Shown one piece after another: positions 1-64,000 of a stretch of DNA of 64,000 nucleotides. The stretch is from the NCBI GenBank assembly GCA_000004985.1, contig GG738849.1, one strand, 5' to 3'. Positions within the stretch are counted from its first letter, which is position 1. Every line of letters begins with the position of its first letter. A model generated the notes under the pieces. It searched no databases. It was not told where the DNA came from and saw nothing but the letters and a program-made list of their open reading frames with translations. The translations under genes and the position numbers were made by a program. This stretch comes from Naegleria gruberi (taxonomy: Eukaryota).

Positions 1-183
1 TTATCTACCATTTATATGGTTGGTGATAATTTACTTTCCGATATCAAAGGAGCCAATCAAGCAGGAGGTGTCTGGAGATCAGTTCTAGTAAAAACTGGAC
101 TTTACAAGGGTGAATTAGATCATCAAAATCCAGCTCACTACATTACACCAGATGTTTTTACTTTTGTTATGGAACATTCATAA
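1..183 (+). CDS. 3' end (C-terminal ~60 aa) of a HAD-superfamily hydrolase (CECR5/HDHD5-like), truncated by the window edge
   Basis: Frame 1 reads ...IYMVGDNLLSDIKGANQAGGVWRSVLVKTGLYKGELDHQNPAHYITPDVFTFVMEHS* ending at TAA 181-183. The motif 'VGD..SDI.GAN..GW.S.LV.TG' matches the C-terminal HAD motif III of the CECR5/YKR070W family. Confidence 0.45.
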   Translation, partial: LSTIYMVGDNLLSDIKGANQAGGVWRSVLVKTGLYKGELDHQNPAHYITPDVFTFVMEHS

Positions 184-329
184 TCTGGAAACTGTTGAAA
201 TTATCCTCACTATTTTACCTTCTCAATCCACTAAGGTCAACTTGTGTAAACAATTTTAAATATTTCTCTCTCCATGTTCAACAAAGTTTTAAAAATAAAT
301 TTTCCGTTAAAAAATTATTTAAAAAAAAA

Positions 330-1856
330 ATGAAACGACAACTCGAAGATCCGATCCACTCGGAAAAGAAACAAAAATCAAATGATCACGGAAAGGATGT
401 TATTAAAATGTTAGGATATACCAATGATGAAAATCCCTTCAATGATAGCAATTTATCGGAAAAATTTGTATGGACAAAACAAGAAGACAATTCATCATCA
501 TTAACCGAAAATAAAAGGAAGGAAATTTTGTTATTAAAACAACAAAGATTGGAGAGAGAAATGGAAAAGAGAAGATGGGAAATGGAAAGAGAAAGAGTTT
601 TCAGAGAAAGAGAAGCTGAAAGATTTGATGAATATGAAAAGAAGGAATCTGAATTTCACTTGAAACAAGAAAATTTAGCATCGTTTATTAGATTGAGAGA
701 AAGAAGAGCAAAATTAATTGATTTTGTTACTAATAACTTGAAATATTTGAGATTTAAGGATAAATTACTTGGTGATGACTATGACAGCCATTTGATTTTA
801 AGCAGTGAACATGAAAGAATTTATGGAGTTGAGTATAAAAAGCCATATGAAGTATTTCATGATAGAAAATTGCAAGATTTATTAGATTCTCAAGAAGATT
901 TGGAAACAATGATTGAATGTGATATTGACTATCAAGATTTCTGGAGAGCACTTTCTGTAATTGTCAAGGATGAAATTAATCTTGCAAAGGAATATGAAAA
1001 GAAAAAGGTAGGAAAGGAAGAAGAAAGAACTAAAGATATTCATGCTTCAGTTGTGGCTGAAATTAAAGAATTGCTATCTGATAAGAATTTGGATGAATTA
1101 TTAGAAATGGAACAATTAATTAATGAAACATTAGATAATAGAGATGCTTCAACAGATGTTGAATATTGGGAAGGTTTGAAAAAGTACCTCCAAATTTACA
1201 AAGCTAGGAACATTGTCTCACAAATTCATCAGGAAGCAATCAAAGTTTATGAACAAATGAAAAAGAATGGTACAACTGATAGAATTTTCACTCAACACAA
1301 TACTCCTTCATCTTACAAGGATAATGCTACTCAACAAAAGAAGGATCATAACTCAATATCAGGAGGAGCATCCAATGAAGATGATAGATTAATGCGAGAA
1401 TACAAAAATAAGGAAACAGAGGAAGGTGATGAAGATACAGTGGAAGAAGTCAAACTAGTCAACCAACAATATGCATGGAATGATAAGTATAGACCAAGAA
1501 AACCTAAATTCTTCAATCGTGTAAGAACAGGATATGAATGGACAAATTACAATAGAACTCACTATGATTTTGAAAATCCTCCTCCAAAAGTCATTCAAGG
1601 TTACAAATTCAACATTTTCTATCCAGATTTAATTGACAGAAGTATCACACCATCCTATGCTTTAGAAAGAGATCCAAATAATGATGAATTCTCCATTCTT
1701 ACATTCCATTCTGGTCCACCTTATGAGGATATTTCATTTAGAATTGTAAATAGAGAGTGGGAAAAGTCTCACAGAAGAGGTTATAGATGTGTTTTCGAGA
1801 GGGGTGTTCTTCAACTGCACTTTAAATTTAAGAAATTAAAATTCCAAAAAGATTAA
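330..1856 (+). CDS. Cactin (spliceosome-associated protein), single exon
   Basis: The C-terminus (WNDKYRPRKPKFFNRVRTGYEWTNYNRTHYDFENPPPKVIQGYKFNIFYPDLID...FRIVNREWEKSHRRGYRCVFERGVLQLHFKFKK) is a near-perfect Cactin C-terminal domain. ATG at 330 is preceded by A10. Track ORF 195 starts only 12 nt after the upstream stop, so 330 is preferred. Confidence 0.85.
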   Translation: MKRQLEDPIHSEKKQKSNDHGKDVIKMLGYTNDENPFNDSNLSEKFVWTKQEDNSSSLTENKRKEILLLKQQRLEREMEKRRWEMERERVFREREAERFDEYEKKESEFHLKQENLASFIRLRERRAKLIDFVTNNLKYLRFKDKLLGDDYDSHLILSSEHERIYGVEYKKPYEVFHDRKLQDLLDSQEDLETMIECDIDYQDFWRALSVIVKDEINLAKEYEKKKVGKEEERTKDIHASVVAEIKELLSDKNLDELLEMEQLINETLDNRDASTDVEYWEGLKKYLQIYKARNIVSQIHQEAIKVYEQMKKNGTTDRIFTQHNTPSSYKDNATQQKKDHNSISGGASNEDDRLMREYKNKETEEGDEDTVEEVKLVNQQYAWNDKYRPRKPKFFNRVRTGYEWTNYNRTHYDFENPPPKVIQGYKFNIFYPDLIDRSITPSYALERDPNNDEFSILTFHSGPPYEDISFRIVNREWEKSHRRGYRCVFERGVLQLHFKFKKLKFQKD

Positions 1857-2055
1857 AGATAATATTATATTGCCTTAAACCTTCCCTTACATATTACTTA
1901 CACTAATCAATTTAGCAGAATCTAATCAAAATAAAAGAATATTCAGCCGTATTTAGAAAAGAAGTTTTAGAAAGTTGACCTCTAATTTAACAACTGCAAA
2001 TTTTACAGAATAACAACTTTATCAAATACAATCACTTTGCAGCTTTTTTGTAGCA

Positions 2056-3273
2056 TTATTCATCAGTCATTCTGTACAATGCTTCATCCAACAAATCAAT
2101 GCCCAATGTTGAAATAAATTTGAACAACCAACTTTGACCGTCATCATCAATATTTACAAAATCTTGTCCAATCCATTCTTTCTTAAATGTTGAAATAGCT
2201 TGTTCTCTATTTGATGACCCTTTTTGTTCATTCCCATCAGTTTCGTCTTGTTCAGATTCTTCATCATTCTCCTCTTCCTCATCACCTTCATTCCCATCAC
2301 CTTGTTTCATTAAGATGAGTTTTGTTTGGCTTTTTGGATCTTCCAAGTCACTAGCTTGATCACTGTGTAATCTAGATACAGAAATAGAAATACCTTTTTC
2401 ATGAGTTTCACCACCATAGGAAACACTATAGTCAATATCAATCCTCATAGAAAAAGGAATGAGTGCAGTGTAATAATCCAATGTAAAGTGAATAGTTGAT
2501 ATTGTATTGTTAGTATCTCCATCATCAGTTACACTAATATAGGTCAACTTGTGATCTACAGATGTAATGTGAAATCTTGAATAAAGGGATGGTGCAATAA
2601 GAGTAGTATCAGCATAACTACAATCCTGATGGGTAGTTAAAAAGAAAGTTCTCACAGGTCCAATTCTTGAATGTTTGTCAAAACTTGCATGTTTTAACAA
2701 ACAAAATTCCTTCATAAATTGATACGAGTGCTCTTTAATCATCTCCTTGCCACTCTTTGTAAATATAGTTGGTTTTGTTGTAAAACGAGTAATTCTATTA
2801 ATTTCCACAACAATTATATCATTGGTATCGAATTGTGTTGGCCATTTAGTCCAATTTTTAAAACTTTCCAATGTCATATCCCACAATCTACAAAACAATT
2901 CTTGCCACATTCTTTCCTCATCAATCATACCTTTATACCAAGGACGACAAACCAAAAACACTGATCCATTCAATACACTTTCCAAATCCATAAATGGAAC
3001 AATCGAATAGGCAACAATTTCTGGTGGTAACGATTTGATTAAAGAAGGTAAACGCGCCATTTCATATTTTCTCTTCTTTCTTTCCGCCCATACCATCACC
3101 AAATCACAAAAGTCATCATAACTTTGAACTTTCTCATTCTTTTGATAATTTTCATAGCACTCTATCATGTGGGCATCTAGTTGTTCAATTTTATTCTCTT
3201 GCTCCTCTTGTAAATTTGCTGATGATGATTTATTGGATGGTGCTTCATGGGTGGCTTTTCTCTTTGGTGCCAT
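2056..3273 (-). CDS. F-box domain protein (C-terminal region of unknown function, acidic tail)
   Basis: N-terminal LPSLIKSLPPEIVAYSIVPFMDLESVLNGSVFLVCRPWY matches the F-box consensus (LP.EI...I...L....L......VC+.W). Real ATG start. No recognisable C-terminal domain. Confidence 0.5.
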   Translation of the reverse strand: MAPKRKATHEAPSNKSSSANLQEEQENKIEQLDAHMIECYENYQKNEKVQSYDDFCDLVMVWAERKKRKYEMARLPSLIKSLPPEIVAYSIVPFMDLESVLNGSVFLVCRPWYKGMIDEERMWQELFCRLWDMTLESFKNWTKWPTQFDTNDIIVVEINRITRFTTKPTIFTKSGKEMIKEHSYQFMKEFCLLKHASFDKHSRIGPVRTFFLTTHQDCSYADTTLIAPSLYSRFHITSVDHKLTYISVTDDGDTNNTISTIHFTLDYYTALIPFSMRIDIDYSVSYGGETHEKGISISVSRLHSDQASDLEDPKSQTKLILMKQGDGNEGDEEEENDEESEQDETDGNEQKGSSNREQAISTFKKEWIGQDFVNIDDDGQSWLFKFISTLGIDLLDEALYRMTDE

Positions 3274-3377
3274 TTTTTTTGATGAAGTTTTGCGAATATT
3301 CGTACTACGTTCTTGTACTTTTATTGTAATGAAGGTAGAGTTTGAAGTTTTTTTCGACTGTTTTTTGGAATAATTTA

Positions 3378-4493
3378 CTAATGATGTTCATGATTACAAC
3401 AAGAATGTTCATGATGGTCGTGTGTACAGTTTTCAGAGTGTTCATGTTGACAAGCTTCAGAATGTTCATGCTGATGTTCGTGTTGTTGACAATTTTCAGA
3501 GTGTTCATGATGATGCTCATGTTGACAACACTCACCATGCTCATGATGATGATGATGTTCGTGGTGTTCGTGTTCATGGTGATGATCATGTTGACAACAG
3601 TGGTGATGACCTTGTTCTTGCATTTCCTTAATTGCTTCTTGAATTTGTCTTCTCATTTCAGTTGATCTAGCCCAAATGATCAAATTAACTCGTTCTCCCT
3701 TAGTAAGAGGTAAAGCACCATGCATTAATGCTCCATCATGCATCACAGCTCTCCCAACAACATGTTGATATTCAAAGTATTGATTATAAGTCTTTGGATT
3801 ATCTCTGTGACCTCTGAAGAATAAATTTCCACCTTCAAATCCTGGTTTTCCCAAACAAACATTTAATGTGAGTTCGGCATCATCGACGTGAACATTTAAA
3901 TCCTTATCACCACCAATAAAGTATTCTACAAAGAAGGTATGATGATCATCCAAATCAAATCCAGCTGGATTCATAATCTTGGCCAATGGACACAAATATT
4001 CCACAATAAATACATCAAAGAATTTTCCCAATCCAATTTCATCAATGACAATACCATAGTTATTCATTGAATTTGGTCTCAATTTAACATGATGATTCTT
4101 TTCATAATTATTCTTTTCTTCAATCATTTTCTGAGAAAATTCTGGAGTGAAAATTTCCAAGCTATAAACCTGAGGAACTTCTTCAGTCAGAATGGTCAAG
4201 AGAATTTCTCTCTTTTTCTGATTAAACTCCTTTTTAATAGTATTAAAAGCTTCCTCACTTTCAGCCTTCTCCAATAAATCAAAATAATAATGTAATTCCT
4301 TGGCATCTTTACAAGCCTTGGCAAAGGTCGGATTTAAAAACTTTTCATCAAACTCGAATAAATCTTTGTGTAATCTATTATATTCCTTATTTACAAATGT
4401 GAGAGTATCTCTCTCCGAGGAAGAAGATGATGGTGAAGAACCATTGTTATTGGCTTCTTCCTCTGGTGTGGTGTTACTTGGTTCGTTGCTCAT
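3378..4493 (-). CDS. 2-oxoglutarate/Fe(II)-dependent oxygenase (prolyl-4-hydroxylase-like, PKHD/OGFOD-type) with a C-terminal His/Cys/Glu-rich tail
   Basis: HVD (His-x-Asp) ... MHDGALMHG (second His) ... GERVNLIIWARS (Arg-x-Ser) spaced as in the P4Hc/2OG-Fe(II) oxygenase fold. C-terminal ~75 aa: HHHCCQHDHHHEHEHHEHHHHHEHGECCQHEHHHEHSENCQ... ATG is preceded by an A-run. Confidence 0.6.
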   Translation of the reverse strand: MSNEPSNTTPEEEANNNGSSPSSSSSERDTLTFVNKEYNRLHKDLFEFDEKFLNPTFAKACKDAKELHYYFDLLEKAESEEAFNTIKKEFNQKKREILLTILTEEVPQVYSLEIFTPEFSQKMIEEKNNYEKNHHVKLRPNSMNNYGIVIDEIGLGKFFDVFIVEYLCPLAKIMNPAGFDLDDHHTFFVEYFIGGDKDLNVHVDDAELTLNVCLGKPGFEGGNLFFRGHRDNPKTYNQYFEYQHVVGRAVMHDGALMHGALPLTKGERVNLIIWARSTEMRRQIQEAIKEMQEQGHHHCCQHDHHHEHEHHEHHHHHEHGECCQHEHHHEHSENCQQHEHQHEHSEACQHEHSENCTHDHHEHSCCNHEHH

Positions 4494-4866
4494 TTTTTTT
4501 TGTTTGTTTTTTGTTGCTAAAATTGATTTTGTTCAAATCTTAAATTGACCAAAACATAAATTGACTCGATTTAGAGAAACTTTGTAATGAGTTCAATCCA
4601 GACATTGAGACACTATCCATGAACCAGTTTGCACTTTATTTCCTAAACCTTACTGTTCATTCTTTAGAGAAAAAAGTTGATTGTAAACTCTAGTTCCCAA
4701 TTAATACTACTTTCCCAATTTATAAATCAAAGGACATGCTCTAGTAACACAATTACCATTATTTGGCATCAACTTTCACACACAATATTATCATAATCCC
4801 AAACAAACCCCTCAAAAAATCTCTCAAACTCTCTCTATTGTATTCTTCGTTGCGTTTTATTTTACA

Positions 4867-6599
4867 ATGAAAAAAATGAATCGATTGGTTGTTGGGCGGG
4901 AGCTCGTTCTCCTCGTCTTGTTTTTCGTTTGTTGTTGTCTAGCCTTCGCAAATGCTGCTTCGAACAAGATTCTCGAAGGAAAGACTTCCAATGATGTTGC
5001 ACAATTTAATATTAACTTGGTTGGAAATGGAGCACCATTAAATCATTTTTGGAAAAGATCGGTCGGTAGTTGTCATGCTACTTTTTGTTTGAGAGCAGAT
5101 TGGAGAGAACAATTGAAATTGGCTCAAAAGGAATTGGGATTCACAGGTATTAGATTCCAGTAAGTTTGTTTATTAGTTGAACATAGTGTGTGAGAGAAGA
5201 ATTTGTGTATTTTTGCTTATAATTCGTTTACAATTTTGTTAATATTTTACAATAGTGGTATTTTCAATGATGATATGAGTGTTGTTTTGCAAAGTAGACA
5301 TGATCCTAATGTTCTTCAATATTCATTCTTTAATGTGGATCAATGTTATGATTTCCTTGTTGGTGAATTGAAGATGAAACCAATTATTGAATTGAGTTTC
5401 ATGCCAGAATTGATTGCCAGTGATCCTTCAAAGACTATTTTCCATTACAAGGGTGGTATTTCACCTCCAAAGTCAATGAAAATGTGGAATGATTTGATTT
5501 ATTATTTCGTTACCCATTTAATTGAAAGATATGGATTGGATGAAGTTGCTAGTTGGCATTTTGAAGTTTGGAATGAACCAAATTTGAGAAATACTTTCTG
5601 GACTGGTACTCAACAAGATTATTTCAATCTTTATAATAATACTGCTCATACTATTAAGGGAATTAGTAATAGACTTAGAGTTGGTGGACCAGCAACTGCA
5701 GGATCTGGATGGATTCAAGATTTTGTCAATTATGCCAAGTCTAATAATGTTCCTTATGATTTTGTTTCAACTCACGAATATCCAACTGATATTGAACCTT
5801 TGGCAACTGACACTTTGATTAAAGTTGCCAAGCAAACAAAGAATATTGTTGGACCAAATACTCCATTGCTCTATACTGAATGGAATTCTGGATTGAATAA
5901 TATTGGAAGTGGAACTTATTTCTATCAAGATTCTTCTTATCCAGCTGCTCTCGTTCCAAGAACACTCTTTTCTATTAATGGAGTTGTTGAAGTTTACAGT
6001 TATTGGACTTTTACTGACTTGTTTGAAGAACATGGGTTTGTATTTTTCAATTTTTAATTTTCATAATTTTCCATTTTAATGTTTAATAATTATTTTAATA
6101 TTTTCTTTTTAGTCAATACCCAGAGGTTTTCCAAGAAAACTTTGGCATGATGTCAATCTATGGTGTCAGAAAACCAGTTTGGAGAGCATTCGAATTAATG
6201 GCTAAAGCTGGTAATGAACTTTTCAATTCTACTACCACCTCTACTTCAACTGTCAATGTCTTTGCAACCCTCAACAAGCAAGCAAAGGAAATCATGATCT
6301 TTGCTTCAAATTATCAAGTTCCAACTCAAAAAGCTGAAGCTTTCCTTGTATCTATCAATGTTGACAGCCTTTCCAATACTTTGAGCAATTGCAAGACTCA
6401 TATTATTGATGAAACTAGATCCAATGCCTTCACTAAATGGAAGCAAATTGGCTCACCAACCTACCCAACTCAAAGTCAATTGAAGGAACTCCATACTGCT
6501 TCAACTTTGTTCACTCAAAATATTGAACCAAAGAACGGTAGTACTTTTGTTATTCAAATGGAAAATCCATCATTGCATGTTATTGTGTGTAATGTTTAA
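4867..6599 (+). CDS. Secreted GH39-family glycoside hydrolase (alpha-L-iduronidase/beta-xylosidase-like), 3 exons
   Basis: Signal peptide MKKMNRLVVGRELVLLVLFFVCCCLAFA. Catalytic motifs SWHFEVWNEPN (acid/base) and LLYTEWNSG (nucleophile) as in IDUA/GH39. Exons ~4867-5159, 5256-6035, 6113-6599. Introns 96 nt (GTAAGT..TAG) and 77 nt (GTTTGT..TAG) keep the frame; total 1560 nt = 520 codons. Confidence 0.7.
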
Positions 6600-6694
6600 A
6601 ATAAACATTATTTATTGAATGAAATGTACACATTGTAAAAGAATTATATTGAATCATAATATTCTTTAATATGGTTTATTAATTAGCCCATTAA

Positions 6695-8764
6695 TTATTC
6701 CAAAACAGGAACCATAGAAAATCTTTCCAAATGTTTGAACCTTTGACCTATATATTCCATGTACATTTTAGCCATTTGGTTTTCCAATTCAACTAGAATT
6801 TCTTTGGCTGTATTTGTGGAATCACTGAATGCCTTGATGGATCTATAATAAACCTTGACCTTGGTTATATTCTTACATTCTGATAATAATTTCTTTAGAG
6901 GAGTCTTTTCCTTCTTGCAATAAATTTTGAATTTCATCTTCCAAGCGTTCAAATCTCTGGCATATTCCATACTTTCCTTCTGGAAAAATTCTACAGTTGG
7001 CTTGTAACCCTTTGGTCTCCAGTTCAATAAGGATTCATGAATATAGAGAACTCTTAAACTCTTAGTTTGTGACAATACCTTTAAAAAGTCAAATCTTTCG
7101 AATACATTGTAATTAGCCTTATATAAAACTAGTTTGCCAAGGGATGAAATTGGAAGTAGTTTTTCTGCACCTCCAGCCAGCATGAAATCACCCTTGAGAG
7201 ATTGTATTTTCTTGTTAACAATTTGCTTTAAAAATGTTTCTCTATCAAATGCTATTGAAAGAGTGGAAGATGGATTTGGTTGAACTCTAACATATTTGAC
7301 TGAACTATTCAAATCATTAAGGTATGGAACACCAACACCTACAGAAGGACTGTAAATGTAAGCATTACCAGAAGAATCATTTCCAGGTATTACTTTTGGA
7401 TATGCTCTGATGGTCAAATAAATTACAACTGATCTCAAACTTGGGAAATCACGTAATAACATGGCCAGAGAGGCAGGAGAGTGAAAACCTCCTCTAATGT
7501 CCATGTGCTTTAAATTGGGTAAATATTTTTTGATCAACTTCATAGTCTCTTCTAAACACTCGGTTGGGCTGTCAACTACAAAAGTTAGCTTTTTCAAATA
7601 ATTAAAATATGAAAAGAATTGGAAAATCCTTTCTCTTCTTAATGGATTTTGTGGAACATTTGGAACTCTCTTCTCGAAATATCCTAAGGAATTAATGAGT
7701 GATCTGAAAGTTTGGGCAAGATGATTACTTTTCATAGTATTGAATAAATTAAACTTAGTTTGTCTAATCTCTGGTAGTTTTTCTAAAAAGGTATTTGTGT
7801 CAACCTTTTCTCCAGCATTAAAAACTTCCTTATCTCCATCCTTAAACATAATTTCAATAATAGTATTTTGTAAATGTTCTAAATATTGTGTTAGTGTGAA
7901 TAGTTCAACATTCTCCTTATCTTCAATAACTGCTTTCCTAGAGTCAAGAAATTTACCACCATCATATTCTCTTGTTTCAAACCTAGACAAAAATCCCTCT
8001 TTCAAAGATTCACTAACAACAATTTCGTGAGATGTAAATGCTTCCCACATTTGCAGTAGTATTTCTAAATTATTTTCTCTTAACACTATTTTTTGCATAT
8101 CAATTGAAATCAGTTGCTCTCTTCCACAAGGATCATAGAGTCTTTTCATTAGTAATTCTCTAATGAATCTTAGTGTACAGAGTGTAGATCCTCCACAAAA
8201 CTTTTCCTTCTTATATCCATTTGAGAAGACCACCTTGTGTAGTTTAGTAAAGGCTACTCTCAAGAAAAGATCATCCACCAACCTCTTTCTAAAGAAGTAT
8301 TGAAAGTAAAAATCATCCACACAATTTTCAAGTTCTACTGTACAAACTTTAACATTCGGATACAACATGACCAATCTATTTGTTATTGGATAGTTGCAAT
8401 CATACAATGTAGAACTATATTGATAATATTTGCATTTTCCGAAGACTTGATTAAAAATTAGTTCCGAAATATTAGCAACTTTTGATGTATCAAAGCGAGA
8501 AAGTATCAATTTCTTTGAATGTCCATCCAATTTAATACATCCCAATTTTTTCTTCACTCCCATAGCATAGGATTCAACAATTTTAATTTCCAAATAGGCT
8601 TGAAAATTAAATATATGCTGAATAATTTCCTTCGGAAGATCCGAAAACGTTCTATTACTTAGTAAGCAATTTGTATTTTTGTTTTTTCCACTATTGCCTG
8701 ATGTATTACTACTAGCATTTGATCGATTAGAATTTCCCTTGTTGTTTTTTCTTGCTTTTTTCAT
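6695..8764 (-). CDS. Hypothetical 689-aa protein, possible F-box-like N-terminus with leucine-rich body
   Basis: Single ORF with real ATG after an A-run. SDLPKEIIQHIFNF resembles an F-box start. No confident domain assignment. Confidence 0.35.
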   Translation of the reverse strand: MKKARKNNKGNSNRSNASSNTSGNSGKNKNTNCLLSNRTFSDLPKEIIQHIFNFQAYLEIKIVESYAMGVKKKLGCIKLDGHSKKLILSRFDTSKVANISELIFNQVFGKCKYYQYSSTLYDCNYPITNRLVMLYPNVKVCTVELENCVDDFYFQYFFRKRLVDDLFLRVAFTKLHKVVFSNGYKKEKFCGGSTLCTLRFIRELLMKRLYDPCGREQLISIDMQKIVLRENNLEILLQMWEAFTSHEIVVSESLKEGFLSRFETREYDGGKFLDSRKAVIEDKENVELFTLTQYLEHLQNTIIEIMFKDGDKEVFNAGEKVDTNTFLEKLPEIRQTKFNLFNTMKSNHLAQTFRSLINSLGYFEKRVPNVPQNPLRRERIFQFFSYFNYLKKLTFVVDSPTECLEETMKLIKKYLPNLKHMDIRGGFHSPASLAMLLRDFPSLRSVVIYLTIRAYPKVIPGNDSSGNAYIYSPSVGVGVPYLNDLNSSVKYVRVQPNPSSTLSIAFDRETFLKQIVNKKIQSLKGDFMLAGGAEKLLPISSLGKLVLYKANYNVFERFDFLKVLSQTKSLRVLYIHESLLNWRPKGYKPTVEFFQKESMEYARDLNAWKMKFKIYCKKEKTPLKKLLSECKNITKVKVYYRSIKAFSDSTNTAKEILVELENQMAKMYMEYIGQRFKHLERFSMVPVLE

Positions 8765-9138
8765 TTTTTTTATTAAAAAATTTAAAAATTAAATATCGGA
8801 GCTGATGAAAACCTTATTATTATCGGTTATTAACTTGAACATACTGAATGTACTATTAAAATATATAATTTTATATTTATTATTATTCTTTTTGAATTAA
8901 ATAAATTTTTAATGATTTTTTCATCGTGATGAGTTTCGCACTTTAAAACCGTTCATCAAATTTCTGATTTGGCAAAGAAAACATTCCGATTGGTGAATTG
9001 GTACTCAATAGACTTATATAACAATTTTGTTGCAATTTCCTTTAATTCCATTGTCCACTCGATGTCTCAATTTTGCTAACAACAAAATCTTCCAGAGCAA
9101 AGCAGAAATTTTCAATTTGATTACAAAATTAAAAAAAA

Positions 9139-11511
9139 ATGTACAACGGTGATGACGATGATTACATTACCTCATCAGCAGTGTATTATCCCGAAGAGAG
9201 ACCACCTCCACTATGGTCACTCTATTTTCCCAATGAAATTTATCAACCGAATGTTTTGGATAAATACATAACAGTCTTGGAACCACATTTTAAAACGCAT
9301 AAAAACATTTACAAATTACAAAGTGTTGAAGGAGTTAATAATTATGTATTGACTATTGATTTGATTTTTATGTATAATAATTTGGATCATAATCATAAAG
9401 CATTTATGGAAAATAATATTTATAATAATCCTACTTATGCTTTGGCTGCTATTGAAATGGCTGCTCATAAAGTATTGCTTTGGAATGATGCAGAGGAAGT
9501 TGTAAAAGGAACTAAAATTAATGCGAGACTGATCAATCACTCAGTGTTTGTATCATTGAGAAAATTGAAATCAAATTCAATGGGAAAGTTTGTGTCACTC
9601 AAAGGAACAGTTGTAAAAGCAAGTAATATCAAACCTATTGTTACAGAGATGACTTTTGTTTGTGCAAAATGTGGAGCCAAACAGAGAAGACACTTCAAGG
9701 ATGGAAAGTTTATTCCACCAACCAAATGTAAAACACACTCATGTAAATCAAAAGCATTCAATCCAGATAGAAGTACTGCATCCACTGTTGATTGGCAAAA
9801 AATTAAAATTCAAGAAGTATCCGAAAGTGACGATTATGAAGCAGGTAGAATTCCAAGAACTATTGAATGTGAAATTACAGAAGATTTAGTCGAGTCATGT
9901 GCTGCTGGTGATGAAGTTATTGTTTGTGGAACAGTCAAGGTCATAAACAGTGAACAACAAGAGTATAGTAGAGGAGCAAAAGGAACTACAAAGAGAATGT
10001 ACTTTTTATATTTAGAAGGAAATTCAATTACAAATACGAAATCAACAGACAAAGGAGATGATACTCAATCATTTAGTACTAATGACTTGGAAGCAATCAG
10101 AGAAATGGGTTGTGAACCTGATATTTTCAGATTGGTTGTCCACTCTCTTTGTCCTGCAATTTTTGGACACGATATTGTAAAAGCTGGTCTTGCATTAACA
10201 TTATTTGGAGGAGTTCAGAGATATACCAATGCTAAAGATATGTTGACAGTTCGTGGCGATCCTCATATCCTGGTTGTAGGTGATCCAGGTTTGGGTAAAT
10301 CACAATTATTAACAGCAACATCACACGTAGCTCCTCGAGGTATCTATGTTTGTGGTAACACAACAAGTACATCAGGTCTCACGGTTACTGTAACAAAAGA
10401 TGTTTCAACAGGAGACTTTTCATTGGAAGCAGGTGCTTTAGTATTGGCGGATCGTGGATGTTGTTGCATTGACGAGTTTGATAAGATGAGTAATGAACAT
10501 CAAGCTCTTTTGGAAGCTATGGAACAGCAAAGTATTTCAGTTGCCAAGGCAGGTATTGTTTGTAATTTACCAGCCAGATGTTCTGTAGCCGCTGCTGCCA
10601 ATCCAGTTGGAGGCCACTACAATAGAGCTAAAACTGTTGGTGAAAATTTAAAGATTAATCCAGCCCTTCTTTCAAGATTTGATTTAATTTTCATCTTATT
10701 GGATAAGCCAGATGAGCTCAGAGACAAGCTTCTTTCAGAACACGTTTTGAAACTTCACTCTGGAAACACAACTAGAACAGGTTCAGCTCTCTCCACCTTT
10801 ACCACAAAATCTGCACTGAGTCAAGTTGGTACTCAACATGGACAAACATCTCTGAAGGAAAGATTGAAACCAAAAAAAGGTGAAACTTTTGATGTTATTC
10901 CGCCAAGACTTTTGAGAAAATATATTTCCTATGCCAGACAATATGTCATGCCAAAACTTAACAATGATGCAAAGAAGGTATTACAAGATTTTTATGTAAA
11001 ACTCAGAAAATCACACCACAGTTCTGAAGCAACACCTATCACAACAAGACAATTGGAATCATTGATTAGACTTTCACAAGCTAGAGCTAGATCTGAATTG
11101 AGAAGTGAAGTGACAGAAAGAGATGCTTTAGATGTTGTAGAGTTAATTAAGGAATCTATGTTTGATGTCCTTACAGATGAAAAGGGAAGAATTGACTTGA
11201 CACGTGTAACTGGTATGAGCAAAACCAAACAACAAAATGCCTACATTGAACAGCTCACCAAGATTGCAGACTCTAATGGACACGGTCCTATGTTTGAATT
11301 TAATGAAATGGTTCAATATGCTCAACAAATGGGACTTACAGAAGACCACAGAATTCTCATTGAAAGACTTAATAACCAGGGTTATATTTTAAAGAAGGGA
11401 CCTGGTGTTTACAAGCTCACAACCTGTGCTTCTACAACCACTCCAACCAAACCAAAGCGTAAATCTAGATTGTCACAAGAGGAGGCTTCCCAAAATGATT
11501 ATGAGGAATAA
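9139..11511 (+). CDS. MCM8: MCM8 (MCM-family AAA+ helicase), single exon
   Basis: C4 zinc finger CAKCGAK..CKTHSCKSK. Walker A ILVVGDPGLGKSQLL has a canonical GK[ST], as in MCM8/9 but not MCM2-7. Walker B CCCIDEFDKM and arginine finger SRFDLIF are present. The ~790-aa length fits MCM8. Confidence 0.8.
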   Translation: MYNGDDDDYITSSAVYYPEERPPPLWSLYFPNEIYQPNVLDKYITVLEPHFKTHKNIYKLQSVEGVNNYVLTIDLIFMYNNLDHNHKAFMENNIYNNPTYALAAIEMAAHKVLLWNDAEEVVKGTKINARLINHSVFVSLRKLKSNSMGKFVSLKGTVVKASNIKPIVTEMTFVCAKCGAKQRRHFKDGKFIPPTKCKTHSCKSKAFNPDRSTASTVDWQKIKIQEVSESDDYEAGRIPRTIECEITEDLVESCAAGDEVIVCGTVKVINSEQQEYSRGAKGTTKRMYFLYLEGNSITNTKSTDKGDDTQSFSTNDLEAIREMGCEPDIFRLVVHSLCPAIFGHDIVKAGLALTLFGGVQRYTNAKDMLTVRGDPHILVVGDPGLGKSQLLTATSHVAPRGIYVCGNTTSTSGLTVTVTKDVSTGDFSLEAGALVLADRGCCCIDEFDKMSNEHQALLEAMEQQSISVAKAGIVCNLPARCSVAAAANPVGGHYNRAKTVGENLKINPALLSRFDLIFILLDKPDELRDKLLSEHVLKLHSGNTTRTGSALSTFTTKSALSQVGTQHGQTSLKERLKPKKGETFDVIPPRLLRKYISYARQYVMPKLNNDAKKVLQDFYVKLRKSHHSSEATPITTRQLESLIRLSQARARSELRSEVTERDALDVVELIKESMFDVLTDEKGRIDLTRVTGMSKTKQQNAYIEQLTKIADSNGHGPMFEFNEMVQYAQQMGLTEDHRILIERLNNQGYILKKGPGVYKLTTCASTTTPTKPKRKSRLSQEEASQNDYEE

Positions 11512-11515
11512 TAGG

Positions 11516-12793
11516 TTATTTGAGATTTATTTTCAGATAAGCAATGAAGCTTGTAACTGTAAAGAAAACTGTTGAACCTAGAGTTACACCTTGATCCAGA
11601 ATATAATTATTATCAGCTATTACACCATACATATTACGGAATGATCCATTCAATTCGCTCTTAACTTGATCAATCTCTATAATAGAAAGGGCAAACGAAA
11701 CTGCTGCAATTATTACTGGAATAATAGTTGTCAAAAGTGTTATTTTTGGCAGTAATTTGAAAAACTGAATTCCAAAAGCAATAGAAATAAACATTGAAAT
11801 CCAAGTAAGGAAATATAACAGTTTTGCATAAATACTGATTTCTAACCCAGTTGTAAAGTATTGATAATTGACAGATAGTGAAATACCAAGCGCCAAATAT
11901 GCCACCAAAGCAATAGAAACAACAATAGCCAATATCGTAAATAGGGCACAAACAGAATGTCTGAACATTGTGAAGAGTACAAGGGGAATATTCTTACGTT
12001 TCTTTCTTCTGAAAATTGTTTTCATTCCAATCACACAAAAGATGATAGATAGCCCAACTACTACAATAGAAACCAATGCTAAACCGCCATAAAATCCCAG
12101 ACCAATATAATTAGCATCTCTTCCAGTAACTATTCCTAAAATTAAGTAAACAATAGCTGTCAAAATGAACACAATAAATGGGAATGTAAAAACCAAAAAT
12201 CCAAATACAGCACATCCAAGAGATATTCTTCCACACCATTTCAGTTTGTGCTTTTTAATTGATTTTACCTTTTTTCTTTTCCATAAAAAGCAGCAAGAAA
12301 ATGCCATAATTGTCAAACAAACACTCAGAGCTAGAAAATAAATAGGTAATAAATAAGTATGAGACGAATTATCAATACTATCTACAACGGTATATCTATG
12401 TGCAGAGTAATACACAATAGCATATGTCAAATAAATAATAAATGAAAAGCAAAATATGAAACAAAACACTATTCTCAAAATATTCTCATTGGATTCTATT
12501 TTTTTCACAGATCCTGAACTCATTGCACTAGATGAATAAATAGACTTCATAGATTTTCTATGATTGGTAGTATTAGTTGTGTGGGTGACTAAATCTTCAT
12601 GTATGGTAACTGTTTCTTCTTCCCTTGTTGTGTTAAGTGTTACAACAGTTCGTGCTGATCTAGGTGTAATTAATTGCTGATCTAGAGATGTACATGAGTT
12701 ACTATTCGAAATGATAGATTGATCAAGTCCATTGTTGATAGGTTTTTCTGATTCTGATGAGCTTCCACTCCTTGCAGAGTCAATTTCATTCAA
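11516..12793 (-). CDS. Multi-pass membrane protein (about 10 TM), unknown function; 5' end unresolved
   Basis: Long hydrophobic segments. The track start at 12793 is TTG, not ATG; the first in-frame ATG is ~80 codons in. An 81-aa ORF (12790-13035, real ATG with A-run) abuts it in another frame and may be its true first exon. Confidence 0.4.
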   Translation of the reverse strand: MNEIDSARSGSSSESEKPINNGLDQSIISNSNSCTSLDQQLITPRSARTVVTLNTTREEETVTIHEDLVTHTTNTTNHRKSMKSIYSSSAMSSGSVKKIESNENILRIVFCFIFCFSFIIYLTYAIVYYSAHRYTVVDSIDNSSHTYLLPIYFLALSVCLTIMAFSCCFLWKRKKVKSIKKHKLKWCGRISLGCAVFGFLVFTFPFIVFILTAIVYLILGIVTGRDANYIGLGFYGGLALVSIVVVGLSIIFCVIGMKTIFRRKKRKNIPLVLFTMFRHSVCALFTILAIVVSIALVAYLALGISLSVNYQYFTTGLEISIYAKLLYFLTWISMFISIAFGIQFFKLLPKITLLTTIIPVIIAAVSFALSIIEIDQVKSELNGSFRNMYGVIADNNYILDQGVTLGSTVFFTVTSFIAYLKINLK

Positions 12794-13356
12794 TTCAAAT
12801 CCTCAACCTGACTCCCTTTCACACTAAAATGTTTTACCAGTGTTTTAGTGTTAGTTTCATCATCTTGATTCTGTTTAATGTATTCGTATAAATTTGACAC
12901 ATTTTCCGATAAGCTAACCACAGAATCTCCCTTGTTATTATTTGGAAGTGATGTTATTGAAGATGAAGGTATGATTCTCGCATCCTCACCTTCTGGAGCT
13001 GTCGAAGTTGCTGCTGTTGATGTTTGTTGAGACATTTTTTAATGTTCACTTCAGTGTTGCGAATCTCTGAAAGGTGATGCAACAATATCGGAATTGTGAT
13101 GAAGTTGCTTTTATGAGAGATTGAAACTTTGACGTATTCTACAAGATATTTTGCATAGTGTTTCCGAGAGATTGAATAATACTATTTGCTTTTCAAAATT
13201 CAAAAGCCTTCGAAGCCTACTAATGTGTTATGTTTTAACGAGTTTTTTTCTAAGTTCTTCTTCACTGAACGGAGGCTATACTGTCATCATATTAAGATAG
13301 GAAAATATTGGTGCGATAATTTTTTAAAAAAAAACAATTAAAAATATTTTTAAAAA

Positions 13357-14349
13357 ATGATTTCTTCATCATCGGAGCAACTCGACTTGTTAAATTCCAA
13401 AAATTTTGTATCACCAGCAGAGTTGGCCTATCTGGATTGTTATTTGGAGGATAGGACGAAGAATAGCGATGTGGATTATAGTAGAGTCTATCAAGAAGCT
13501 AAGAAACATATTACATGTATGAAAAAAGCAACATTTAACAAATCCAAGATAAAGTCTCTGTTAGGGGAAGGTGATTTGGAATCACAGGAAAAATCATATA
13601 ACTCGGTGGTGGAAAAACGATTAAAATTTCTGGAATTGGTAAATGATAAATTATCAAATTCAATACAATTTATGGAAAATAATCAAGATAAGGATTTAAA
13701 TGTAAAGATTATTATGGAACAATTTACTACGACATTCGAATTTGCAGCAAATATTATTCCTGTACCAACAGTTGAACCAGGAGAGGAAAAACCACAAAAA
13801 AAGAGAAAATCGAAACAATTAGAAATTGACACAAGTGTTGCTACTACTTCCTCTTCTACGACAAATCATACAGCAGAAACACCAACTGAAACGCCAACAT
13901 CTGTTTCAGAAACACCAACTGAAGCAAAGGTGGAATCCACTCCAAAGAAGAGAAAGTTCAATAAGAGAACAGAAGCCTCAACTGCCACAAAGGTTCTTAA
14001 TGATAGACTTTCATCAATTTTAGAGGAATTAAATAACCATGAACATGCTGATATTTTCAGAGATGAAGTTCCAAAAGATACACCTCATTACTATGAAAGT
14101 ATTTTACAACCAGTTTGCTTGACTCAACTCAAAAAAAAACTAGAAAAGAAGGAAATTACAACAGAATTGGAATTGAAGCATCAACTCTTATTAATGTACC
14201 AAAATTGTATTATGTATAACGATGACGATACTGAATACTATCAAGCAGCTAAAGAAATGAAACAGTTTACAATTGATTTGTTTTCTACTGGAGCCAATAC
14301 ATCCCAATCTAATACTAAAAAAGTACAAACAAAGAAAAAAAAGAAATAA
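13357..14349 (+). CDS. Bromodomain-containing protein
   Basis: C-terminal FRDEVPKDTPHYYESILQPVCLTQLKKKLEKKEITTELELKHQLLLMYQNCIMYNDDDTEYYQAAKEMKQF fits the bromodomain (F..PV......YY..I..P..L..I..+......Y....+...D..L...N...YN.....Y..A). Middle region has TPTE repeats and KKRK motifs. Confidence 0.7.
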   Translation: MISSSSEQLDLLNSKNFVSPAELAYLDCYLEDRTKNSDVDYSRVYQEAKKHITCMKKATFNKSKIKSLLGEGDLESQEKSYNSVVEKRLKFLELVNDKLSNSIQFMENNQDKDLNVKIIMEQFTTTFEFAANIIPVPTVEPGEEKPQKKRKSKQLEIDTSVATTSSSTTNHTAETPTETPTSVSETPTEAKVESTPKKRKFNKRTEASTATKVLNDRLSSILEELNNHEHADIFRDEVPKDTPHYYESILQPVCLTQLKKKLEKKEITTELELKHQLLLMYQNCIMYNDDDTEYYQAAKEMKQFTIDLFSTGANTSQSNTKKVQTKKKKK

Positions 14350-14354
14350 ATAAT

Positions 14355-15380
14355 TTATTCAATATTCTTAGTGATGGAAGTTATTTCAATCTCTGTGCCT
14401 GCCAATTCTCTTCTTAATGATGAAGAATTTGTCATTGAACTAGTTGTAATACCAGTACTTGATTGACTTTCCTTCTCTGTAGCTGAGGCGTTTGCTGGAA
14501 CGTCAGGTTCTGTTTCCAATAGAGTTGAGAAAGAGTTCTTCAATCTTTCCCATCCATCGAAATAAACAGCAAGGAAATACATTGATGTTGCTTGCAGAGT
14601 GGAATTCCAATAAACTAATCTAGTAAAAAATGATTTTGGTGTATAAACAGAGTACATGAAAATTCCAGCAATTCCTCCTAGTAAATTTAAATGTTGACTG
14701 GCAAGTGAAACTCCTTCTGTACTTCTAGCTTCCCAAGTTACAAGTAATTGTGGAATGTGACTGATAATTTGAGAAATTGGTTTGATCAAGTTAGTATATG
14801 GAATTGTTTCAGGATATGAAACTCCACAAAATAAAGGAACAATTGGAATAAAAATACAAAGCAAGAATATTCTTCTATTTGTAAAAACAGTAAACTGGAT
14901 CATAAAGATAATATGTTGAGCAATATTGAAAGCACCATAAAGAACAACACTCAATGCTTCACCCATCAAGTATGAATTCACTCCCAAATATGCAGATCCG
15001 ATGAGTTTTAACAAAATTCCTGTTGTACTAAATCCTTTCACTGATTTTCTCTTGTAATTTAAATAGGCTTGTGGCAAATATTGTACTGTAAAACAAAATG
15101 TTGCCATATAACCGGAGATTGAAGCCAGTGATGTGAGCAATGATGGTTGCAATTCTGTATCCGTTGTAGCAGCCTCAACAGAATCATTAAAGGCCAATGT
15201 TATTACTAAAGAAACTATAAAAGATATTATTGGTGAGTAAATAGCAAAATTCGATGATGATGATGACTTGGCTGATGATGGCCTCATCGCCATGATGGAT
15301 TTAAATCGTGAAAGAGAGGATGATAACAACGTAGAGGAAATATCCATGATGGTGTTGCTTGGAGTTGTTGTTTCCTTCAT
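14355..15380 (-). CDS. PQ-loop repeat transporter (cystinosin/PQLC2/LAAT-like)
   Basis: Seven-TM pattern with two PQ-loop motifs: QYLPQAYLNYKRKSVKGFS and QHIPQLLVTWEARSTEGVS. Confidence 0.75.
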   Translation of the reverse strand: MKETTTPSNTIMDISSTLLSSSLSRFKSIMAMRPSSAKSSSSSNFAIYSPIISFIVSLVITLAFNDSVEAATTDTELQPSLLTSLASISGYMATFCFTVQYLPQAYLNYKRKSVKGFSTTGILLKLIGSAYLGVNSYLMGEALSVVLYGAFNIAQHIIFMIQFTVFTNRRIFLLCIFIPIVPLFCGVSYPETIPYTNLIKPISQIISHIPQLLVTWEARSTEGVSLASQHLNLLGGIAGIFMYSVYTPKSFFTRLVYWNSTLQATSMYFLAVYFDGWERLKNSFSTLLETEPDVPANASATEKESQSSTGITTSSMTNSSSLRRELAGTEIEITSITKNIE

Positions 15381-15680
15381 TTTTTTTCAACGTTAAATAG
15401 GTGATGTTTAGGGAGGGCGCCACATTAATGAAATACAAGAAGAATTGACAACAGAATAGAAAAAATTGTACAAGTTCCAAAATCAAAACTAGATAGAGAG
15501 GTGTTGGAAGAAGGGAAAATTGATTAAGAATCAAGTACTTGGCCAAATTCATTAGCAAGCAAACCATCAGTTTTTAAGTATTAATTCTTAGAACTTGGGT
15601 ATTGATATTTGTCTAATTCCCAAAACAACCAATAGATCAGAGGCGACATCCTTAATCCCAAATTGAGTTACCAAATGTAC

Positions 15681-18600
15681 TCAAATATTAACATTCAAAA
15701 CACCAACTTCACCTTCAGAAGTAACAAATACGAAAGAATTGGATTGCCCAACATCATTATAACTTCCAAAACCACCTCTAATAAGATTCTTGATGGAACC
15801 TGTAAATTGCTTACAAGTGGATTTGACAAGAGATTCGTATTGAACTCCCTTCTCTGCCTCAACAAGAAAGTGATTTTTCAAGTAGGCCTTCTTTGGATTG
15901 ATGTAATACTTCTCTGGTGAAAGGGTTGTACTCTTCGATTCCTTATTCAATAAATCTATGTAATAGTAAAGGTTGGTGTTTTCGAATTGATTCCAATTTG
16001 CTGATATTAATCTATCCTCATCCTTGATCTTGTATTCATTGCTTAGTTTCCTCGAGCCAATTCTCTCTTTTTGATTGAGACCCAAGATTTTCAAATCCCC
16101 ATCTATGTAGTCAGTTACCAGAATATTGTAACTGTTAGAACCACTTGATGGTATCAGAGCACAAGACAATGTAAGCATTCTATTGTTTGTTTTGTCAACA
16201 ATCAAAAGCTCCTCAACTTTTTGGAAATCTCTCCTTACTCGAATTAATCTAGTTTGACCTCCCAATCCACACAATAACAAATATATATCCAATCCATGCT
16301 CAATTATATCAAAGCTATTAACTATAAAATGGAGAGATCTGAATACAGGACTTCCTCTATTGAAGTATTTGGCATACACTGGATAAGTTAGCTCTCTTTC
16401 TTTGGTGTAGTCCAAAAGCTCATATCTATCAATAAAATCAATGTTAATTTTGTTAGATTCCTTTCCTATCGAGCAAAGATGTACCATGTTATTAAATATC
16501 AAGAAATATTTCCCGTCAGAATGACTGATTTGTTGGATTTTGATGAATATAGATTCGTTATGATAAGGGAATGGTTGCTCCCCAAGAATAGTTGATTTCA
16601 ACACATTGAGAGATTCGTCCAGAACTGCCATCCATGCAATAGAAAGTAGTACAGAACCTCCATCACTTTCAGTACTTGATGGTAGCAAAAATGTTGTTAG
16701 TATTGGTACCATTATGACTTCGTCCTCCTCTATTTGAACTGCTGTAATGTCACAAATAGAATGACTCTTAATGATACTCTTCTCATTCAATTTCAATGAT
16801 TCAGGTAGAATATCTTCAGCACTTATATACTTTTCTTGGAAAAACTCATTCTCAGTGTCCATATCCAGTACACATTTAAATATTAAGGAATTAACTTTTT
16901 CTGAGACTAGAGATCTTTCAGTGCATGCTACAAAGTAGCTTTGTGATCTTCCCACGTTAATACTTTTAAGTGGCTCTATGAAATCTTCACTTTTGGTTTT
17001 AAGAAGTAGTGACTTCCATCTAATCTTTCTCTCTGAGGCCATCTCACAAAACTGAATTGCGCCACCCTCTGGTTGTTCAATCAGAGCAATTATGCATTCA
17101 CCAAATTGTGATGTGGTTATATTGGAAATAGAGATGGTTTTACCTGGATACCTCTTCTTTTCATTTTCGTGAGTAAATACAGTTTTCAAAATCCTTCTCT
17201 TATCCATCGTTGATTCCTCAGCCACAATTAGAATGTCTCTATTACTGCTGCAATACACAGCTTCCTCTCCTTTCTCTGTTTTGATCTTCTTCAAATTTAC
17301 AAATGATTCTCCAACAAATATTTCTTCCTCTTCAGCTGAACTTCCAAGGATTGGTGTAATAACACATTTCCCTTTTGATAAACCCAGCACTGCAACACAT
17401 TGTCCATCAATTTCATAGCTGATGCATGATCTAATGGTATCATCCAGCTTTTTTTCTGACACAATCTGCCAGGTGGAAACCTCAACAATATAAACTGAAT
17501 TAACAATCCAAAAAGATACAATAGCATATTTCTTGCCCTTAAAGTCAAATATTGAGAAGCAGGAAACTTGATTCTCGAAACTATTAGTAGACACCTTTTC
17601 CAGTGATAATGGTCTATTCTTGAGCTCAAACTGTATCATTTGATTTTTTCTCGAAATGAACACCTACAATTGAATTAAATTTCAAGCATTAATCTTAATA
17701 CTTACTGTTCCATTCGACTCAATTTCTGCACACATAAACTTTTCTCCGTCATTTTTAAATAAGTAAACGCATGACGTAGCAAAGTTCGAATATTGTATCT
17801 CAAATAAACCAATATCTACCTCTGTTACCATTTCAAAGAGTGAGGATGTTGGAGTTTTCTTGAACTCTCTGATAGCAAGTATTTTCTTTTTTTTACAATC
17901 CAAAGAAGGTATTTCAATAGGAGCCATATCAAAAGTTGAAAATAAGCTGGTCCCATGGTCCTGTGAAAACAGTACCAATGAGTTTTCCTTTAACGTTAGA
18001 CTGTTAATTATTGAGTTAATAATTACTGTTTGAGGATTACTTACACAAACAGATCGGAAGATCCTTCAATGATTGAGTTTTCACAAAGTGGCATGAAAGG
18101 CACAAGTCTACTTCCTGATTGACAAACACTAAATCTAGCAGCACCCTTAATATGTTGTGTATATTGATTGAAAGACCCTGAGAATGAAGTGCAAACCAGT
18201 CTTGAATCTCTGGTCATATTAAAACTATGCAAGTACCCATGAGTGATACTTCCCAAGCATGGTAATTGCTCCTCATCAATACTACTCCCAACACTATCAT
18301 AATAGTTTCTCAAGTTCAATTCTATACCATTTATGTTTGAATTCTTCTCCGCAATATCAATCCATTTTGTTTGGGTATTTTCAAATGGAGAGCTGATGAA
18401 TAATTGTGAATAACTCGAAGAATGAGTAAATAAAAGAAAATCTCCAACATTTTGCTTTACCAACGATGAGGGACTATGTTCAATAGTTATATTGTTCGCT
18501 GATTCTCCTAATGAATTTTCCAATGACAACTTGACAATATGGAAACTTCCGTCAGAATACTGACACAAAAACTTCTTTGTTGTGAGATATCTGGCTGATC

Positions 18601-19745
18601 TAATCTTCTTTCTTTCTTCCTTAATGCATACTACATGACATGGACATAATAAACTGTTGAAATTGCCCAATTTTAAAGGATGTTCTTTGACAATACCGGT
18701 TTTGGAATAGTACACAATGCTGCAAGAACTGAAACACAAAACTCCAAACTTAAAAAGCAATAAGCTAATCAATTAATCTAAATTACTCACATTACCTGAC
18801 TCTAGACATGTTGTGGTTGGATGAATGTTGAAAACAGAAAAAGGCCCTATCGATGCTTTTAAAAAAGCACTGGAACTGAATACTCTCGATGTTTCTACCT
18901 GTCCCGTTTCAACCTTAGTTGTAACATCCAAAACGAAACTTGTTAAAAATGTGTGAGGAATGGCAGGCAATGAGTAATTTGAATCGTCATAGTCGCCAAC
19001 ATACTCTTGCAGTAAAACAGCCAATTCAACATTTGTCTCTGAAAGACTTCCTTTTAGAAATCCCATATCCATAATTTTAAATAGTGATTTGGTATTCAAA
19101 GAGGACTGTGGTCTTATTTCAAATACTTTGCTTTCCACTGAAATTGTTGATTTCTGATTATATACAAGCCTAAAGTAATACAAATATTGATTGTATAATG
19201 AGAGAACTATTTCACTAAAATTTCTCATTTTCCTACATCTTCCAATTGGAAATACTGTCCTCTAATAAAATAAGAATTGAATAGTATTGAACTACTCACA
19301 CTTGAATCTTCCAACTTCTTTTCCAAATCAGTAGCACTTTTTTTATCTGAAGCATAGTTCAATAGACACAGTGATCCTTCCTCAATCACAATTATCAACT
19401 GATCCATCTCAATCCTAATCAAAAACCAATTCAACTCATAATCAATCAATAAAATATGATCCAACATCTCATTCATAAATTGCACAGTCATTAATTTAAT
19501 CACTTTCTTTTCAATCTTGTCGAATTGTATTGTTTTGTTTTCAAATGAATCCTCCTCTTTACAATACTTGAAAAAGTGCAATTTGTTTCCCTAAATAATT
19601 TTAAATAATTCAATTAAATAGTCATCATTCTCCGATAAACACAAACCTTCGACTCGAGAGCATACTCTGCATCATCCTTAAAAAACCTTCCATAACAACA
19701 GGCACTTATCGATTGATCTTCCACCAATTGTTTAATATCAATCAT
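15681..19745 (-). CDS. Large beta-propeller protein of the DDB1/CPSF160/SF3b130 (CPSF_A/MMS1_N) family, 6 exons, ~1280 aa
   Basis: Five adjacent minus-strand ORFs join through GT..AG introns of 56, 38, 42, 44 and 42 nt. Exons ~19745-19647, 19590-19300, 19261-18791, 18748-18045, 18000-17706, 17663-15681, total 3843 nt. N-terminus MIDIKQLVEDQSISACCYGRFF...LHFFKY resembles DDB1/SF3B3 N-termini, and IDGDL lies near the C-terminus. The family is clear; which member is not. Confidence 0.45.
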
Positions 19746-19880
19746 TTTACTTCCGAATTTCCCTTCTCATACAAAATCCAACAACAGAGCAATAGTAGCA
19801 AGCCTTTGGGTTGCTTCTTTTTTAATGTGATTTAAAAAAATCATTCCGTACAAAAACAGATAAAAAAGGAGGGAAAAAAA

Positions 19881-21710
19881 ATGCACAAGACAACTTTGAT
19901 AGGCTTCACAAAGGCTACACAAAATATTCAAATTGTTGGGAAGGCTTGTTCTTCTTCTCATGTTCTTCTTCTCCGAGACTTGTTGATGAGTAATAATAAT
20001 TGTAGAATAAATAATTTTCGGAAGGGATCTATAATGATGGATTCATTGATTATTAATAATTATAATATAAGAAATTATCAAAGTCTTGTAGGAGGAGGTA
20101 TCAGGGCACCAAAATTTAAAACTAGTTTTAATATTGGAAATATTAGAAAGGGAATTAACAAGATTGAAAAGAAGGAGGAAGAGGAAAATTTAAATAATAT
20201 TCATAATGATACGATTTATGCAATGGCGAGTGGATTTACATCGAGTTGTGCTGTTTCTGTGATTAGAGTGAGTGGAGCCAAAGCAATGAATGTTGTCACT
20301 AAAATGACAAAATTAAATCCAGAAAAAATTGAATCCAGAAAGGCCTATTATTGTTCCCTTCACGATCCAAACAATATCAATATTCCAATAGATAAGGTGC
20401 TACTATTGTATTTTAAAGGGCCAAATAGTTTTTCTGGAGAGGATATAATTGAAATTCATTGTCACGGAAGTAAGGCTGTTGTTAGTCAATTAATGAAAGC
20501 TTTGGGAAGTGAAATTGTTGGATATAGACCTGCTGACCCAGGAGAATTTACCAAACGAGCATTTTTAAATAGGAAAATGGATTTAACAGAAGTGGAAGGT
20601 TTAAGTGATCTTTTACATGCACAAACAGAGCATCAAAGAATCCAAGCTCTGAAACAAATTAATGGTGAATTAAGCCATATTGTGACGAACTGGAAAAGAG
20701 AAATGCTTCATTGTGTAGCACATGTAACAGCATTTATTGATTTTGGAGACGATAACGGATTGGAAGAGTCGGTTGTATATAGAGAGCGAATTATGCCTTC
20801 AGTTAAAAAGTTGGCATCAGAATTAGAATACTATTTGGAAATTTCAAAGAATAGACTTGGTGAAAGATTAAGAGAAGGAAATGGAATTCGTTGTGCCCTC
20901 TTGGGTGCTCCAAATGCCGGAAAGTCTTCCTTGTTAAATATTTTGGCCGAAAAGGATATTGCTATTGTTAGCGACCAAGCAGGCACAACAAGAGATGTTG
21001 TGGAAGTTCAACTCAATCTTAAAGGTTGGCCTGTCACAGTTGCTGATACTGCAGGTTTAAGAGATCAAAAGAATGATATTTCATCTGAAACAGAACTAGG
21101 TAAACACTACTTGATAGAAATTGAAGGAATGAAAAGAGCTATTCAAAAAGCTAAGGAAGCCGATATTATTTTGATTGTCATTGATTCATCCGATAGTCTT
21201 GCATCTGCCAATCAAATGTTAGACTCCTGCCTTGAACGGCTCTCTGAAAACAATCATCAAATATTGGAACAAAAGAAAATATTCGCCATCTTTAACAAGA
21301 TTGATTCACGTGACAATGTAGATTTCATTGGACCTATTAATACAGCAAGTGGAAAAGATATTCCAACATTTGCAGTCTCTTGCATTACAAAAGAAGGAGT
21401 CGATAAACTGATAGAACGTATTGGAACAACAGTGGAAAATATATTTACTGGAAATGATGAACAATTCTTCACTAAGGATGTTGGATCTCAACAAGCTGAA
21501 CATGCTCTTTTAATTACCAGAGAAAGGCACAGAATTTCCTTCACCAAAACTCTTTTATTCCTCAATAAGGCACTTGAGGATAATAAGCAAATTGAGTTGG
21601 CAGCTGAACATATTCGACAAGCTCACAAAAGTCTTTGTGAAGTGACAGGAGATGTTGATTTCGAACAGATTCTAGATGTGGTTTTCAAAGAATTTTGCAT
21701 TGGCAAATAA
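19881..21710 (+). CDS. tRNA modification GTPase MnmE/TrmE (mitochondrial MSS1/GTPBP3 orthologue)
   Basis: N-terminal domain DTIYAMASG...VIRVSG. G-domain motifs GAPNAGKSSLLN, DTAGLR and NKID. Diagnostic C-terminal CIGK. ATG preceded by A8. Confidence 0.85.
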   Translation: MHKTTLIGFTKATQNIQIVGKACSSSHVLLLRDLLMSNNNCRINNFRKGSIMMDSLIINNYNIRNYQSLVGGGIRAPKFKTSFNIGNIRKGINKIEKKEEEENLNNIHNDTIYAMASGFTSSCAVSVIRVSGAKAMNVVTKMTKLNPEKIESRKAYYCSLHDPNNINIPIDKVLLLYFKGPNSFSGEDIIEIHCHGSKAVVSQLMKALGSEIVGYRPADPGEFTKRAFLNRKMDLTEVEGLSDLLHAQTEHQRIQALKQINGELSHIVTNWKREMLHCVAHVTAFIDFGDDNGLEESVVYRERIMPSVKKLASELEYYLEISKNRLGERLREGNGIRCALLGAPNAGKSSLLNILAEKDIAIVSDQAGTTRDVVEVQLNLKGWPVTVADTAGLRDQKNDISSETELGKHYLIEIEGMKRAIQKAKEADIILIVIDSSDSLASANQMLDSCLERLSENNHQILEQKKIFAIFNKIDSRDNVDFIGPINTASGKDIPTFAVSCITKEGVDKLIERIGTTVENIFTGNDEQFFTKDVGSQQAEHALLITRERHRISFTKTLLFLNKALEDNKQIELAAEHIRQAHKSLCEVTGDVDFEQILDVVFKEFCIGK

Positions 21711-21765
21711 TTTATTTACAATATAATGTCATTTCGATTTAGATATAGTTGTTATATGATCATGT

Positions 21766-22285
21766 TTAATCCGTGAAACCCACTCCATCTCTTCTATAAA
21801 ATGTTTTAGTTTGAGCCTTTTTTCCTGTTGTCAGTTGGGCATCGCTTGATCTTTTTCCTTCTAAAAAGTTTTTCTCAACCAACCATCCAATGGTTTGGCT
21901 AGAAGAAACTGGAAAGTTATATTTCTTGGTTGGGGATTCCTCTTTTCTTGATTTCAGGTAACTCATTCTACCTCCTCCTTCTTTTGATACTCCCTCATAA
22001 ATTAATTTTCTTTGAGGGTGATTTGCAATAGTATTTTTTATCTTTTCCTTTTCCGCAGCTGCTTTTATAGATTGATGAAGTTTTTCCTTTTCTTCTTGTA
22101 CTTTTTCTGGATAGTATTTTTGATTCCATTGTTTCCTTATTGCTAAAAGTTTGTTAGATCATGATGATGATTTGATGATATCAAAATAACATACTTGACT
22201 CCTTTTCTATTGCTTCTTTCCAATGCCTACTGAGAAAACTAACTCCTCCATCAGGTCTGCCACCAGAAGATGCCTTAGATGCCAT
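21766..22285 (-). CDS. Small 2-exon hypothetical protein (~155 aa), not present as a single ORF in the track
   Basis: ATG 22285..22283 gives MASKASSGGRPDGGVSFLSRHWKEAIEKES. A GTATGT..TTTAG intron of 52 nt (22194-22143) joins in frame to the track ORF 21766-21966. Exon lengths 91 + 377 = 468 nt = 156 codons. Confidence 0.4.
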
Positions 22286-22463
22286 TTTTTTGTTTTGATT
22301 TTTTAAATATACCTACGACCGTTATTAATTAGCGCGGTTAATGAAATGTATACTGACATAAATCAATATAGCTATTATTTTAGCCTTACAAGGGTAATTC
22401 AAATAATATTGTACAAAAATAACAATATTCAATAAGATTAATTGTACAATAATTTCGAGAACT

Positions 22464-24803
22464 TTATTTCCAACTCCATGAATTTTGTGTTTGTTGTGGA
22501 TATCTATTTTGTTGAGTAAAGAAACCAGAATATGCTTGTTGTTGTTGTTGATTCACACCATAAGGATCTACTTGTTTTTGTTGGTGGTTTGGTTCAGTTT
22601 CAGTTGCGTTCATTCCCCAATCAACATTATTTTGTTGTCCTTCGTTTTTGGCAAATGTAATATTTACATTAGGGAGTAAAGCTCTAAAGCTGTTTTGAAG
22701 ATCAGCATTATTAAACATTTGTTCGTTACCTTGTCCATTAGATGAACCTCCAAAGAATCTACTTGTTTGTTGACCAGATCCTGATCCAGATAAATAAGGT
22801 ACTGATTGCATATTCCAATCCATACCATGTCCTCCATAAGGGTAGTGATGTGGCATTTGTTGAGGTTGAGATTGTTGAGATGGTTGTTGTTGTTGTTGAG
22901 GTGGTGCATCAGAAGATGGATTGCCTCCAAAGAATCTAGATGATGTTCTCTTTGTATCAACGTTTTGATTACCATTTGACCAAGCATCTCCATAATATTG
23001 GTAGTAAGGATCATATTGGAAGGTAGCAAACAGCTGCTGAACTTGTTGTGGATATCCATAATATTGGTTTTGCACTTGTTGATAATTTTGTGGAGCAGTG
23101 AATGAATTTTGTGTTCCTTGTTGTGTTTGATCCATTCCAAAACCATTAAATCCATTTGTTGTTGGTTTCGAGTCAACCAATGCAAGTAAAGCAGATCTAT
23201 CACTCGAAATAGGTTGTTGTCCAGATTCAAGACCAAGCATTTCCAAAGTTGGATGTGTTTCTAAAATTTGAGATTCAACTTGGTCTAATGTACTCTCTTC
23301 ATTGATATTTATATTATCAATAACACTGATTGCAACCTTTTCTTGGTTTTCTGATATTAAATCTTCACCACTTGGATCAGTGCTAGATCTTCCACTACTG
23401 CAAGAGTTAGCTTCTGTATTATTAGTATCATTAGTTGTTATTGTTGTAGTTGAAGCTTCTGTTGTTTCTGTGGAAGCCTCAGTTGCTTCTGTTTCTTTTT
23501 GTTTTGATTTCTTGTTCTTGTTCTTATTCTTATTCTTGTTTTTAATCTTATTCTTCTTCTTACTCTTTGTAATATTTGTTGGTAAATTTACAGGTATTAT
23601 TGGAGAAGTAACAGCTGGAGTTACAATAGGAGTAGTAGGTTGTCCCCATCTTGCTGTTTTAGGAAGTATCGATTCTTTGCTATTATCTAACACTTTTGTT
23701 GTTAAATCAGCATATTCTGTTTGTACTTCATCATCTTCTTCCTCTTCTTCACCATCATCATCACCTCCATAATAATAATCATCAATGCTATGATGATCAT
23801 ATTCATGTCTGCTCCTACTGGAAGAACTTGTTCTTGGTCTTGTATTTCCTATGGAGTCATCAGCATAGTCATCATCTTGTAAGTCCTCTTCTAATAGATT
23901 ATCATCGTCGTCGTCCATGATATCATAATGACGAAGTGGATTAGAACGGCTATTTGCTCCCCCAGCAGACAAATCATCATCCTCATTAGATTCATCACCC
24001 TCAGGCTCCTTGTTAGAGTTTTGATACTTCCAGAAATGTTTATCTATCGGTTGTGAATCATCATCAGGTGGATAAAACTGAGACATTTTCTCTAAATTGT
24101 GTGGAACTGGCAAACCATTCCTCAGAACAATTTCATCCTTATTAAAAGTATCTTCATCGTTCCCATATTCGTGTAGATACATACAGTCAGGATTCGTACA
24201 AGGAATACCCTTTAAAAAGTATGCACAATATTTTGTTGTACCAAAAGATGCTCGTAATTGTTTAGCGTCCAAGTAAGTTTTGTCAACAGCCCTAATAGCT
24301 TTATAGGCATCCTCCTTTCTAACATAGGTAATATATGCACTCACTGTAGGAGTTCTATTAGAAGCAATATGTGTTGAATTATGTAAATTACTCTTGTTGA
24401 TTACTACTTTTTTGATTTTACCATACTTTCCGAAATTGTCTTGATGTTTTAACCAATCATGTTTAGCAACAACCAGAGTTAGTCCAACCACATAGACCAA
24501 ATTACGCTGTATAACCCTAACATTTGCGAGTTGTTTTCTGTTAATGTGTGGTTTTTTCTTCTTCTCCTTTTGCTTCTTTTCTTGTTGAATTAATTCTGGA
24601 TCTGGAGGAGTAAATTCAATGTTTGATTTCTCGTATTCTCTTCTACAATTTGGGCAACGTTTGCTTGTATTGTCGATCTTGTTCCAACACCAAGAGCAGA
24701 TTTTAAATCCACACGGACAAGGTTGGAAATGTTTGTCTGTAATGTCCAAGTCTTCGCAGCAAATTGGACAAGTTGTATCTTCGTCGCTTGAATAATCACT
24801 CAT
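22464..24803 (-). CDS. CCR4-NOT complex subunit 4 (NOT4/MOT2 E3 ligase) with a long Q/N-rich C-terminus
   Basis: NOT4-type RING CPICCEDLDITDKHFQPCPCGFKICSWCWNKI...RCPNCRREY, followed by an RRM (LVYVVGL...) and a C3H zinc finger (CAYFLKGIPCTNPDCMYLHE). C-terminus contains NKIKNKNKNKNKNKK and QQQQQPSQQSQPQQ. Confidence 0.8.
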   Translation of the reverse strand: MSDYSSDEDTTCPICCEDLDITDKHFQPCPCGFKICSWCWNKIDNTSKRCPNCRREYEKSNIEFTPPDPELIQQEKKQKEKKKKPHINRKQLANVRVIQRNLVYVVGLTLVVAKHDWLKHQDNFGKYGKIKKVVINKSNLHNSTHIASNRTPTVSAYITYVRKEDAYKAIRAVDKTYLDAKQLRASFGTTKYCAYFLKGIPCTNPDCMYLHEYGNDEDTFNKDEIVLRNGLPVPHNLEKMSQFYPPDDDSQPIDKHFWKYQNSNKEPEGDESNEDDDLSAGGANSRSNPLRHYDIMDDDDDNLLEEDLQDDDYADDSIGNTRPRTSSSSRSRHEYDHHSIDDYYYGGDDDGEEEEEDDEVQTEYADLTTKVLDNSKESILPKTARWGQPTTPIVTPAVTSPIIPVNLPTNITKSKKKNKIKNKNKNKNKNKKSKQKETEATEASTETTEASTTTITTNDTNNTEANSCSSGRSSTDPSGEDLISENQEKVAISVIDNININEESTLDQVESQILETHPTLEMLGLESGQQPISSDRSALLALVDSKPTTNGFNGFGMDQTQQGTQNSFTAPQNYQQVQNQYYGYPQQVQQLFATFQYDPYYQYYGDAWSNGNQNVDTKRTSSRFFGGNPSSDAPPQQQQQPSQQSQPQQMPHHYPYGGHGMDWNMQSVPYLSGSGSGQQTSRFFGGSSNGQGNEQMFNNADLQNSFRALLPNVNITFAKNEGQQNNVDWGMNATETEPNHQQKQVDPYGVNQQQQQAYSGFFTQQNRYPQQTQNSWSWK

Positions 24804-24878
24804 AGTGTTTTATAGTTTTGTATATTATTTATATTTTAAATTACTAAATGTATTATTATTATTGTTATGAAAAATGTA

Positions 24879-24935
24879 GTGTTGTTGTTGTTGTTTACTA
24901 CGAAAGTGTTGTTGTTGTTAAGTGTTGATGTTGTT
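24879..24935. repeat. (GTT)n microsatellite in the NOT4 / P-ATPase divergent intergenic region
   Basis: gtgttgttgttgttgtttac...gtgttgttgttgttaagtgttgatgttg. Confidence 0.7.
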
Positions 24936-25544
24936 TTTAAAAACAGAAGCAAGTCAGATCAAAAGGACAGTAGAGAGTTTCTCAAAATACTATCAAAAAG
25001 TCCTAAATGTAATAGAGAGCGTATTTAAAGACGACGAACAAAATATTTTTTTGTTGTTTGTAAAGGAATTGACGGATGCTCACTCACACAATAAAACTCG
25101 AGCTGAACAAGATAAAGGCAAACAAAAAGGCTAATGAAAGGAACAACAAGAGAGAACAAACTCAAAGAAAAGGCGGGATCAAAAATTTATTATTATCACG
25201 AAGCCTTCAACTATTAAATTATTAATAATTCACCATCAGAACAAGATTGCTTCAAATTCAATTTGGTCAAAAGTTAATAATAGTTTGTGCCACAATCAAT
25301 TCATCAAGGAACGAGAATCGCATGACTTGTTTATTGGAAAAAGCTTTTTAAATATTAATTTCAATTTTGATTTTTAATCATGTTGCTGATGATGATAATT
25401 CAACTTAAGAGGAGTTAAATACCAACAACTCAAGCATAAAATTCTTTTGGAAATTATACATTTATAGAAGTATACTCAGTTTCAAAAGAGTTGGATAAAC
25501 CATGCCTATGACAACCCAAATAGAGAAAAAAATCAAAACATTTA

Positions 25545-28500
25545 ATGAGTATTACAGTTTCTGATCAAAATGATTTTAACAATCGTCAGTCAAAGGGAAA
25601 TATTAGTTGTAATTACACATCAACCAATCAATTCGCTGCTAGTTCAGGCGCTTCTGATTTTGTAAATATTGATATCCATCAGGAGGACAGAGAAATAAGT
25701 CAATTGAAAGATGCCCATTTACTTTCGATTGATCAAGTTGCCAGTCAATTGAAAACTAACATTGAACGTGGATTGACTGAAGATGAGGCTAAACAAAGAC
25801 TAGACAAACTTGGTTTGAATGAATTGAAAAAAACAGGAGGTGTAAAGATTTGGAAAATTCTATTGAGACATACTTTTGGTTTTATGAATATTGTTCTGCT
25901 TGCTGCGTTAGTTATTGCATTTGCAGTTCAAGAGTGGATTGATGGAGCTGTTATTGGTTTTATTATTCTTGTAAATGTTGTAATTGGTTTTGTTCAAGAG
26001 TTTAGATCTGAGAATTCCATGCAAAAATTGAAATCACTTCAGGAAACAACTTCCACAGTCATTAGAGATGGAAGAGTTGTAGAAATCAAATCAAAATTTC
26101 TAGCTGTTGGAGATTTAATAGAGCTTAATGAGGGAGATCACATTCCTGCTGATTGCAGAGTTGTCTATTCAGCACAATTATCATGTCTAGAATCTATTCT
26201 GACAGGAGAGTCAGAACCTATTAAGAAAAATCCACAAACCATTGTTCCTAAACCACTTCCTGTCGGATCCCAATCATTTGATGTTAGACCTTCAACATTA
26301 ACAAATCAATCGAATACTACCACCAGTAGATTCTCTTTTGCACGAAGAAAGAAGGATTACAATGTATTGGGTGATAGATTTAATATGGTTTTTGGAGGCA
26401 CAGTGATTACAAAAGGTAAAGGAAAAGCAATTGTTACTTGCACTGGAATGAATACAGAATTGGGTGCTATTGCTCAATCTCTTAATAAGTCCAATGACAG
26501 CAAGTTCAAGAATGCTATTGTGAAATTTTTTGCTCCTAGTGGATCAAGATTACAAAAGAGAATGGGTTTACTAGGTATCGTGTTGGTATTTGCTGGATTA
26601 ATTTGTACTGGACTGGTTTTATTGGGTGTTTATATTCATGGAACAATTCCAATCATTCCAGATGGATTGAAGATTGGTGTTTCAACAGCTGTTGCAGTAA
26701 TTCCTGAAGGATTGGCTCCTGTTCTTACATTGACAATGACAATGGGAGTTTTAAAGATGGCCAAGAACAATGCTATCGTTAGAAGACTCGATGCTATTGA
26801 GTCACTGGGTAATATTACAGATATTTGTACTGACAAAACAGGAACACTCACTGAGGGAAAGATGAGTGTTCGAGAAGTGTATTTGAGCGATGAATCAGAG
26901 TTGAGTGTTGTGAAAACTGTCTCCCCACCATCTGCCAATCATGAACCTCAAAGATCAGTTACTGAATTGATCAATGATAGAGGAGTAGTGGTAAATATCG
27001 ACTCAAATCAATTACTAACCATTTTCCTCACCATTTCCTCCTTGTGTAATGGTGCAAATATAGTCAAGACAAATGAGAAGGAGAATCAAGAGAAACCCAA
27101 TCCAAATCAAAATAAGAAAGCTACAGAAGAAGAATTTGTTGGTGATCCAACAGAAATAGCTCTCCTATCTCTTTCGACATGTTATGGACTCTCTAAGGAA
27201 AAGCTAATTCAAGACAGCTCATTCACATTTCATGAAGAATTCCCATTCGACAGCACCCTGAAAAGAATGACAGTTCTTTACAAGAAGAATGGTCATGAAT
27301 TTATATTAACTAAGGGTGCTCTAGAGCAAACATTACCACTCTGCAGTTACATGTGCTCAAATAGTGATAACATTTCCATATTATCGGAAATATCTGAACA
27401 GGATGCAGAAAAGATTAAATACCAAGCAGAGGGAATGGCTATGAAGGGGTTGAGAGTTCTTTCTCTTGCTTTTCGTCAAAATGCAAGTTTCGAAACAATT
27501 ACTCAAAGAGAAGATGCAGAACGCCAATTGACCTTTGTAGGTTTGGTTGGAATTCAAGATCCACCTCGAGGTGGTGTACATGAGGCAATCAAACTTTGTC
27601 AACATGCTAATTTGACTGTGAGAGTAATAACTGGTGATCACAAAATAACAGCCAAAGCAATAGCACACGAATGTGGAGTCATTGAAGCCGATGACGAAGA
27701 TCTTGTCATGAACGCAAGTACATTTGATAGTATGTCAGATCACGAACTGAGATTATTACCAGATTTACCCAGAGTAATTTCGAGATGTACACCAGGCACT
27801 AAGGAAAGAATGATTGAAGCTCTCCACGCCAGGAAGAAATATGTAGCCATGACAGGTGATGGTGTGAATGATTGTTCCTCTATTAAGGCAGCTGATGTTG
27901 GAATTGCAATGGGAATTACAGGTAGTGATGTGACCAAGGAAGTGGCTGATATCGTTCTAACTGACGATGACTTTTCAACTATAGTTATTGCAATTAAAGA
28001 AGGAAGACACATGTTTGAATCTATCAGAAAGTTTACAATCCACTTGTTATCTGGTAACGTATCACAAACTATATTATTGGTAGTTACTGCCTTGTCTGGA
28101 TTGCAGGTTCCTCTCAATTCCATTCAAATTCTATGGCTTAACTTGGTTACTGGAACAGGACCATCATTTGGATTGGGAAAAGAAAAGGTAAGAAATGATA
28201 TAATGGCTCCTGGATTCAATAGTGGTATGTTCACATTCGAAACCATATCTGATATTCTAGCCTATGGGATAGTTATGGGAATGCTTGGAATGGCTAACTT
28301 TTTATTGGCAACAATGGTTTGGGGAAGACCTTTGATTGAGGCTCAATCACTTACCTTCGTTACAGCCACTTGCCTGTTGCTACTCCATGCATACACATGT
28401 AGACATTTGAGGAAGCCATTCTTTGAGGATGGTTTCTATGAGTGTTGGGTGTTACATTTATTTGTCTTTTTAGGATTGGTTTCAACCATTGCAACATTAT

Positions 28501-28682
28501 ATATTCCTTGGGTAAATTCTAATATTTTTCACCAAGTTCCACTTAACAACCCAATAGATTGGGTATTTGTATTATTTGCAGGATTATTACTCGTGATTTT
28601 TTCAGAAGTTTACAAAGGAATTAAGAGATGCATTATTTCTCTCAAACTAAAAATTAGAAAACGAAGATTACATGGAGTTTAG
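25545..28682 (+). CDS. P-type cation-transporting ATPase, most like type IID (ENA-type Na+/K+ efflux pump)
   Basis: Motifs TGES (LTGESEP), phosphorylation site DICTDKTGTLTEGKM, VGDPTEIALL, and hinge MTGDGVNDCSSIKAADVGIAMG. The block IPEGLAPVLTLTMTMGVLKMAKNNAIVRRLDAIESLG resembles ENA-type pumps more than SERCA/PMCA. Ten predicted TM helices. Single exon. Confidence 0.75.
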   Translation: MSITVSDQNDFNNRQSKGNISCNYTSTNQFAASSGASDFVNIDIHQEDREISQLKDAHLLSIDQVASQLKTNIERGLTEDEAKQRLDKLGLNELKKTGGVKIWKILLRHTFGFMNIVLLAALVIAFAVQEWIDGAVIGFIILVNVVIGFVQEFRSENSMQKLKSLQETTSTVIRDGRVVEIKSKFLAVGDLIELNEGDHIPADCRVVYSAQLSCLESILTGESEPIKKNPQTIVPKPLPVGSQSFDVRPSTLTNQSNTTTSRFSFARRKKDYNVLGDRFNMVFGGTVITKGKGKAIVTCTGMNTELGAIAQSLNKSNDSKFKNAIVKFFAPSGSRLQKRMGLLGIVLVFAGLICTGLVLLGVYIHGTIPIIPDGLKIGVSTAVAVIPEGLAPVLTLTMTMGVLKMAKNNAIVRRLDAIESLGNITDICTDKTGTLTEGKMSVREVYLSDESELSVVKTVSPPSANHEPQRSVTELINDRGVVVNIDSNQLLTIFLTISSLCNGANIVKTNEKENQEKPNPNQNKKATEEEFVGDPTEIALLSLSTCYGLSKEKLIQDSSFTFHEEFPFDSTLKRMTVLYKKNGHEFILTKGALEQTLPLCSYMCSNSDNISILSEISEQDAEKIKYQAEGMAMKGLRVLSLAFRQNASFETITQREDAERQLTFVGLVGIQDPPRGGVHEAIKLCQHANLTVRVITGDHKITAKAIAHECGVIEADDEDLVMNASTFDSMSDHELRLLPDLPRVISRCTPGTKERMIEALHARKKYVAMTGDGVNDCSSIKAADVGIAMGITGSDVTKEVADIVLTDDDFSTIVIAIKEGRHMFESIRKFTIHLLSGNVSQTILLVVTALSGLQVPLNSIQILWLNLVTGTGPSFGLGKEKVRNDIMAPGFNSGMFTFETISDILAYGIVMGMLGMANFLLATMVWGRPLIEAQSLTFVTATCLLLLHAYTCRHLRKPFFEDGFYECWVLHLFVFLGLVSTIATLYIPWVNSNIFHQVPLNNPIDWVFVLFAGLLLVIFSEVYKGIKRCIISLKLKIRKRRLHGV

Positions 28683-28818
28683 TCTGATTGGAATGGAAAA
28701 TGAGGCAATGAATAAACAAAACACTAAAGTATAATTTTGAGCCTTCATTTATTTACCGAATTCTTCCAAGTGTTCAATTAAATATTTGATTAATATTTCA
28801 CATTTTGGGATTATTGTC

Positions 28819-28937
28819 GGCTACGGCCATATCACGATGAATGCACCTCATCCCGTCCGATTTGAGAAGTTAAGCATCGTCGAGCCACATCAGTACTGAG
28901 GTTGGAGACAACTTGGGAACCTGTGGTGCTGTAGTCT
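28819..28937 (+). rRNA. 5S ribosomal RNA gene (solitary, Pol III) followed by a T-run terminator
   Basis: GGCTACGGCCATATCAC...CCCGTCCGATTTGAGAAGTTAAGC...GTACTGAGGTTGGAGACAACTTGGGAACCTGTGGTGCTGTAGTC fits eukaryotic 5S. Helix I is paired by 5'-GGCTACGGC / GCTGTAGTC-3'. The CCGTCCGAT and GTTAAGC boxes are present, length is ~119 nt, and it is followed at once by TTTTTGTTTT. Confidence 0.8.
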
Positions 28938-28980
28938 TTTTGTTTTCGATTTTAAGATTTCACTTTTTGAAAATCGAACT
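28938..28980 (+). terminator. T-run plus a 9-bp-stem hairpin immediately 3' of the 5S gene
   Basis: TTTTTGTTTTCGATTTTAAGATTTCACTTTTTGAAAATCGAA. TTCGATTTT pairs with AAAATCGAA. Confidence 0.4.
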
Positions 28981-29277
28981 ACAAATCGTAAATAGCAAAT
29001 AACCAACACATGAAACGATCGAAACGATGAGCAAAATTGCCAAAACACCATACACACCAAATGCTTTTTTCATTTTTTTAAAAATTAAAAAATGATTTCA
29101 AGTCAACCAACAACAGAAACACACCAAAAGAATAAGAAGAAGAATTCTAACAATAATTCAGAGCCAGCATCATTGGAATTACAACCACGATCCAACAATA
29201 AATCCAATTCTAATATAACAATAATAATAATAACAATCAAAAAGTAAACAAAAACAAACCATCATCAACACCTTCCG

Positions 29278-30852
29278 ATGCTGCCTCTACTCCACAACCA
29301 TCAAAAGATCATGAAAAAGCAAATAATAAAAAAGCCTAAGGGCAATGGTGGTAATACTAGCAATAATAATAATCAGAAACAGGAAAAAACAAAACAAGAA
29401 AAAAGACCAAAATCTGCACAAATTGATCATCAAAAAACAAGTCAAAACAAACAAGAAAGCAAATCATCACAATCTGAAAGACCAAAATCTGCACAAAGAG
29501 ATCAAAAATCAATTTCAGAGAACAAACAAGAAACTTTGTCTGAAAAAGATCAAAAATTAAAGAAGGATTCGGTAAAGAAAGATGGGAGACAAGATAGTGT
29601 TGCATATTCTCTTCCCAAGATAGATCGATCATTATTTTCTTATGAATATATTCCAGAATATTCTTTTGAAAATGTTCAAGAATTGATAAAGAATGGAAAT
29701 TTGGAGAAGGCTGCACAAGTTATGAATTTGGTATTGAATCCGTCGATTGAGTGTTTGTGTTATGCTTTGAATGTTAATCAACGGATTAACAATTCGAAGA
29801 AAGTGGCAGAGATTGGAGCAAGAATAGACAAATTGGTTGGTTTGAAAGCTAAAGCTAAGAAAATCAAATTGAATTATAATTGGAAACAAATTTGGCCCTA
29901 TTTGGATTATTTAATTGATGAAACTTGCAAGGATAGTTCAATAATTGAAAGAGAAATTGAGTTTAACCTTAAAAGTTCGAAATGTGAATCTTACACAGAG
30001 GAGGACGACAGTGCTATTACCAAATACTGTGAATGGAATGAAGAGTATTTCAAGCAGTTACGTTATCCCTTTGCGTTTGGTACTGGACGAAACAATTTCT
30101 TGACCTCGTACATTAAATTATCAAATTACACCATGAAAGAAATGGAAGCAAGAAAATTAGATTTTCATTTCTTTAAAGGAGAAATGAGTGAAGAAAATAT
30201 TTGCCCATCAACATTTTATAATTTGATTGCTAGAGTTGGATTGACAAGGGATCATTTATTAAATGGTAAACATGGTTTCAAGGATATGATTCGTGTTTTT
30301 CCATATAAAGTGGAAAGCTCACTAGCCAACTCGGAAAGTTTTTCTCAAGATGTTGAGAAATATATCAATAACAAGTTGGAAAATACCCATCAACCCTACG
30401 TTGTGTTTGTCTTTTCATTTGACAGTGATTTTACAGTCAAGAGAGGTATTGTAAATTACTACAATGCATTTAACATCTACCCAAGTGCCACAATTATTGA
30501 GACAACAGAAAATAGAGTTTACTATTGCTTTGAAAACAATAGAAAGAAAACTATTGATCTCCACAAAATGTCAGTCGAGGAGGCAAAAACAAGAGTACTC
30601 GAACTCATTCAAGAACGATATGAATACAGAGACAGAGAGTTCAGTATAATAACTGGTAAAGGAAATCATGTGAATGAGAATGGAACCTCTGGTGTGCTTC
30701 GTGAATTGATTGGAAAGTTATTGAAAGAGCATCCTCTTGTGGAATCAGCAAAACTTTTAGAGGGAAAGTATGTGGTTAAAATCAAAGAAAGACCATTTGA
30801 TTTCTTGGAACAAGATTGGATTGAATTTAAAAAGACTCAGTACAACAAATGA
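29278..30852 (+). CDS. Smr (small MutS-related) domain protein with a K/Q/S-rich N-terminus
   Basis: C-terminal MSVEEAKTRVLELIQERYEYRDREFSIITGKGNHVNENGTSGVLRELIGKLLKEH matches the Smr domain. The stop is TGA. A 51-codon upstream ORF with an A-run Kozak context (ATG ~29093) is in the same frame, separated by a single TAA. Confidence 0.6.
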   Translation: MLPLLHNHQKIMKKQIIKKPKGNGGNTSNNNNQKQEKTKQEKRPKSAQIDHQKTSQNKQESKSSQSERPKSAQRDQKSISENKQETLSEKDQKLKKDSVKKDGRQDSVAYSLPKIDRSLFSYEYIPEYSFENVQELIKNGNLEKAAQVMNLVLNPSIECLCYALNVNQRINNSKKVAEIGARIDKLVGLKAKAKKIKLNYNWKQIWPYLDYLIDETCKDSSIIEREIEFNLKSSKCESYTEEDDSAITKYCEWNEEYFKQLRYPFAFGTGRNNFLTSYIKLSNYTMKEMEARKLDFHFFKGEMSEENICPSTFYNLIARVGLTRDHLLNGKHGFKDMIRVFPYKVESSLANSESFSQDVEKYINNKLENTHQPYVVFVFSFDSDFTVKRGIVNYYNAFNIYPSATIIETTENRVYYCFENNRKKTIDLHKMSVEEAKTRVLELIQERYEYRDREFSIITGKGNHVNENGTSGVLRELIGKLLKEHPLVESAKLLEGKYVVKIKERPFDFLEQDWIEFKKTQYNK

Positions 30853-30941
30853 ATATGTCATCATGATTTGTTGATACATGTATTTGAACATGTTTTTGAT
30901 TGTAATATTCCCCTATTGACCGAAAGAACCAATTAAAAAAA

Positions 30942-31958
30942 ATGTCAAAACGCCAAAAGCTCGATTCTTCAGTGATTGTTTCAACAGATGAGATGGGAGT
31001 GATAATTTCCTTTGTGGACACATCAAGAACTTTTAACAATCTCTCACTATGTAACAAATCCATCAAGAAACAGTGTGAATTAATTATGGAAAGAGCGAAT
31101 GATAAAATTTCCTTTTTCAGAGGTTTGGAAGTGGATCCACGATTGTCTCTGATGAGAGCACAAGGAATGGGATGGAAGGTTCCGAGATGGGCACACGATG
31201 AGGTATTAAAAGGAGGATTGGATTTATTGATTTATTACAAGACATTCTTGTAGGTTTAGTTTGAAATTAACGTGTGAGAAATTTTATTCTATAGTCGTTC
31301 ACCTGGAGGAAATACTGATGAATTCATGCTGAAATTTAAGGTTTCATTCAGTGCAGAGGCTGAAATGAAGGTCATGAGATCGAAGGTTCATTGTGCTGAT
31401 GGATTTTATACTCGTATTAGACCATTCGAAAGTAAGGTTGAAAGAAAGTGGACTAATCTTTTGGAGGCTATTGAAAAACAATCATTTGAAAAGAAAACAG
31501 ATTATGAAAGTTTGAAAGTCAATACTGAGGGTCACAATGAAGATTATTTCTATACTATTCTAGATGAAGTTCATGGCTGTGAAAAATTTAACACTGACGA
31601 ATATCATGGAAAATGGACTTTTGTAAACCTTCAAGTTTCACACAAGAATGAAAAGATTTTCTCGATTGTAAGAAGGGCTGTTCATAAAGAAAAGCTTGAC
31701 ACCAATTCAGTAGATTCAAATCCAATTGCTCAAAAATTATTTGATGAATTACAAGAATTTTGTCAAGTGAGTCAAATTGCTGAATGTGAACATGATGAAT
31801 GTGAAGATTTTGAAAATGATATGATTTATGAATGTTCTAAATCAGGAATTGAAATGCACCAGACAGAAGCAGAAGTGGACGAGATTGAAGTAGATGATGA
31901 AGAACGTGATAATAGTAATATTAGAGATGTTTTGCATCGATTGATTGAGGACTATTAA
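30942..31958 (+). CDS. Hypothetical 2-exon protein (~323 aa), weak F-box-like N-terminus, acidic C-terminus
   Basis: Track ORFs 30942-31253 and 31326-31958 are joined by a 45-nt GTAGGT..TATAG intron (31250-31294). This removes the in-frame stop and gives 308 + 664 nt = 324 codons. Confidence 0.4.
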
Positions 31959-32044
31959 AGGTTAATCATTTTGGGCTTCAAATAATCATTGATTAAATGG
32001 TATCTTTCGAATAATGTCCAAGTTGCAGTTTTATTACTATTCAA

Positions 32045-34537
32045 TTACAATTTATCACAATAATCAGTGTAGAGAGGAATTTCTTCCTTCAAGCCCTTTC
32101 TTATTCTAACATCTTTGATGAGTTGGTTTGCTTTAGATTGAGGATTGTAAACATCATCTTGCATAACTTGCCAATGACTGAATCTAAATTGAGAAAATGT
32201 TTGATTTTGAGATTCTTCTCTCAGTTTCTCGTCCCATCCAAAACTTTCAATCACAGGGAGGTAACCAGAAATGACCACAAGGGGAGATGGATTAATTATT
32301 GTTGTGTTAATTATATTACCTCTTCTGTTAAAAATATCTCTGTAAACTGAACTTGTGAATGATTCATTGGATTGAACCTCAAAATGATACATTGGTTCTA
32401 CTAATTTTGGTTCAGCTCTCAGTTGACTAGCGAGCATGAGTTTAGCGCTAACTCCAACCAATTGACCTGCTCCTCTGTGAATGGAATCGGCGTGCAAATG
32501 ACAATCATGTAATTTGAAAAGAACACCTCTCATGACCTCATCACACAAACCACCCGAAGCAGTACTTATTTGAAAACCTATCGTTACATATTGCTGAATT
32601 TCATTAAGATAGCTAGTTGATTTGGATGCATTGACGAGTATGTTGGTTCTAGAGTGTGTATCTGGGCCGAAACTCCATATATTCTTTGAAATAGTCTTGT
32701 CCCATCCAAAATCATTTTCCATAATTTCAGCTATCTTTTCTTGTTCATCCATTGGAAATTGATCTCCACTTATTAATTCTATCAAGTCTTCACTAATAGG
32801 TTCCGCTTGCATGTATAGACGGTTGTGTTTGTTGGGACTTTTCCTCATTAGCATTTCTTCACTAGGATAACTAGAAACAGTTTCATGAAAATTAACGAAA
32901 TACGGTGATTTTTTGATCTGAATATCCTTTGTGAATTCTTGCAAATGACACGTTTCTAAATGGTATTCACTTTCTGCACCTAGAACACATTGTCCTGAAT
33001 CATTGAACTTGCATGATAAATTAACATTGCTCTGTATGAGTTGTTTCAAACGCTCAACAAAATTTGGCAAATCTGAAGGGTTGGTTGGCTCAACACTCAT
33101 CGAAACAATAGGACTCATATATTGTCTTATACCCTTAATTGGCATACATGCAACTCCACCTTCTTCTGTGAATGTGCACGATTTGATAAAATACTTATCC
33201 AAACCAACAATACCAATTATTGAGCCACAATACGCTCTATCAATACACTCAATGTTTGTACCAGATAGCAATAATAATCTTGCAGCACTTGTATGAAAAA
33301 CATCCTTCTTGGTTTTAAAGTTGGGGCCCAATATTCTAATTGTTGTCGATTGAGAGAAAGAACCTGAAAAGACACGAGCCAAAGCAATTGAATCACCACT
33401 GTATGTGCATTTTGGTGGTAACATCTTACTCACATACACAACCAATGGTCCATATGGATCACATTCCTTGATTCCAGTTGCATACGGATCTGTCAAGTCT
33501 TCACCAGTGTAGAGAATATCATATTTGGTTTTTTGAGCTTCCTTGGGAGAAGGCAAATGATCAATAATCATTTGAATGAGTGATTTCCGAAGAGGAAGAA
33601 ACTTTTTCATAATGACCTCGATGAGCTGTTTCGAATTTCCTTTCTTTTCCTCTCGAGAAAGGTGGATTAATAGTGTATCTAGAGTTTGTTCAAATCCAAC
33701 TGATAACATGCCTTGATCAGAGGGAATGTGGGCTCGAGCAAGATTGAAAATCTTAAAAATTGGTGCCAATATAAATTCAGAGAAAGTATGGTTCAATTGT
33801 TGACCTGTTGTGGACGAATAGGGTTGTCTTGTGAACTTTTTAATTGACCTGTCATAGTAATAATCTCCCCACAACTTTTTGATTAACTTTTCTCTTGAAA
33901 TGTTAAATTTTGAACTGTAGAATTGAGCAAAGTTATTGAGATTGAAAGCCCAACCCATCCTAGCAGAACCAAACACAACATTACAATCAACTGGATCAAG
34001 AAGATAACTATTCGATTCTTCATTGGAATATGCAGAAAGAGTGACATTAACAGACTCTATAATTCTAACAATAATTCGATAGCTTTCCTCCTCAGTCAAT
34101 TGTAACTCATTAATGAGACGGTCAATCTTGTTAATGAAAAGAATAGGTTTTACTCTTTCTTGTGCAACTTGTCTAACCAATGTTTGTGTTGGACTATGAC
34201 CCTCAACTGCATCTACAACAATGATAGTTCCATCACTAATATTCATTGCACTGACCGTTTGATAATTCATAAAAGCAGGACAATCAATCAAGTTGACCAA
34301 ATGAAGATCATCTTTTTTGGTTGGATTTTCATAAATCAAACTATAATCATTTGATAAATTATTCTCAATTTCATCATGATTTGCTTCCAAATCATCTGCA
34401 AACTTATTTTCTTCAATCAATTTCCGAGTTAGGGTTGATTTACCATGATCCACATGAGCAATGATACTAATATTTCGAATATTGTCATAATTTCGTAATA
34501 GATGATCAATCTTTTCTTTTCTATTGTTGTTGATCAT
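32045..34537 (-). CDS. EF2-family GTPase, EFL1/Ria1-like (ribosome-assembly GTPase), with a degenerate switch II
   Basis: G1 AHVDHGKST, G4 NKID, and an EF2-family C-terminus HADSIHRGAGQ...ESFGW are present. It is far more divergent than true EF2. The first real ATG is MINNNRKEK at 34537 (track start 34597 is GTG). Where EF2/EFL1/Snu114 have DSPGH, this protein has DCPAF. Confidence 0.7.
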   Translation of the reverse strand: MINNNRKEKIDHLLRNYDNIRNISIIAHVDHGKSTLTRKLIEENKFADDLEANHDEIENNLSNDYSLIYENPTKKDDLHLVNLIDCPAFMNYQTVSAMNISDGTIIVVDAVEGHSPTQTLVRQVAQERVKPILFINKIDRLINELQLTEEESYRIIVRIIESVNVTLSAYSNEESNSYLLDPVDCNVVFGSARMGWAFNLNNFAQFYSSKFNISREKLIKKLWGDYYYDRSIKKFTRQPYSSTTGQQLNHTFSEFILAPIFKIFNLARAHIPSDQGMLSVGFEQTLDTLLIHLSREEKKGNSKQLIEVIMKKFLPLRKSLIQMIIDHLPSPKEAQKTKYDILYTGEDLTDPYATGIKECDPYGPLVVYVSKMLPPKCTYSGDSIALARVFSGSFSQSTTIRILGPNFKTKKDVFHTSAARLLLLSGTNIECIDRAYCGSIIGIVGLDKYFIKSCTFTEEGGVACMPIKGIRQYMSPIVSMSVEPTNPSDLPNFVERLKQLIQSNVNLSCKFNDSGQCVLGAESEYHLETCHLQEFTKDIQIKKSPYFVNFHETVSSYPSEEMLMRKSPNKHNRLYMQAEPISEDLIELISGDQFPMDEQEKIAEIMENDFGWDKTISKNIWSFGPDTHSRTNILVNASKSTSYLNEIQQYVTIGFQISTASGGLCDEVMRGVLFKLHDCHLHADSIHRGAGQLVGVSAKLMLASQLRAEPKLVEPMYHFEVQSNESFTSSVYRDIFNRRGNIINTTIINPSPLVVISGYLPVIESFGWDEKLREESQNQTFSQFRFSHWQVMQDDVYNPQSKANQLIKDVRIRKGLKEEIPLYTDYCDKL

Positions 34538-34617
34538 GTTGTGATTTTCAAAAAGTACTGCAAACTCCTCCGAAATTGTGAATAATTGTGTGCACACAAG
34601 TTGAAGAGCTATTTTTT

Positions 34618-36363
34618 TTAATGCTTCAAATTCAAAATTGAATGATTTTTACACCACAGAACACAAAGAAATGAAAAATTGAAAAGTATTACAACTTTAT
34701 ATTCTTCATCATTAAAATCAGAAAGCTCCTCCTGATCAAATATGATATTATCCTCCTCATCGAGAATCAATTCTTCTTCATCTTCAATATCAAAATCTTC
34801 ATCTCTGTAGAACTCGACAACGTCATCTGCTTGCCACAAATTCTTGAAGAGCAATTTGTGGCTGAAACCTTTCATTTCAAAGTGGTTCTTCATTGTATCA
34901 AAGCTTTCTTCCAAAAGTTTGAGATTTTGATTGAGGAATTGACCGCTGACAGAAGAGTTTAGAGTTTCTTGGTATTGGGAAATGACTCTTGATATGGTTT
35001 CGTCTTTTCCAATGAGTTCTTGGTAGATTTCAATGGCATGTTTGACATTTTGTAATGCAAATTCAATGTTGGCTTTCAAACCTTCAAGGATGTAGGTCTC
35101 AGTTTCGAATATCATTAATTCTTTAGCTACATTTCTATCAGTACTATTTCTGTCTTCAAACAACTGACCAAGTTTCTTCATTGATTCGTTAATTTGTTGA
35201 ATAAATGTTTTGGAAGCTTCTTCTCTCAAATAAATGCATTGATTAGAAACGGAATCAATTCTTCTTAATAATCTTTCGAATATTATTCCAAGTTTCTCAT
35301 CTTCCCATTTAAAGGTACCAAATTGTTTAGATGGCTCATTAATAATTTTTTCTTTCATTTCCTTAATGAAAATACATGCATTCGGAAACATGCATTCTAA
35401 TCTTGCTCTCAAAATCTTTACAATAATTCTATTTTGACGTGTGGTCATAATTGTGATTCTTCTAAGCTTTGGATTGGCGATTTCACTCAAAGTTCCAGTG
35501 TTTAATCTAATGAATGTTTCTGGAATGACAACATGTTCAAAAACCGATATTTTTCTCATAATTTCATCTAAGGATAAACTACATTCCTCATTTAGAATGG
35601 TCAAATCAGAAACTTTCAGATTGGATGTATCTCTAATTGTCCATGGTGGATATTTTACAGTGATGGAAGAGCACAAACTGGACGATTCTTCAAAAAGCTC
35701 CAACTCGTCAATTCTGTTGAGAAAGAGTTTCTTTAGAGGTCTTTGATTTTTGTAGAATGAAAATTTGTTAATACCAAAATCTGTCAAATTTGAATAGTTA
35801 TTGGGATTGACACTTGTTAAATTTTGTTGATCAATGATATGTAATTTTTCCAAGCCATTGATTTTGCACTTTTTACAGAACTCGACCATGTCATTGGTGT
35901 CAATGATGGTAAGGGATTTGAAACATTTCACTATTTCTCTAGCAGATGTTCTATCCCAAACTCTTGCTTTTTCTTTAAATTCAATAGCATTACACTTATC
36001 AATGATGAGCTTGTTGATTTTGCTTTTTCTTGGATTTAACATTGAATGAATATCAGAATATTTCAAATTAATCTTGGAACTTTTCAAGCAAATCAATCAG
36101 CTTATTGTCAAATAGTCAATATTCATCAAACGAATCTTGAGTTTGGCTGACTCGTTTGAAATATGCATTGGTAACATTGCACTCAAAACTTCAATATCCT
36201 TAATACTCGATACAATAACACCTTCTCTTCTGTTAAGTAACTTAACTAATTCCCATTGAGTAGCACTCAAATCTTCATCGAAACCTATTTCAGTAGGTGG
36301 ATGTAATGCAAAGTGCTTTCCGCCACCAAGAGAATACAAACAACCAGCAATTGCTGAGTTCAC
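34618..36363 (-). CDS. F-box-like/leucine-rich protein interrupted by one in-frame TGA (possible pseudogene or read-through)
   Basis: Track ORFs 36097-36363 (88 aa, real ATG) and 34618-36096 are directly adjacent in the same frame: ...NIDYLTIS-TGA-LICLKSSKIN... No GT..AG intron can remove the stop. Confidence 0.35.
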
Positions 36364-36498
36364 TACTCTTTAAAATATTATTACACCGAGTGAGGAACAA
36401 AATTGAAAAATAGTATTTGTAAACTTTCTTTATATAGAGCTCACATGCTTGTTTGGTTAAATAAATTGTAATTGTAAAAACTGCACATTAAAAAAAAA

Positions 36499-38274
36499 AT
36501 GTTTGGAAAACTATTGCTCACTGTTTTCATCGTCATCTTTATGGCACAGGAAAGCAGCGGTTGCACTCTTCAGAATTGGCGATATGAAAAGAACACGTAT
36601 GGGAAGCTAACAGTTCAAGAGAATAAGAGCAACAAAACATACTTGTTCAATATTGTTGATAATCTCCAAATGTTACATGTCAGAAAACACACTGTCTTTT
36701 TGTCATTCTTTGATATATCCTACTTTGATCAGAAGATTAACATGAATTTGAGTGGAACATCAAATTATTTGGATGTCATTCAACAAGTGAAAGGATGTTT
36801 CGATACTTCCTTGGCTGAACTGTTCATTTGCTATGCCATTTCCAACAGAAGATTTGAATGCTTTTTAGTGAAGGAGCAAAGTATTGAACATCCAACCATT
36901 AAACAGCTCAATTACATCCCCTACTCGATTATCATTTTGATTCAATTTTCCATTTCCGTTTTAATAACAATTTATATGGGATGTTGTAATAAGAAAATTT
37001 ATGGTACAACTAAACAAACTCAGAAAAATACCAATCCAGAACCACAAACCAAGAAAAAACCCCTACAGAGGGAGAAGTCCACGCCGCCTTCAACAAACAA
37101 TGATGACATTGAACTAGATGAACAACAGGTCCAACAAACACATGAACATGGTGAGGATGATGGTGAGGATGATGCGGCTCAAGACGAAACAAATTTAATA
37201 GAAAGAACCACTACCTCTTCCACAGAACAAGATGAAAAACCTACCTCTTCCTTTTCCACTTTTTCCGTTGTTGTCTTGTTTTTAATATCAAGAACGCTAC
37301 GCCAGAAAATCCCTTTTGTGAGCAAGTTGAACGAAAACACTTTCACAGGAAAAAACATGTTTTTGTGGGTGGGCTGTTTTTGTGTTGGATGGTTTGTTTT
37401 TATGGAAGATTTTTTTCCAGAAACCATTATCCCCATCATTTGTGGAATAGTATTAGCAAAGCTTGTGGTGAGTTTGATTTTGGACTACACATCCAATGAG
37501 CGTTTAACAGAGTGGAGTGAAGTAATTTATTTTTTATGTAGGTGTATGATGGGTGCTATTTTTTTGATTGCAATTGTTATTTACATGATCACCAGAACAA
37601 AAAAATTTTACGGGTACAGTGAAAATATGATTGGTGAAAAATTAGTCTATTGAATTGATTTCTCTTCCTCCATTGTGATCATTATTGCTTCTTGTTTTAG
37701 TTGGCTAATTTATTCAGAATGGAATTCATATAATCATCAAGAAAATCCTTTTTTAAATGTCTTTAAAGACTTTATCCGCCAATCGCAAATCACTTCCACC
37801 TTATCTGGATTTTTCATTGTAATTGTAATTAGAGAAATATGTGAGGATTCATATATTTTGTACTCATTGGAACTAGTTAACCCTCTGGTAATCCCCTTAC
37901 TAATGATTATCGTTGAGGGTTACTTTTTTCATAAAATCAGTATAAAAATGCTTGTAACAGCAGAGGAAAAGTTGAGCAATAAGAATTACAATATGATGCA
38001 TGCAATGTATGAGTGCACAATAGATAACCTCGTCAAGCTGTTGGCCATTACATTATCTGTATGCTTATTGATAGTCATGGTTATTTTCTCTGTCTACCAG
38101 TTTAAACTCAAAGGAATGGAGTTTGTTAGTTCTCTCATAGTGGGTGCTCATGTTTCCATTCAGTTTTGGATGGATACTCATGAAGAAAGTTATAGTTCAG
38201 AAGTTTCTAAAACGGTTGAAAAATACTGCGCAGAAACCAACCATCATCATGATCAGATATTAAAATCCATCTAA
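36499..38274 (+). CDS. Signal-peptide multi-TM membrane protein; two same-frame ORFs separated by a single TGA
   Basis: Signal peptide MFGKLLLTVFIVIFMAQESSG, then TM segments and an acidic cytoplasmic stretch. ORF A ends with TGA at 37651-37653. ORF B (37675) is in the same frame, 21 nt later, and continues the TM-rich composition. No intron fits. Confidence 0.35.
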
Positions 38275-38983
38275 TCAATCCAAGCCAATCTCCCATGTGG
38301 CATTTGAAAATAAATATGAATTTCTTATAATCCTTTCTGAGCTCAATGACAGAAAGTTGCTCCCAACGCTTTTCCAAGAATATGCCAAGTGCTCACCCTT
38401 GAACATGTGGTTTTGTTCAAAGAACACCTTATCAAATTTGCTTTCTTTCTCGCCCTTTGTCATTAATTAAGGCACTCAATAATGGAAACCTTTTTTCAAG
38501 TGTTGTATTTTATCATGTCAAGTACTTGGGAAACTCGTTTGATGTAGTGGAAGATCCACTAGTAATTCAGTAAGTAACAAATCTATCTAATTTGTAACCC
38601 AGCATTTCTGAAAATGTCGAATTCATTGTAAAGAAATTAAACCACATTCAAACTTAATGAATCGTTCCTGATGCCATCCCAGCTTGATATGGAATTAAGT
38701 AATACCAATAAGGTGATTTTCAAGGCACTCTATACTGACATCCAACCAAGGGTTGATTCAAAATGAAAAAAGGAGCAATTTGGAGAAGCCATTTCGAAGC
38801 TAAGTGAAATAATTCAATTAAGGGAGAAGGAAATCTGTGTCTCTAAAAAATATTTGAAAAACAAAAAAAAATCAAGAATAAAATCAAACCTGAACTGGAA
38901 GAACAAAAGATCAGATCATCAAAATCAAAGTCTCAAGCTCAGTTCAATGAGGATTTTGAGATATATAATGAAGAACATTGATA

Positions 38984-39014
38984 GATCGATCGATTGATCG
39001 ATCAATTAATTGAT
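38984..39014. promoter_or_regulatory. Cluster of stacked perfect palindromes (ATTGATCGATCAAT, CAATTAATTG, ATCGATCGAT) in a ~0.9-kb intergenic region
   Basis: gatcgatcgattgatcgatcaattaattgat. ATTGATCGATCAAT is a 14-bp perfect palindrome. CAATTAATTG is a 10-bp palindrome with a TAAT/ATTA core. More ATCGAT-like half-sites lie at 39040-39075. Confidence 0.4.
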
Positions 39015-39450
39015 AAAATTCTATGTTTCATCCATTCAACCGATCATTTTCCATCTCGATCATTCATCGATTGGTAAAAAAATTCCATCGAAAAATTTAT
39101 GTCATAGTTTCTCGAAAACTACAATATAAAATATGAAAACGATTTAATTGATTTTCTACTACATTTTTATTCCTGATATTTCCAAATTCGAGAATTTCTA
39201 ATTCTGTGGGTGGATGTATCAGCAATGTATTCTTCCTCATTGTGGAATGATGTAAATGAATAGGGAATAGTCAGAGCTGCTTCTTCAGCTTTGGCTCCAT
39301 CACATACACCACCTGAAGTAATATTTGAAATAGAGTCGATAAATCGTGTTCTAGAGTTAGTAAAATGGTCAGCCAAATGAGAACTACTACTTAGAGGTAA
39401 GCTTTCATCTGATTGTGGAAACTATTGTACCAGATTGAATGGAATTTTAA

Positions 39451-40758
39451 CTAATAGCGGTGTAGAGCAAAATCTTTGAGGTATAATTGGATTGCCAATT
39501 TGGATGCTAAACTTTTACGTTTTCCACTCAACCAAGCACTAAAATTACATGGGTCAATATTAAAAATTTTACAAAACTCGTTTTGTGTTGAAGTCCAAGA
39601 CAATTTCCACAGTTGTATCAAATCAATATCATTCAGTTCCATAATATGTTCAGGCAATTCTCCTAAACTCGATATAACAAACTTCTTAACATCTTCTTTG
39701 GGTTTGTACACAATTGGTGTTGTTTTCGAGTCTGTTAAGAATAATTTTACAGACATTTCTGACGATAGACTTTCGTGTTTTCCTCTCAACCAAGCACTAA
39801 AATTACCTATGTCAATATTATAAACATTACAAAATTGTTTCTGTGATAATTTCCAACTTTCTTTAAAATACTGTATCAATAACGCAGTATTTAGATAGTC
39901 TACATCAATCAAACCGTGTCCTTCATCTTGCTTTTGTGATGCTATAAAGTTTAAATGTTGAAATAGAGGATCCAATTCAGATGAGTTTTCACAATAACAA
40001 AGAGAAATTTCATTCAACAAATCTTGCCATTGAATTTTTCTTCGTTTTCTTTCTGTAATTATTTCTACTAAATCAAGGGTGAGTTCAAAACCAGTGATGT
40101 ATTTAAATACTGGCTTTGCCAATTCAAAATGTTGAACATCTTGAATTAGAGAATACAAGCCAGAGTTTTCTAAAGGATATCCTGTTCTTTTCTCAAGAAC
40201 TTCTGAATAGGCATAATCGACAGATTCTTTTAGATAGTATTCTTGATCAGTTTTTGATTCAATGCATAGTTTCAAGTTATGAATGCAATCATAATAAAAA
40301 TCTCTAGAATTAATTCCCAATCGTTCTCTCACTATTAATTCCCAAATATTTCTAATATCCAGTCTCGATATTTTGATGGTGCTGGAATTACATATTTTCA
40401 CTAACAAGTGCAAACTATCCTGATAACTATACGAAGAACTGCACCATGGAAACCAAGGCTTTTCTAAACAAACTTCTAACATTCGCTTTTCATCATGGAA
40501 AATAACAAAAGACGAATGAAGAGAAAATAAACCACTTTTTAGAGTGAGAGAAAATTCTTGTTCCGACTGATCTTGTTCTTCCCTTAAATCACATTCAATA
40601 ATATTTCCATCCCGCTCAACTCTAAGCTCTTTCGCTGTTCCAAAGCGATAGAAAGTGAGAGTAACAGATTTGAGGCTCGTAGTTTTTTGTTTGATGCAGA
40701 GATGGGATGCTTCTTTGACCACTTTGTCAGCGGAACTGATTGAGCGTAACACAATCAT
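39451..40758 (-). CDS. Hypothetical protein with two tandem C-terminal lambda-repressor-like (XRE/CUT/POU-specific-like) HTH repeats
   Basis: Repeat 1 is WKLSQKQFCNVYNIDIGNFSAWLRGKHESLSSEMSVKLFL. Repeat 2 is WKLSWTSTQNEFCKIFNIDPCNFSAWLSGKRKSLASKLAIQLYL. Both fit the 'TQ.EFA...GI....IS.WE.GKR.PS...L.KLA..L' pattern of Cro/C1-type HTH. Confidence 0.4.
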   Translation of the reverse strand: MIVLRSISSADKVVKEASHLCIKQKTTSLKSVTLTFYRFGTAKELRVERDGNIIECDLREEQDQSEQEFSLTLKSGLFSLHSSFVIFHDEKRMLEVCLEKPWFPWCSSSYSYQDSLHLLVKICNSSTIKISRLDIRNIWELIVRERLGINSRDFYYDCIHNLKLCIESKTDQEYYLKESVDYAYSEVLEKRTGYPLENSGLYSLIQDVQHFELAKPVFKYITGFELTLDLVEIITERKRRKIQWQDLLNEISLCYCENSSELDPLFQHLNFIASQKQDEGHGLIDVDYLNTALLIQYFKESWKLSQKQFCNVYNIDIGNFSAWLRGKHESLSSEMSVKLFLTDSKTTPIVYKPKEDVKKFVISSLGELPEHIMELNDIDLIQLWKLSWTSTQNEFCKIFNIDPCNFSAWLSGKRKSLASKLAIQLYLKDFALHRY

Positions 40759-40911
40759 TTTTTCCTAGTCTTCAAATTTTTAGGTGGCTTAGTACCTTTT
40801 ATTGAATTGATCACAATCTTTGAATTATTTTGAATGCTTATTTATCATTTTTTTACTGCAACACCTCTTAACTTGTTTCAAGTTTACAACAAAACAAATT
40901 TCCACTAATTT

Positions 40912-43263
40912 ATGGTTCCCGCCAAGGCAAACTTGTGGAAGCTTTCAAAAAAAATGAGCCCAAACCAAATGATCATTCAACCATTCAATCAATGTATCTA
41001 TATGATTCATCATGCCACAACTGATATTGAAGAATTTTACATGATTGATGCATCGGATGCTGATAATATTGTTAAACGCCTGATTGCAACAGTTAATTTA
41101 AACGATTTGGCTAATGTTTCAACAGAAAATGCTCCTATTTGTAGGCTTGAACAAGTCATTTTAGATTGGGAGAGTGATTTGATGAATCAACTTGTTGGAT
41201 CACAAAAATTAATCAGAGGTTTCGCCAAAACAGTCAAAAGAAGTGAAAATTACTGTTCTTCTTATCGTTCCTGTTTCGTATGGAATAGTGTGAACGATTT
41301 TGATGTGAAAAATATTGTTATTGCTGATATCAATGAAGATGGTATTTCATTTGTTGACGGTTTCATGCTCATGTCATATAATAGAGCTCCAAGTCTTGAA
41401 AAGAGTCAATCTGTTAATTCTCTCAAATTGGAACCATGCAACGAGATTACAATGCCACAATCAGATATCATGTCAAGAACGGAATCTGTTGCAATTGTTA
41501 TTCCTTGCTCAAATGTTATCAAAAGAGATTACTCACTGAATGGTTTTTTTGATGGAAAAGACAAGGTTTATTTATTCGATTTGAAGAGTGGAAAATTTGA
41601 CCTTTCAGTCACTGGTGTTTCATTTGGTGCCACTTTCGTGAATTCTTCTTGTGGAGTTTGTAATGTACCATTCTTGGAGGGTGAGAGATTAAGAGTCTTC
41701 TTGCTTCTAAGTTTTAGATTGTATGAAATTGTTTGGAAAGGAGAGGAAAATAATAGTGATCTAATCTTAATCAGACATTTGGAATGGATTGAAAGAATCA
41801 ATTCTGTCACAAGAATGGATAATTTTGGTTTATTGATTCAATCTAGGTCAAAAGATGGTACTCAATATTATGTCTATTGTCCACAACCTTATAATACAGA
41901 GAATTTGAAAAAGGAAGGGAAATTGATAGAATTACCAAAGAGTGTTTATGAGAATGTTACAGATATAGTGTACGCTCCTAAATCCAAGCGTCTCTTGTCT
42001 GTGAAAGATGTAAATCTTTCAAAATCACTCAGTTTGGAAGAAATTCAAGTATTACCATCAAACATAATCAAATCAATTTTCAATGAAGAAGAATATTTGG
42101 AAAAGTTAAAGTTTGACACTTCATTTAAAACATATCAACCAAGACTCATAACTGATGCATGTGAAGTGGTAACAACAATTCCCAATCATCCAAGAATTAG
42201 TCGAGCTTATCAAATTCTTGAAGGAAGACACAATGAAATTGAAATTGTTGCTGGTATTGGATGTAAGAATTATATTGACAAGTTGGGAGATTTAATTTCT
42301 AATGATTATGTAGAATTGAATATTGAGGATTTGGCTGATTACCTTGGTGCTCCAGTAATTTATGAACAATATTCTATTGTAGAATATACTTATTTTATCA
42401 AAGATATGGTTGATGGATTAAGATCTTCAAAAGCTATTGAATTTTCTCGTGTAACAAGAGGAGGAGGAGGAGGATATGGTTCCTCCTATGCTTACTTTAA
42501 TGATGATTTTTCGTCCCCAAAGTTTATTGGCATATTATCATGCAGACCAAAGCAACCAGAAGAAGAAGAAGATGATGAAATGGAGGATGAGGAAGAGAAA
42601 ACTGAAAAAGAGTACGAACAATTGTTCAGAACAAAAGAGTTCAAAGTTGAGAGTACTTCAATGGTTGTCATTGATCCATTTACAACAAACTCTGGCGTAA
42701 TCATAAAGAATGTAAGACCTGGTATTTGGAATTGGAAAACTACTCACAAATCCAAAGATCATGTGGATGGAGGTTATGAGGACCATTTTTTGACAGCTCA
42801 AATAGTTGCCATTCATCAAGATTATTATGAAGAATTAAGTTCTGATCCAAAACTTTGGTTAGTTCCAAACAATGTCTACAGAAAATTGGAGAGAAATCAC
42901 AAAGTTGAAAGGGATGAATACTATGATGATGAAATTGAGGGAGGATGGTTTGTTATGAAATTGGGTGTAGGGGTAGACGTTGCCATGGCTGGAATCTTTG
43001 ATGAAAAGTACTTTAATGATGAAAAATGTTTGGAATTGAAGAGAAAACCAAAATCCAAATTTGAAGCTTCTTGCAAGCTTTCGTTTAATTCAGATTGGCA
43101 AGATTACTTTTTCAAAAAGATGGAGCAAGATAACTATCCTTCAAAATTAGCAGCACCTTTTGGAATTATTACTTCAAGTGGATATGGAGATGGATGTTAT
43201 GCTTGTTTATTCAAGAAATCAAAAGGAGGAGATGTTATTGCTGTTCGTCTTGTATTTTGTTAA
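40912..43263 (+). CDS. Hypothetical 783-aa protein with a DUF4241-like C-terminal domain
   Basis: C-terminus ...GWFVMKLGVGVDVAMAGIFDEKYF...FGIITSSGYGDGCYACLFKKSKGGDVIAVRLVF matches the characteristic SGyGDGsYpvy...G.vva DUF4241 motif. It is transcribed divergently from the HTH gene across a 153-bp intergenic region. Confidence 0.4.
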   Translation: MVPAKANLWKLSKKMSPNQMIIQPFNQCIYMIHHATTDIEEFYMIDASDADNIVKRLIATVNLNDLANVSTENAPICRLEQVILDWESDLMNQLVGSQKLIRGFAKTVKRSENYCSSYRSCFVWNSVNDFDVKNIVIADINEDGISFVDGFMLMSYNRAPSLEKSQSVNSLKLEPCNEITMPQSDIMSRTESVAIVIPCSNVIKRDYSLNGFFDGKDKVYLFDLKSGKFDLSVTGVSFGATFVNSSCGVCNVPFLEGERLRVFLLLSFRLYEIVWKGEENNSDLILIRHLEWIERINSVTRMDNFGLLIQSRSKDGTQYYVYCPQPYNTENLKKEGKLIELPKSVYENVTDIVYAPKSKRLLSVKDVNLSKSLSLEEIQVLPSNIIKSIFNEEEYLEKLKFDTSFKTYQPRLITDACEVVTTIPNHPRISRAYQILEGRHNEIEIVAGIGCKNYIDKLGDLISNDYVELNIEDLADYLGAPVIYEQYSIVEYTYFIKDMVDGLRSSKAIEFSRVTRGGGGGYGSSYAYFNDDFSSPKFIGILSCRPKQPEEEEDDEMEDEEEKTEKEYEQLFRTKEFKVESTSMVVIDPFTTNSGVIIKNVRPGIWNWKTTHKSKDHVDGGYEDHFLTAQIVAIHQDYYEELSSDPKLWLVPNNVYRKLERNHKVERDEYYDDEIEGGWFVMKLGVGVDVAMAGIFDEKYFNDEKCLELKRKPKSKFEASCKLSFNSDWQDYFFKKMEQDNYPSKLAAPFGIITSSGYGDGCYACLFKKSKGGDVIAVRLVFC

Positions 43264-43357
43264 TAGAAAGTCTCAAATGTTGTAAACTAAGAAGAACATC
43301 TTTTGAATTGATCATTTACTATTTAATTATTTTGAAATCAAAAGTTTATTATAGAAA

Positions 43358-45622
43358 TTATGGTCCTTGATTAGTGACTGATTTGATGTATTCCTTCCAT
43401 TTTCTAGAATTATTAAATCTGTAATAGGAATCCATTAAATTTTTGTAAATTTCATAACTTAACGAACTGAATACTGCTGGGTTACAAAGATTTTCAATCA
43501 ATGGTTTCATTTCTTCCTCTTTTGTCAGATCAATATTTGGAAAATATCTTGTTTGTGAATCCTTCACAACTCTTTTAGGTAATTGATTTACCTTAATATT
43601 TTCCTGATTGAGTAAAATGAGTAATTCTCTATACTCTTTCAATTCACTATTGATCACCCTATTGGAAATGTTAACTTCAAATACTGAATCTCCCTCTGAA
43701 AGATATAATATTACCATTTCCTTAATTTTTGATATTTTAGATCTCAAATGACTTGCACTAATCTTCCTCAATAAATGTAAATCTTCATAAAAGAGTAAAT
43801 TCTCAATCGAATATTCATTTTTCAAGTATTGATAAAATAATTCTCGTTCCTTTTTGTGTAAAATTACATAGTCAATTGTAGCTGAGTTAATTGGAGAGGA
43901 TATTAATTGTTGAATATTCTCAAATACTATATCATTGGTATTGTCTGTTTGTTGGTTTCGTTTAGATTTATATGCAAGGTAATAATTCCACAATGTTCTT
44001 AGAATGGTAATTCCAGGATTGCCTGCAGAGCCACCAAGGAAATTCAATCCAAGAACAATGAACAAGTTTCCAATAAGATTAATTATTGGATTGTCAAAGT
44101 AGGGAGAAAGAAGAATGTAAATCAATAAGGAAAATCCACTTATTGTGAGAACACATGTACTTTCTATTCTATATACGAAAGGATCAGATTCATAATAAAT
44201 GTAAATGAAGAAATTCGAAGTCTTTTCTCCTCTTTCCGTATTGTTTCGTCTTTGTTTCTTATAATGGTAAAGAGAAATGAAAAAATCGCTGATTAACAGA
44301 ATTGGAATGACGAGAAATATTGCAATCGATAGTCCAGCATCCATGAAAAAGATTGCACTTCTATCCTCTTTTCTGCAATATCCACTATACGAATCCCAAT
44401 TATGGAAAAGTGAACTCCACTTGTCTGGCTTGTGACTTGCTATCTGAACACTAATCATAACATACCAAATAATTACACAAAGAGAAACGAAACCAATTTC
44501 TATAATTCTAAACTTGATGACTCTCTTTAAGAAATTCACCAATTTTCCCCTATTCGAAATTACATCAAGATCAGAATTTGACACGCCATCATCGAAATCC
44601 AATGCAATATCTTCATACAATGCATTTGCTGCTTCAATTTCAATGCTAGCATTCTTTCTTGAACTTCTCGCAGATAAAGGTCTCACTTGTGTTATATTCG
44701 AAACATCTGATGCTGATGATACATTCGTACTAGGTACAGAACTCAAATCAAGAGCCAAAACACCCTTCAAAGATTGTGAAGATCGAGTAAGGCTACTATT
44801 CGATCTCGACAATTCCAAATTAGAGTTGGAAGAAGTATCAGAAATTTTCTTATTCGAAAGGGCACTCGCATTCATCTTTTCAAATTGTTTCTTTTTAAAT
44901 TCTTCCATAGTTTTCACAATTGACTGTCTCATATTCCTAATGATATTCAGTAGTATGAATTTGGCTATCTGAATCGCATATAACGAAACACTTCCAATAA
45001 TTAAACCATAAATGACATATTCACCAATGAAACAGTAAACATTCTCAAAGGTTATGTAATTTCCTAACCATGTGGGTAATCCATTCGAATCTAGATTGTT
45101 CTTGTAGAAGGTTTGAGCATCAAGAGATGGATTAATTGACCTTTCGAATATAAATTGATTCCAATAACTTTCAAAATAAACTCGGATGAATGGAATTGTG
45201 TCGAGTGAAGCAGGTAAATGACAAATAACATTAATTGTAGTCAATACAAACGAAATAAACAACTTTGACTTGAGTGGTTCATAATCTCGCAATGCAAATA
45301 TGCAAATAAACAAAAAACTGTCAAAAATCAACGCAACACAAGCCCTGATAGGTATCAACACGGAAGGGAGGAATTTACTCGAGCTGGTCATGACAATTTC
45401 CGCCTCTGCCTGTGTTAAATTACTTGTTATATTGCTCAAAAGAATTGCAAACTCTGTCGTGTTGTAATTTGTTAAAGTGACATCTGAAGGTGGTTCCAAT
45501 TGACTGGCAGAGTTGACAAAGCAAAGAAAGAGGCACAATACTAGCAAGAGAAATTTAACACCAGCAGCAGCAGGTGCTTTTCTGTGGTGCATTATTTTTG
45601 AATATTTTCTGCTATCCTTCAA
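43358..45622 (-). CDS. 7TM receptor with C-terminal RGS domain (7TM-RGS)
   Basis: N-terminal signal peptide plus about 7 hydrophobic helices. The C-terminal RGS domain shows FYQYLKNEYSIENLLFYEDL..., VFEVNISNRVINSELKE and IYKNLMDSYYRFNNS. Confidence 0.7.
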   Translation of the reverse strand: MKDSRKYSKIMHHRKAPAAAGVKFLLLVLCLFLCFVNSASQLEPPSDVTLTNYNTTEFAILLSNITSNLTQAEAEIVMTSSSKFLPSVLIPIRACVALIFDSFLFICIFALRDYEPLKSKLFISFVLTTINVICHLPASLDTIPFIRVYFESYWNQFIFERSINPSLDAQTFYKNNLDSNGLPTWLGNYITFENVYCFIGEYVIYGLIIGSVSLYAIQIAKFILLNIIRNMRQSIVKTMEEFKKKQFEKMNASALSNKKISDTSSNSNLELSRSNSSLTRSSQSLKGVLALDLSSVPSTNVSSASDVSNITQVRPLSARSSRKNASIEIEAANALYEDIALDFDDGVSNSDLDVISNRGKLVNFLKRVIKFRIIEIGFVSLCVIIWYVMISVQIASHKPDKWSSLFHNWDSYSGYCRKEDRSAIFFMDAGLSIAIFLVIPILLISDFFISLYHYKKQRRNNTERGEKTSNFFIYIYYESDPFVYRIESTCVLTISGFSLLIYILLSPYFDNPIINLIGNLFIVLGLNFLGGSAGNPGITILRTLWNYYLAYKSKRNQQTDNTNDIVFENIQQLISSPINSATIDYVILHKKERELFYQYLKNEYSIENLLFYEDLHLLRKISASHLRSKISKIKEMVILYLSEGDSVFEVNISNRVINSELKEYRELLILLNQENIKVNQLPKRVVKDSQTRYFPNIDLTKEEEMKPLIENLCNPAVFSSLSYEIYKNLMDSYYRFNNSRKWKEYIKSVTNQGP

Positions 45623-45936
45623 TTGTCTTTTTGGGTGTTAAATATTCATGCAAGTCAACTTTGAAAAATCTCTTGAAAAGGTTTTCGCCCCAAATTTGAA
45701 AAATGGTGGTGAGGAATTGGAACTCTGTATCATTTTTCACACACTGACATTAAATTAAACAAAAAACATTCGATTGCATTTGCCGACATTTCCTTAGACG
45801 ATAAAACACAATTTTTTGATAAACATCTACAAGCTTCTCATTATTCACAAAATATCATCTCGAGCATGTGTAGGAGAAATGAATTTAGCTCAAATATTCA
45901 TACATCTCGTATTTGATAAAGAAATATTATTCGAAT

Positions 45937-47679
45937 TTAAATTGAAAATGCTGAATTGATTGTACTGAAATAGATTTCCTGTTTTGCTTTTCTAAACATT
46001 TCTGGATATTCAGAATTCATTCTTGTCATCATTTCATTCATATCCAATAAACAATGAACTCTCAATTCTTCTAATAATTCATCAATTTTTGTTTCATTCT
46101 TTTCTTTAATTAGGAAAAGCAGCTCATTGTGAAGAGAATCAATTTTGGGAATGTTTAGTTCGAGAGGAGAATTTTTTGAGAGAAAGGTTTCTAATATATT
46201 GTTGGCTATTTTCATTCGAAATGTCATTCGTCTACTTTTTCTGTAATTTTGAATAGTGTCAAAACAGAGAACTGGTTCAGAACTGTAGGAACGTCTTGAA
46301 AAATCTAAAATTGCATTAAAGGTTTCTCTTTCGGATAACAGTTTCTCATAGAGACTTGGTTCTTCATGTCCATTTCCAGATAATCCATTCATTTTCCTCT
46401 CTTGATAAATGGCTCTAATAGTTGGAATGGTGATTAATATCACAAGTTGACCAATACTATAAATTGACAAAATCATCTGAATTGGAAAAACATAATCAAC
46501 CAGATTCGTCAAAACTGAAACTCTAGGAAGTGTAAAACTGAGAATTACACATAAAATCATCAAGATTGTGGTAATTGATGTTTCAATCTTAATGAACCAA
46601 GTATCCCTTTCTGAAATTACTACCAAAATTAGAAATATTAAGGTAATCAATCCATAGAATGAATAGAGTGCAACGTAGAGGGTCATTGAATTGGGTCTAA
46701 CTTTGCAACCATATTGGAAATTATCAAATCCTGAACTAAGGTAAGTATCAGAGAAATTCTCTGGTCCAAAAATTTCTAATAATCCAATAATTAACCACAA
46801 GAGAGAATGTAGACTAAACAGAGATAGTTCAATAATAAATAGGAATTTGTTACTGAGAAGAAACTTGTACAGGATCAATAATCGTTTCTGATTTTTGGTA
46901 AATGGCTCTTTCAGTGATAGTGAACTTTCTCCACTTTCTTGAGAAATTAAATCATTCACCACTTTTTGAACTTGTGGACTAATTACATTACTCACAGTAG
47001 GAGTAGGACCGCTTGAATGCTGAGTTAATAGACGAAATAATCGATTCCTTATCACGAATGCAAAACAAGAATAAAGTGATGGAAGAGTCATGGCCCAACA
47101 CATGTTTATTCCCATGAAGGAGAATAAAAAACAGGGAAATAAGTCTCTTCCAATAAGCCATCGCAAACATGGTATGATAACATGTATGGAACTGGCGAGA
47201 ATTGTCGATGAAATCCAATAAATGCCTCTAGATTGAATGTGTCCACTGTTTCGTTTAAGAAAAACGAAAATGAAAGTGAAGAATAGTATAGGAAGAAAGA
47301 TGATAAGGAGAAGAGTCGAAAGAATAGGAATAATGATGGTATCGGGACAAACACTTGTTTCATTAGAAAGACGAAGTGGACTAAAGTCCCTCAGAGGTAT
47401 TCCCAATTCGAACAACAATGGGTCGCATAGAAGAGACAGAGTTGAGTTCATTCTTTTTTTTGTTTTGGAAAGAATTATCTCTCTTTCGGTGGTATTAAAT
47501 TGATGAAAGGCGTAAAATTGTCTAAGTAATATCAATATAAGGATCTGAAGGATTGATTTGTGGTGAGATAATGGTTTGCATATTGTTTGCCTCTTCCTTT
47601 TGCTTATCATTTCAATCATCAACATGTGTTCTGCAGAACGAATAAACTTTTTCCAATTATTCAAATTTTCAACAATCAT
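45937..47679 (-). CDS. Second 7TM-RGS receptor (tandem paralogue)
   Basis: Multi-TM N-terminal half. C-terminal RGS-like region NAILDFSRRSYSSEPVLCFDTIQNYRK...NNILETFLSKNSPLELNIPK...MNSEYPEMFRKAKQ. ATG at 47679 lies only ~23 nt downstream of the HECT gene's TAA. Confidence 0.6.
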   Translation of the reverse strand: MIVENLNNWKKFIRSAEHMLMIEMISKRKRQTICKPLSHHKSILQILILILLRQFYAFHQFNTTEREIILSKTKKRMNSTLSLLCDPLLFELGIPLRDFSPLRLSNETSVCPDTIIIPILSTLLLIIFLPILFFTFIFVFLKRNSGHIQSRGIYWISSTILASSIHVIIPCLRWLIGRDLFPCFLFSFMGINMCWAMTLPSLYSCFAFVIRNRLFRLLTQHSSGPTPTVSNVISPQVQKVVNDLISQESGESSLSLKEPFTKNQKRLLILYKFLLSNKFLFIIELSLFSLHSLLWLIIGLLEIFGPENFSDTYLSSGFDNFQYGCKVRPNSMTLYVALYSFYGLITLIFLILVVISERDTWFIKIETSITTILMILCVILSFTLPRVSVLTNLVDYVFPIQMILSIYSIGQLVILITIPTIRAIYQERKMNGLSGNGHEEPSLYEKLLSERETFNAILDFSRRSYSSEPVLCFDTIQNYRKSRRMTFRMKIANNILETFLSKNSPLELNIPKIDSLHNELLFLIKEKNETKIDELLEELRVHCLLDMNEMMTRMNSEYPEMFRKAKQEIYFSTINSAFSI

Positions 47680-47702
47680 TTTATTTCCTTTTTCAATGCC
47701 GC

Positions 47703-50700
47703 TTAACTGAGGTGGAAGGCGTTTTGACCCTCTTGAATTGCCTTGTACAATTGTTCCTTCATGATTGTCTCTGAGGAGTACTCTGGTAATTTCAAGTAGT
47801 TTGTACAGGTCATGACAGATGGAAGGTACATATCTGAGGTCTTGCCAGCATCTGCCTTCTTCAAAACAATAGTCAACTTTGGTCTAAGACTCATAATACC
47901 TCCTGAAGGCAATCTTGGAGCTCCAGTTACAAATCTTAAAAAGTCTCTCTTCTCTGAAGGTGTCATTTGAAGAAGAATCTTGAAGAATGTCTTAATTACT
48001 CTAGAAGAGTGAGTATAACCATGGTCACATTTTGTTGCTTCAACCAATAATTGCTCAGTCCACTCTTCATCAGCACCAACAAAAATATCACTCAACTCCT
48101 TGATGGAGAAACATTTCAGAGATGCAATGGAATTGTGTCCCATTACTGAATTGAATCCATTTCTGATCATTTCCACTTGTTGAATAATACCGTCATGGAG
48201 AATGGTATTAGTAACCAGTCTAAGGTATTCCTCGAGATTTTGCAGGGTAACCTCCCTATCTGACCCTCCTTCTACCAACTCAATATCTGTTCCCATTACA
48301 GTAAAAGACAGACATAAATCCTCTAACCTTGTTTTACCATCATCTCCAAATGTAATTTCTAACAAGTGAGCAGCTGTCTCTTGATCAGATAATGATTTGG
48401 ATTTAATCTCATTAACCTTTTGACACATCTTTTGTAATTTACAGAATTGTTGGTAAAGTATTGGATCTATTGTTTCAATATCATAGAAAGTAAGCTTTTC
48501 TCCTCTTAAAAGTTTGAGTAAAGCATCAGAGAATGGAATGTCTAATACTCTTCCATCATAAATGGCTCTTCCCAAAAATGTTCCAATAAAGTAATAAAGC
48601 TCTGCATCTTTTTCTGGAAGCTTTCCATCGACAAGCCTCTTCAATCTAGGATAAAGCCCTGTCTTGGTTTCAACAAGTCTGTCAAACTTGTCTGCTTCTT
48701 TTTGTTCACCTACAAATTCATCTCTGAAAATAGTCAATCCACTCTGTTGTAAAGCTCTGGAAACCAAGTTATAACACTCTACAGTTGGACCCAAACCTGT
48801 ACCAATCTCATTTTCAAAAATAAATTCAACGATTCTATCTGTATCCAAGTTAATAAGACCTTTGTATGCGCTTTGTAAAATATTTGGAGATCTGGACAGT
48901 TTGATCTTTTGTTTTCCTATTTGAATCAATCTTGCCTTTCTGTCTCTGGATTTGAAATATCTATTTTGTATGGTTAAAATTGCTCTTGCAATACCCTTGG
49001 TTGTCAAGTCAAAGTATAATTGTCTTACATCAAAAGTGAATAAAAATCCATAGTCCTCGATCAAAAGTTTTAGCCAATGAGGGAAACAGTTTCCAAAAAG
49101 ATAATATGGATCTTGAATAGATCTTACAATCTTTGAAGCCAATTTAGGGTTAAGGAATATCTTGGATGAAAGTAATACTCTCTTCATGCCTCCAGTGTGA
49201 GGCAATACAATAGCTAACTTGCTAATAAAGTTCATAATCTTAAGAAGCTCGAGAATATCAATAGCATCCTTGTCAATACCTTCCTTGATTAACGTATCCT
49301 TATCACTCGTATGACTGAAAATGTGAGTGAGAAGAACATCTTCTTTAGATTGTAATAGTTCATTTGGTTCACTCATTGTAGCGTCTTTCACTTCTTCAGT
49401 TAAATCAGAAATCTTGAAAGACAAATTTTGAGTAGTATCACCCAAGTTGAGACCAGATGGATGGTTATGAGTACCCTTTCTGTAAAAAACTTCAAATAAT
49501 GTCATGTTAGGGTTGAGAACCTCACCATTCAAAATAATTGAGTATTGTTTGGATGGTTTATCATCCTCCATAACTGCCTTGTCTTCAAGTAAGTAAGAAG
49601 TATCTTCATCTGATTTTGGAGTCTCTACTTCAATATTACCAATATTTCCGATAAATTCGTCATCATCATCTCTTTCATTAATATGGAAATAGCTGAAATC
49701 TGGAATTTGAATGGTTTGAGCTTCGGTAGATTGCTCTTTTTCATCACTGTAATTATCTTGCAAATAGTTAATGACATCTCGTACTTTACAGAGAGAATTT
49801 GCTTGCAATAGAACTACCTTCTTGTTTTCATCATTTGTCATGGATAACTTGAAATACTTTAAAAATTTACGAAGAACTGATCCTACACCAGTTAAAAGTG
49901 TGATAGACTCAGAGTAGTTAACATTCAGGTTTTCTACAGAGTTGAAAACATCAATTAGCTTTCTTACAAACTCGGAAAGATATGTTGGATTGTCATTAGC
50001 GTTTGATACTGAAAGAGAAATTTCTAAATCATTACTTTGCGAGAAATTCTTTGATTTACGAGACTTCTCCTTTCCTGCAGGGATGGATTGATCGAAAATT
50101 TGAGCAAAACGGTAAACTCTCGATTTTCTATCGTGTGTATCAGCTGAAAGATATTCAATAAGCGTTGGAATGATATTACTATTGATAATTTCAAAGTAGG
50201 TAGCAGAGTCATCAATAATCAACAAATCTCTCAATTCTGTCAATAGTTTTTCTTCCTCTGATTTGCAAGTAAGCAACTGTTTACCAATAGCCTGCAAGGC
50301 AATAAAACCAGAACTTTCCATTTTCATATCTTTTGTTCTGGTAATGTAATCCTTGTAAAAAAGTTGAGCTTTAGTTACAGCATACACTGCAAGCTCATTA
50401 TTCTTGAATGATGCCTTCTTGCTTCTTTCAGTGTACAATCTTGAGGTTTTTGGTATTTTTGGATATTCAACATGAGGATGAACCCAAGCAACAGAAATTT
50501 TTTCAGGGTCTTCATACTTTTCCTCTTCCTGTGGGGTCTCTCCTTCCTTGACTTCTTGAGGTGGTTGATTTTCTCTATTCTTAATTCTTTCATTCTTTTC
50601 TATTGCTTGCTTTTTCTGATTTTCTTCTTTCTCTTTTCTTTCCTTTTCAGCTTTTTCATAGGCAGCAATAGTATTCTTTTTCATCTTTTCTAACATCAAC

Positions 50701-52367
50701 TCTTCCTTTGATTTTTCATCCATTCCTGAAATATTTTTGATTCTATAGGTGACACCTTCTCGCAAGAAATAGAGATCAAAAATGTCTGGTAACTTTTTGG
50801 AAAGCATTTCACAAATTTGCAATGCTGTTGTAACTTTACAAATGTCATCGCTGGAAAGAAGGGAGGCCAAAAATGTTGAAAATGGAATATTCTTCAATGT
50901 TTCTGTTAACATAGTAGCAGAAGAATGGTAAACAACAGTACCAATAATCTGCAATACTAAATTATTAACTGAGTCATTTTGACTTGATGAAAGCAAGTTA
51001 ATTAGTGGTTCTAATAATACATCAGTTGCTGTTTGTAACAAGATAGGCTCTTTTTCAAGAAGTGACTCTATTTGAGAGTCCTGTACAGTATCAGTTTCTG
51101 GTAGTGATTGGTCATTTGGTGGTTTTACCCCGGTCATCTTTACCATTAGCTTTTTTCTATTGGAGTGAGAGAGTTGACAAACTAATTCTTCATTTCTAGG
51201 CATCTTTGGAAGTAGTGCTAGTATAAAGTACATTATATCTAAAAAGCATTCATGAAGTCCTCTTTCATGAAGCAGTAAACCAGGTATTAAATTAATCAAA
51301 CCTTTGGAATAAATCTCTTTGGCAATTTCATTATTTGAAGAAACACTCTTCAACATTTTTAAAATCAAATTGAGTGAATTCTTTGAAGTTTTTTCATTAG
51401 AAATAATATCAATAGCCTGATCAATTAGAGAACAAGAGTTAATAAGTTTTGACAATTTTTCAGATTCCTTCAAGAATGGATGAGTTATTCTTGTTAAACT
51501 AACAATTGCATTTTCAACCATCAATGGATCTGATGCTGTTAAAAATCTTGAAATATTTGGAAGAATGTCACAAACTAGTTCAAAATCTGCTTTTCCAATA
51601 TTTTTAGATAAATTGGCAGCAATTCTTAAAATTTTCTTTTGCATATCTACACCAAAGAAATCAATATATGTTAATGAAGCCATTAAAACGCCTTCTTTGA
51701 GAAGTGCAGCACCATATTGATGAGAAAGGTGTTCAATAATTTGTAAAGATATTTCTGCCAAATCGATATACTCAATAACGAGTACCTTTGAGGAAATAAT
51801 TGAAATACCTCCATTAGAGGAAACAAATGAGCACGATGCAGGATAAATGTCAATCATATTTAACAATGTTCTAGCAGCAAATACCATCAAATCATATCTA
51901 TCGTCACTATTAGCCATAATGTTTAAAAGTTCTGGAATGAATCTATCTACTCCCATTCTACTGAGAGCTTGTTCATTAGATATGGAAACTATATTGCACA
52001 AATCTGAAACTGCATCGAATTGCTTTGTTGGATCACAATAGTCTTTCAATCCTTGCAGAATTTCTTCCATTCTTTCTGGAGGCAAATTACCACCTCTCAC
52101 GAATTGATTTCCATAATTTTGAATAATGTTCTCAAGAGTAAGCCCGCCAGTAGAGGTAAATGTTTGATCCGAATTTTGTTCGCTCATTTCTTCTTCGTCG
52201 CTAGAGTCTTCTTGATCAGAATCTATGTAGCTATTTGTTATTGTTGTTGTGCTTTGGTGATGATTGCTTTCTCTGCTGGTTGAACTCGCTTCAGCAATTG
52301 TTGTATTTTTAGAATGTGTTTTTTTTTGTTTGAAGGTTTTCGGAAAGAAGCCTTTGAATGATTTCAC
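47703..52367 (-). CDS. HECT-domain E3 ubiquitin ligase of the TRIP12/UFD4/UPL3 type (ARM repeats + HECT); 5' end unresolved
   Basis: The HECT domain ends exactly at the stop (...KEQLYKAIQEGQNAFHLS*), and the N-terminal half has armadillo-like repeats. The track start is GTG; the first in-frame ATG is at ~52187. The frame stays open about 360 nt further upstream without an ATG, so a spliced 5' exon is likely. Confidence 0.8.
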   Translation of the reverse strand: MKSFKGFFPKTFKQKKTHSKNTTIAEASSTSRESNHHQSTTTITNSYIDSDQEDSSDEEEMSEQNSDQTFTSTGGLTLENIIQNYGNQFVRGGNLPPERMEEILQGLKDYCDPTKQFDAVSDLCNIVSISNEQALSRMGVDRFIPELLNIMANSDDRYDLMVFAARTLLNMIDIYPASCSFVSSNGGISIISSKVLVIEYIDLAEISLQIIEHLSHQYGAALLKEGVLMASLTYIDFFGVDMQKKILRIAANLSKNIGKADFELVCDILPNISRFLTASDPLMVENAIVSLTRITHPFLKESEKLSKLINSCSLIDQAIDIISNEKTSKNSLNLILKMLKSVSSNNEIAKEIYSKGLINLIPGLLLHERGLHECFLDIMYFILALLPKMPRNEELVCQLSHSNRKKLMVKMTGVKPPNDQSLPETDTVQDSQIESLLEKEPILLQTATDVLLEPLINLLSSSQNDSVNNLVLQIIGTVVYHSSATMLTETLKNIPFSTFLASLLSSDDICKVTTALQICEMLSKKLPDIFDLYFLREGVTYRIKNISGMDEKSKEELMLEKMKKNTIAAYEKAEKERKEKEENQKKQAIEKNERIKNRENQPPQEVKEGETPQEEEKYEDPEKISVAWVHPHVEYPKIPKTSRLYTERSKKASFKNNELAVYAVTKAQLFYKDYITRTKDMKMESSGFIALQAIGKQLLTCKSEEEKLLTELRDLLIIDDSATYFEIINSNIIPTLIEYLSADTHDRKSRVYRFAQIFDQSIPAGKEKSRKSKNFSQSNDLEISLSVSNANDNPTYLSEFVRKLIDVFNSVENLNVNYSESITLLTGVGSVLRKFLKYFKLSMTNDENKKVVLLQANSLCKVRDVINYLQDNYSDEKEQSTEAQTIQIPDFSYFHINERDDDDEFIGNIGNIEVETPKSDEDTSYLLEDKAVMEDDKPSKQYSIILNGEVLNPNMTLFEVFYRKGTHNHPSGLNLGDTTQNLSFKISDLTEEVKDATMSEPNELLQSKEDVLLTHIFSHTSDKDTLIKEGIDKDAIDILELLKIMNFISKLAIVLPHTGGMKRVLLSSKIFLNPKLASKIVRSIQDPYYLFGNCFPHWLKLLIEDYGFLFTFDVRQLYFDLTTKGIARAILTIQNRYFKSRDRKARLIQIGKQKIKLSRSPNILQSAYKGLINLDTDRIVEFIFENEIGTGLGPTVECYNLVSRALQQSGLTIFRDEFVGEQKEADKFDRLVETKTGLYPRLKRLVDGKLPEKDAELYYFIGTFLGRAIYDGRVLDIPFSDALLKLLRGEKLTFYDIETIDPILYQQFCKLQKMCQKVNEIKSKSLSDQETAAHLLEITFGDDGKTRLEDLCLSFTVMGTDIELVEGGSDREVTLQNLEEYLRLVTNTILHDGIIQQVEMIRNGFNSVMGHNSIASLKCFSIKELSDIFVGADEEWTEQLLVEATKCDHGYTHSSRVIKTFFKILLQMTPSEKRDFLRFVTGAPRLPSGGIMSLRPKLTIVLKKADAGKTSDMYLPSVMTCTNYLKLPEYSSETIMKEQLYKAIQEGQNAFHLS

Positions 52368-53608
52368 TACTCGCCAACTAGAATTTCCAGAAGTTGGTTT
52401 TAATGTTGTTGCTGTATTGTTGTTATTATTACTATTAACAATATTAGAACTAGTTGTTGTGTTTCTTGAATTATTATTTACAGATGAAGAGCTGATTGTG
52501 ATTTGTTGATTTGAAAGCCTTGTTTCCTCTTGATGACTTTTTGATCTAAAAATAGTTTGATTGTCTGATGTTGAAGGTGTTGGTGTAACAGTGATGCTTT
52601 CAGATTGTTTTCTTTAATGTTATTCATGATAAACATGTTGATAATCGGATTGAACCTACCTCTTCTTATTCTTCTTGTTTTGATTTCTTCTCTTTCTCTT
52701 TGTACTACTCCCTTGCATAATATTGTTGAGTAAAGAGTTTTTTTTTAGTTTTGTAAATCCAACAAAATCTGGAAGCAAGCCTAATTTTGTGTTTGATTGA
52801 ACAAGAATCCATTAAGAAAACAAATTTTGAATGAAGCCAACACCAAAATAAAACAATTCAATTTATTAATACCTAACAAGTCGATGTGCTATTAATGAAA
52901 ATTTGCTAGTAACATTCTAATCCACTTCCATCCATTGAACTCTTCACAAGCATTCCCACAAGGAGTTATAAATAACTTGGATAACTCGTCTAAATACCTT
53001 GAGTTTTTCCAATAAGTCAAATACAATAGCAGCTGTCGAAAGATAAAACAAAAAGTCCTCATTGCTACCACCGACTTTCTTGCTACACCAGCGTTTTAAA
53101 TAGTTTTTCATAATAATAACAGTAACTTCATCAGTTAACTTTTTTGAATCAATTGTAGCATATTTTATTCCGACTCGAAAATCCCTCCCTCGAACTCTTT
53201 AATACATCGCTCTCATCACTAGCACTCACAGCTTTTCATAATAATATTACGCTTGGAGGAACTTGAGTCTTGCTGCGAACATCATCAACTCAAAAAAATC
53301 ATCAACAATCGATTAACTCTTCGTGATTTTGGTTACCTTTTCCAACTGTACTAGTATTTGACCATAGAATAGATTTTCATAGGTTTTCTGCTATTATCAT
53401 CATTAGAATTTAATCTCGTAATTTGGATCATTTTCTATTAGAGAAAGCGGAAATAACATACAGCTTGGTTAAAAAATCAAAATTTAAACTATTATTTAAA
53501 CACTAACTCAAACTCTAAAGTTAGATTATATTGGAATTTAAAGATCAAGAGAAATTCTTTCTTTTAACCGACGAATTATTTCTAAATAGGATCATCTTTT
53601 TTATTCTG

Positions 53609-55472
53609 ATGATAATTTCGGAACGACCAACAATGCAAATATCTTGCTCAACATCTAACACATCAGGTTCTTCTAATTCTTCTTCATCGAAGAAAAAACC
53701 ATACAAATCAGCTCTCCGTGAGGAGATGGCAAAAACATTTAACAAATTTATAGTTCAAGAAAGAGAGCAGAAAGTAAATGGAGAATCAAAGGCTAAACCT
53801 CTATTTGTAACAACACCATTAACCGCAGTATGCCCATCAAGTAATATCTTTCAACAAGGCTTATCTCAAGATACACCACATTCTGCTAAAGCCATCGGTA
53901 GTTTTAATCAAAGTATATTTGATTCATTATCATCACCAACTCCAAAACAAACAACAGAAATTAATTCATTCCAATATGTAACATTCTCAGAAGATGATGA
54001 TGAATACGCAAAACCGATTGATGATCTAAATAGTTTTATACAAACATATTTATCAGCAATAATTGATGATGAAGAAGAATATGATGATGGAGATGGTTTT
54101 TCTCTCATTACATCAAAACCAAAACCTTTAAAAACAAATTTTGACCTTGATTCAACAACAAGTACAATAAGCACAACAACAGATTATTCCTTCGATGATG
54201 AACCACCAACTCCAAAAACAAAACCAAATATTTCCACGTTTGGAGGTTGTGGTGGATTTGGCTTTGATTTTACTAGTTTGCCACCAAAAAACACATTTTC
54301 ATTTTCTGATGATCAAGGAGAATCACTGAAAAAACCACACAGTTTCACATCAACAACAACAAAGCAATTCCCTAAAAAAGCCAGTGTTGATCTCTTTGCA
54401 AAACCAATTCAATATGACAGATTAGATGATGAATTTCAAGTAAGTATTATTATTTTGTATTATTTCTGATCTAGTTTAATAGTCACTCAAAAAATTTGAA
54501 ACAAGATTACAAAGAAAGAGTGGAATGCATACAAGTGCATATAGACAACATAATTTAACAAAGAATAGGTATAAAAACATTCTTCCAAATGAGAATACAA
54601 GAGTATTACTCCAATCAAAGGAAAGATGTGAACCTGGATCAGATTATATCAATGCAAATCATATTATTACCCAAACAACTCAAAATTTCAAAAGAATTAA
54701 ATTATCCCCTCCACCTACCTATATTGCCACTCAAGCCCCTTTACCTTGTACATTTGCTGATTTTTGGAGAATGATCGTTGAGCATAATAGTACAATTATT
54801 GTAATGCTCAGTAGTGAAGTGCTATCTTCAGATTCAGAGAGTGATGAAAGTAACAATGCTGATCAATTTGATCAATGTTTTAATAAGAACAAGGTGAATA
54901 AGTATTGGCCTTCACTCTACGAGAAAAAACTTTATGGAGATATTGAAGTTGAAACAATTTCGGAAGAACAAACAACTTATGATTTCGTTTATAGACAATT
55001 TTTAGTTTTTGGAGATGGTCTGCCTGATTCTGGTAAGAAGATTCATTTCTATCAATATACAGGTTGGCCTGATATGGGAGTTCCAGATAGTACAGTTTCA
55101 TTCTTTAAATTAATAGAGTGCATTGACAATCTGATGACACAACCAAATTACCCAAATGGTCCAATTACTATCCATTGGTAAGTAGTAATATTTTTAATTT
55201 TCAATAATTAATAATTTAATATTAGCTCGGCAGGTGTTGGTAGAACTGGAACATTTTGTACAATACATATTCTCCTTTCTCAGTACAAGGAGTACCTAAG
55301 TTTACCAAAAGAAGAGCGAGATAACGATAATCCGTTTGATTTTAACATTTATAAAATTGTAAAACAACTGAAAAATTTGAGAGTAGGAATGGTGCAAAGA
55401 AAGGAACAATATAGATATTGCTACTATGGTGTTCGGGATGGAATTAAAGAAATACACTCACAATTTTTTTAA
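53609..55472 (+). CDS. Classical protein tyrosine phosphatase (PTP domain) with S/T-rich N-terminus, 3 exons
   Basis: Exons ~53609-54439, 54483-55177, 55226-55472 (1773 nt = 591 codons). Motifs NRYKNILPNENTRV and WPDMGVP. The catalytic IHCSAGVGRTG is split by a 48-nt GTAAGT..TTAG intron inside the Cys codon (TG|C). The C-terminal QTxEQYxF-like motif is present. Confidence 0.8.
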
Positions 55473-55508
55473 TAATAATTATTTTAACATTAACTTTTGT
55501 GAATGAAC

Positions 55509-57100
55509 TTAAAGTTCCGGTTGAGAAATAAATGGAATGATCCATGAAAGTAGATTATTTCTCAGACATTCATTCTGCTCTTCATTGGACATGGAGCTTA
55601 GAGAACTCAGAAATGGATGCTGTAATATTTGTTCATAGCTTGGTCTCTTATTTCTATCAATTTGAAGACAACATGCCACAAAATCAATCATTTCATTAGA
55701 AGCAAAGGCCTCTCTCAATATTTTCAAAGCATTATCCACATAGAGATTGAAATCAGTATAGCAACTGACAACATCTTTTGTTGTATCTTGAGGATGCTTT
55801 CCAGTGAATAATTCCACTAATACAAGTCCAGTACTCCACAAATCACAGTTATAACCATACTTTTCCTCTCTCAATCTCTGAAATTATTGTTTTGAAAGGA
55901 ATGCAATCAAATTAAACATACCTCAGGTGATAAATAAATTCTTGTTCCACAAATTGTATCGTAGGTTGTGTCATAAATACCAGAATTTCCAATATTAAGG
56001 TTTTTACCATTCGAAAGACCAAAATCTGATATTTTCACTTCACCATATTTACTCATCAATACTATATTATATTTCCACATTAAAATTCAATATTTTGTTT
56101 CACACAATTAATAAAATTCAATATTCCAATATTTTTAAATACTACATACTATTAGAAGGTTTAACTATTCATCAATATTTCAATAATCTCTTTCTCAAAT
56201 TAAAAACAACTTACTATCTCTATGAATAATATGTTTCGATCTCAAATATTGCAATCCCTCAATGACCTTCTTAATAATAACTGCACATTCCTTCTCTGAC
56301 ATGCAGGATCCAGAAGCATATCTCTGTAGAAATACTTGTGGAAGTTTTCTAATGGTTTTAACAATTTTCTTGATTAATTCCTTATTTCTCTCATTTTCCT
56401 GCTCTGATAAACGATCCACATTCTTAACTTCACTCCCCATTGGGAATAAACTTTTTGTAGATTCGGAACGAACTAAGAGTTTTAAAGTTTTTCTGGTGAG
56501 ATCGATAATGTTCATGATGGTTGATAAACTTCCAATATCCATGTATTCCATAACCAAGTGTACAGTTGTTTCCTTGTAGAAACATTCGTATAATTTTACA
56601 AGATGAGGTGATTCACTATTCGAAATGAAGGTAATTTTACAAAATTATATTCGAAATGAAGGTAAATAATACTCACCTTGTGTAGATGGTATGAAATTCC
56701 CTCCAAATATAATTATCCTTTTCATCATCCCACTTTAAATGAATCTTTTTCAGAGCATAATACTTTCCGGAAATAGTTTTAACTTTCGAATAATTATTAC
56801 ACATAAATTTGATGAGGACCTACCCAAGAAAACAGTTCCAAATTGTCCTTTACCTATCTGTATCATTTGTCCTGTCATTATTTCCTGTACAATTTCACTA
56901 TTTCCCTTGTCAATATATTGATTATTGACAATTTGTTTAATTCCATGTTCTCCGATGGCATATATAACTTTATTCGAACTTAAATCCATAGCAGTTATAA
57001 CAGAATCAGTTTTTAATGTAACATAACAAGTATGTGTTCTAGTAGTCTCATCATCTTCCATGTCATCTGCCAAAAAAGCTGACAAGTTTGCAGGAATCAT
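55509..57100 (-). CDS. Ser/Thr protein kinase, MAP kinase kinase (MEK/STE7)-like, 6 exons including a 15-nt micro-exon
   Basis: Exons ~57100-56824, 56782-56677, 56615-56215, 56164-56150, 56061-55922, 55877-55509, total 1308 nt. Motifs IGKGQFGTVFLG, YALKKI, LVMEYMDIGSL, HRD|IKPSN|ILM (the micro-exon encodes IKPSN), KISDFGLS, and SPERLREEKYGYNCDLWSTGLVLVELFTGKHP (MEK-like subdomain VIII/IX). Confidence 0.7.
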
Positions 57101-57243
57101 TTTTTTTCAATATTTTTAAATATCACATCCTATTTTCAACCTTTCCAAATAATTTTTATTAATCAATTTCATCATCCACTTGATTTCCATCATCTACCTT
57201 CCTTTTATATCAAAATTTACAAAATCAAAAACATAAAAAAAAA

Positions 57244-58024
57244 ATGTCATCATCACTAAGAGCTTTGAGAAAAGTTGATGAGGGAGAGTTTGATTTGAGC
57301 AAGGCACATCACGTTCGTTTAATTTCCCTCATCAGAACACAAATTGCCCATCCGACTGGTGATGGAGAAATTATTAAACAAGCAACGAATGGAAATTTAA
57401 CAAAATTGAAGGAATGTCTGGAGAATGGAAGTTGTATTGATGAAGTAGGTGATTCGGGGGTGAGTTTTTAATAGTTTCAGATGATGATAATGATCAATGG
57501 AAATTTGTATTTTGCGATGGAAAATTCATGAAATTGTGTGGTAAAATTTGAAATGATTTCGAATTGAAATTGTGTTGATGGGGGTGAGTAGAGAATTAAT
57601 GCATTGATGATGGCTATTCATAAGGGACATAATGAAATGGTCAAGTATTTATTGGATCAAGGAGCTGATATGCACTATATCAATCATTCGTAAGTTGTTT
57701 TATCAAATGATTAGTGATTGAATTTATGCAATAATATATATTGGAAATAGTCCTTATTGTGACACTGCATTGCATTGGGCTGCCTATTACAAAAATCCAC
57801 AAGCTTGTAAAATGTTATTGGAAAGAGGAGCTTTGGGTGATATTCCAAATTATTCTGGAGTGACACCTTTGGATGACGCACGTAATCATTGCAAGCAATG
57901 TGAAGCTCTCATTCAGGAATATTTGGAATGCTCTCTTGTTGCTAGGAAGAGAATTGAGAAATTTAGAGAAATGCTGTTGAAAAATCCATCACTGGATGTT
58001 GAAATTATTGTAACTAACTTGTAA
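57244..58024 (+). CDS. Small ankyrin-repeat protein (~195 aa), 3 exons
   Basis: Exons ~57244-57459, 57592-57689, 57751-58024 (588 nt). Introns are 132 nt (GTGAGT..GTAG) and 61 nt (GTAAGT..ATAG). Repeats GDSG/RINALMMAIHKGHNEMVKYLLDQGAD and DTALHWAAYYKNPQACKMLLERGA. Confidence 0.6.
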
Positions 58025-58211
58025 ATAATCACATTGTATATTGGACACCGAACGAATATCAAACTTTTACAATTTTAGAGATTTGTAAAACACAAGAAAT
58101 TGAATTCACATAGGTTTTTATTCTTTTGTTGAAATCTAAAAAGATTTCGTTGGAATAATTTATTTGAAATTACATAAATGCAACAAAAATTTCAGGGGCT
58201 CGCCACGTTTA

Positions 58212-58282
58212 CCGTCTCGGGAGGAATCGAACCTCCGTCAATGGATTCAAAGTCCACTATGCTACCATTACACCACGAGACG
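58212..58282 (-). tRNA. tRNA-Gln (anticodon UUG), intronless, 71 nt
   Basis: Minus-strand sequence CGTCTCGTGGTGTAATGGTAGCATAGTGGACTTTGAATCCATTGACGGAGGTTCGATTCCTCCCGAGACGG. It has a 7-bp acceptor stem, a GTGGA/TCCAT anticodon stem with loop CTTTGAA, and a T-arm GGAGG-TTCGATT-CCTCC. It aligns closely to typical eukaryotic tRNA-Gln(UUG). A T-run lies ~20 nt downstream. Confidence 0.8.
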
Positions 58283-58403
58283 AGCACATTATTTATATCA
58301 ACACCCCCAAGTGCTTAAATACTCTTCCATTAAGGGGATATCGTTTTCAAGCTGTTTTTCAACACTCTCCGAATTTTTGATCATTTAAATCAATTAGAAA
58401 AAT

Positions 58404-59504
58404 ATGCAAACACTCCCTATTGAAATTCTCACTGAACACATCTTTACTCTGATAATTGATTTCAATGATCAAAAATTCGGAGAGCAAATTTCCAACCTGT
58501 GTCTCGTGTGTTCGGAATGGGCAAATTGTTTCTACAATATTTCATCATCATCATCAGCAGAGAATGGTGAATTATTTTGGAGAGTCAAGCTTGACTCATT
58601 AAATAATAATAATTTAAATAATAATAATTTAAATAATCATGATGATGATGATAATTTAAAATTATTGAAAAATAAGAGAGATTTCAATTTTAGAGAATTA
58701 TTCATCCTACAAACAATTCCAATCTTGGATTTTCCATCAAATGAACGGGTATCATTTACTGGACCTGTGGGAACTGATCAGTTATTCTATTCTGGAAATT
58801 TCCAAAGTTGTAGAATTTTGAATGAGAATTCTCAAGGGCTATTGGCTCTCCATAAAAGGATAATGACGAATTGTTTACAAATTCTGCATGATGGAAAGGG
58901 GAAACACTTATCAGATTCATCTTATTCGTTAACATTTCTAAGAAATTGCAAAATTAATGCATTTTCATTGGTTGGTCAGATTGTAGATTGGAGGAGTGAA
59001 TTTGAATTTGAATATGGAAGAATTTATAATGAGAGAGTGGCGAAACCCTACTCTGAATTCATTGTTAATTGGGATGTAAGAGCAGTTCCAGGAGATTTCA
59101 TAGTCTCTACGACGGGTGATTTGATTGAACGATTGAAGAATGCAGTGCAATGTGTGGAAACTAGGAATGAAAAGGTGGATGAGTACTATTATTTTGTCAT
59201 GAGGAAAGCTCTTTATGAAACCTTACTGAATAGAAATGTGCAATTGGTAAAGATAAATGATATGACTCGATTGGATGATGAAGAGGATGAATATGAAATG
59301 AATGCTCCACAAGAGCAATTTCAAATACCATTCCCAAAAAACTTTGATGAATTGGAATCATTTCTTCAGGATAATTCAGTTTTAATATTAAGCAATCCTT
59401 TGTGCATAACATATCCATGCTCTTGTGATGTTTTTACATTCATGATATTTTCCAAAGTTCAGAAAGGACATGCAATTTTCCTGAATATTGAAAGTACTTC
59501 ATAA
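58404..59504 (+). CDS. F-box domain protein with an Asn-rich linker
   Basis: N-terminus LPIEILTEHIFTLIIDFNDQKFGEQISNLCLVCSEWANCF is a clear F-box. It is followed by NNNNLNNNNLNNHDDDD. The C-terminal region is unrecognised. Confidence 0.5.
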   Translation: MQTLPIEILTEHIFTLIIDFNDQKFGEQISNLCLVCSEWANCFYNISSSSSAENGELFWRVKLDSLNNNNLNNNNLNNHDDDDNLKLLKNKRDFNFRELFILQTIPILDFPSNERVSFTGPVGTDQLFYSGNFQSCRILNENSQGLLALHKRIMTNCLQILHDGKGKHLSDSSYSLTFLRNCKINAFSLVGQIVDWRSEFEFEYGRIYNERVAKPYSEFIVNWDVRAVPGDFIVSTTGDLIERLKNAVQCVETRNEKVDEYYYFVMRKALYETLLNRNVQLVKINDMTRLDDEEDEYEMNAPQEQFQIPFPKNFDELESFLQDNSVLILSNPLCITYPCSCDVFTFMIFSKVQKGHAIFLNIESTS

Positions 59505-59600
59505 TACTATGAGTACTCAACTTGAGAGAATTATCACAATCAAATTATTTCATTATCTATTTCTATTTATTTACAAGTTTGTTATCAGGAACCATAAATT

Positions 59601-60410
59601 TTACCAAAATAAGAAACTAGCCAACAATGCCATAAGAACCATCACATTGACATTTCCACTAAGAGAATTTCCCTCAGAAGCTGTTGTACCATTCATTGAA
59701 ACTCCCATTTCAACATATGCATAAAATCCAGCACTGATATCACTTGATGAAATTTGCTTCAAAGTCAACATTCCTAACACTCCATTATCTTTAAAAACAG
59801 AATCAGTGGAGAGTGAAGTTCTCTGGTTGGTATTTGAAGTGTAAGGTGAAACTTTTGCAACAGCATCTGTCATTGAATCATTGAATGAAAATTGAGAGGT
59901 CAATAGAAGAGTACTATCCTGCCAAATTCTAACATGAATGTGATTGTCTCTTCCAGTGTACCATCCTGGATATATAGTTTTGAAATATGCAACTGCACTC
60001 GAATTGGTAAATTGTTTTCCTCTAAAATAAGTATTGGTGTCTGTTTTTGGGTTTGCATAATTCTTGGAAGCTTCTTCATAGTGTGAATAAATTCCCAAAT
60101 AATCACAATGCCAAATTTCAACAGTGACATTCTGTTTGGTTGGAAGACAAGTGGCCAAATCTAAAATTGTAATGTAGAGATGAATTGGGAAACCTGATTT
60201 TGATTCTGTTATATCGGCACGATAGGGCATTCCTGAAACGAAGTATGGACCTTCAGTTTCTGATGGAGAGGCAATGCATGTGAGGGAACCTCTCTTGACA
60301 ATATCTTTTGGAGTAATGTATCGTTTTGGTCCATGTCCATAACATGTGCTGGCAATGATGGACGAAACCAGAAGAAACATAAGAAACCTTGTGATTGTTA
60401 AAGAATGCAT
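59601..60410 (-). CDS. Secreted intradiol ring-cleavage dioxygenase-like protein, probably GPI-anchored
   Basis: Signal peptide MHSLTITRFLMFLLVSSIIAS. Motifs GPYFVSGMPYRADI..., IWHCDYLGIYS, YFRGKQFT, GWYTGRDNHIHVRI (His-x-His iron ligands). Ser-rich C-terminus ends in a hydrophobic tail VMVLMALLASFLFW. Confidence 0.6.
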   Translation of the reverse strand: MHSLTITRFLMFLLVSSIIASTCYGHGPKRYITPKDIVKRGSLTCIASPSETEGPYFVSGMPYRADITESKSGFPIHLYITILDLATCLPTKQNVTVEIWHCDYLGIYSHYEEASKNYANPKTDTNTYFRGKQFTNSSAVAYFKTIYPGWYTGRDNHIHVRIWQDSTLLLTSQFSFNDSMTDAVAKVSPYTSNTNQRTSLSTDSVFKDNGVLGMLTLKQISSSDISAGFYAYVEMGVSMNGTTASEGNSLSGNVNVMVLMALLASFLFW

Positions 60411-61198
60411 GATGTTGTTTTTTTAACATTGTGGATATCTTTGCAAGAGAATGTTGGCTTTATATAATTGTTGATGGATAAGCAAGGATTCTTACGACAA
60501 AAGTTTCGAATTTCAAACTAGTTTCGAGTTCTTTTCCTCAAGTTCTTTCCAACTATCCAATAAATAAACTTCTAATAAGGACTGTCAAACCCTCTTGCTT
60601 CCAAAATCAAAATACCAACAAGGATAGTTTCCATCAAGAATCCTCCTAACATTGACTCGACCGTTATATTTTACATATTTAACACAGTTATTTGGTAATC
60701 ATAACAATACATTGGATTGCCATTCTTTCTATCTTATCGATTGGGTAGACGAAGAGTTACAGCAGTGATTTGTGAATGGTGCAGTAACCAACTTTCAAGT
60801 AGGTGGTTGACTTGTTAACATGAAAATCAAACCAGCTCTATTCACAATTCCTTCCTATCATTTAGGAATCCAATCTTTGTGCTACTTTTTGCAACACCTT
60901 ACTGGCAGGACAATCGATAATCTCAAAATGAGAAGTAGCAATATTACACGTTCAATTGCCATGTATTGATTGGTTCAGATTCTTACAACCTCTCATAGAT
61001 GCTACATCAGTACTATCGCCACAAACAATATGAAGAAGTGGAAAGCAAAGGTGTAATTCTGTTTAGTTTGTTTTTAATAATAAATATTTTACAGATCATC
61101 AGTAGATGATTTAATCGACCATTTCATCGATCTTCTTTGATGAAGTATCCAATAAATTCAAATAATTTTCAATATCATCATCCTCATATAAAGTGAAT

Positions 61199-61858
61199 TT
61201 ATAGATCCTTTCCAACAACAGCAACTGAACAATTCTTTGTTGTCAATTCTACATTATCTCCAGTTGTTCCTTTAAGGGCCTTCAAGGCATGAACGATAAG
61301 ATCCTTCCAATCATTTGTGAATGTATCGTAATGCTTTTCAAAGTAAGTCTTGGCACTTTGAGATCTAGCACCAATAGCAATAGCCTTATAACTATACAAA
61401 TTTCCACTTGGACAAGTTTGATACAAGTGAGCACCAGTTTCATCATAACCACCAACCAATAATCCAACACCGAATGGACGGCCTGATGAGCTTTGTGTAC
61501 TCTTTTGGGATTTATCGGCAATCTTTGATGCTAATCTTTGTACAGGAACTGGAGTTTCAAAAACATATTGATGGCTCATACATTCGTTTCTCATATATTT
61601 ACTCAATACACGTCCATCAGCAGCCAATCCGGCAATAGCAATACCAATGTGATCATCAATCTTGAAAAGCTTCTTTTGATAGCTAGAAAGTTCGGCGTGT
61701 GGTGCTCTCTTCAAAGTTGCCAATACTACAAAATCCTTTGATTTAAGTCCAACAGCAGCACTTCCTTGTTGAACGGCTTCCATAGCATATTCAACTTGGT
61801 GCAATCTTCCTTGTGGTGACCAAGTGGTAATATCAGTGTCGTATTGATTTCTAAACAT
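61199..61858 (-). CDS. PSMA1: Proteasome subunit alpha type-1 (PSMA1/alpha-6), C-terminal tail displaced by an apparent +1 frameshift
   Basis: [33 protein letters not shown]... aligns residue-for-residue with PSMA1. The ORF stops at ...VVGKDL* (TAA 61201-61199). Shifting one base gives ...[29 protein letters not shown], ending at ~61121. Confidence 0.85.
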
Positions 61859-61995
61859 TTTTTTGTATTAAATTTTTGATGTTGGTGATTCTATTTTTAA
61901 TTCATCATTTCCCTGCCTTGCTGTTGTTCGACTTGTAAAAAATTTGAAATGATGAAAAATTTTTTGATTCATTAGTTTTCAAAAAACTAAATGTT

Positions 61996-63144
61996 TTAAT
62001 GTTTTGATCTTTTTTGAGGAATGAAAACTTGAGCAAAGTAGTTTTCAATGTATTCTTTGGGATTGTCACCAAGAACTGAATGACCAGCTTTGGAAATTTC
62101 AATAAAATTACATTCATAATTTTTACAGAGTAAATTGAATAGTCTTTCCAATTGTTCTCGTGTTGTTACAGAGCTGTCTGCACCTCTAACGATGGAGACT
62201 TTGACATTTTGATAATCTTGCTTTGTTTCGAGGGCTTTCCATAATTCTTCCCTTAAATTTCTTTCAGTGTTTGCTGCCATATTATCAATACTAAAAGTGG
62301 TGTCATATTTCCATGTCCATAAATTTGTTTCTGGATTGCATTTCAAGGAGTATTTCAATCGAGTGGTCAAATTCTCAACACTTCTCCTTGGATTATACTT
62401 TTGAGCCCAAGCCAAAAATTCCTCAAATGTATTAAATGTTTGAGTGGATTTAACTTGTTGAGAGACACTTTGAGTTCCTTGTGGAATTATTGAATGGACA
62501 GGAATTTGATCAGGAGAAATATCAATTAATGAAATTGAATGCAAATGATTTGCTAAAATTTTCTCAAATCTTGATAAGGTTTCCGAATTGATTCCACCAC
62601 TCAATGAAAGAGTTGATTTCCTATCGGTGAGCAGAGCATTCATGAGAATAATTCCACCCAAACTCATACCAACAAATGAAACTCTATCAAATGATTCCTT
62701 CTCCAAATATCTTACCACAAACAAGATTAAATCAGCCACAAATCCATCCATACTATATTGATTTGGAGTGTGTGCAGAGTCTCCGTGCCCTCTCAAATCC
62801 ACAGAAACAAATCGAAATCTATTATTCAATGAGTGTCGTTGCAATGAATTATTTTCTTCTTTCTGATAATAATTGTAAAATTCCTCTACAAAATCATCAA
62901 AGGTATGACAAGTCTGAAATGATCCATGTAATAAAATTATTAAATGTTTTTCATCACGATTAATTCCGATTGTTTGTGGTGATGAAGAAGCTTCTTCTTC
63001 CGATTCTACTATTTGATTATTTAATAAAAGTTGAATATAATGCAATTTTCCGAGAGGAGTAAATTCTAATTTTTCATCAATTTTTGAGTGCTTCCCGTAC
63101 AGATCATGGATGAAATGATCACTAAATACAAGTTGTTGAGACAT
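61996..63144 (-). CDS. alpha/beta-hydrolase fold protein, possibly protein phosphatase methylesterase (PPME1)-like
   Basis: HLIILLHGSFQTCHTFDDF, the nucleophile elbow VGMSLGG (GxSxG), and a C-terminal AGHSV.. His motif. The real ATG (MSQQLVF) at 63144 is preceded by A8; the track start at 63177 is upstream in frame. Confidence 0.5.
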   Translation of the reverse strand: MSQQLVFSDHFIHDLYGKHSKIDEKLEFTPLGKLHYIQLLLNNQIVESEEEASSSPQTIGINRDEKHLIILLHGSFQTCHTFDDFVEEFYNYYQKEENNSLQRHSLNNRFRFVSVDLRGHGDSAHTPNQYSMDGFVADLILFVVRYLEKESFDRVSFVGMSLGGIILMNALLTDRKSTLSLSGGINSETLSRFEKILANHLHSISLIDISPDQIPVHSIIPQGTQSVSQQVKSTQTFNTFEEFLAWAQKYNPRRSVENLTTRLKYSLKCNPETNLWTWKYDTTFSIDNMAANTERNLREELWKALETKQDYQNVKVSIVRGADSSVTTREQLERLFNLLCKNYECNFIEISKAGHSVLGDNPKEYIENYFAQVFIPQKRSKH

Positions 63145-64000
63145 TTTTTTTGTAAAGAGTAAATAAGTATTGATCAATCTTTAAAGTATTGCATCATGTT
63201 ACAAAAAATCTTGGCAGTAAATGAATTCAGGACAATCTCCAAATATAAAAAACGTGTTGTTTTGAACGACCATTTTTGATCCTTATCTTCCTAATAAGCA
63301 TAAAAACCATCAATACATTGTTAAACAACATTTCTGGTAGTTACCTTAATGTTAATATTATTTAACATGATCATCAACTAGTATACTTTACAATCTCTGT
63401 AAATTCTTCAAGTAAAAGACAATATTCGGTGTCCACACAAAGCTTTCAATAGTTCAACCTTTGTGGAACTGTGTGTAAGTTTCTATTGTAAACTTCGCAC
63501 ATCGAATTCTATTGGCTTGTGGTCTTTTTGAACATCTATGTAGATAATAGCCAACGACAAAATCATTTCCAACACAAAGAACAGAGCGAGGAGAATACTT
63601 CCGATATCTTGCTATCTGTGTGTACATCCAATCGTTTAAGCGTCATTGAATATCTGCTTTACTACATCTTTACTATTGACTTTTTCAAAGTATGTTTGTC
63701 TCTCGTTTCAAAACTAGACTCAAACATGTGAAATCTCCTCTTTTTACTCTCAATGCACCCTTTAAAAAACGCCCGAATATATTAAATAATAAATATTCAC
63801 CAAACACTGGATAAGGTGTGCGAACGGTAGCAAGCCGACTCGACTTCGCTGGGCAATTTGCTGCGTTGACCTCACAATATTCCAAATAAATCCTAATTCA
63901 AGAAGGCTAAGCATTTTTATCAAAAAAAAATCACCAATTTCCAACACGCGCGCTTGTTTTGAGTGAATTGGTTCTTTGTGAAAACAAGTTTTGTGTTCAT

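What the first reader, a model, noticed from the sequence alone, without database searches (positions are those of the whole stretch)
3378..3640. 2OG-Fe(II) oxygenase fused to a His/Cys/Glu-rich repetitive tail
After the catalytic HxD...H...R core, the last ~75 residues are almost entirely His, Glu, Cys and Gln in short repeats (CQHEH, HEHSENC...). The DNA here is visibly periodic. Such tails are typical of Ni/Zn/Co metallochaperones (HypB, UreE, Hpn) and are not a standard feature of prolyl-hydroxylase-like enzymes. This suggests a metal-buffering or metal-delivery appendage on an iron enzyme, or a lineage-specific low-complexity expansion.
Basis: seen in the sequence. Interest (0 to 1): 0.55.

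Follow-up and report, generated by a model that had tools for sequence, protein, structure and literature searches.

The report
Histidine-cysteine tail on orphan oxygenase
A Naegleria gruberi enzyme of the little-understood OGFOD2 family ends in a real 77-residue tail made mostly of histidine, glutamate and cysteine; related amoebae keep such a tail and distant relatives have similar ones, which suggests an untested metal-binding appendage on an iron enzyme.

Summary
The window comes from Naegleria gruberi. The single-exon gene at 3378-4493 (minus strand) encodes the 371-aa "hypothetical protein" NAEGRDRAFT_35199.

- **Core:** residues 28-294 form a confidently modelled OGFOD2-like Fe(II)/2-oxoglutarate oxygenase. 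Y191, H202, D204, H258 and R268 are all in place. The nearest solved fold is the collagen lysyl-hydroxylase domain, not prolyl hydroxylase.
- **Tail:** residues 295-371 are 44% His, 19% Glu and 12% Cys. They are predicted disordered and partly built from 36-39-nt tandem units.
- **Not an artefact:** the syntenic N. fowleri and N. lovaniensis genes, and those of Willaertia, Acrasis and environmental relatives, all carry in-frame His/Cys/acidic tails. These tails share an H-x-H-[D/S]-E-[N/H]-C motif, but their length and sequence change quickly (25, 35 and 77 aa within Naegleria).
- **Recurrence:** similar tails occur at the same position in other lineages, including Capsaspora Ogfod2. Nearly half of the non-ICU11-type tails of at least 15 residues carry a Cys pair there.

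My best reading is a selected, flexible metal-binding tail that buffers or supplies metal for the active site. Metal binding and its role are inferred, not shown. This is a new variant of a known kind, of moderate interest.

The parts
3378..4493 (-). Complete single-exon gene for the 371-aa OGFOD2-like 2OG/Fe(II) oxygenase (NAEGRDRAFT_35199 / XP_002681722.1), stop codon included
   Evidence: ORF list. 100% identity over the 295-residue core query to P0001, a 371-aa N. gruberi protein whose sequence equals the ORF translation; accessions.
4413..4493 (-). N-terminal low-complexity leader (aa 1-27, Asn/Ser/Glu-rich), predicted disordered and not conserved
   Evidence: pLDDT 42-65 for aa 1-30. Absent from the N. 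fowleri and N. lovaniensis orthologues.
3972..4391 (-). OGFOD2-like N-terminal domain (aa 35-174), including the invariant RPNSMNNYG motif
   Evidence: Pfam PF25238, E = 1.1e-25, 90.5 bits against a cut-off of 31. Invariant columns P140-N144 and G147.
3666..3947 (-). Double-stranded beta-helix catalytic core (aa 183-276) with Y191, H202, D204, H258 and R268. Codons: 3921-3923, 3888-3890, 3882-3884, 3720-3722, 3690-3692
   Evidence: Residues invariant or nearly invariant in 44 relatives. They align with the L230 residues whose roles are given as Tyr814/His825/Asp827/His877/Arg887 in PMC5802723; the residue correspondence was read from the alignment (6ax6 chain numbering). Strands modelled at pLDDT above 90. 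Foldseek top hits are 6ax6 and 6fxk. Coordinates.
3615..3662 (-). Linker helix (aa 278-293, TEMRRQIQEAIKEMQE) between the last strand and the tail; shared with the other Naegleria species and Willaertia
   Evidence: DSSP helix 278-293 in the AF2 model. Alignment A2.
3381..3611 (-). His/Glu/Cys-rich tail (aa 295-371): 34 His, 15 Glu, 9 Cys. Vicinal Cys pairs at 299-300, 322-323 and 365-366; single Cys at 335, 348 and 356. Predicted disordered.
   Evidence: Composition. pLDDT below 50 for aa 304-371. Orthologous tails.
3439..3559 (-). Tandem 36/39-nt repeat array inside the tail. The best pair, at 3445-3524, encodes QHEHHHEHSENC / QQHEHQHEHSEAC, followed by a shortened QHEHSENC unit.
   Evidence: TRF period 36 (75% matches) and period 39 (85% matches). 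Direct-repeat families D1-D3. Codon-level units.

Best explanation
The gene encodes a cytosolic or nuclear OGFOD2-type Fe(II)/2-oxoglutarate oxygenase, probably a protein hydroxylase. Its substrate is unknown.

Its C-terminus is a translated, intrinsically disordered tail that can probably bind several divalent metal ions. The likely ligands are His imidazoles, Cys thiolates and Glu carboxylates.

The tail appears to be built on a Cys pair that lies about 10-25 residues after the last beta-strand in roughly half of the non-ICU11-type family members examined. In Heterolobosea this became H-x-H-[D/S]-E-[N/H]-C repeats. In N. gruberi it was lengthened further by tandem duplication of a 12-13-residue C-Q-H-E-H-x-H-E-H-S-E-N unit.

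Proposed mechanism (inferred): the tail is tethered by a short helix next to the active-site barrel and acts as a local metal buffer. It could capture Fe(II) and hand it to the 2-His-1-carboxylate site. It could also soak up Zn, Ni, Co or Cu, which would otherwise displace Fe(II) and inactivate the enzyme.

What is shown and what is inferred:
- Shown: the sequence, the reading frame, conservation in orthologues, recurrence in the family, predicted disorder, and the intact catalytic residues.
- Inferred: translation in vivo, metal binding, which metal, and any effect on catalysis.
For: - Frame and identity: one continuous ORF whose core (the 295-residue query) is 100% identical to a 371-aa N. 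gruberi protein model, and whose full translation matches that model's sequence.
- Orthology: the gene order cactin / OGFOD2-like / GH39 / ~700-aa gene is conserved in N. fowleri and N. lovaniensis, and their single-exon genes end in GEHCCC...CEHHH and GDHCCC...CEHHH tails.
- Conservation of kind, not sequence: all eight heterolobosean homologues have His/Cys/acidic tails sharing [D/S]-E-[N/H]-C motifs. Across the three Naegleria species the core is 80-91% identical and the tail only 22-46%, with lengths of 25, 35 and 77 aa. H + C + D/E stays at 71-84% of the tail.
- Recurrence at the same position: 20 of 244 non-redundant relatives have at least 6 His in a 20-residue window downstream of the last strand (one of these 20 is the Ctr fusion P0307, and P0085/P0218 are near-duplicates), including Capsaspora 'Ogfod2 protein'. 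That is 19 of 87 among non-ICU11-type tails. A rough NJ tree with Fitch parsimony needs at least 8 gains or losses. Five further relatives have His-rich N-terminal extensions, three of them (P0077, P0167, P0193) also Cys-containing.
- Cys pair: a C-x0-3-C pair occurs in 41 of 87 non-ICU11 tails, at 14.9 per 1000 aa against 1.3 upstream.
- Transcript support in relatives: the transcriptome-derived relatives P0013 and P0017 carry such tails in complete ORFs.
- Structure: the tail is predicted disordered (pLDDT below 50) after a well-folded core.
- Analogy: His/Cys-rich C-termini of this composition bind Ni2+ and Zn2+ in SlyD (PMC3292732). In H. pylori GroES/HspA domain B, two vicinal Cys pairs bracket a His-rich loop that binds 2 Ni per monomer (PMC5116745). 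The N. gruberi tail has the same CC-His-rich-CC layout (C299-C300 ... C322-C323).
- Precedent for assisted Fe(II) loading: mammalian PCBP1 delivers Fe(II) to the HIF prolyl hydroxylases (PMC9932599).
Against: - No experiment and no metal-site model. The tail has no detectable sequence homologue, either in the PDB or in 5.8 billion proteins, once composition bias is corrected.
- Rapid turnover in length and sequence, together with the tandem-duplication signature, is also what neutral low-complexity drift looks like.
- Close relatives P0008 and P0009 (51-53% identical) have no such tail, so it is dispensable for the fold and probably for catalysis.
- By the Irving-Williams order, His/Cys sites prefer Zn, Cu and Ni over Fe(II). 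An Fe-delivery role is therefore less likely than sequestration of competing metals.
- No N. gruberi RNA or protein data were available, and the exact protein was not on record in other assemblies.
Confidence: 0.55

Rival explanations
1. Neutral low-complexity expansion. Replication slippage or unequal exchange of a short H/E/C-coding unit inflated a tolerated, disordered C-terminus, and the tail has no function of its own.
For: - Period 36/39-nt tandem units at 75-85% identity.
- Tail lengths of 25, 35 and 77 aa in three Naegleria species, with tail identity of 22-46% against 80-91% for the core.
- Predicted disorder.
- Close relatives P0008 and P0009 lack the tail.
Against: - The His/Cys/acidic composition and the [D/S]-E-[N/H]-C motif persist across Naegleria, Willaertia, Acrasis and environmental relatives, even though the sequence itself turns over.
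- The same kind of tail recurs at the same position in separate lineages, including Capsaspora.
- The conserved bracketing elements HCC(C) and C-E-H-H-H are retained in all three Naegleria species.
- Repeat units differ at synonymous sites while keeping the amino acids.
- It is the only His-rich stretch in the 64-kb window.
Confidence: 0.22
2. A metal store or chaperone for other clients, moonlighting as HspA and SlyD do. The tail stores or detoxifies Ni, Zn, Co or Cu for the cell or for another metalloenzyme, and the oxygenase is merely its carrier.
For: The composition and the CC...CC layout resemble HspA domain B and the SlyD tail, which serve nickel storage and enzyme maturation (PMC5116745, PMC3292732). 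The tail holds 34 His and 9 Cys, so its potential capacity is several metal ions.
Against: The tail recurs specifically on this one enzyme family in unrelated lineages, and a Cys pair is frequent at the same place in the family. Both point to a link with the enzyme itself. No Ni-enzyme context was found or examined, and eukaryotic gene neighbourhoods are uninformative.
Confidence: 0.1
3. A non-metal role. The His-rich tract could be a localisation or interaction signal (His repeats target human proteins to nuclear speckles; this is from my own knowledge and was not checked). It could also be a pseudo-substrate or autoinhibitory segment that folds back into the active site.
For: The characterised plant relatives ICU11 and CP2 are nuclear PRC2 accessory proteins (PMC7368280; bioRxiv 10.1101/2024.03.15.585069), so a nuclear role for the family is plausible. 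The 77-residue flexible tail follows the last strand of the barrel and could reach the active site.
Against: The regular interspersion of Cys and Glu with His, and the conserved Cys pairs, are typical of metal ligation and are not needed for a speckle signal. Nothing here bears on localisation.
Confidence: 0.08
4. An annotation or assembly artefact. The true protein would end near residue 294, and the tail would be 3' UTR, an intron or a frameshifted read-through.
For: Other frames of the same repetitive DNA are also open, for example ORFs 3305-3589(-) and 3342-3665(+), so openness alone is weak evidence.
Against: In-frame tails of the same composition end the single-exon orthologues in two other Naegleria genomes and in an independent Logan assembly of N. 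fowleri. The same holds for Willaertia, Acrasis and environmental contigs. Transcriptome-derived relatives carry such tails in complete ORFs. The chance of 77 open codons at this base composition is 0.003.
Confidence: 0.03

Closest known systems
OGFOD2 family (Pfam PF25238), including Capsaspora 'Ogfod2 protein' and human OGFOD2
   Same: The N-terminal OGFOD2-like domain scores above the Pfam cut-off. The RPNSMNNYG motif, the DDHH motif, the H-x-D...H...R residues and C213 are conserved. Capsaspora Ogfod2 also ends in a His-rich tail.
   Different: Metazoan-type members carry a short C-P-M-C motif instead of a long His-rich tail. The function of OGFOD2 is unknown (PMC10083964), so the family supplies no mechanism.
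Arabidopsis ICU11 / CP2 (CUPULIFORMIS family), PRC2 accessory 2OG oxygenases
   Same: Same superfamily branch. A protein named ICU11 (P0271) is recovered by the family profile at E = 2e-107 and carries the same PF25238 domain and catalytic residues.
   Different: ICU11-type proteins have a conserved, structured C-terminal extension, C-x-S-x-T-H-D-x-D ... W-C-P-P, modelled at pLDDT 95-98. N. gruberi lacks it and has the disordered tail in that place. The biochemical activity of ICU11 has not been demonstrated (PMC7368280).
Collagen lysyl hydroxylase catalytic (LH) domain: mimivirus L230 (6ax6) and human LH3/PLOD3 (6fxk)
   Same: These are the nearest solved structures by profile (E = 3e-19) and by fold (Foldseek E = 4e-12, TM 0.78-0.81 normalised to the target). 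The Tyr, His, Asp, His and Arg cofactor ligands align (PMC5802723).
   Different: Only about 20% identity. There are no glycosyltransferase domains and no evident signal peptide. The LH domain ends just after the last strand and has no His-rich tail (alignment).
Helicobacter pylori GroES/HspA domain B
   Same: A C-terminal appendage on an unrelated housekeeping fold. Two vicinal Cys pairs (C94-C95, C111-C112) bracket a His-rich loop that binds 2 Ni per monomer and serves nickel storage and protection (PMC5116745). N. gruberi has C299-C300 ... C322-C323 bracketing a 21-residue His/Glu run.
   Different: No sequence homology. HspA domain B is 28 residues and bacterial. Here the tail is 77 residues, eukaryotic, and attached to an Fe enzyme. 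Metal binding is untested.
SlyD C-terminal tail; Hpn/Hpn-2, HypB and UreE His-rich regions
   Same: His-rich (with or without Cys), acidic, disordered segments that bind several Ni/Zn ions (PMC3292732, PMC4671568).
   Different: Those proteins work in Ni-enzyme maturation and have their own defining domains (FKBP, G-domain, UreE fold). None of these is present here.

Membership tests
Fe(II)/2-oxoglutarate-dependent oxygenase superfamily | [quoted passage not shown] H) | tested here: met
   H202 (at least 90% conserved), D204 and H258 (invariant) in 44 relatives. They align with the L230 Fe ligands, named His825/Asp827/His877 in PMC5802723; the correspondence was read from the alignment.
Fe(II)/2-oxoglutarate-dependent oxygenase superfamily | Basic residue (plus Tyr) that binds the 2OG C5 carboxylate | tested here: met
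   R268 is invariant and Y191 nearly so. They align with the L230 residues named Arg887 and Tyr814 in PMC5802723; the correspondence was read from the alignment.
Fe(II)/2-oxoglutarate-dependent oxygenase superfamily | Double-stranded beta-helix fold | tested here: met
   AF2 model with strands 183-276 at pLDDT above 90. 365 PDB matches at E <= 0.001; the 50 listed are 2OG oxygenases or uncharacterised putative oxygenases.
Fe(II)/2-oxoglutarate-dependent oxygenase superfamily | 2OG-dependent oxidative activity | not testable with these tools
   Needs an enzyme assay.
OGFOD2-like (Pfam PF25238) | Match to the family HMM above the gathering score | tested here: met
   90.5 bits against a cut-off of 31, E = 1.1e-25, aa 35-174.
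ICU11/CP2 (CUPULIFORMIS) subfamily | Conserved C-terminal extension C-x-S-x-T-H-D-x-D ... W-C-P-P and the His loop H-R-x3-H-x-Y-x-H | tested here: not met
   These residues are invariant in 71 ICU11-type sequences. They are absent from the N. gruberi sequence, which has the helix plus His/Cys tail there instead.
Collagen lysyl hydroxylase (PLOD/LH) | LH catalytic domain similarity | tested here: met
   Remote similarity only: E = 3e-19, about 21% identity, TM 0.78-0.81 to 6ax6/6ax7.
Collagen lysyl hydroxylase (PLOD/LH) | Secretory-pathway targeting and fused glycosyltransferase domains | tested here: not met
   No other Pfam domain. The N-terminus is hydrophilic (MSNEPSNTTPEEE...), so there is no signal peptide (sequence).
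   No P4H-type Pfam match at E <= 1. PHD2 and P4H structures match only at E about 1e-6 with query-normalised TM 0.34-0.36, below the LH domain.
His-rich Ni/Zn metallochaperones (HypB, UreE, SlyD, HspA, Hpn) | His-rich (with or without Cys) segment | tested here: met
   44% His and 12% Cys over 77 residues.
His-rich Ni/Zn metallochaperones (HypB, UreE, SlyD, HspA, Hpn) | The family's own domain (G-domain, UreE fold, FKBP, GroES) or sequence homology | tested here: not met
   No such Pfam domain. The tail alone finds nothing in the PDB or in the 5.8-billion-protein set.
His-rich Ni/Zn metallochaperones (HypB, UreE, SlyD, HspA, Hpn) | Demonstrated metal binding and transfer | not testable with these tools
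   Needs ICP-MS or ITC and transfer assays.

The most novel reading that the evidence does not exclude
The OGFOD2/ICU11 family as a whole may carry a previously unrecognised second metal-binding element directly after the catalytic barrel. It would take three forms: a Cys pair in many members, a structured Cys/His/Asp extension in the ICU11 type, and expanded His/Cys repeats in Heterolobosea, Capsaspora and others. This element would load, protect or gate the catalytic Fe(II) site, making these orphan oxygenases (human OGFOD2, and the plant PRC2 accessory proteins ICU11 and CP2) metal-responsive enzymes. The Naegleria tail would then be a built-in metallochaperone or metal sensor.
Probability: 0.2. 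Interest if true: 0.65.

Novelty: new variant of a known kind. Interest (0 to 1): 0.4.

Why it matters
OGFOD2 is one of the human 2OG oxygenases with no known function (PMC10083964). Its plant relatives ICU11 and CP2 are genetically important Polycomb (PRC2) accessory proteins whose biochemical activity could not be shown in vitro (PMC7368280).

A recurrent Cys/His-rich element directly after the catalytic barrel, at its most extreme in N. gruberi, is a concrete and testable clue. Metal handling may be part of how this family works or is regulated, and recombinant assays may fail or mislead if the tail or its metal load is ignored.

More generally, this would be a eukaryotic example of an enzyme carrying its own His/Cys metal-capture tail. 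The best-studied such tails are in bacterial Ni-handling proteins.

If the tail turns out to be neutral low complexity, the finding is ordinary.

Tried and rejected
- **Tail alone against PDB sequences** (phmmer, E <= 10): no hits.
- **Tail alone against 5.8 billion proteins:** 1902 word-sharing candidates, none scored E <= 0.001, not even the protein itself, because of composition-bias correction.
- **Exact-protein look-up of the N. gruberi protein in other assemblies:** not on record, so there is no independent assembly check for N. gruberi itself.
- **Literature searches** for the locus tags or accessions, and for His-rich tails on 2OG oxygenases: nothing relevant.
- **AFDB fold library:** not available.
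- **A Zn(Cys)4 idea:** I considered that invariant C213, the Cys after W274 and the tail Cys pair form a four-Cys zinc site, compensated by a third tail Cys where the W-adjacent Cys is missing. Inspection of the 41 Cys-pair tails listed gave 4 of 15 against 3 of 25, which is no clear covariation. I have no model coordinates to check it, so I dropped it.
- **Profile search with A1**: dominated by ICU11-type algal sequences. It added little on the distribution of tails, though it did supply the ICU11 name.
- **Prokaryotic-style promoter/terminator and RNA-family scans:** not run, because the locus is eukaryotic protein-coding sequence.
Full report
**Where we are.** The window is AT-rich (33% GC). 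The ORF at 3378..4493 on the minus strand (371 aa) has a 295-residue core that is 100% identical to a 371-aa Naegleria gruberi protein, NAEGRDRAFT_35199 / XP_002681722.1, and the full ORF translation matches that protein's sequence. That protein is annotated only as "hypothetical protein" or "Fe2OG dioxygenase domain-containing protein". The neighbouring genes are:
- cactin at 195-1856 (+);
- an unassigned 405-aa ORF at 2056-3273 (-);
- a GH39 glycosidase in several exon-like ORFs at 4867-6599 (+);
- a 689-aa ORF at 6695-8764 (-).

**The observation.** It holds as described.
- The last 77 residues (aa 295-371, window 3381-3611) contain 34 His, 15 Glu, 9 Cys and 6 Gln.
- Against the core of the same protein, His is enriched from 3.7% to 44% (p = 5e-28) and Cys from 1% to 12% (p = 1e-7).
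- The DNA is periodic. Tandem Repeats Finder reports period 36 (3439-3559, 3.3 copies, 75% matches) and period 39 (3445-3524, 2.1 copies, 85% matches). These are the strongest tandem repeats in the 64-kb window.
- At codon level the units are C-Q-H-E-H-H-H-E-H-S-E-N, C-Q-Q-H-E-H-Q-H-E-H-S-E-A, C-Q-H-E-H-S-E-N and C-T-H-D-H-H-E-H-S. They differ at synonymous positions (CAT/CAC, GAG/GAA, AAT/AAC) as well as at a few replacements.
- The longest run of one codon is five. This is a diverged minisatellite-like duplication of a 12-13-residue peptide unit, not a CAT microsatellite.

**The enzyme.**
- Pfam assigns aa 35-174 to the OGFOD2-like domain PF25238 (90.5 bits, cut-off 31). No prolyl-hydroxylase family matches at E <= 1.
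- In an alignment of 44 relatives, D204, H258 and R268 are invariant, and H202 and Y191 nearly so.
- A profile of that alignment finds collagen lysyl-hydroxylase domains as the only significant solved relatives: mimivirus L230 (6ax6) at E = 3e-19 and human LH3 at 6e-17 to 6e-18. The five residues align with the L230 Fe and 2OG ligands, named Tyr814, His825, Asp827, His877 and Arg887 in PMC5802723; I read the correspondence from the alignment.
- An AlphaFold2 model built on the alignment is confident for aa 28-295 (mostly pLDDT above 90). It ends in a helix at 278-293 and is disordered for 304-371 (pLDDT below 50).
- Foldseek against the PDB ranks L230 and LH3 first (E = 4e-12; TM 0.78-0.81 to L230). 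PHD2 and bacterial P4H follow at about 1e-6.

So the core is an intact OGFOD2-type, lysyl-hydroxylase-like 2OG oxygenase rather than a prolyl hydroxylase in the strict sense.

**What is known about the family.**
- Human OGFOD2 has no known function (PMC10083964).
- The profile search also recovers a protein named ICU11.
- Arabidopsis ICU11 and CP2 are nuclear PRC2 accessory proteins. Their suspected demethylase or hydroxylase activity could not be reproduced in vitro (PMC7368280; bioRxiv 10.1101/2024.03.15.585069).

**Is the tail an artefact?** No.
- N. fowleri (P0074, 309 aa) and N. lovaniensis (P0002, 299 aa) have single-exon orthologues in the same gene order (700-aa gene / GH39 / OGFOD2-like / cactin). 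For N. fowleri there is also an independent Logan assembly.
- Both orthologues end in frame with GEHCCCDQDDDQEEHLCCSSENCTNEHEHKCEHHH and GDHCCCDHHDEHSCHDHDGACEHHH.
- Willaertia magna, Acrasis kona and three environmental heterolobosean-like sequences also end in His/Cys/acidic tails. The environmental and Acrasis tails are built from E-H-V-H-D-E-[N/H]-C units.
- The short motif [D/S]-E-[N/H]-C, usually preceded by H-x-H, is shared from Naegleria (HEHSENC) to Acrasis (HVHDENC).
- The transcriptome-derived relatives P0013 and P0017 carry comparable tails in ORFs flagged complete.
- I could not check N. gruberi reads or transcripts. The exact protein is not on record in other assemblies.

**How the tail evolves.**
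- Between the three Naegleria species the core is 80-91% identical and the tail only 22-46%. Tail lengths are 77, 35 and 25 residues.
- H + C + D/E still makes up 71-84% of each tail.
- The bracketing elements G-x-H-C-C(-C) and C/N-(E)-H-(E)-H-H are kept.

This is the pattern expected for a disordered segment under selection for composition and a few anchor residues. The N. gruberi tail has been lengthened recently by tandem duplication.

**Is it specific to this family?** I collected 309 relatives. I split each one at the conserved end-of-barrel motif (G-E-R-x-N-L-I-x-W).
- 20 of 244 non-redundant sequences have at least 6 His in a 20-residue window downstream of the motif. One of these is the Ctr fusion P0307, and P0085/P0218 are near-duplicates.
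- 21 have such a window upstream, in five times more sequence.
- 16 of those 21 upstream windows are a conserved catalytic-domain loop of ICU11-type proteins (H-R-x-H-x-H-x-Y-H-H). The other five are His-rich N-terminal extensions, three of which (P0077, P0167, P0193) also contain Cys.
- Among non-ICU11-type proteins with tails of at least 15 residues, 19 of 87 are His-rich. These include Capsaspora owczarzaki 'Ogfod2 protein' (...DQHHHGHSHEHGHGHGHSH).
- A rough NJ tree with Fitch parsimony needs at least eight gains or losses. Because the tree is approximate and most sequences are unlabelled metagenomic ORFs, I treat this only as "several independent lineages".
- 41 of the 87 tails carry a Cys pair (C-P-M-C, C-P-x-W-C, C-x-C or CC) 8-33 residues after the last strand. 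That is 14.9 per 1000 residues against 1.3 upstream.
- The Naegleria H-C-C(-C) sits at that position, so it is probably the family's Cys pair, with the His-rich repeats as an elaboration.
- In the ICU11 subfamily the corresponding region is a conserved extension with invariant C292, H297, D298, D300, W319 and C320. AlphaFold2 models it at pLDDT 95-98.

The region directly after the barrel is therefore a hot spot for Cys/His-bearing elements across the whole family.

**Mechanism.** Nothing here measures metal binding. The inference rests on chemistry and analogy.
- Alternating His, Glu and Cys in a flexible chain is what multi-ion Ni/Zn-binding tails look like.
- SlyD has a His- and Cys-rich C-terminus that binds Ni2+ and Zn2+ (PMC3292732).
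- H. pylori GroES/HspA domain B has two vicinal Cys pairs (C94-C95, C111-C112) bracketing a His-rich loop. It binds two Ni per monomer and contributes to nickel storage and tolerance (PMC5116745).
- The N. gruberi tail has the same layout on a larger scale: C299-C300, a 21-residue His/Glu run, C322-C323, then single-Cys repeats and a final C365-C366.
- Fe(II) in 2OG oxygenases is held by a labile 2-His-1-carboxylate site. Mammals use a chaperone, PCBP1, to load the HIF prolyl hydroxylases (PMC9932599).

A tethered tail could therefore plausibly act as a local buffer. Given the usual preference of His/Cys sites for Zn, Ni and Cu over Fe(II) (established coordination chemistry, from my own knowledge), I consider sequestration of competing metals somewhat more likely than Fe(II) delivery.

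My confidence by step:
- about 0.9 that the tail is real and translated;
- about 0.6-0.7 that it binds metal in vivo;
- about 0.3 that its role is to protect or load the enzyme's own site.

**Rivals.**
- Neutral low-complexity drift remains the main alternative (0.22). It explains the fast turnover and the repeat signature. It does not explain the retained composition, the shared motif and anchors, or the recurrence at one position of one enzyme family.
- A moonlighting metal store for other clients (0.10) and a non-metal role such as localisation or autoinhibition (0.08) cannot be excluded.
- Artefact is unlikely (0.03).

**Novelty and verdict.** The protein is already in databases as a hypothetical protein, and its family is defined in Pfam. 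No paper in the searched library mentions this locus or a His/Cys tail on OGFOD2-type enzymes. The tail is best described as a new variant of a known kind: a His/Cys metal-binding-type appendage, familiar from bacterial Ni/Zn proteins, on an orphan eukaryotic Fe(II)/2OG oxygenase. The added observation is that Cys/His elements recur at this position across the family. Interest is moderate (0.4). The finding is real, conserved and testable, and it could bear on an orphan enzyme family. Its function is inferred only, and the low-complexity alternative is still open.

Noticed in passing
window 2056-3273 (-): A 405-aa ORF with no Pfam match lies between cactin and the OGFOD2-like gene. In N. fowleri (L001) and N. 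lovaniensis (L003) those two genes are only about 27-30 bp apart, so this gene is an N. gruberi-specific insertion, or was lost in the other two. Its sequence around LPPEIVAYSIVPF...LVCRPW looks F-box-like to my eye, but I did not confirm this.
   Followed up: partly
window 4867-6599 (+): A GH39 glycoside hydrolase gene is split into at least three ORF pieces (4867-5163, 5203-6057, 6147-6599), which implies short introns. Its position next to the OGFOD2-like gene is conserved in all three Naegleria genomes.
   Followed up: partly
L004 6001-7104 (Willaertia magna, P0003): The annotated Willaertia protein lacks 13 residues (the equivalent of GKPGFEGGNLFFR) inside the catalytic barrel. The gene span is 39 nt longer than the CDS. 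This is probably a falsely called 39-nt intron in the public annotation.
   Followed up: partly
L005 467-2524 (JGI metagenome 3300020203, P0307): One continuous 685-aa ORF joins an ICU11-type OGFOD2 domain, His-rich stretches (QEQHHEHHHEHHD, HEHDHHHKHHHDDD) and a Ctr copper-transporter domain (PF04145, E = 1.7e-9). A hydrophobic, signal-like stretch lies between the two halves. It may be a read-through of two adjacent genes rather than a true fusion.
   Followed up: partly
alignment A3 (ICU11-type relatives, numbering of P0271): ICU11-type proteins have an invariant His-bearing loop (H225, R226, H234, H242) just before the distal catalytic His. They also have a C-terminal extension with invariant C292, S294, T296, H297, D298, D300, W319, C320 and P321, modelled at pLDDT 95-98. 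This could be a structural metal site. I have not seen it described in the papers I read.
   Followed up: partly
P0077, P0167, P0193 (relatives from metagenomes): These family members carry His/Cys-rich stretches at the N-terminus instead of the C-terminus, for example MDQQQQHHHHHHHDESECHVCSQH and HHHHHHDDKNHDHNHNHAAEACACEHHHHHE.
   Followed up: no
P0019, P0084, P0107 (relatives from metagenomes): In these three proteins the His-rich tail is followed by a shared short C-terminal element (GEV[FY]..V.[DE]S.V.NVQF.[VI]). This suggests a further conserved module after the His run in that lineage.
   Followed up: no
family hits P0021, P0025/P0061, P0032 and others: Some relatives fuse the OGFOD2-like domain to TPR repeats, ankyrin repeats or a ubiquitin-conjugating (UQ_con, PF00179) domain. 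This fits a protein-modifying role for the family.
   Followed up: no
window 23509-23567 and 58211-58283: The only other tandem repeat scoring at least 80 in the window is an 18-nt unit with 3.3 copies at 23509-23567. A tRNA-Gln(TTG) gene lies at 58211-58283 (-).
   Followed up: no

Follow-up and report, generated by a model that had tools for sequence, protein, structure and literature searches.

Ski7 of budding yeast, a paralogue of Hbs1 whose catalytic His is replaced by Ser, has been proposed to be a GTP-binding rather than a GTP-hydrolysing protein (PMC4509514). The engineered EF-G variant H91A binds GTP normally without hydrolysing it; its translocation is slowed about 30-fold, and it remains locked on ribosomes (PMC4718068). 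In Asgard archaea, Korarchaeota and Bathyarchaeota, natural second copies of EF-2 (aEF-2p) are without some of the residues that a normal translocase requires (Narrowe et al. 2018, PMC6143161). For Naegleria gruberi, one Ria1/EFL1, two Snu114 and nine eEF2 entries have been listed (Atkinson 2015, Additional file 2), and Atkinson remarks in one sentence on ‘several versions of eEF1A and eEF2’. This remark was all that we found in a literature search on the gene described here, its accessions, Naegleria eEF2 paralogues and switch-less eEF2.

Here we describe an N. gruberi gene of the eEF2 family, located in a 64,000-nucleotide stretch of contig GG738849.1 (the window), in which both GTPase switches are degenerate. 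We tentatively favour reading it as a selected, catalytically dead eEF2 derivative that would sit on the ribosome without cycling. It is a moderately interesting oddity, not a rewired ribosome-maturation step.

Identity and architecture

The gene is a single uninterrupted reading frame on the minus strand (Table 1), recorded as XP_002681727.1, EFC48983.1 and UniProt D2V235 and annotated ‘elongation factor 2’. A sequence-only reading of the window had called the product EFL1-like, an identity that phylogeny and domain evidence refute. Its best matches among solved structures are eEF2 chains (525–608 bits across residues 8–830, collinear, E = 2e-181), whereas Snu114 chains reach at most 416 bits and EFL1 (5anb) reaches 260 bits, split into four pieces. 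The nearest database relatives all carry the name elongation factor 2. The Pfam domains GTP_EFTU, EFG_IV and EFG_C exceed their cut-offs, EF-G_D2 (25.5 against 27) and EFG_III (22.3 against 27) fall narrowly under theirs, and the EFL1 domain PF25118, at 18.8 bits against a cut-off of 30.9, is sub-threshold. The predicted protein is thus that of an extra eEF2 copy, not of EFL1, and without the EFL1 label nothing connects it with eIF6 release or with a rewiring of 60S maturation, one of the two explanations that the same reading had offered.

AlphaFold, Foldseek and Pfam agree on a five-domain eEF2 fold that includes the G'' insert. The AlphaFold model (pLDDT 86.7, pTM 0.71) is confident throughout the G domain except for the remnant of switch I, and it matches ribosome-bound eEF2 at a TM of 0.77–0.79 in Foldseek, with eEF2 on SERBP1/Stm1 dormant ribosomes among the matches. 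The alignment to eEF2 is collinear, with no added N- or C-terminal module, and the protein ends in the -DKL of canonical eEF2 sequences. Alignments to Snu114 begin at about residue 120–160 of the full-length protein, and the window protein has no equivalent of this N-terminal part; an acidic N-terminal extension and closest similarity to U5-116K mark Snu114, to which the protein therefore does not belong. An example of a peptide specific to this paralogue is LVNLIDCPAFMNYQTVSAMNISDGTIIVVDAVEGHSPTQTLVR, and residues 38–100 are an example of a region specific to it.

The neighbouring genes encode an Smr-domain protein, a Not4-like RING+RRM protein, a P-type ATPase and a HECT ligase. Since gene order seldom says much in eukaryotes, they were not weighed as evidence of function.

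Table 1. Position and state of the gene and its sequence motifs in the window
Feature	Residues	Position	Strand	State	Basis
Whole gene		32045..34537	-	830-codon ORF plus stop, no introns	ORF list; 100% match to P0001
G1 / P-loop AHVDHGKST	27-35	34433..34459	-	Intact	Same in all 29 aligned eEF2 sequences
Switch I / G2 remnant IEENKFADDLEANHDEIENNLSNDYS	41-66	34340..34417	-	Remnant	Alignments; pLDDT 52-66
Switch II / G3 NLIDCPAFMNY	82-92	34262..34294	-	Degenerate	Alignment, strand reading
G4 NKID	136-139	34121..34132	-	Intact	Alignment
G5 GSA	190-192	33962..33970	-	GSG elsewhere in eEF2; compatible with guanine binding	Alignment
Domain III motif GAESEYHLETCHL		32942..32980	-	Degenerate; AGAGELHLEICLKxL in other eEF2; followed by a 3-residue deletion	Alignment
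Domain IV tip loop KSPNKHNR	566-573	32819..32842	-	Fully canonical	Alignment
Diphthamide loop HADSIHRGAGQ	682-692	32462..32494	-	His687 equivalent to yeast His699	Alignment

GTPase motifs

We compared the motifs in an alignment of 29 eEF2 homologues. Switch I has lost 11 residues in three deletions of 1, 7 and 3 (ADD-------LEANHD-EIENNL---SNDYS), leaving an acidic remnant from which the invariant GITIKST block, with its Mg/gamma-phosphate Thr, is missing. At switch II, the minus-strand codons TTG ATT GAT TGT CCT GCT TTT ATG AAT TAT read L I D C P A F M N Y. Within DCPAF (34271–34285, minus strand), Gly88 has become Ala and the catalytic His89 has become Phe; Asp85 of DxxG is retained, and two residues are deleted just downstream. 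All other sequences in the alignment, the nearest paralogue included, have D[SC]PGH[VI]DF at this position. In addition, EGCRGQTE is changed to EG-HSPTQT, and in domain III ESEYHLETCH replaces AGELHLEICL.

The loss of both the DxxG Gly and the catalytic His beside an intact G1 and G4, which the sequence-only reading had described, is therefore confirmed by the alignment and by the strand reading within one open frame. That reading had placed the damage in switch II, where it does lie, but the damage reaches beyond it to switch I, the deletion after switch II, EGCRGQTE and the domain III motif. Ribosome-activated GTP hydrolysis requires the complete G1–G5 set, with the switch I Thr and DxxGH. 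Of this set the window protein retains G1, G4 and G5, whereas G2 has been deleted and G3 is without its Gly and His. A G-domain fold in which G2 and G3 are degenerate corresponds to a predicted pseudo-GTPase. With G2 deleted and G3 reading DCPAF, the predicted protein, although an eEF2 homologue, should not be classed as a working translocase.

Beyond these records, the protein occurs only on a metagenome contig of 2.6 kb (L001, ENA ERZ929261). This contig was assembled separately, its product is 98.4% identical, and the codons GAT TGT CCT GCT TTT recur in it, which rules out assembly or sequencing error as the source of DCPAF.

At the other end of the molecule, the domain IV tip loops of eEF2 are present at the level of sequence, together with a predicted diphthamide residue at His687. 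The sister copies in N. gruberi have diverged to RSANGHNR in the tip loop, whereas the window copy still has the canonical SPNKHNR. Narrowe 2018 describes what the loop does at the decoding centre.

Origin and relatives

The gene lies inside the heterolobosean eEF2 clade (100% bootstrap) and is sister to four near-identical N. gruberi B copies (100% bootstrap), in a midpoint-rooted tree that contains no Snu114, EFL1 or archaeal EF-2 outgroup and whose root is distorted by the long branch. This placement shows an N. gruberi-lineage duplicate of a divergent ‘B-type’ eEF2 of Heterolobosea; the B-type itself may be an old paralogue or an accelerated heterolobosean duplicate. The B-type members are N. 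gruberi XP_002676641.1 and three near-identical copies, N. fowleri FDP41_008200, N. lovaniensis C9374_014705, Willaertia ABK040_000356 and a protein of Acrasis kona. The window protein is 59% identical to the N. gruberi copies and has lineage-specific features such as YTGEDLTDPYATGIKEC and HLPSPKEAQK in common with the B-type, but B-type proteins all have intact G1–G5, and the loss of G2 and G3 belongs to the window copy alone. Heteroloboseans keep a second, fast-evolving and little-studied eEF2 lineage alongside the canonical one.

A clade-wide, tolerated variant is ruled out by comparison of switch II across relatives: in every other heterolobosean eEF2, B-type or canonical, the motif is D[SC]PGH. 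On this comparison the DCPAF variant is limited to one gene in one species lineage. Canonical factors exist elsewhere in the genome, as the sequence-only reading had proposed to check, with eEF2 as XP_002674553.1 in N. gruberi NEG-M and Ria1 listed by Atkinson (2015). Because the gene is a paralogue beside canonical factors, with Gly and His replaced and G1 and G4 intact, ‘regulatory pseudo-GTPase paralogue’, the other of the two earlier explanations, is a fair description.

Constraint and decay

The main rival to a selected, catalytically dead eEF2 is a decaying duplicate: a redundant family member that lost its function with its switches and has since drifted with little or only residual constraint, its intact reading frame reflecting incomplete decay. 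We consider this unlikely, although the rates speak for it. Three-point branch lengths are 0.47 for the window gene and 0.08 for the sister copies, with 180 inferred changes on the former branch and 23 on the latter, a rate about 6–8 times that of the sisters. Among positions invariant in 27 other eEF2s, 49 of 209 (23%) are changed, compared with 0–16 in nine controls. The setting is also the classic one for non-functionalization, as the gene is limited to a single species lineage (a search for orthologues in N. fowleri, N. lovaniensis and Willaertia gave none) and is made redundant by a canonical eEF2 and by at least four B copies in the same genome that are intact and nearly identical.

The changes are unevenly distributed. 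Domain III has lost 11 of 23 invariant positions and domain V 5 of 27, the G'' insert 1 of 29 and domain IV 2 of 25, so that the last two keep 92–97% of them. Counted slightly differently, the G core and domain III have changes at 41 of 118 invariant positions and the rest of the protein at 12 of 107 (Fisher p = 3e-5). In a site-class analysis, invariant and variable sites of the G core and domain III change equally fast, as decay would have it, and over the whole protein once-invariant sites change at about half the rate of variable sites. This heterogeneity among domains, and the perfect retention of the P-loop, NKxD and the domain IV tip, speak against simple drift. Judged by these substitutions, overall constraint is strongly relaxed, and constraint persists in the G'' insert and in domains II and IV.

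Codon-level dN/dS is unsuited to the long branch because dS would be saturated at 59% identity, and the branch was assessed instead by the expectation for nonsense changes and indels and by the site-class analysis. The frame contains no stop codon despite at least 180 replacements, whereas 12–17 nonsense changes would be expected for 180–250 neutral replacements (P ≤ ~5e-6), and all 12 indels relative to the sister copy are in frame. These results show that the reading frame is actively maintained. A second strain or allele likewise keeps the frame and DCPAF, with 8 synonymous and 9 non-synonymous differences; the resulting dN/dS of 0.29 (P = 0.013 against neutrality), although based on just 17 substitutions, also counts against decay. 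Two of the three indels between strains fall within the switch I remnant, which fits a decaying gene in that the switch remnants freely gain and lose codons.

A predicted non-cycling eEF2

The reading that we favour is a catalytically dead eEF2 retained by selection. The gene has lost the whole apparatus for sensing and hydrolysing GTP, from switch I and the Gly and His of switch II to the motif with which domain III packs against both switches. It has kept three nucleotide-binding motifs (P-loop, NKxD and G5), the G'' insert and domain II, as well as the tip of domain IV that reaches the decoding centre, with the putative diphthamide histidine. Such a protein would probably still bind guanine nucleotide, but sensing of the gamma-phosphate and GTP hydrolysis on the sarcin-ricin loop would be impossible, and it would therefore be unable to bind, translocate and release in a cycle.

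Most probably, it would dock like eEF2 in the factor site and A site of the ribosome and remain there as a non-cycling occupant. It could then slow elongation or compete with it, or it could plug idle or dormant ribosomes as eEF2 does, for instance during starvation or in cysts. eEF2–GDP with SERBP1/Stm1 occupies hibernating 80S ribosomes. A GTP-like conformation gives EF-G and eEF2 their high affinity for the ribosome, and the switch I deletion together with the Gly-to-Ala change may put this conformation out of reach. The domain V changes and the sub-threshold domain III match suggest that docking may be impaired too.

It is doubtful that the gene provides a dedicated natural eEF2 of this kind, GTPase-dead, diphthamide-bearing and directed to the A site, with which the cell parks ribosomes, puts them into hibernation or slows elongation in starvation, encystment or differentiation. 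If it does, it would be a natural counterpart of EF-G H91A and the first reported eEF2 paralogue of its kind, within a wider and so far uncharacterized second eEF2 lineage of Heterolobosea. If the protein is made and bound to ribosomes, it would be a natural experiment that separates the two jobs of eEF2, with the decoding-centre tip kept and the GTP motor and switch lost, and could show how an eEF2-shaped plug silences or protects ribosomes and how the evolution of domain III is tied to that of the switches. If instead the gene is only decaying, it would cleanly record the order in which an essential motor protein breaks down: the switches go early, along with domain III, and the nucleotide pocket and domain IV hold out longest.

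A role away from the ribosome is improbable. The protein might be a scaffold or decoy with the surface of eEF2, such as a sink for bacterial ADP-ribosylating toxins in a bacterivorous amoeba, or a Snu114-like structural subunit of another complex. The diphthamide loop and domain IV tip are the surface recognized by exotoxin A, diphtheria toxin and Dph enzymes, and they are the best-retained parts of the protein; however, binding at the decoding centre would explain the tip equally well. The unusually expanded eEF2 family of N. gruberi (9 entries; Atkinson 2015) and the precedent of Snu114, an eEF2 paralogue that works away from the ribosome (PMC4342817), are consistent with such a role, but the proposal is pure inference, with no partner, localization signal, extra domain or terminal module to go with a protein collinear with eEF2.

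An active translocase that hydrolyses GTP through other residues, or with ribosomal groups replacing the His and the DxxG Gly, is very unlikely. Some GTPases function without a canonical catalytic residue, and the P-loop, NKxD, Asp85 and the domain IV tip are intact here. However, the loss of the DxxG Gly and the catalytic His goes together with that of switch I and of GELHLE in domain III, Phe cannot position water, and replacement of the His alone ends hydrolysis by EF-G (PMC4718068).

Least credible of all, to the point of being nearly dismissed, is an EFL1/Ria1-like factor with impaired hydrolysis and an altered SBDS/eIF6-release step, for which membership of the EF2 superfamily and the weak Pfam match speak, but against which stand the 830 residues collinear with eEF2 (1120 in the solved EFL1 chain), the fragmented EFL1 alignment, the retained diphthamide loop, the eEF2-clade placement and the separate Ria1 of N. 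gruberi. The gene has no bearing on EFL1/SBDS-dependent 60S maturation.

Comparison with known systems

The catalytically dead eEF2 that we favour resembles canonical eEF2 (yeast Eft1/2, PDB 1N0U; N. gruberi XP_002674553.1) in its five domains, G'' insert, length (~830–840 amino acids) and sequence (~40% identity). The two share the P-loop, NKxD, SPNKHNR, H-x-D-x-I-H-R-G-x-G-Q and -DKL, with a predicted fold similarity of TM ~0.78. They differ in switch I, which is 11 residues shorter and without GITIKST, in DCPAF instead of DxPGH, in the degenerate GELHLE motif and in the changed invariant positions (49/209). EFL1/Ria1 and Snu114, ancient eEF2 paralogues of the same superfamily and domain order, are much less similar (260 and 416 bits, against 608 for eEF2), and N. 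gruberi is listed with Ria1 and Snu114 genes of its own.

Ski7, like the window gene, arose by lineage-specific duplication of a translational GTPase gene and has another residue at the position of the catalytic switch II His. It belongs to the EF1 family, however, with ordered switches I and II and a polar Ser, whereas the Naegleria protein is of the EF2 family and has neither switch I nor an added module. EF-G H91A is also an EF-G/EF2 protein without the switch II His, and it provides a mechanistic model for a His-less EF2; it differs in being a single engineered substitution rather than a natural paralogue, with switch I, the DxxG Gly and domain III intact. The archaeal aEF-2p proteins have lost the domain IV tip and diphthamide motifs, whereas the Naegleria protein keeps both and has lost the GTPase switches.

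Gene and family identity

The window gene is a single uninterrupted ORF in a window of 33% G+C. Its product is 100% identical to N. gruberi NEG-M XP_002681727.1 / EFC48983.1 (UniProt D2V235), annotated as 'elongation factor 2' on an 850-kb scaffold. The flagged region translates as ...HLVNLIDCPAFMNYQTVSAM..., which confirms the switch II motif DCPAF reported in the sequence-only reading. An independently assembled metagenome contig, L001 (ENA ERZ929261; 2,645 bp), encodes an 834-amino-acid protein with 9 residue differences and three short indels, and it shares the codons GAT TGT CCT GCT TTT exactly, ruling out an assembly artefact.

A comparison with all PDB chains ranks eukaryotic eEF2 highest, aligned along the entire length (residues 8-830, 608 bits, E = 2e-181), versus 416 bits for Snu114 and 260 bits, in four separate pieces, for EFL1. 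The Pfam domains over threshold are GTP_EFTU, EFG_IV and EFG_C; the EFL1-specific domain reaches only 18.8 bits (cut-off, 30.9). Domain IV carries the eEF2 hallmark loops KSPNKHNR and HADSIHRGAGQ, the latter including the diphthamide histidine (His687), and the C-terminus is the -DKL common to canonical eEF2 sequences. An AlphaFold model from a 69-sequence alignment (pLDDT 86.7, pTM 0.71) is confident except at residues 41-60 and matches ribosome-bound eEF2 with a TM of 0.77-0.79. The protein is eEF2-like, and the earlier 'EFL1-like' label fails on scores, Pfam domain and domain IV loops alike.

Loss of the GTPase switches

Our alignment comprised the window protein, 27 further eEF2 homologues and the near-identical L001 protein. 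G1 (AHVDHGKST) and G4 (NKID) are intact, as first noted, and so is G5 (GSA). Switch I lacks 11 residues, including the invariant GITIKST block; DCPAF is followed by a 2-residue deletion; EGCRGQTE of other eEF2 has become EG-HSPTQT; and in domain III the strongly conserved AGELHLEICL is replaced by ESEYHLETCH, with 3 residues deleted after it. The damage is wider than the sequence-only reading described: the DxxG Gly and catalytic His are missing as it stated, and the switch I Thr, the other gamma-phosphate sensor, is lost too. The motifs that contact the nucleotide (G1, G4, G5 and Asp85) remain. The protein is homologous to eEF2 but without its full set of catalytic motifs, and is therefore not to be filed as a working translocase.

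Of the 209 positions at which the 27 other sequences never vary, 49 are changed in the window protein, compared with 0-16 in nine control sequences. They fall in the G core (27/84), domain III (11/23), domain V (5/27), domain II (3/21), domain IV (2/25) and the G'' insert (1/29). Counting invariant positions in a somewhat different way gives losses of 41/118 in the G core plus domain III and 12/107 in the other domains (Fisher p = 3e-5). Decay has struck the GTP-sensing apparatus jointly with the domain coupled to it, and has spared the nucleotide pocket and the decoding-centre tip.

Origin within a divergent lineage

The nearest relative, N. gruberi XP_002676641.1 (59% identity), occurs as at least four near-identical full-length copies and one fragment, on three large scaffolds and a 12-kb contig. 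Single relatives occur in N. lovaniensis, N. fowleri and Willaertia magna (44-46% identity) and in Acrasis kona (39%). All of these have perfectly intact G motifs, and we name them the B-type lineage. The canonical eEF2 of N. gruberi NEG-M is XP_002674553.1, which clusters at 90% identity with those of N. fowleri and N. lovaniensis; canonical copies also exist in Willaertia (P0087) and Acrasis (P0136).

Heteroloboseans (Naegleria, Willaertia and Acrasis) thus have, in addition to a highly conserved canonical eEF2, a second one of B-type that evolves fast and has intact G motifs (P0002, P0122, P0123, P0125, P0003, P0005, P0006 and P0010 versus P0188, P0087 and P0136; all outside the window). 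The N. gruberi–N. lovaniensis distance is 0.45 for the B-type, against an identity of 90% or more between the canonical copies. In switch I, RF(T/M)DTR of canonical eEF2, the site of the Thr targeted by eEF2 kinase in yeast and animals, is RV(C/L)D(V/I)DK in Naegleria and Willaertia B-type proteins; Acrasis differs.

Neighbour-joining with bootstrapping places the window protein and the L001 protein together as sister group of the N. gruberi B copies (100%), excluding N. lovaniensis and N. fowleri, a grouping that implies that the duplication is restricted to the N. gruberi lineage. The three-point estimate of branch length is 0.47 for the window branch and 0.08 for the sister branch, with 180 versus 23 parsimony changes. 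N. gruberi was previously reported to have 'several versions of eEF1A and eEF2', 'often highly divergent' (Atkinson 2015), listed as 9 eEF2, 1 Ria1 and 2 Snu114 (Additional file 2). Together with XP_002674553.1, this list puts a separate Ria1/EFL1, Snu114 and canonical eEF2 on record. The check proposed in the sequence-only reading, for a second, canonical EFL1 and EF2, therefore speaks against a rewired 60S maturation step.

Decay or maintenance

Selective constraint has plainly weakened: across the G core and domain III, substitutions are as frequent at once-invariant sites as at variable ones. This favours the main rival to the mode of action proposed below, slow non-functionalisation of a redundant duplicate, which we consider unlikely but serious. 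Against it, the reading frame is actively kept. No stop codons are seen where 12-17 are expected from 180-250 neutral replacements (nonsense-to-missense ratio, 0.067; P about 5e-6 or less), 12/12 indel events relative to the sister copy are in frame, and an open frame of 830 codons would arise by chance at this base composition with a probability of about 1e-28. The window gene and L001 differ by 8 synonymous and 9 non-synonymous changes (dS 0.016), giving a dN/dS of 0.29 (P = 0.013 against neutrality) on only 17 substitutions. These features and the canonical tip loop argue that selection still acts on the protein, and we conclude that its probable targets lie outside the GTPase switches.

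The window gene and L001 are separated by three indels, all of them in frame and within the switch remnants (+Leu and +His in switch I; +Ser-Ser after DCPAFMN). The GTPase-intact sister copies have the domain IV tip loop altered to RSANGHNR; with the loop kept and the switches lost in the window copy, and the reverse in the sisters, the paralogues diverged in complementary parts.

Neighbouring genes

Smr-domain proteins include ribosome-collision endonucleases; the closeness of an Smr ORF to the window gene, about 1.2 kb, is probably coincidental in a eukaryotic genome. The architecture of the 779-residue ORF is Not4/CNOT4-like. Three ORFs on the start side of the window gene have no Pfam match.

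Features of the window gene and neighbouring ORFs
Feature	Coordinates	Strand	Remarks
Window gene	32045-34537	-	830 codons counted from ATG
Switch I remnant	34340-34417	-	
Switch II remnant	34262-34294	-	
DCPAF	34271-34285	-	Switch II
Domain IV tip loop	32819-32842	-	KSPNKHNR
779-aa ORF	22464-24803	-	N-terminal RING/U-box-like zinc-binding domain (zf-RING_4, E = 1.5e-18); weak RRM match
P-type cation ATPase	25545-28682	+	1045 aa, intronless
524-aa ORF	29278-30852	+	C-terminal Smr domain (Pfam E = 3e-13)
ORF	34618-36096	-	No Pfam match
ORF	36499-37653	+	No Pfam match
ORF	39451-40758	-	No Pfam match
783-aa protein	40912-43263	+	C-terminal DUF4241, intronless
TRIP12-like HECT ubiquitin ligase	47703-52367	-	1554 aa, intronless

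Possible mode of action

eEF2 also occurs on dormant 80S ribosomes, where it sits parked together with SERBP1/Stm1; the top fold matches of the model include several structures of this kind. We tentatively propose, at slightly short of an even chance, that the protein binds guanine nucleotide, neither switches nor hydrolyses GTP, and enters the A site with its eEF2-like domain IV. It would then be a non-cycling occupant of the factor site, acting as an elongation brake or as a plug for idle ribosomes. An off-ribosome role as decoy or scaffold seems improbable. In EF-G, replacing the switch II His alone abolishes hydrolysis and leaves GTP binding unaffected; translocation is about 30-fold slower and the factor is locked on the ribosome (PMC4718068). 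Residual, unconventional GTPase activity is very improbable, and an EFL1 identity can practically be discarded. What survives of the sequence-only reading is a pseudo-GTPase paralogue, an eEF2 homologue with lost G motifs, stripped of EFL1 and 60S maturation.

Comparison with known systems

The searchable literature yielded no account of a natural eEF2 paralogue that lacks the switches. The window gene is one fast-evolving gene restricted to one species, with a coherent, unusual and directly testable pattern of loss. Ski7, in which replacement of His by Ser goes along with a change of role to GTP binding, probably without hydrolysis (PMC4509514), is likewise a lineage-specific translational GTPase duplicate without the catalytic His. 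The window protein goes further in that its switch I is deleted, and, unlike Ski7, it is an EF2-family member and carries no extra domain. Its pattern also differs from that of the archaeal aEF-2p paralogues, which are reported to have lost domain IV and diphthamide motifs (PMC6143161).

What the first reader, a model, noticed from the sequence alone, without database searches (positions are those of the whole stretch)
36090..36105. In-frame TGA splits an F-box-like N-terminus from its leucine-rich body
An 88-aa ORF (real ATG, F-box-like) and a 492-aa ORF are adjacent in the same frame with only TGA between them (...NIDYLTIS|TGA|LICLKSS...). No GT..AG intron of compatible phase can remove it. 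The context U-L-I-C resembles a UxxC redox motif, but there is no other selenoprotein signature. Candidates are a recent pseudogene in an expanding F-box family, programmed read-through, or a base-call error.
Basis: seen in the sequence. Interest (0 to 1): 0.5.

Follow-up and report, generated by a model that had tools for sequence, protein, structure and literature searches.

The report
Ordinary stop upstream of orphan gene
A TGA stop codon in the amoeba Naegleria gruberi really does separate an 88-codon coding-looking stretch from an annotated species-specific gene, but it behaves like an ordinary stop (a recent truncating mutation, a base-call error or a gene boundary), not like a recoded codon.

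Summary
The window is Naegleria gruberi nuclear DNA. The TGA at 36097-36099 (minus strand) is real. Downstream lies the annotated gene NAEGRDRAFT_62865 (474 aa), which starts at the next ATG (36042). Upstream lie 90 stop-free codons in the same frame (chance about 0.002). Their codon usage is as good as that of real genes and beats every control, so they are or recently were coding.

- The 88-aa ORF has no start ATG. The first in-frame ATG is 26 codons before the TGA.
- Pfam finds no F-box and no LRR.
- The gene is an orphan with no paralogues or orthologues, although other Naegleria proteomes are in the database.

No SECIS element, leaky stop context, downstream RNA structure or UGA-reading tRNA was found, and no credible intron removes the TGA.

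Most likely the TGA is a plain stop: a recent nonsense change (or base-call error) in a former N-terminal extension that has also lost its start. A separate small upstream ORF sharing the frame by chance is the main rival. Reads and transcripts, which I could not access, would decide. Interest is low.

The parts
36097..36099 (-). The in-frame TGA (context AGC TGA TTG; +4 base is T)
36100..36369 (-). Upstream 90-codon stop-free stretch, coding-like and in the same frame as the gene, bounded 5' by TAA 36370-36372. It has no start ATG; in-frame ATGs occur only at 36177, 36168 and 36126.
36043..36096 (-). 18 stop-free codons between the TGA and the annotated ATG. This is too short to say whether it is coding (LLR 0.29).
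34618..36042 (-). Annotated CDS NAEGRDRAFT_62865 / XP_002681728.1, 474 aa plus TAA, with no intron. It is an orphan protein with an irregular Leu/Ile-rich N-terminal half and a helical, coiled-coil-like acidic C-terminal half.
36368..36488 (-). Only short-intron route to a start codon: exon ATG 36488-36445 plus a 77-nt intron 36444-36368 (GTGAGC...TTTTAAAG). It is weak: AAG acceptor, heuristic score 4.09, and the ATG lies 10 nt from the divergent neighbour's ATG.
   Evidence: the resulting 104-aa product is not in any database
36499..38274 (+). Divergent neighbour NAEGRDRAFT_62866. It is annotated as 384 aa ending at its own in-frame TGA (37651-37653), which is followed by a 206-codon same-frame ORF. 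A plausible 84-nt T-rich intron (37634-37717) would remove that TGA.

Best explanation
The TGA is an ordinary termination codon in the assembled Naegleria gruberi sequence. It interrupts what was until recently a longer reading frame of a lineage-specific orphan gene. The 90 codons upstream are the remnant of an N-terminal extension that acquired a nonsense change. A single base change from TGG, TGT/C, TTA, TCA, AGA, CGA or GGA would do it, and the change is either a real mutation, possibly one allele of a heterozygous strain, or a base-call error in the draft assembly. The extension also lacks an intact start codon.

The gene as it stands is expressed, if at all, from the first ATG after the stop (36042), which is how the public annotation models it (474 aa).

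Shown: the stop, the shared frame, the coding signature on both sides, the missing ATG, the annotated model, and the absence of recoding signals. Inferred: that the two parts were once one ORF, and that the change is recent (no second stop or frameshift in 90 codons).
For: - Coding signature of the upstream stretch in the gene's frame: p(stop-free) about 0.002, and codon-usage LLR 0.32-0.33 against control maxima of 0.275 and 0.287.
- An independent downstream gene would be in frame with no intervening stop only about 8% of the time.
- The annotated model starts at the first ATG after the TGA.
- No in-frame ATG exists for the upstream stretch until 26 codons before the TGA, and only a weak first-exon candidate exists.
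- No SECIS.
- No RNA structure 3' of the stop.
- TGA is not a general sense codon here: the longest ORFs are unchanged when TGA is read through, and TGA-terminated ORFs do not systematically stay open.
- No credible intron. Clear introns in the window are 38-96 nt and T-rich (0.42-0.53), with GTAAGT/GTGAGT-type donors and TAG/CAG acceptors. Short candidates spanning the TGA have GTCAGC/GTTACC/GTTTTG donors and AAG acceptors with no pyrimidine tract, and score 3.0-3.2 against 4.2-6.5.
Against: - With no homologue of either part anywhere, continuity of the two parts cannot be shown by comparison.
- The upstream stretch has no start codon. A once-longer ORF therefore needs a second lesion or an unrecognised first exon, and a first exon would sit almost on top of the divergent neighbour's start.
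- The coding score dips to 0.06-0.11 in the 15-20 codons just before the TGA.
- A real mutation cannot be told from a sequencing error without reads.
- The adjacent gene also has an in-frame TGA, an odd coincidence if such lesions are rare.
Confidence: 0.5

Rival explanations
1. There are two separate units. The TGA is the normal stop of a small independent upstream gene or upstream ORF, for example a 104-aa two-exon product from ATG 36488, or a 26-codon uORF from ATG 36177. The annotated gene starts 55 nt later and shares the frame by chance.
For: - Genes here are packed very tightly: the target's own stop is only 80 nt from the next gene's ATG.
- The 18 codons between the TGA and the ATG are too few to call coding.
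- The coding score dips just before the TGA, as it might at a C-terminus.
- The annotation treats the TGA as lying outside the gene.
Against: - Same frame plus 18 stop-free codons has a chance of about 0.08.
- The upstream unit has no good start. It needs a 77-nt intron with a weak AAG acceptor and an ATG 10 nt from the divergent neighbour's ATG.
- The hypothetical 104-aa product is not in any database and has no homologue.
- A 26-codon uORF would not explain a coding signature spread over 90 codons.
Confidence: 0.2
2. A weak or unconventional spliceosomal intron spans the TGA, so that the mature mRNA joins the upstream stretch to the body in frame.
For: - The other same-frame stop-split ORF pairs in this window look like exactly this: 18773-18775 (TAA) and possibly 37651-37653 (TGA) lie inside short T-rich introns.
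- 261 in-frame GT..AG pairs exist.
- There is a local dip in coding score before the TGA.
- My splice heuristic separates real from false introns only moderately.
Against: - All short candidates (72-129 nt) use GTCAGC, GTTACC or GTTTTG donors and AAG acceptors with no pyrimidine tract.
- Composition around the TGA (T 0.38) is not intron-like (0.42-0.53).
- The best-scoring candidate (3.82) is 213 nt, far longer than the introns seen here, and would delete 71 coding-like codons.
- The product would still lack a start codon.
Confidence: 0.08
3. The UGA is recoded: either selenocysteine insertion (N. gruberi has the Sec machinery) or programmed read-through, for example by near-cognate tRNA-Trp, producing a protein of about 580 aa.
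For: - Coding-like sequence lies on both sides in one frame.
- N. gruberi encodes SPS2 and other Sec machinery (PMC4561486, citing da Silva et al. 2013).
- A second in-frame TGA sits in the adjacent gene.
Against: - No SECIS in 33600-36500 at E <= 10, none in the window at gathering score, and none in my own core scan.
- The 3' UTR is at most about 80 nt before the next gene's ATG.
- There is no homologue with Cys or Sec at this position, and no redox fold or domain.
- The +4 base is U, not the leaky C/CUAG context (established knowledge), and no 3' structure is present.
- There is no start codon upstream, so nothing would deliver ribosomes to this UGA in frame except from ATG 36177.
- The window's only tRNA is Gln(UUG).
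Confidence: 0.04

Closest known systems
Nonsense-truncated gene / young unitary pseudogene (or null allele) re-annotated from a downstream ATG
   Same: A single in-frame stop with an intact coding signature on both sides and no further stops or frameshifts. The gene model begins at the next methionine.
   Different: No parent, paralogue or orthologue exists to show the original codon. The upstream part also lacks a start codon. Whether the truncated product is functional is unknown.
Eukaryotic selenoprotein genes (UGA-Sec with 3'-UTR SECIS)
   Same: An in-frame UGA in an organism that has the Sec machinery, with an open frame continuing after it.
   Different: There is no SECIS, no Cys/Sec homologues and no redox domain. 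The 3' UTR is too short, and the U-x-x-C resemblance rests on four residues only.
Programmed stop-codon read-through (e.g. UGA-CUAG contexts, viral and metazoan extensions)
   Same: A UGA followed by a long open frame.
   Different: The long conserved part usually lies before the leaky stop, not after it. Here the context is UGA-U, there is no stimulatory structure, and no start codon lies upstream.
F-box/LRR (FBXL-type) proteins
   Same: To the eye there are a few Leu/Ile-rich 'LxxLxIID'-like segments on both sides of the TGA. This is a subjective lead only.
   Different: There is no Pfam F-box, F-box-like or LRR match at E <= 10, no family members, and an uninformative structure model (pLDDT 34).

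Membership tests
Eukaryotic selenoprotein gene | In-frame UGA with coding sequence continuing downstream | tested here: met
Eukaryotic selenoprotein gene | SECIS element in the 3' UTR | tested here: not met
   Rfam scan of 33600-36500 at E <= 10 gives no SECIS family. The whole window at gathering score gives only 5S rRNA and a tRNA. My own ATGA..AA..GA helix scan finds 0 strict candidates. Only about 80 nt separate the stop from the next gene's ATG.
Eukaryotic selenoprotein gene | Homologues with Cys or Sec aligned to the UGA; redox-type fold | tested here: not met
   No homologues at all and no Pfam domain.
Eukaryotic selenoprotein gene | Organism has the Sec insertion machinery | not tested
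   Taken from the literature only: SPS2 fusions in N. gruberi (PMC4561486).
F-box protein | F-box domain (PF00646 / PF12937 and relatives) near the N-terminus | tested here: not met
   hmmscan of the 88-aa piece at E <= 1 and of the 312-aa read-through N-terminus at E <= 10 gives 0 families.
F-box protein | Membership of a paralogous family in the genome | tested here: not met
   The only database hit is the gene itself. There is no paralogue in the window.
Leucine-rich repeat protein | Tandem LRR units detectable by profile or motif | tested here: not met
   No Pfam LRR hit and one loose motif match. The AF2 model is unusable.
Programmed stop-codon read-through | Leaky stop context or stimulatory 3' RNA structure | tested here: not met
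   The context is UGA-U. The 107 nt 3' of the stop fold at -10.5 kcal/mol, z = +1.10, and 173 of 200 shuffles fold at least as well.
Programmed stop-codon read-through | Translation across the stop (footprints, peptides) and conservation of the arrangement | not testable with these tools
   No orthologues exist and no expression data are accessible. No paper mentions the locus.
Intron-contained stop | GT..AG intron with this genome's features: 38-96 nt, GTAAGT/GTGAGT-like donor, T-rich, TAG/CAG acceptor | tested here: not met
   The best short candidates score 3.0-3.2 against 4.2-6.5 for putative real introns. The result is not absolute, because the heuristic is crude.
Nonsense-disrupted gene / pseudogene | A coding signature on both sides of a single stop in one frame | tested here: met
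Nonsense-disrupted gene / pseudogene | An intact relative or allele with a sense codon at the position | not testable with these tools
   No homologue, no other copy in metagenome contigs, and no reads available.

The most novel reading that the evidence does not exclude
The UGA, and perhaps the one in the adjacent gene 62866, is decoded at some frequency, either by near-cognate read-through (for example as Trp) or by SECIS-independent or non-canonical Sec insertion. N. gruberi would then make N-terminally extended or full-length forms of young orphan proteins from frames that look interrupted.
Probability: 0.04. Interest if true: 0.6.

Novelty: already known. Interest (0 to 1): 0.15.

Why it matters
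It matters little beyond annotation. At most it flags NAEGRDRAFT_62865 as a recently truncated, lineage-specific gene, or marks a base error in the draft assembly. It also points to a probable annotation problem in the neighbouring gene 62866.

It would matter only if translation across the UGA were shown. That would be an unusual recoding event in a heterolobosean that is known to use selenocysteine.

Tried and rejected
- **Alternative genetic code (TGA as sense).** Rejected. The longest ORFs do not change when TGA is read through, and ORFs ending in TGA do not systematically stay open.
- **Selenocysteine.** Rejected for lack of a SECIS.
- **Read-through signals.** None found.
- **Homology.**
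  - The word-indexed search of the read-through product found only the annotated gene.
  - The exhaustive HMMER search added only a diatom BRCA2-repeat protein. It matches a short repeated 'KLGxxFE' tail and is spurious.
  - The metagenome protein-pattern scan and an exact DNA scan with the codon left free both found nothing.
  - The neighbour's read-through product also has no homologue.
- **Exact look-ups of encoding contigs.** These failed for both the EF2-like gene and the target.
- **Structure.** The single-sequence AlphaFold2 model of the 581-aa read-through product had mean pLDDT 34, so I did not run a fold search.
- **Internal repeat between the upstream piece and the body.** BLASTP gives E = 5.3. 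The 'LxxLxIID' resemblance across the TGA is by eye only.
- **First-exon search.** 130 combinations were found, none convincing.
- **Literature.** No paper mentions either locus tag or read-through in Naegleria.

Full report
**What the window is.** The window has 33% GC and is gene-dense, with long and mostly intronless ORFs that usually end in TAA. The body of the finding matches, at 100% identity, a 474-aa 'predicted protein' of Naegleria gruberi. Its identifiers are NAEGRDRAFT_62865, XP_002681728.1 and UniProt D2V236, and it lies on an 850-kb contig. The downstream gene is annotated 'elongation factor 2 [Naegleria gruberi]'. This is nuclear DNA of a heterolobosean amoeba that uses the standard code.

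**The observation.**
- On the minus strand a TGA occupies 36099-36097.
- Downstream, the same frame is open for 492 codons, to TAA at 34620-34618.
- Upstream, it is open for 90 codons, back to TAA at 36372-36370.

The arrangement is not a chance open frame. A dinucleotide-model simulation gives about 0.002 for 88 stop-free codons. The upstream stretch scores 0.32-0.33 bits per codon on a codon-usage log-likelihood trained on 16 long ORFs of the window. Real genes score 0.30 +/- 0.11. The stretch's score is above all 71 stop-free ORFs nested in other frames of real genes (max 0.287) and above all 300 simulated stop-free stretches (max 0.275). Its two other frames score about -0.5 to -0.7. So the TGA does sit between two coding-like segments in one frame.

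- The '88-aa ORF with a real ATG' has no start ATG. The ORF tool begins it at GTG because it uses the bacterial table. In frame, the first ATGs are at 36177, 36168 and 36126, only 26, 23 and 9 codons before the TGA. The next one, at 36042, is the annotated start.
- Pfam reports no F-box, F-box-like or LRR domain. This holds for the 88-aa piece (E <= 1), for the body (only sub-threshold coiled-coil noise) and for the 312-aa read-through N-terminus (E <= 10).
- A canonical LRR motif scan finds one loose match.
- The statement that no GT..AG intron of compatible phase exists is literally false. Because both sides are open in one frame, 261 in-frame GT..AG pairs keep the frame open. The relevant question is whether any of them is credible.

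**No family.** The word-indexed search of 5.8 billion proteins with the 581-aa read-through product returned only the annotated 474-aa protein. An exhaustive HMMER scan of 1.84 billion representatives returned that protein (query residues 108-581) plus one weak hit. The weak hit is a diatom BRCA2-repeat protein that matches only a short repeated 'KLGxxFE'-like tail, so it is spurious. Nothing matches the upstream 88 residues. As a control, the neighbouring EF2-like gene retrieves proteins of N. lovaniensis, N. fowleri, Willaertia magna and Acrasis kona, so relatives are in the database. The target is therefore an N. gruberi-specific or very fast-evolving orphan. There is no paralogue in the window, and metagenome scans by protein pattern and by exact DNA with the codon left free found nothing. 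'Expanding F-box family' is therefore refuted.

**Intron test.** Clear introns in this window are 38-96 nt and T-rich (0.42-0.53). They start GTAAGT, GTGAGT or GTAGGT and end in TAG or CAG: 5160-5255, 54440-54482, 55178-55225, 31250-31294 and 19299-19262. Two other same-frame ORF pairs split by a single stop exist in the window.
- At 18773-18775 (TAA) the stop lies inside a typical GTAATG/GTGAGT...TTTCAG intron.
- At 37651-37653 (TGA, in the divergent neighbour) a plausible 84-nt intron with a pyrimidine-rich 3' half would remove the stop.

This pattern made a fair test of the target necessary.
- Short in-frame candidates spanning the target TGA (72-129 nt) use GTCAGC, GTTACC or GTTTTG donors and AAG acceptors with no pyrimidine tract. 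They score 3.0-3.2 or lower on my crude heuristic, against 4.2-6.5 for putative real introns.
- The best-scoring candidate (3.82) is 213 nt and would delete 71 coding-like codons.
- Composition around the TGA (T 0.38, C 0.10) lies between coding and intron values.
- A sliding coding score shows only a modest dip (0.06-0.11) in the 15-20 codons before the stop, no deeper than dips inside the undisputed body.

I consider an intron unlikely (about 8%) but not excluded without transcripts.

**Recoding tests.** N. gruberi does have selenocysteine machinery (PMC4561486), so Sec had to be taken seriously.
- Rfam finds no SECIS family in 33600-36500 even at E <= 10. At gathering score the whole window holds only a 5S rRNA and a tRNA.
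- My own scan for the ATGA..AA..GA core with flanking helices found no strict candidate between 36096 and 33900.
- The gene's stop is only 80 nt from the next gene's ATG (34537), which leaves little room for a 3' UTR element.
- There is no homologue with Cys or Sec at this position and no redox domain.
- For read-through, the +4 base is U rather than the leaky C/CUAG context (established knowledge). The 107 nt after the stop fold no better than shuffles (z = +1.10; 173 of 200 shuffles fold at least as well).
- TGA is not a general sense codon. The eight longest ORFs are unchanged when TGA is read through. After the five long ORFs that end in TGA, the next open stretch is 206, 30, 27, 12 and 9 codons, so only the neighbour stands out.
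- The window's only tRNA is Gln(UUG).
- Without an upstream start codon, ribosomes would reach this UGA in frame only from ATG 36177.

**The missing start.** A search of all ATG + GT..AG combinations upstream gave 130 open solutions, none convincing. The only short one is ATG 36488 followed by a 77-nt intron (36444-36368, GTGAGC...TTTTAAAG). It has a weak AAG acceptor and scores 4.09. Its ATG lies 10 nt from the divergent neighbour's ATG at 36499, which would require head-to-head overlapping transcripts. The corresponding 104-aa product is in no database. The upstream stretch is therefore coding-like but has no evident way to be translated. That fits a relic better than a working exon.

**Best explanation (about 0.5).** The TGA is an ordinary stop that recently interrupted a longer frame of this orphan gene. 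The upstream 90 codons are the remnant of an N-terminal extension that has also lost, or never shows, its start. The present gene is read from ATG 36042, as annotated. 'Recently' is inferred from the absence of any further stop or frameshift and from the undiminished codon usage. Whether the change is a fixed mutation, one allele of a heterozygous strain (Naegleria is treated as diploid and heterozygous; PMC9928731) or a base-call error cannot be decided without reads.

**Main rival (about 0.2).** The upstream stretch may be a separate small gene or uORF whose normal stop is this TGA. Sharing the frame with no intervening stop then has a chance of about 0.08. Against that, genes are packed very tightly here.

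**Other rivals.** An unconventional intron (about 0.08) and recoding (about 0.04) follow. The remainder is unassigned.

**What led nowhere.**
- The AlphaFold2 single-sequence model was unusable (mean pLDDT 34), so I ran no fold search.
- BLASTP between the upstream piece and the body is not significant (E = 5.3). By eye, 'LKIRLMNIDYL' upstream resembles 'INKLIIDKCNAI', 'FKSLTIIDTNDM' and 'LEKLHIIDQQNL' in the body. This would favour one protein, but I could not make it statistical.
- Exact look-ups of encoding contigs failed.
- No paper mentions the loci.

**Verdict.** The sequence observation is real, but its decoration (ATG, F-box, LRR, family) is not. Nothing points to recoding. This is an ordinary stop at or near the 5' boundary of an annotated orphan gene, most likely a recent truncation or a base error. 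Interest is low.

Noticed in passing
window 36499-38274 (+); TGA at 37651-37653: The divergent neighbour NAEGRDRAFT_62866 is annotated as 384 aa ending at a TGA. A 206-codon same-frame ORF with more hydrophobic, TM-like segments follows directly. An 84-nt T-rich intron (37634-37717, G|GTGAAA...TTATTCAG|AA) would give a 563-aa product that is not in the databases. So the annotation is probably truncated, or this is a second TGA-interrupted gene next to the first. It too has no homologues.
   Followed up: partly
window 32048-34537 (-): The gene annotated 'elongation factor 2' is a strongly divergent EF2 paralogue. [quoted passage not shown] Pfam domains II and III fall below cut-off. Its ATG lies only 80 nt after the target gene's stop.
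   Followed up: partly
window 18729-18795 (-): An in-frame TAA (18773-18775) separates 162- and 243-codon same-frame ORFs. It lies inside a typical short intron (GTAATGTGAGT...TGTGTTTCAG). This shows that same-frame 'stop-split' ORFs in this genome are often just introns. The exact donor/acceptor pair was not resolved.
   Followed up: partly
window 28819-28937 (+) and 58211-58283 (-): A 5S rRNA gene (105 bits) and a tRNA-Gln(UUG) gene lie among the protein-coding genes.
   Followed up: no
window 34618-34700 (-): The last ~25 residues of the annotated target protein (VVILFNFSFLCVLWCKNHSILNLKH) follow an acidic tail and look like non-coding read-on. The true C-terminus or a short 3' intron may be mis-modelled. 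A GTAAAA...TTTGCAG candidate (34652-34558) would even join it to the frame upstream of the EF2-like gene, which seems unlikely.
   Followed up: no
window 29092-29247 (+): The 534-codon ORF at 29248-30852 is preceded, across a single TAA, by a 52-codon same-frame stretch with a coding-like score (0.26). This is probably another upstream exon or intron case.
   Followed up: no
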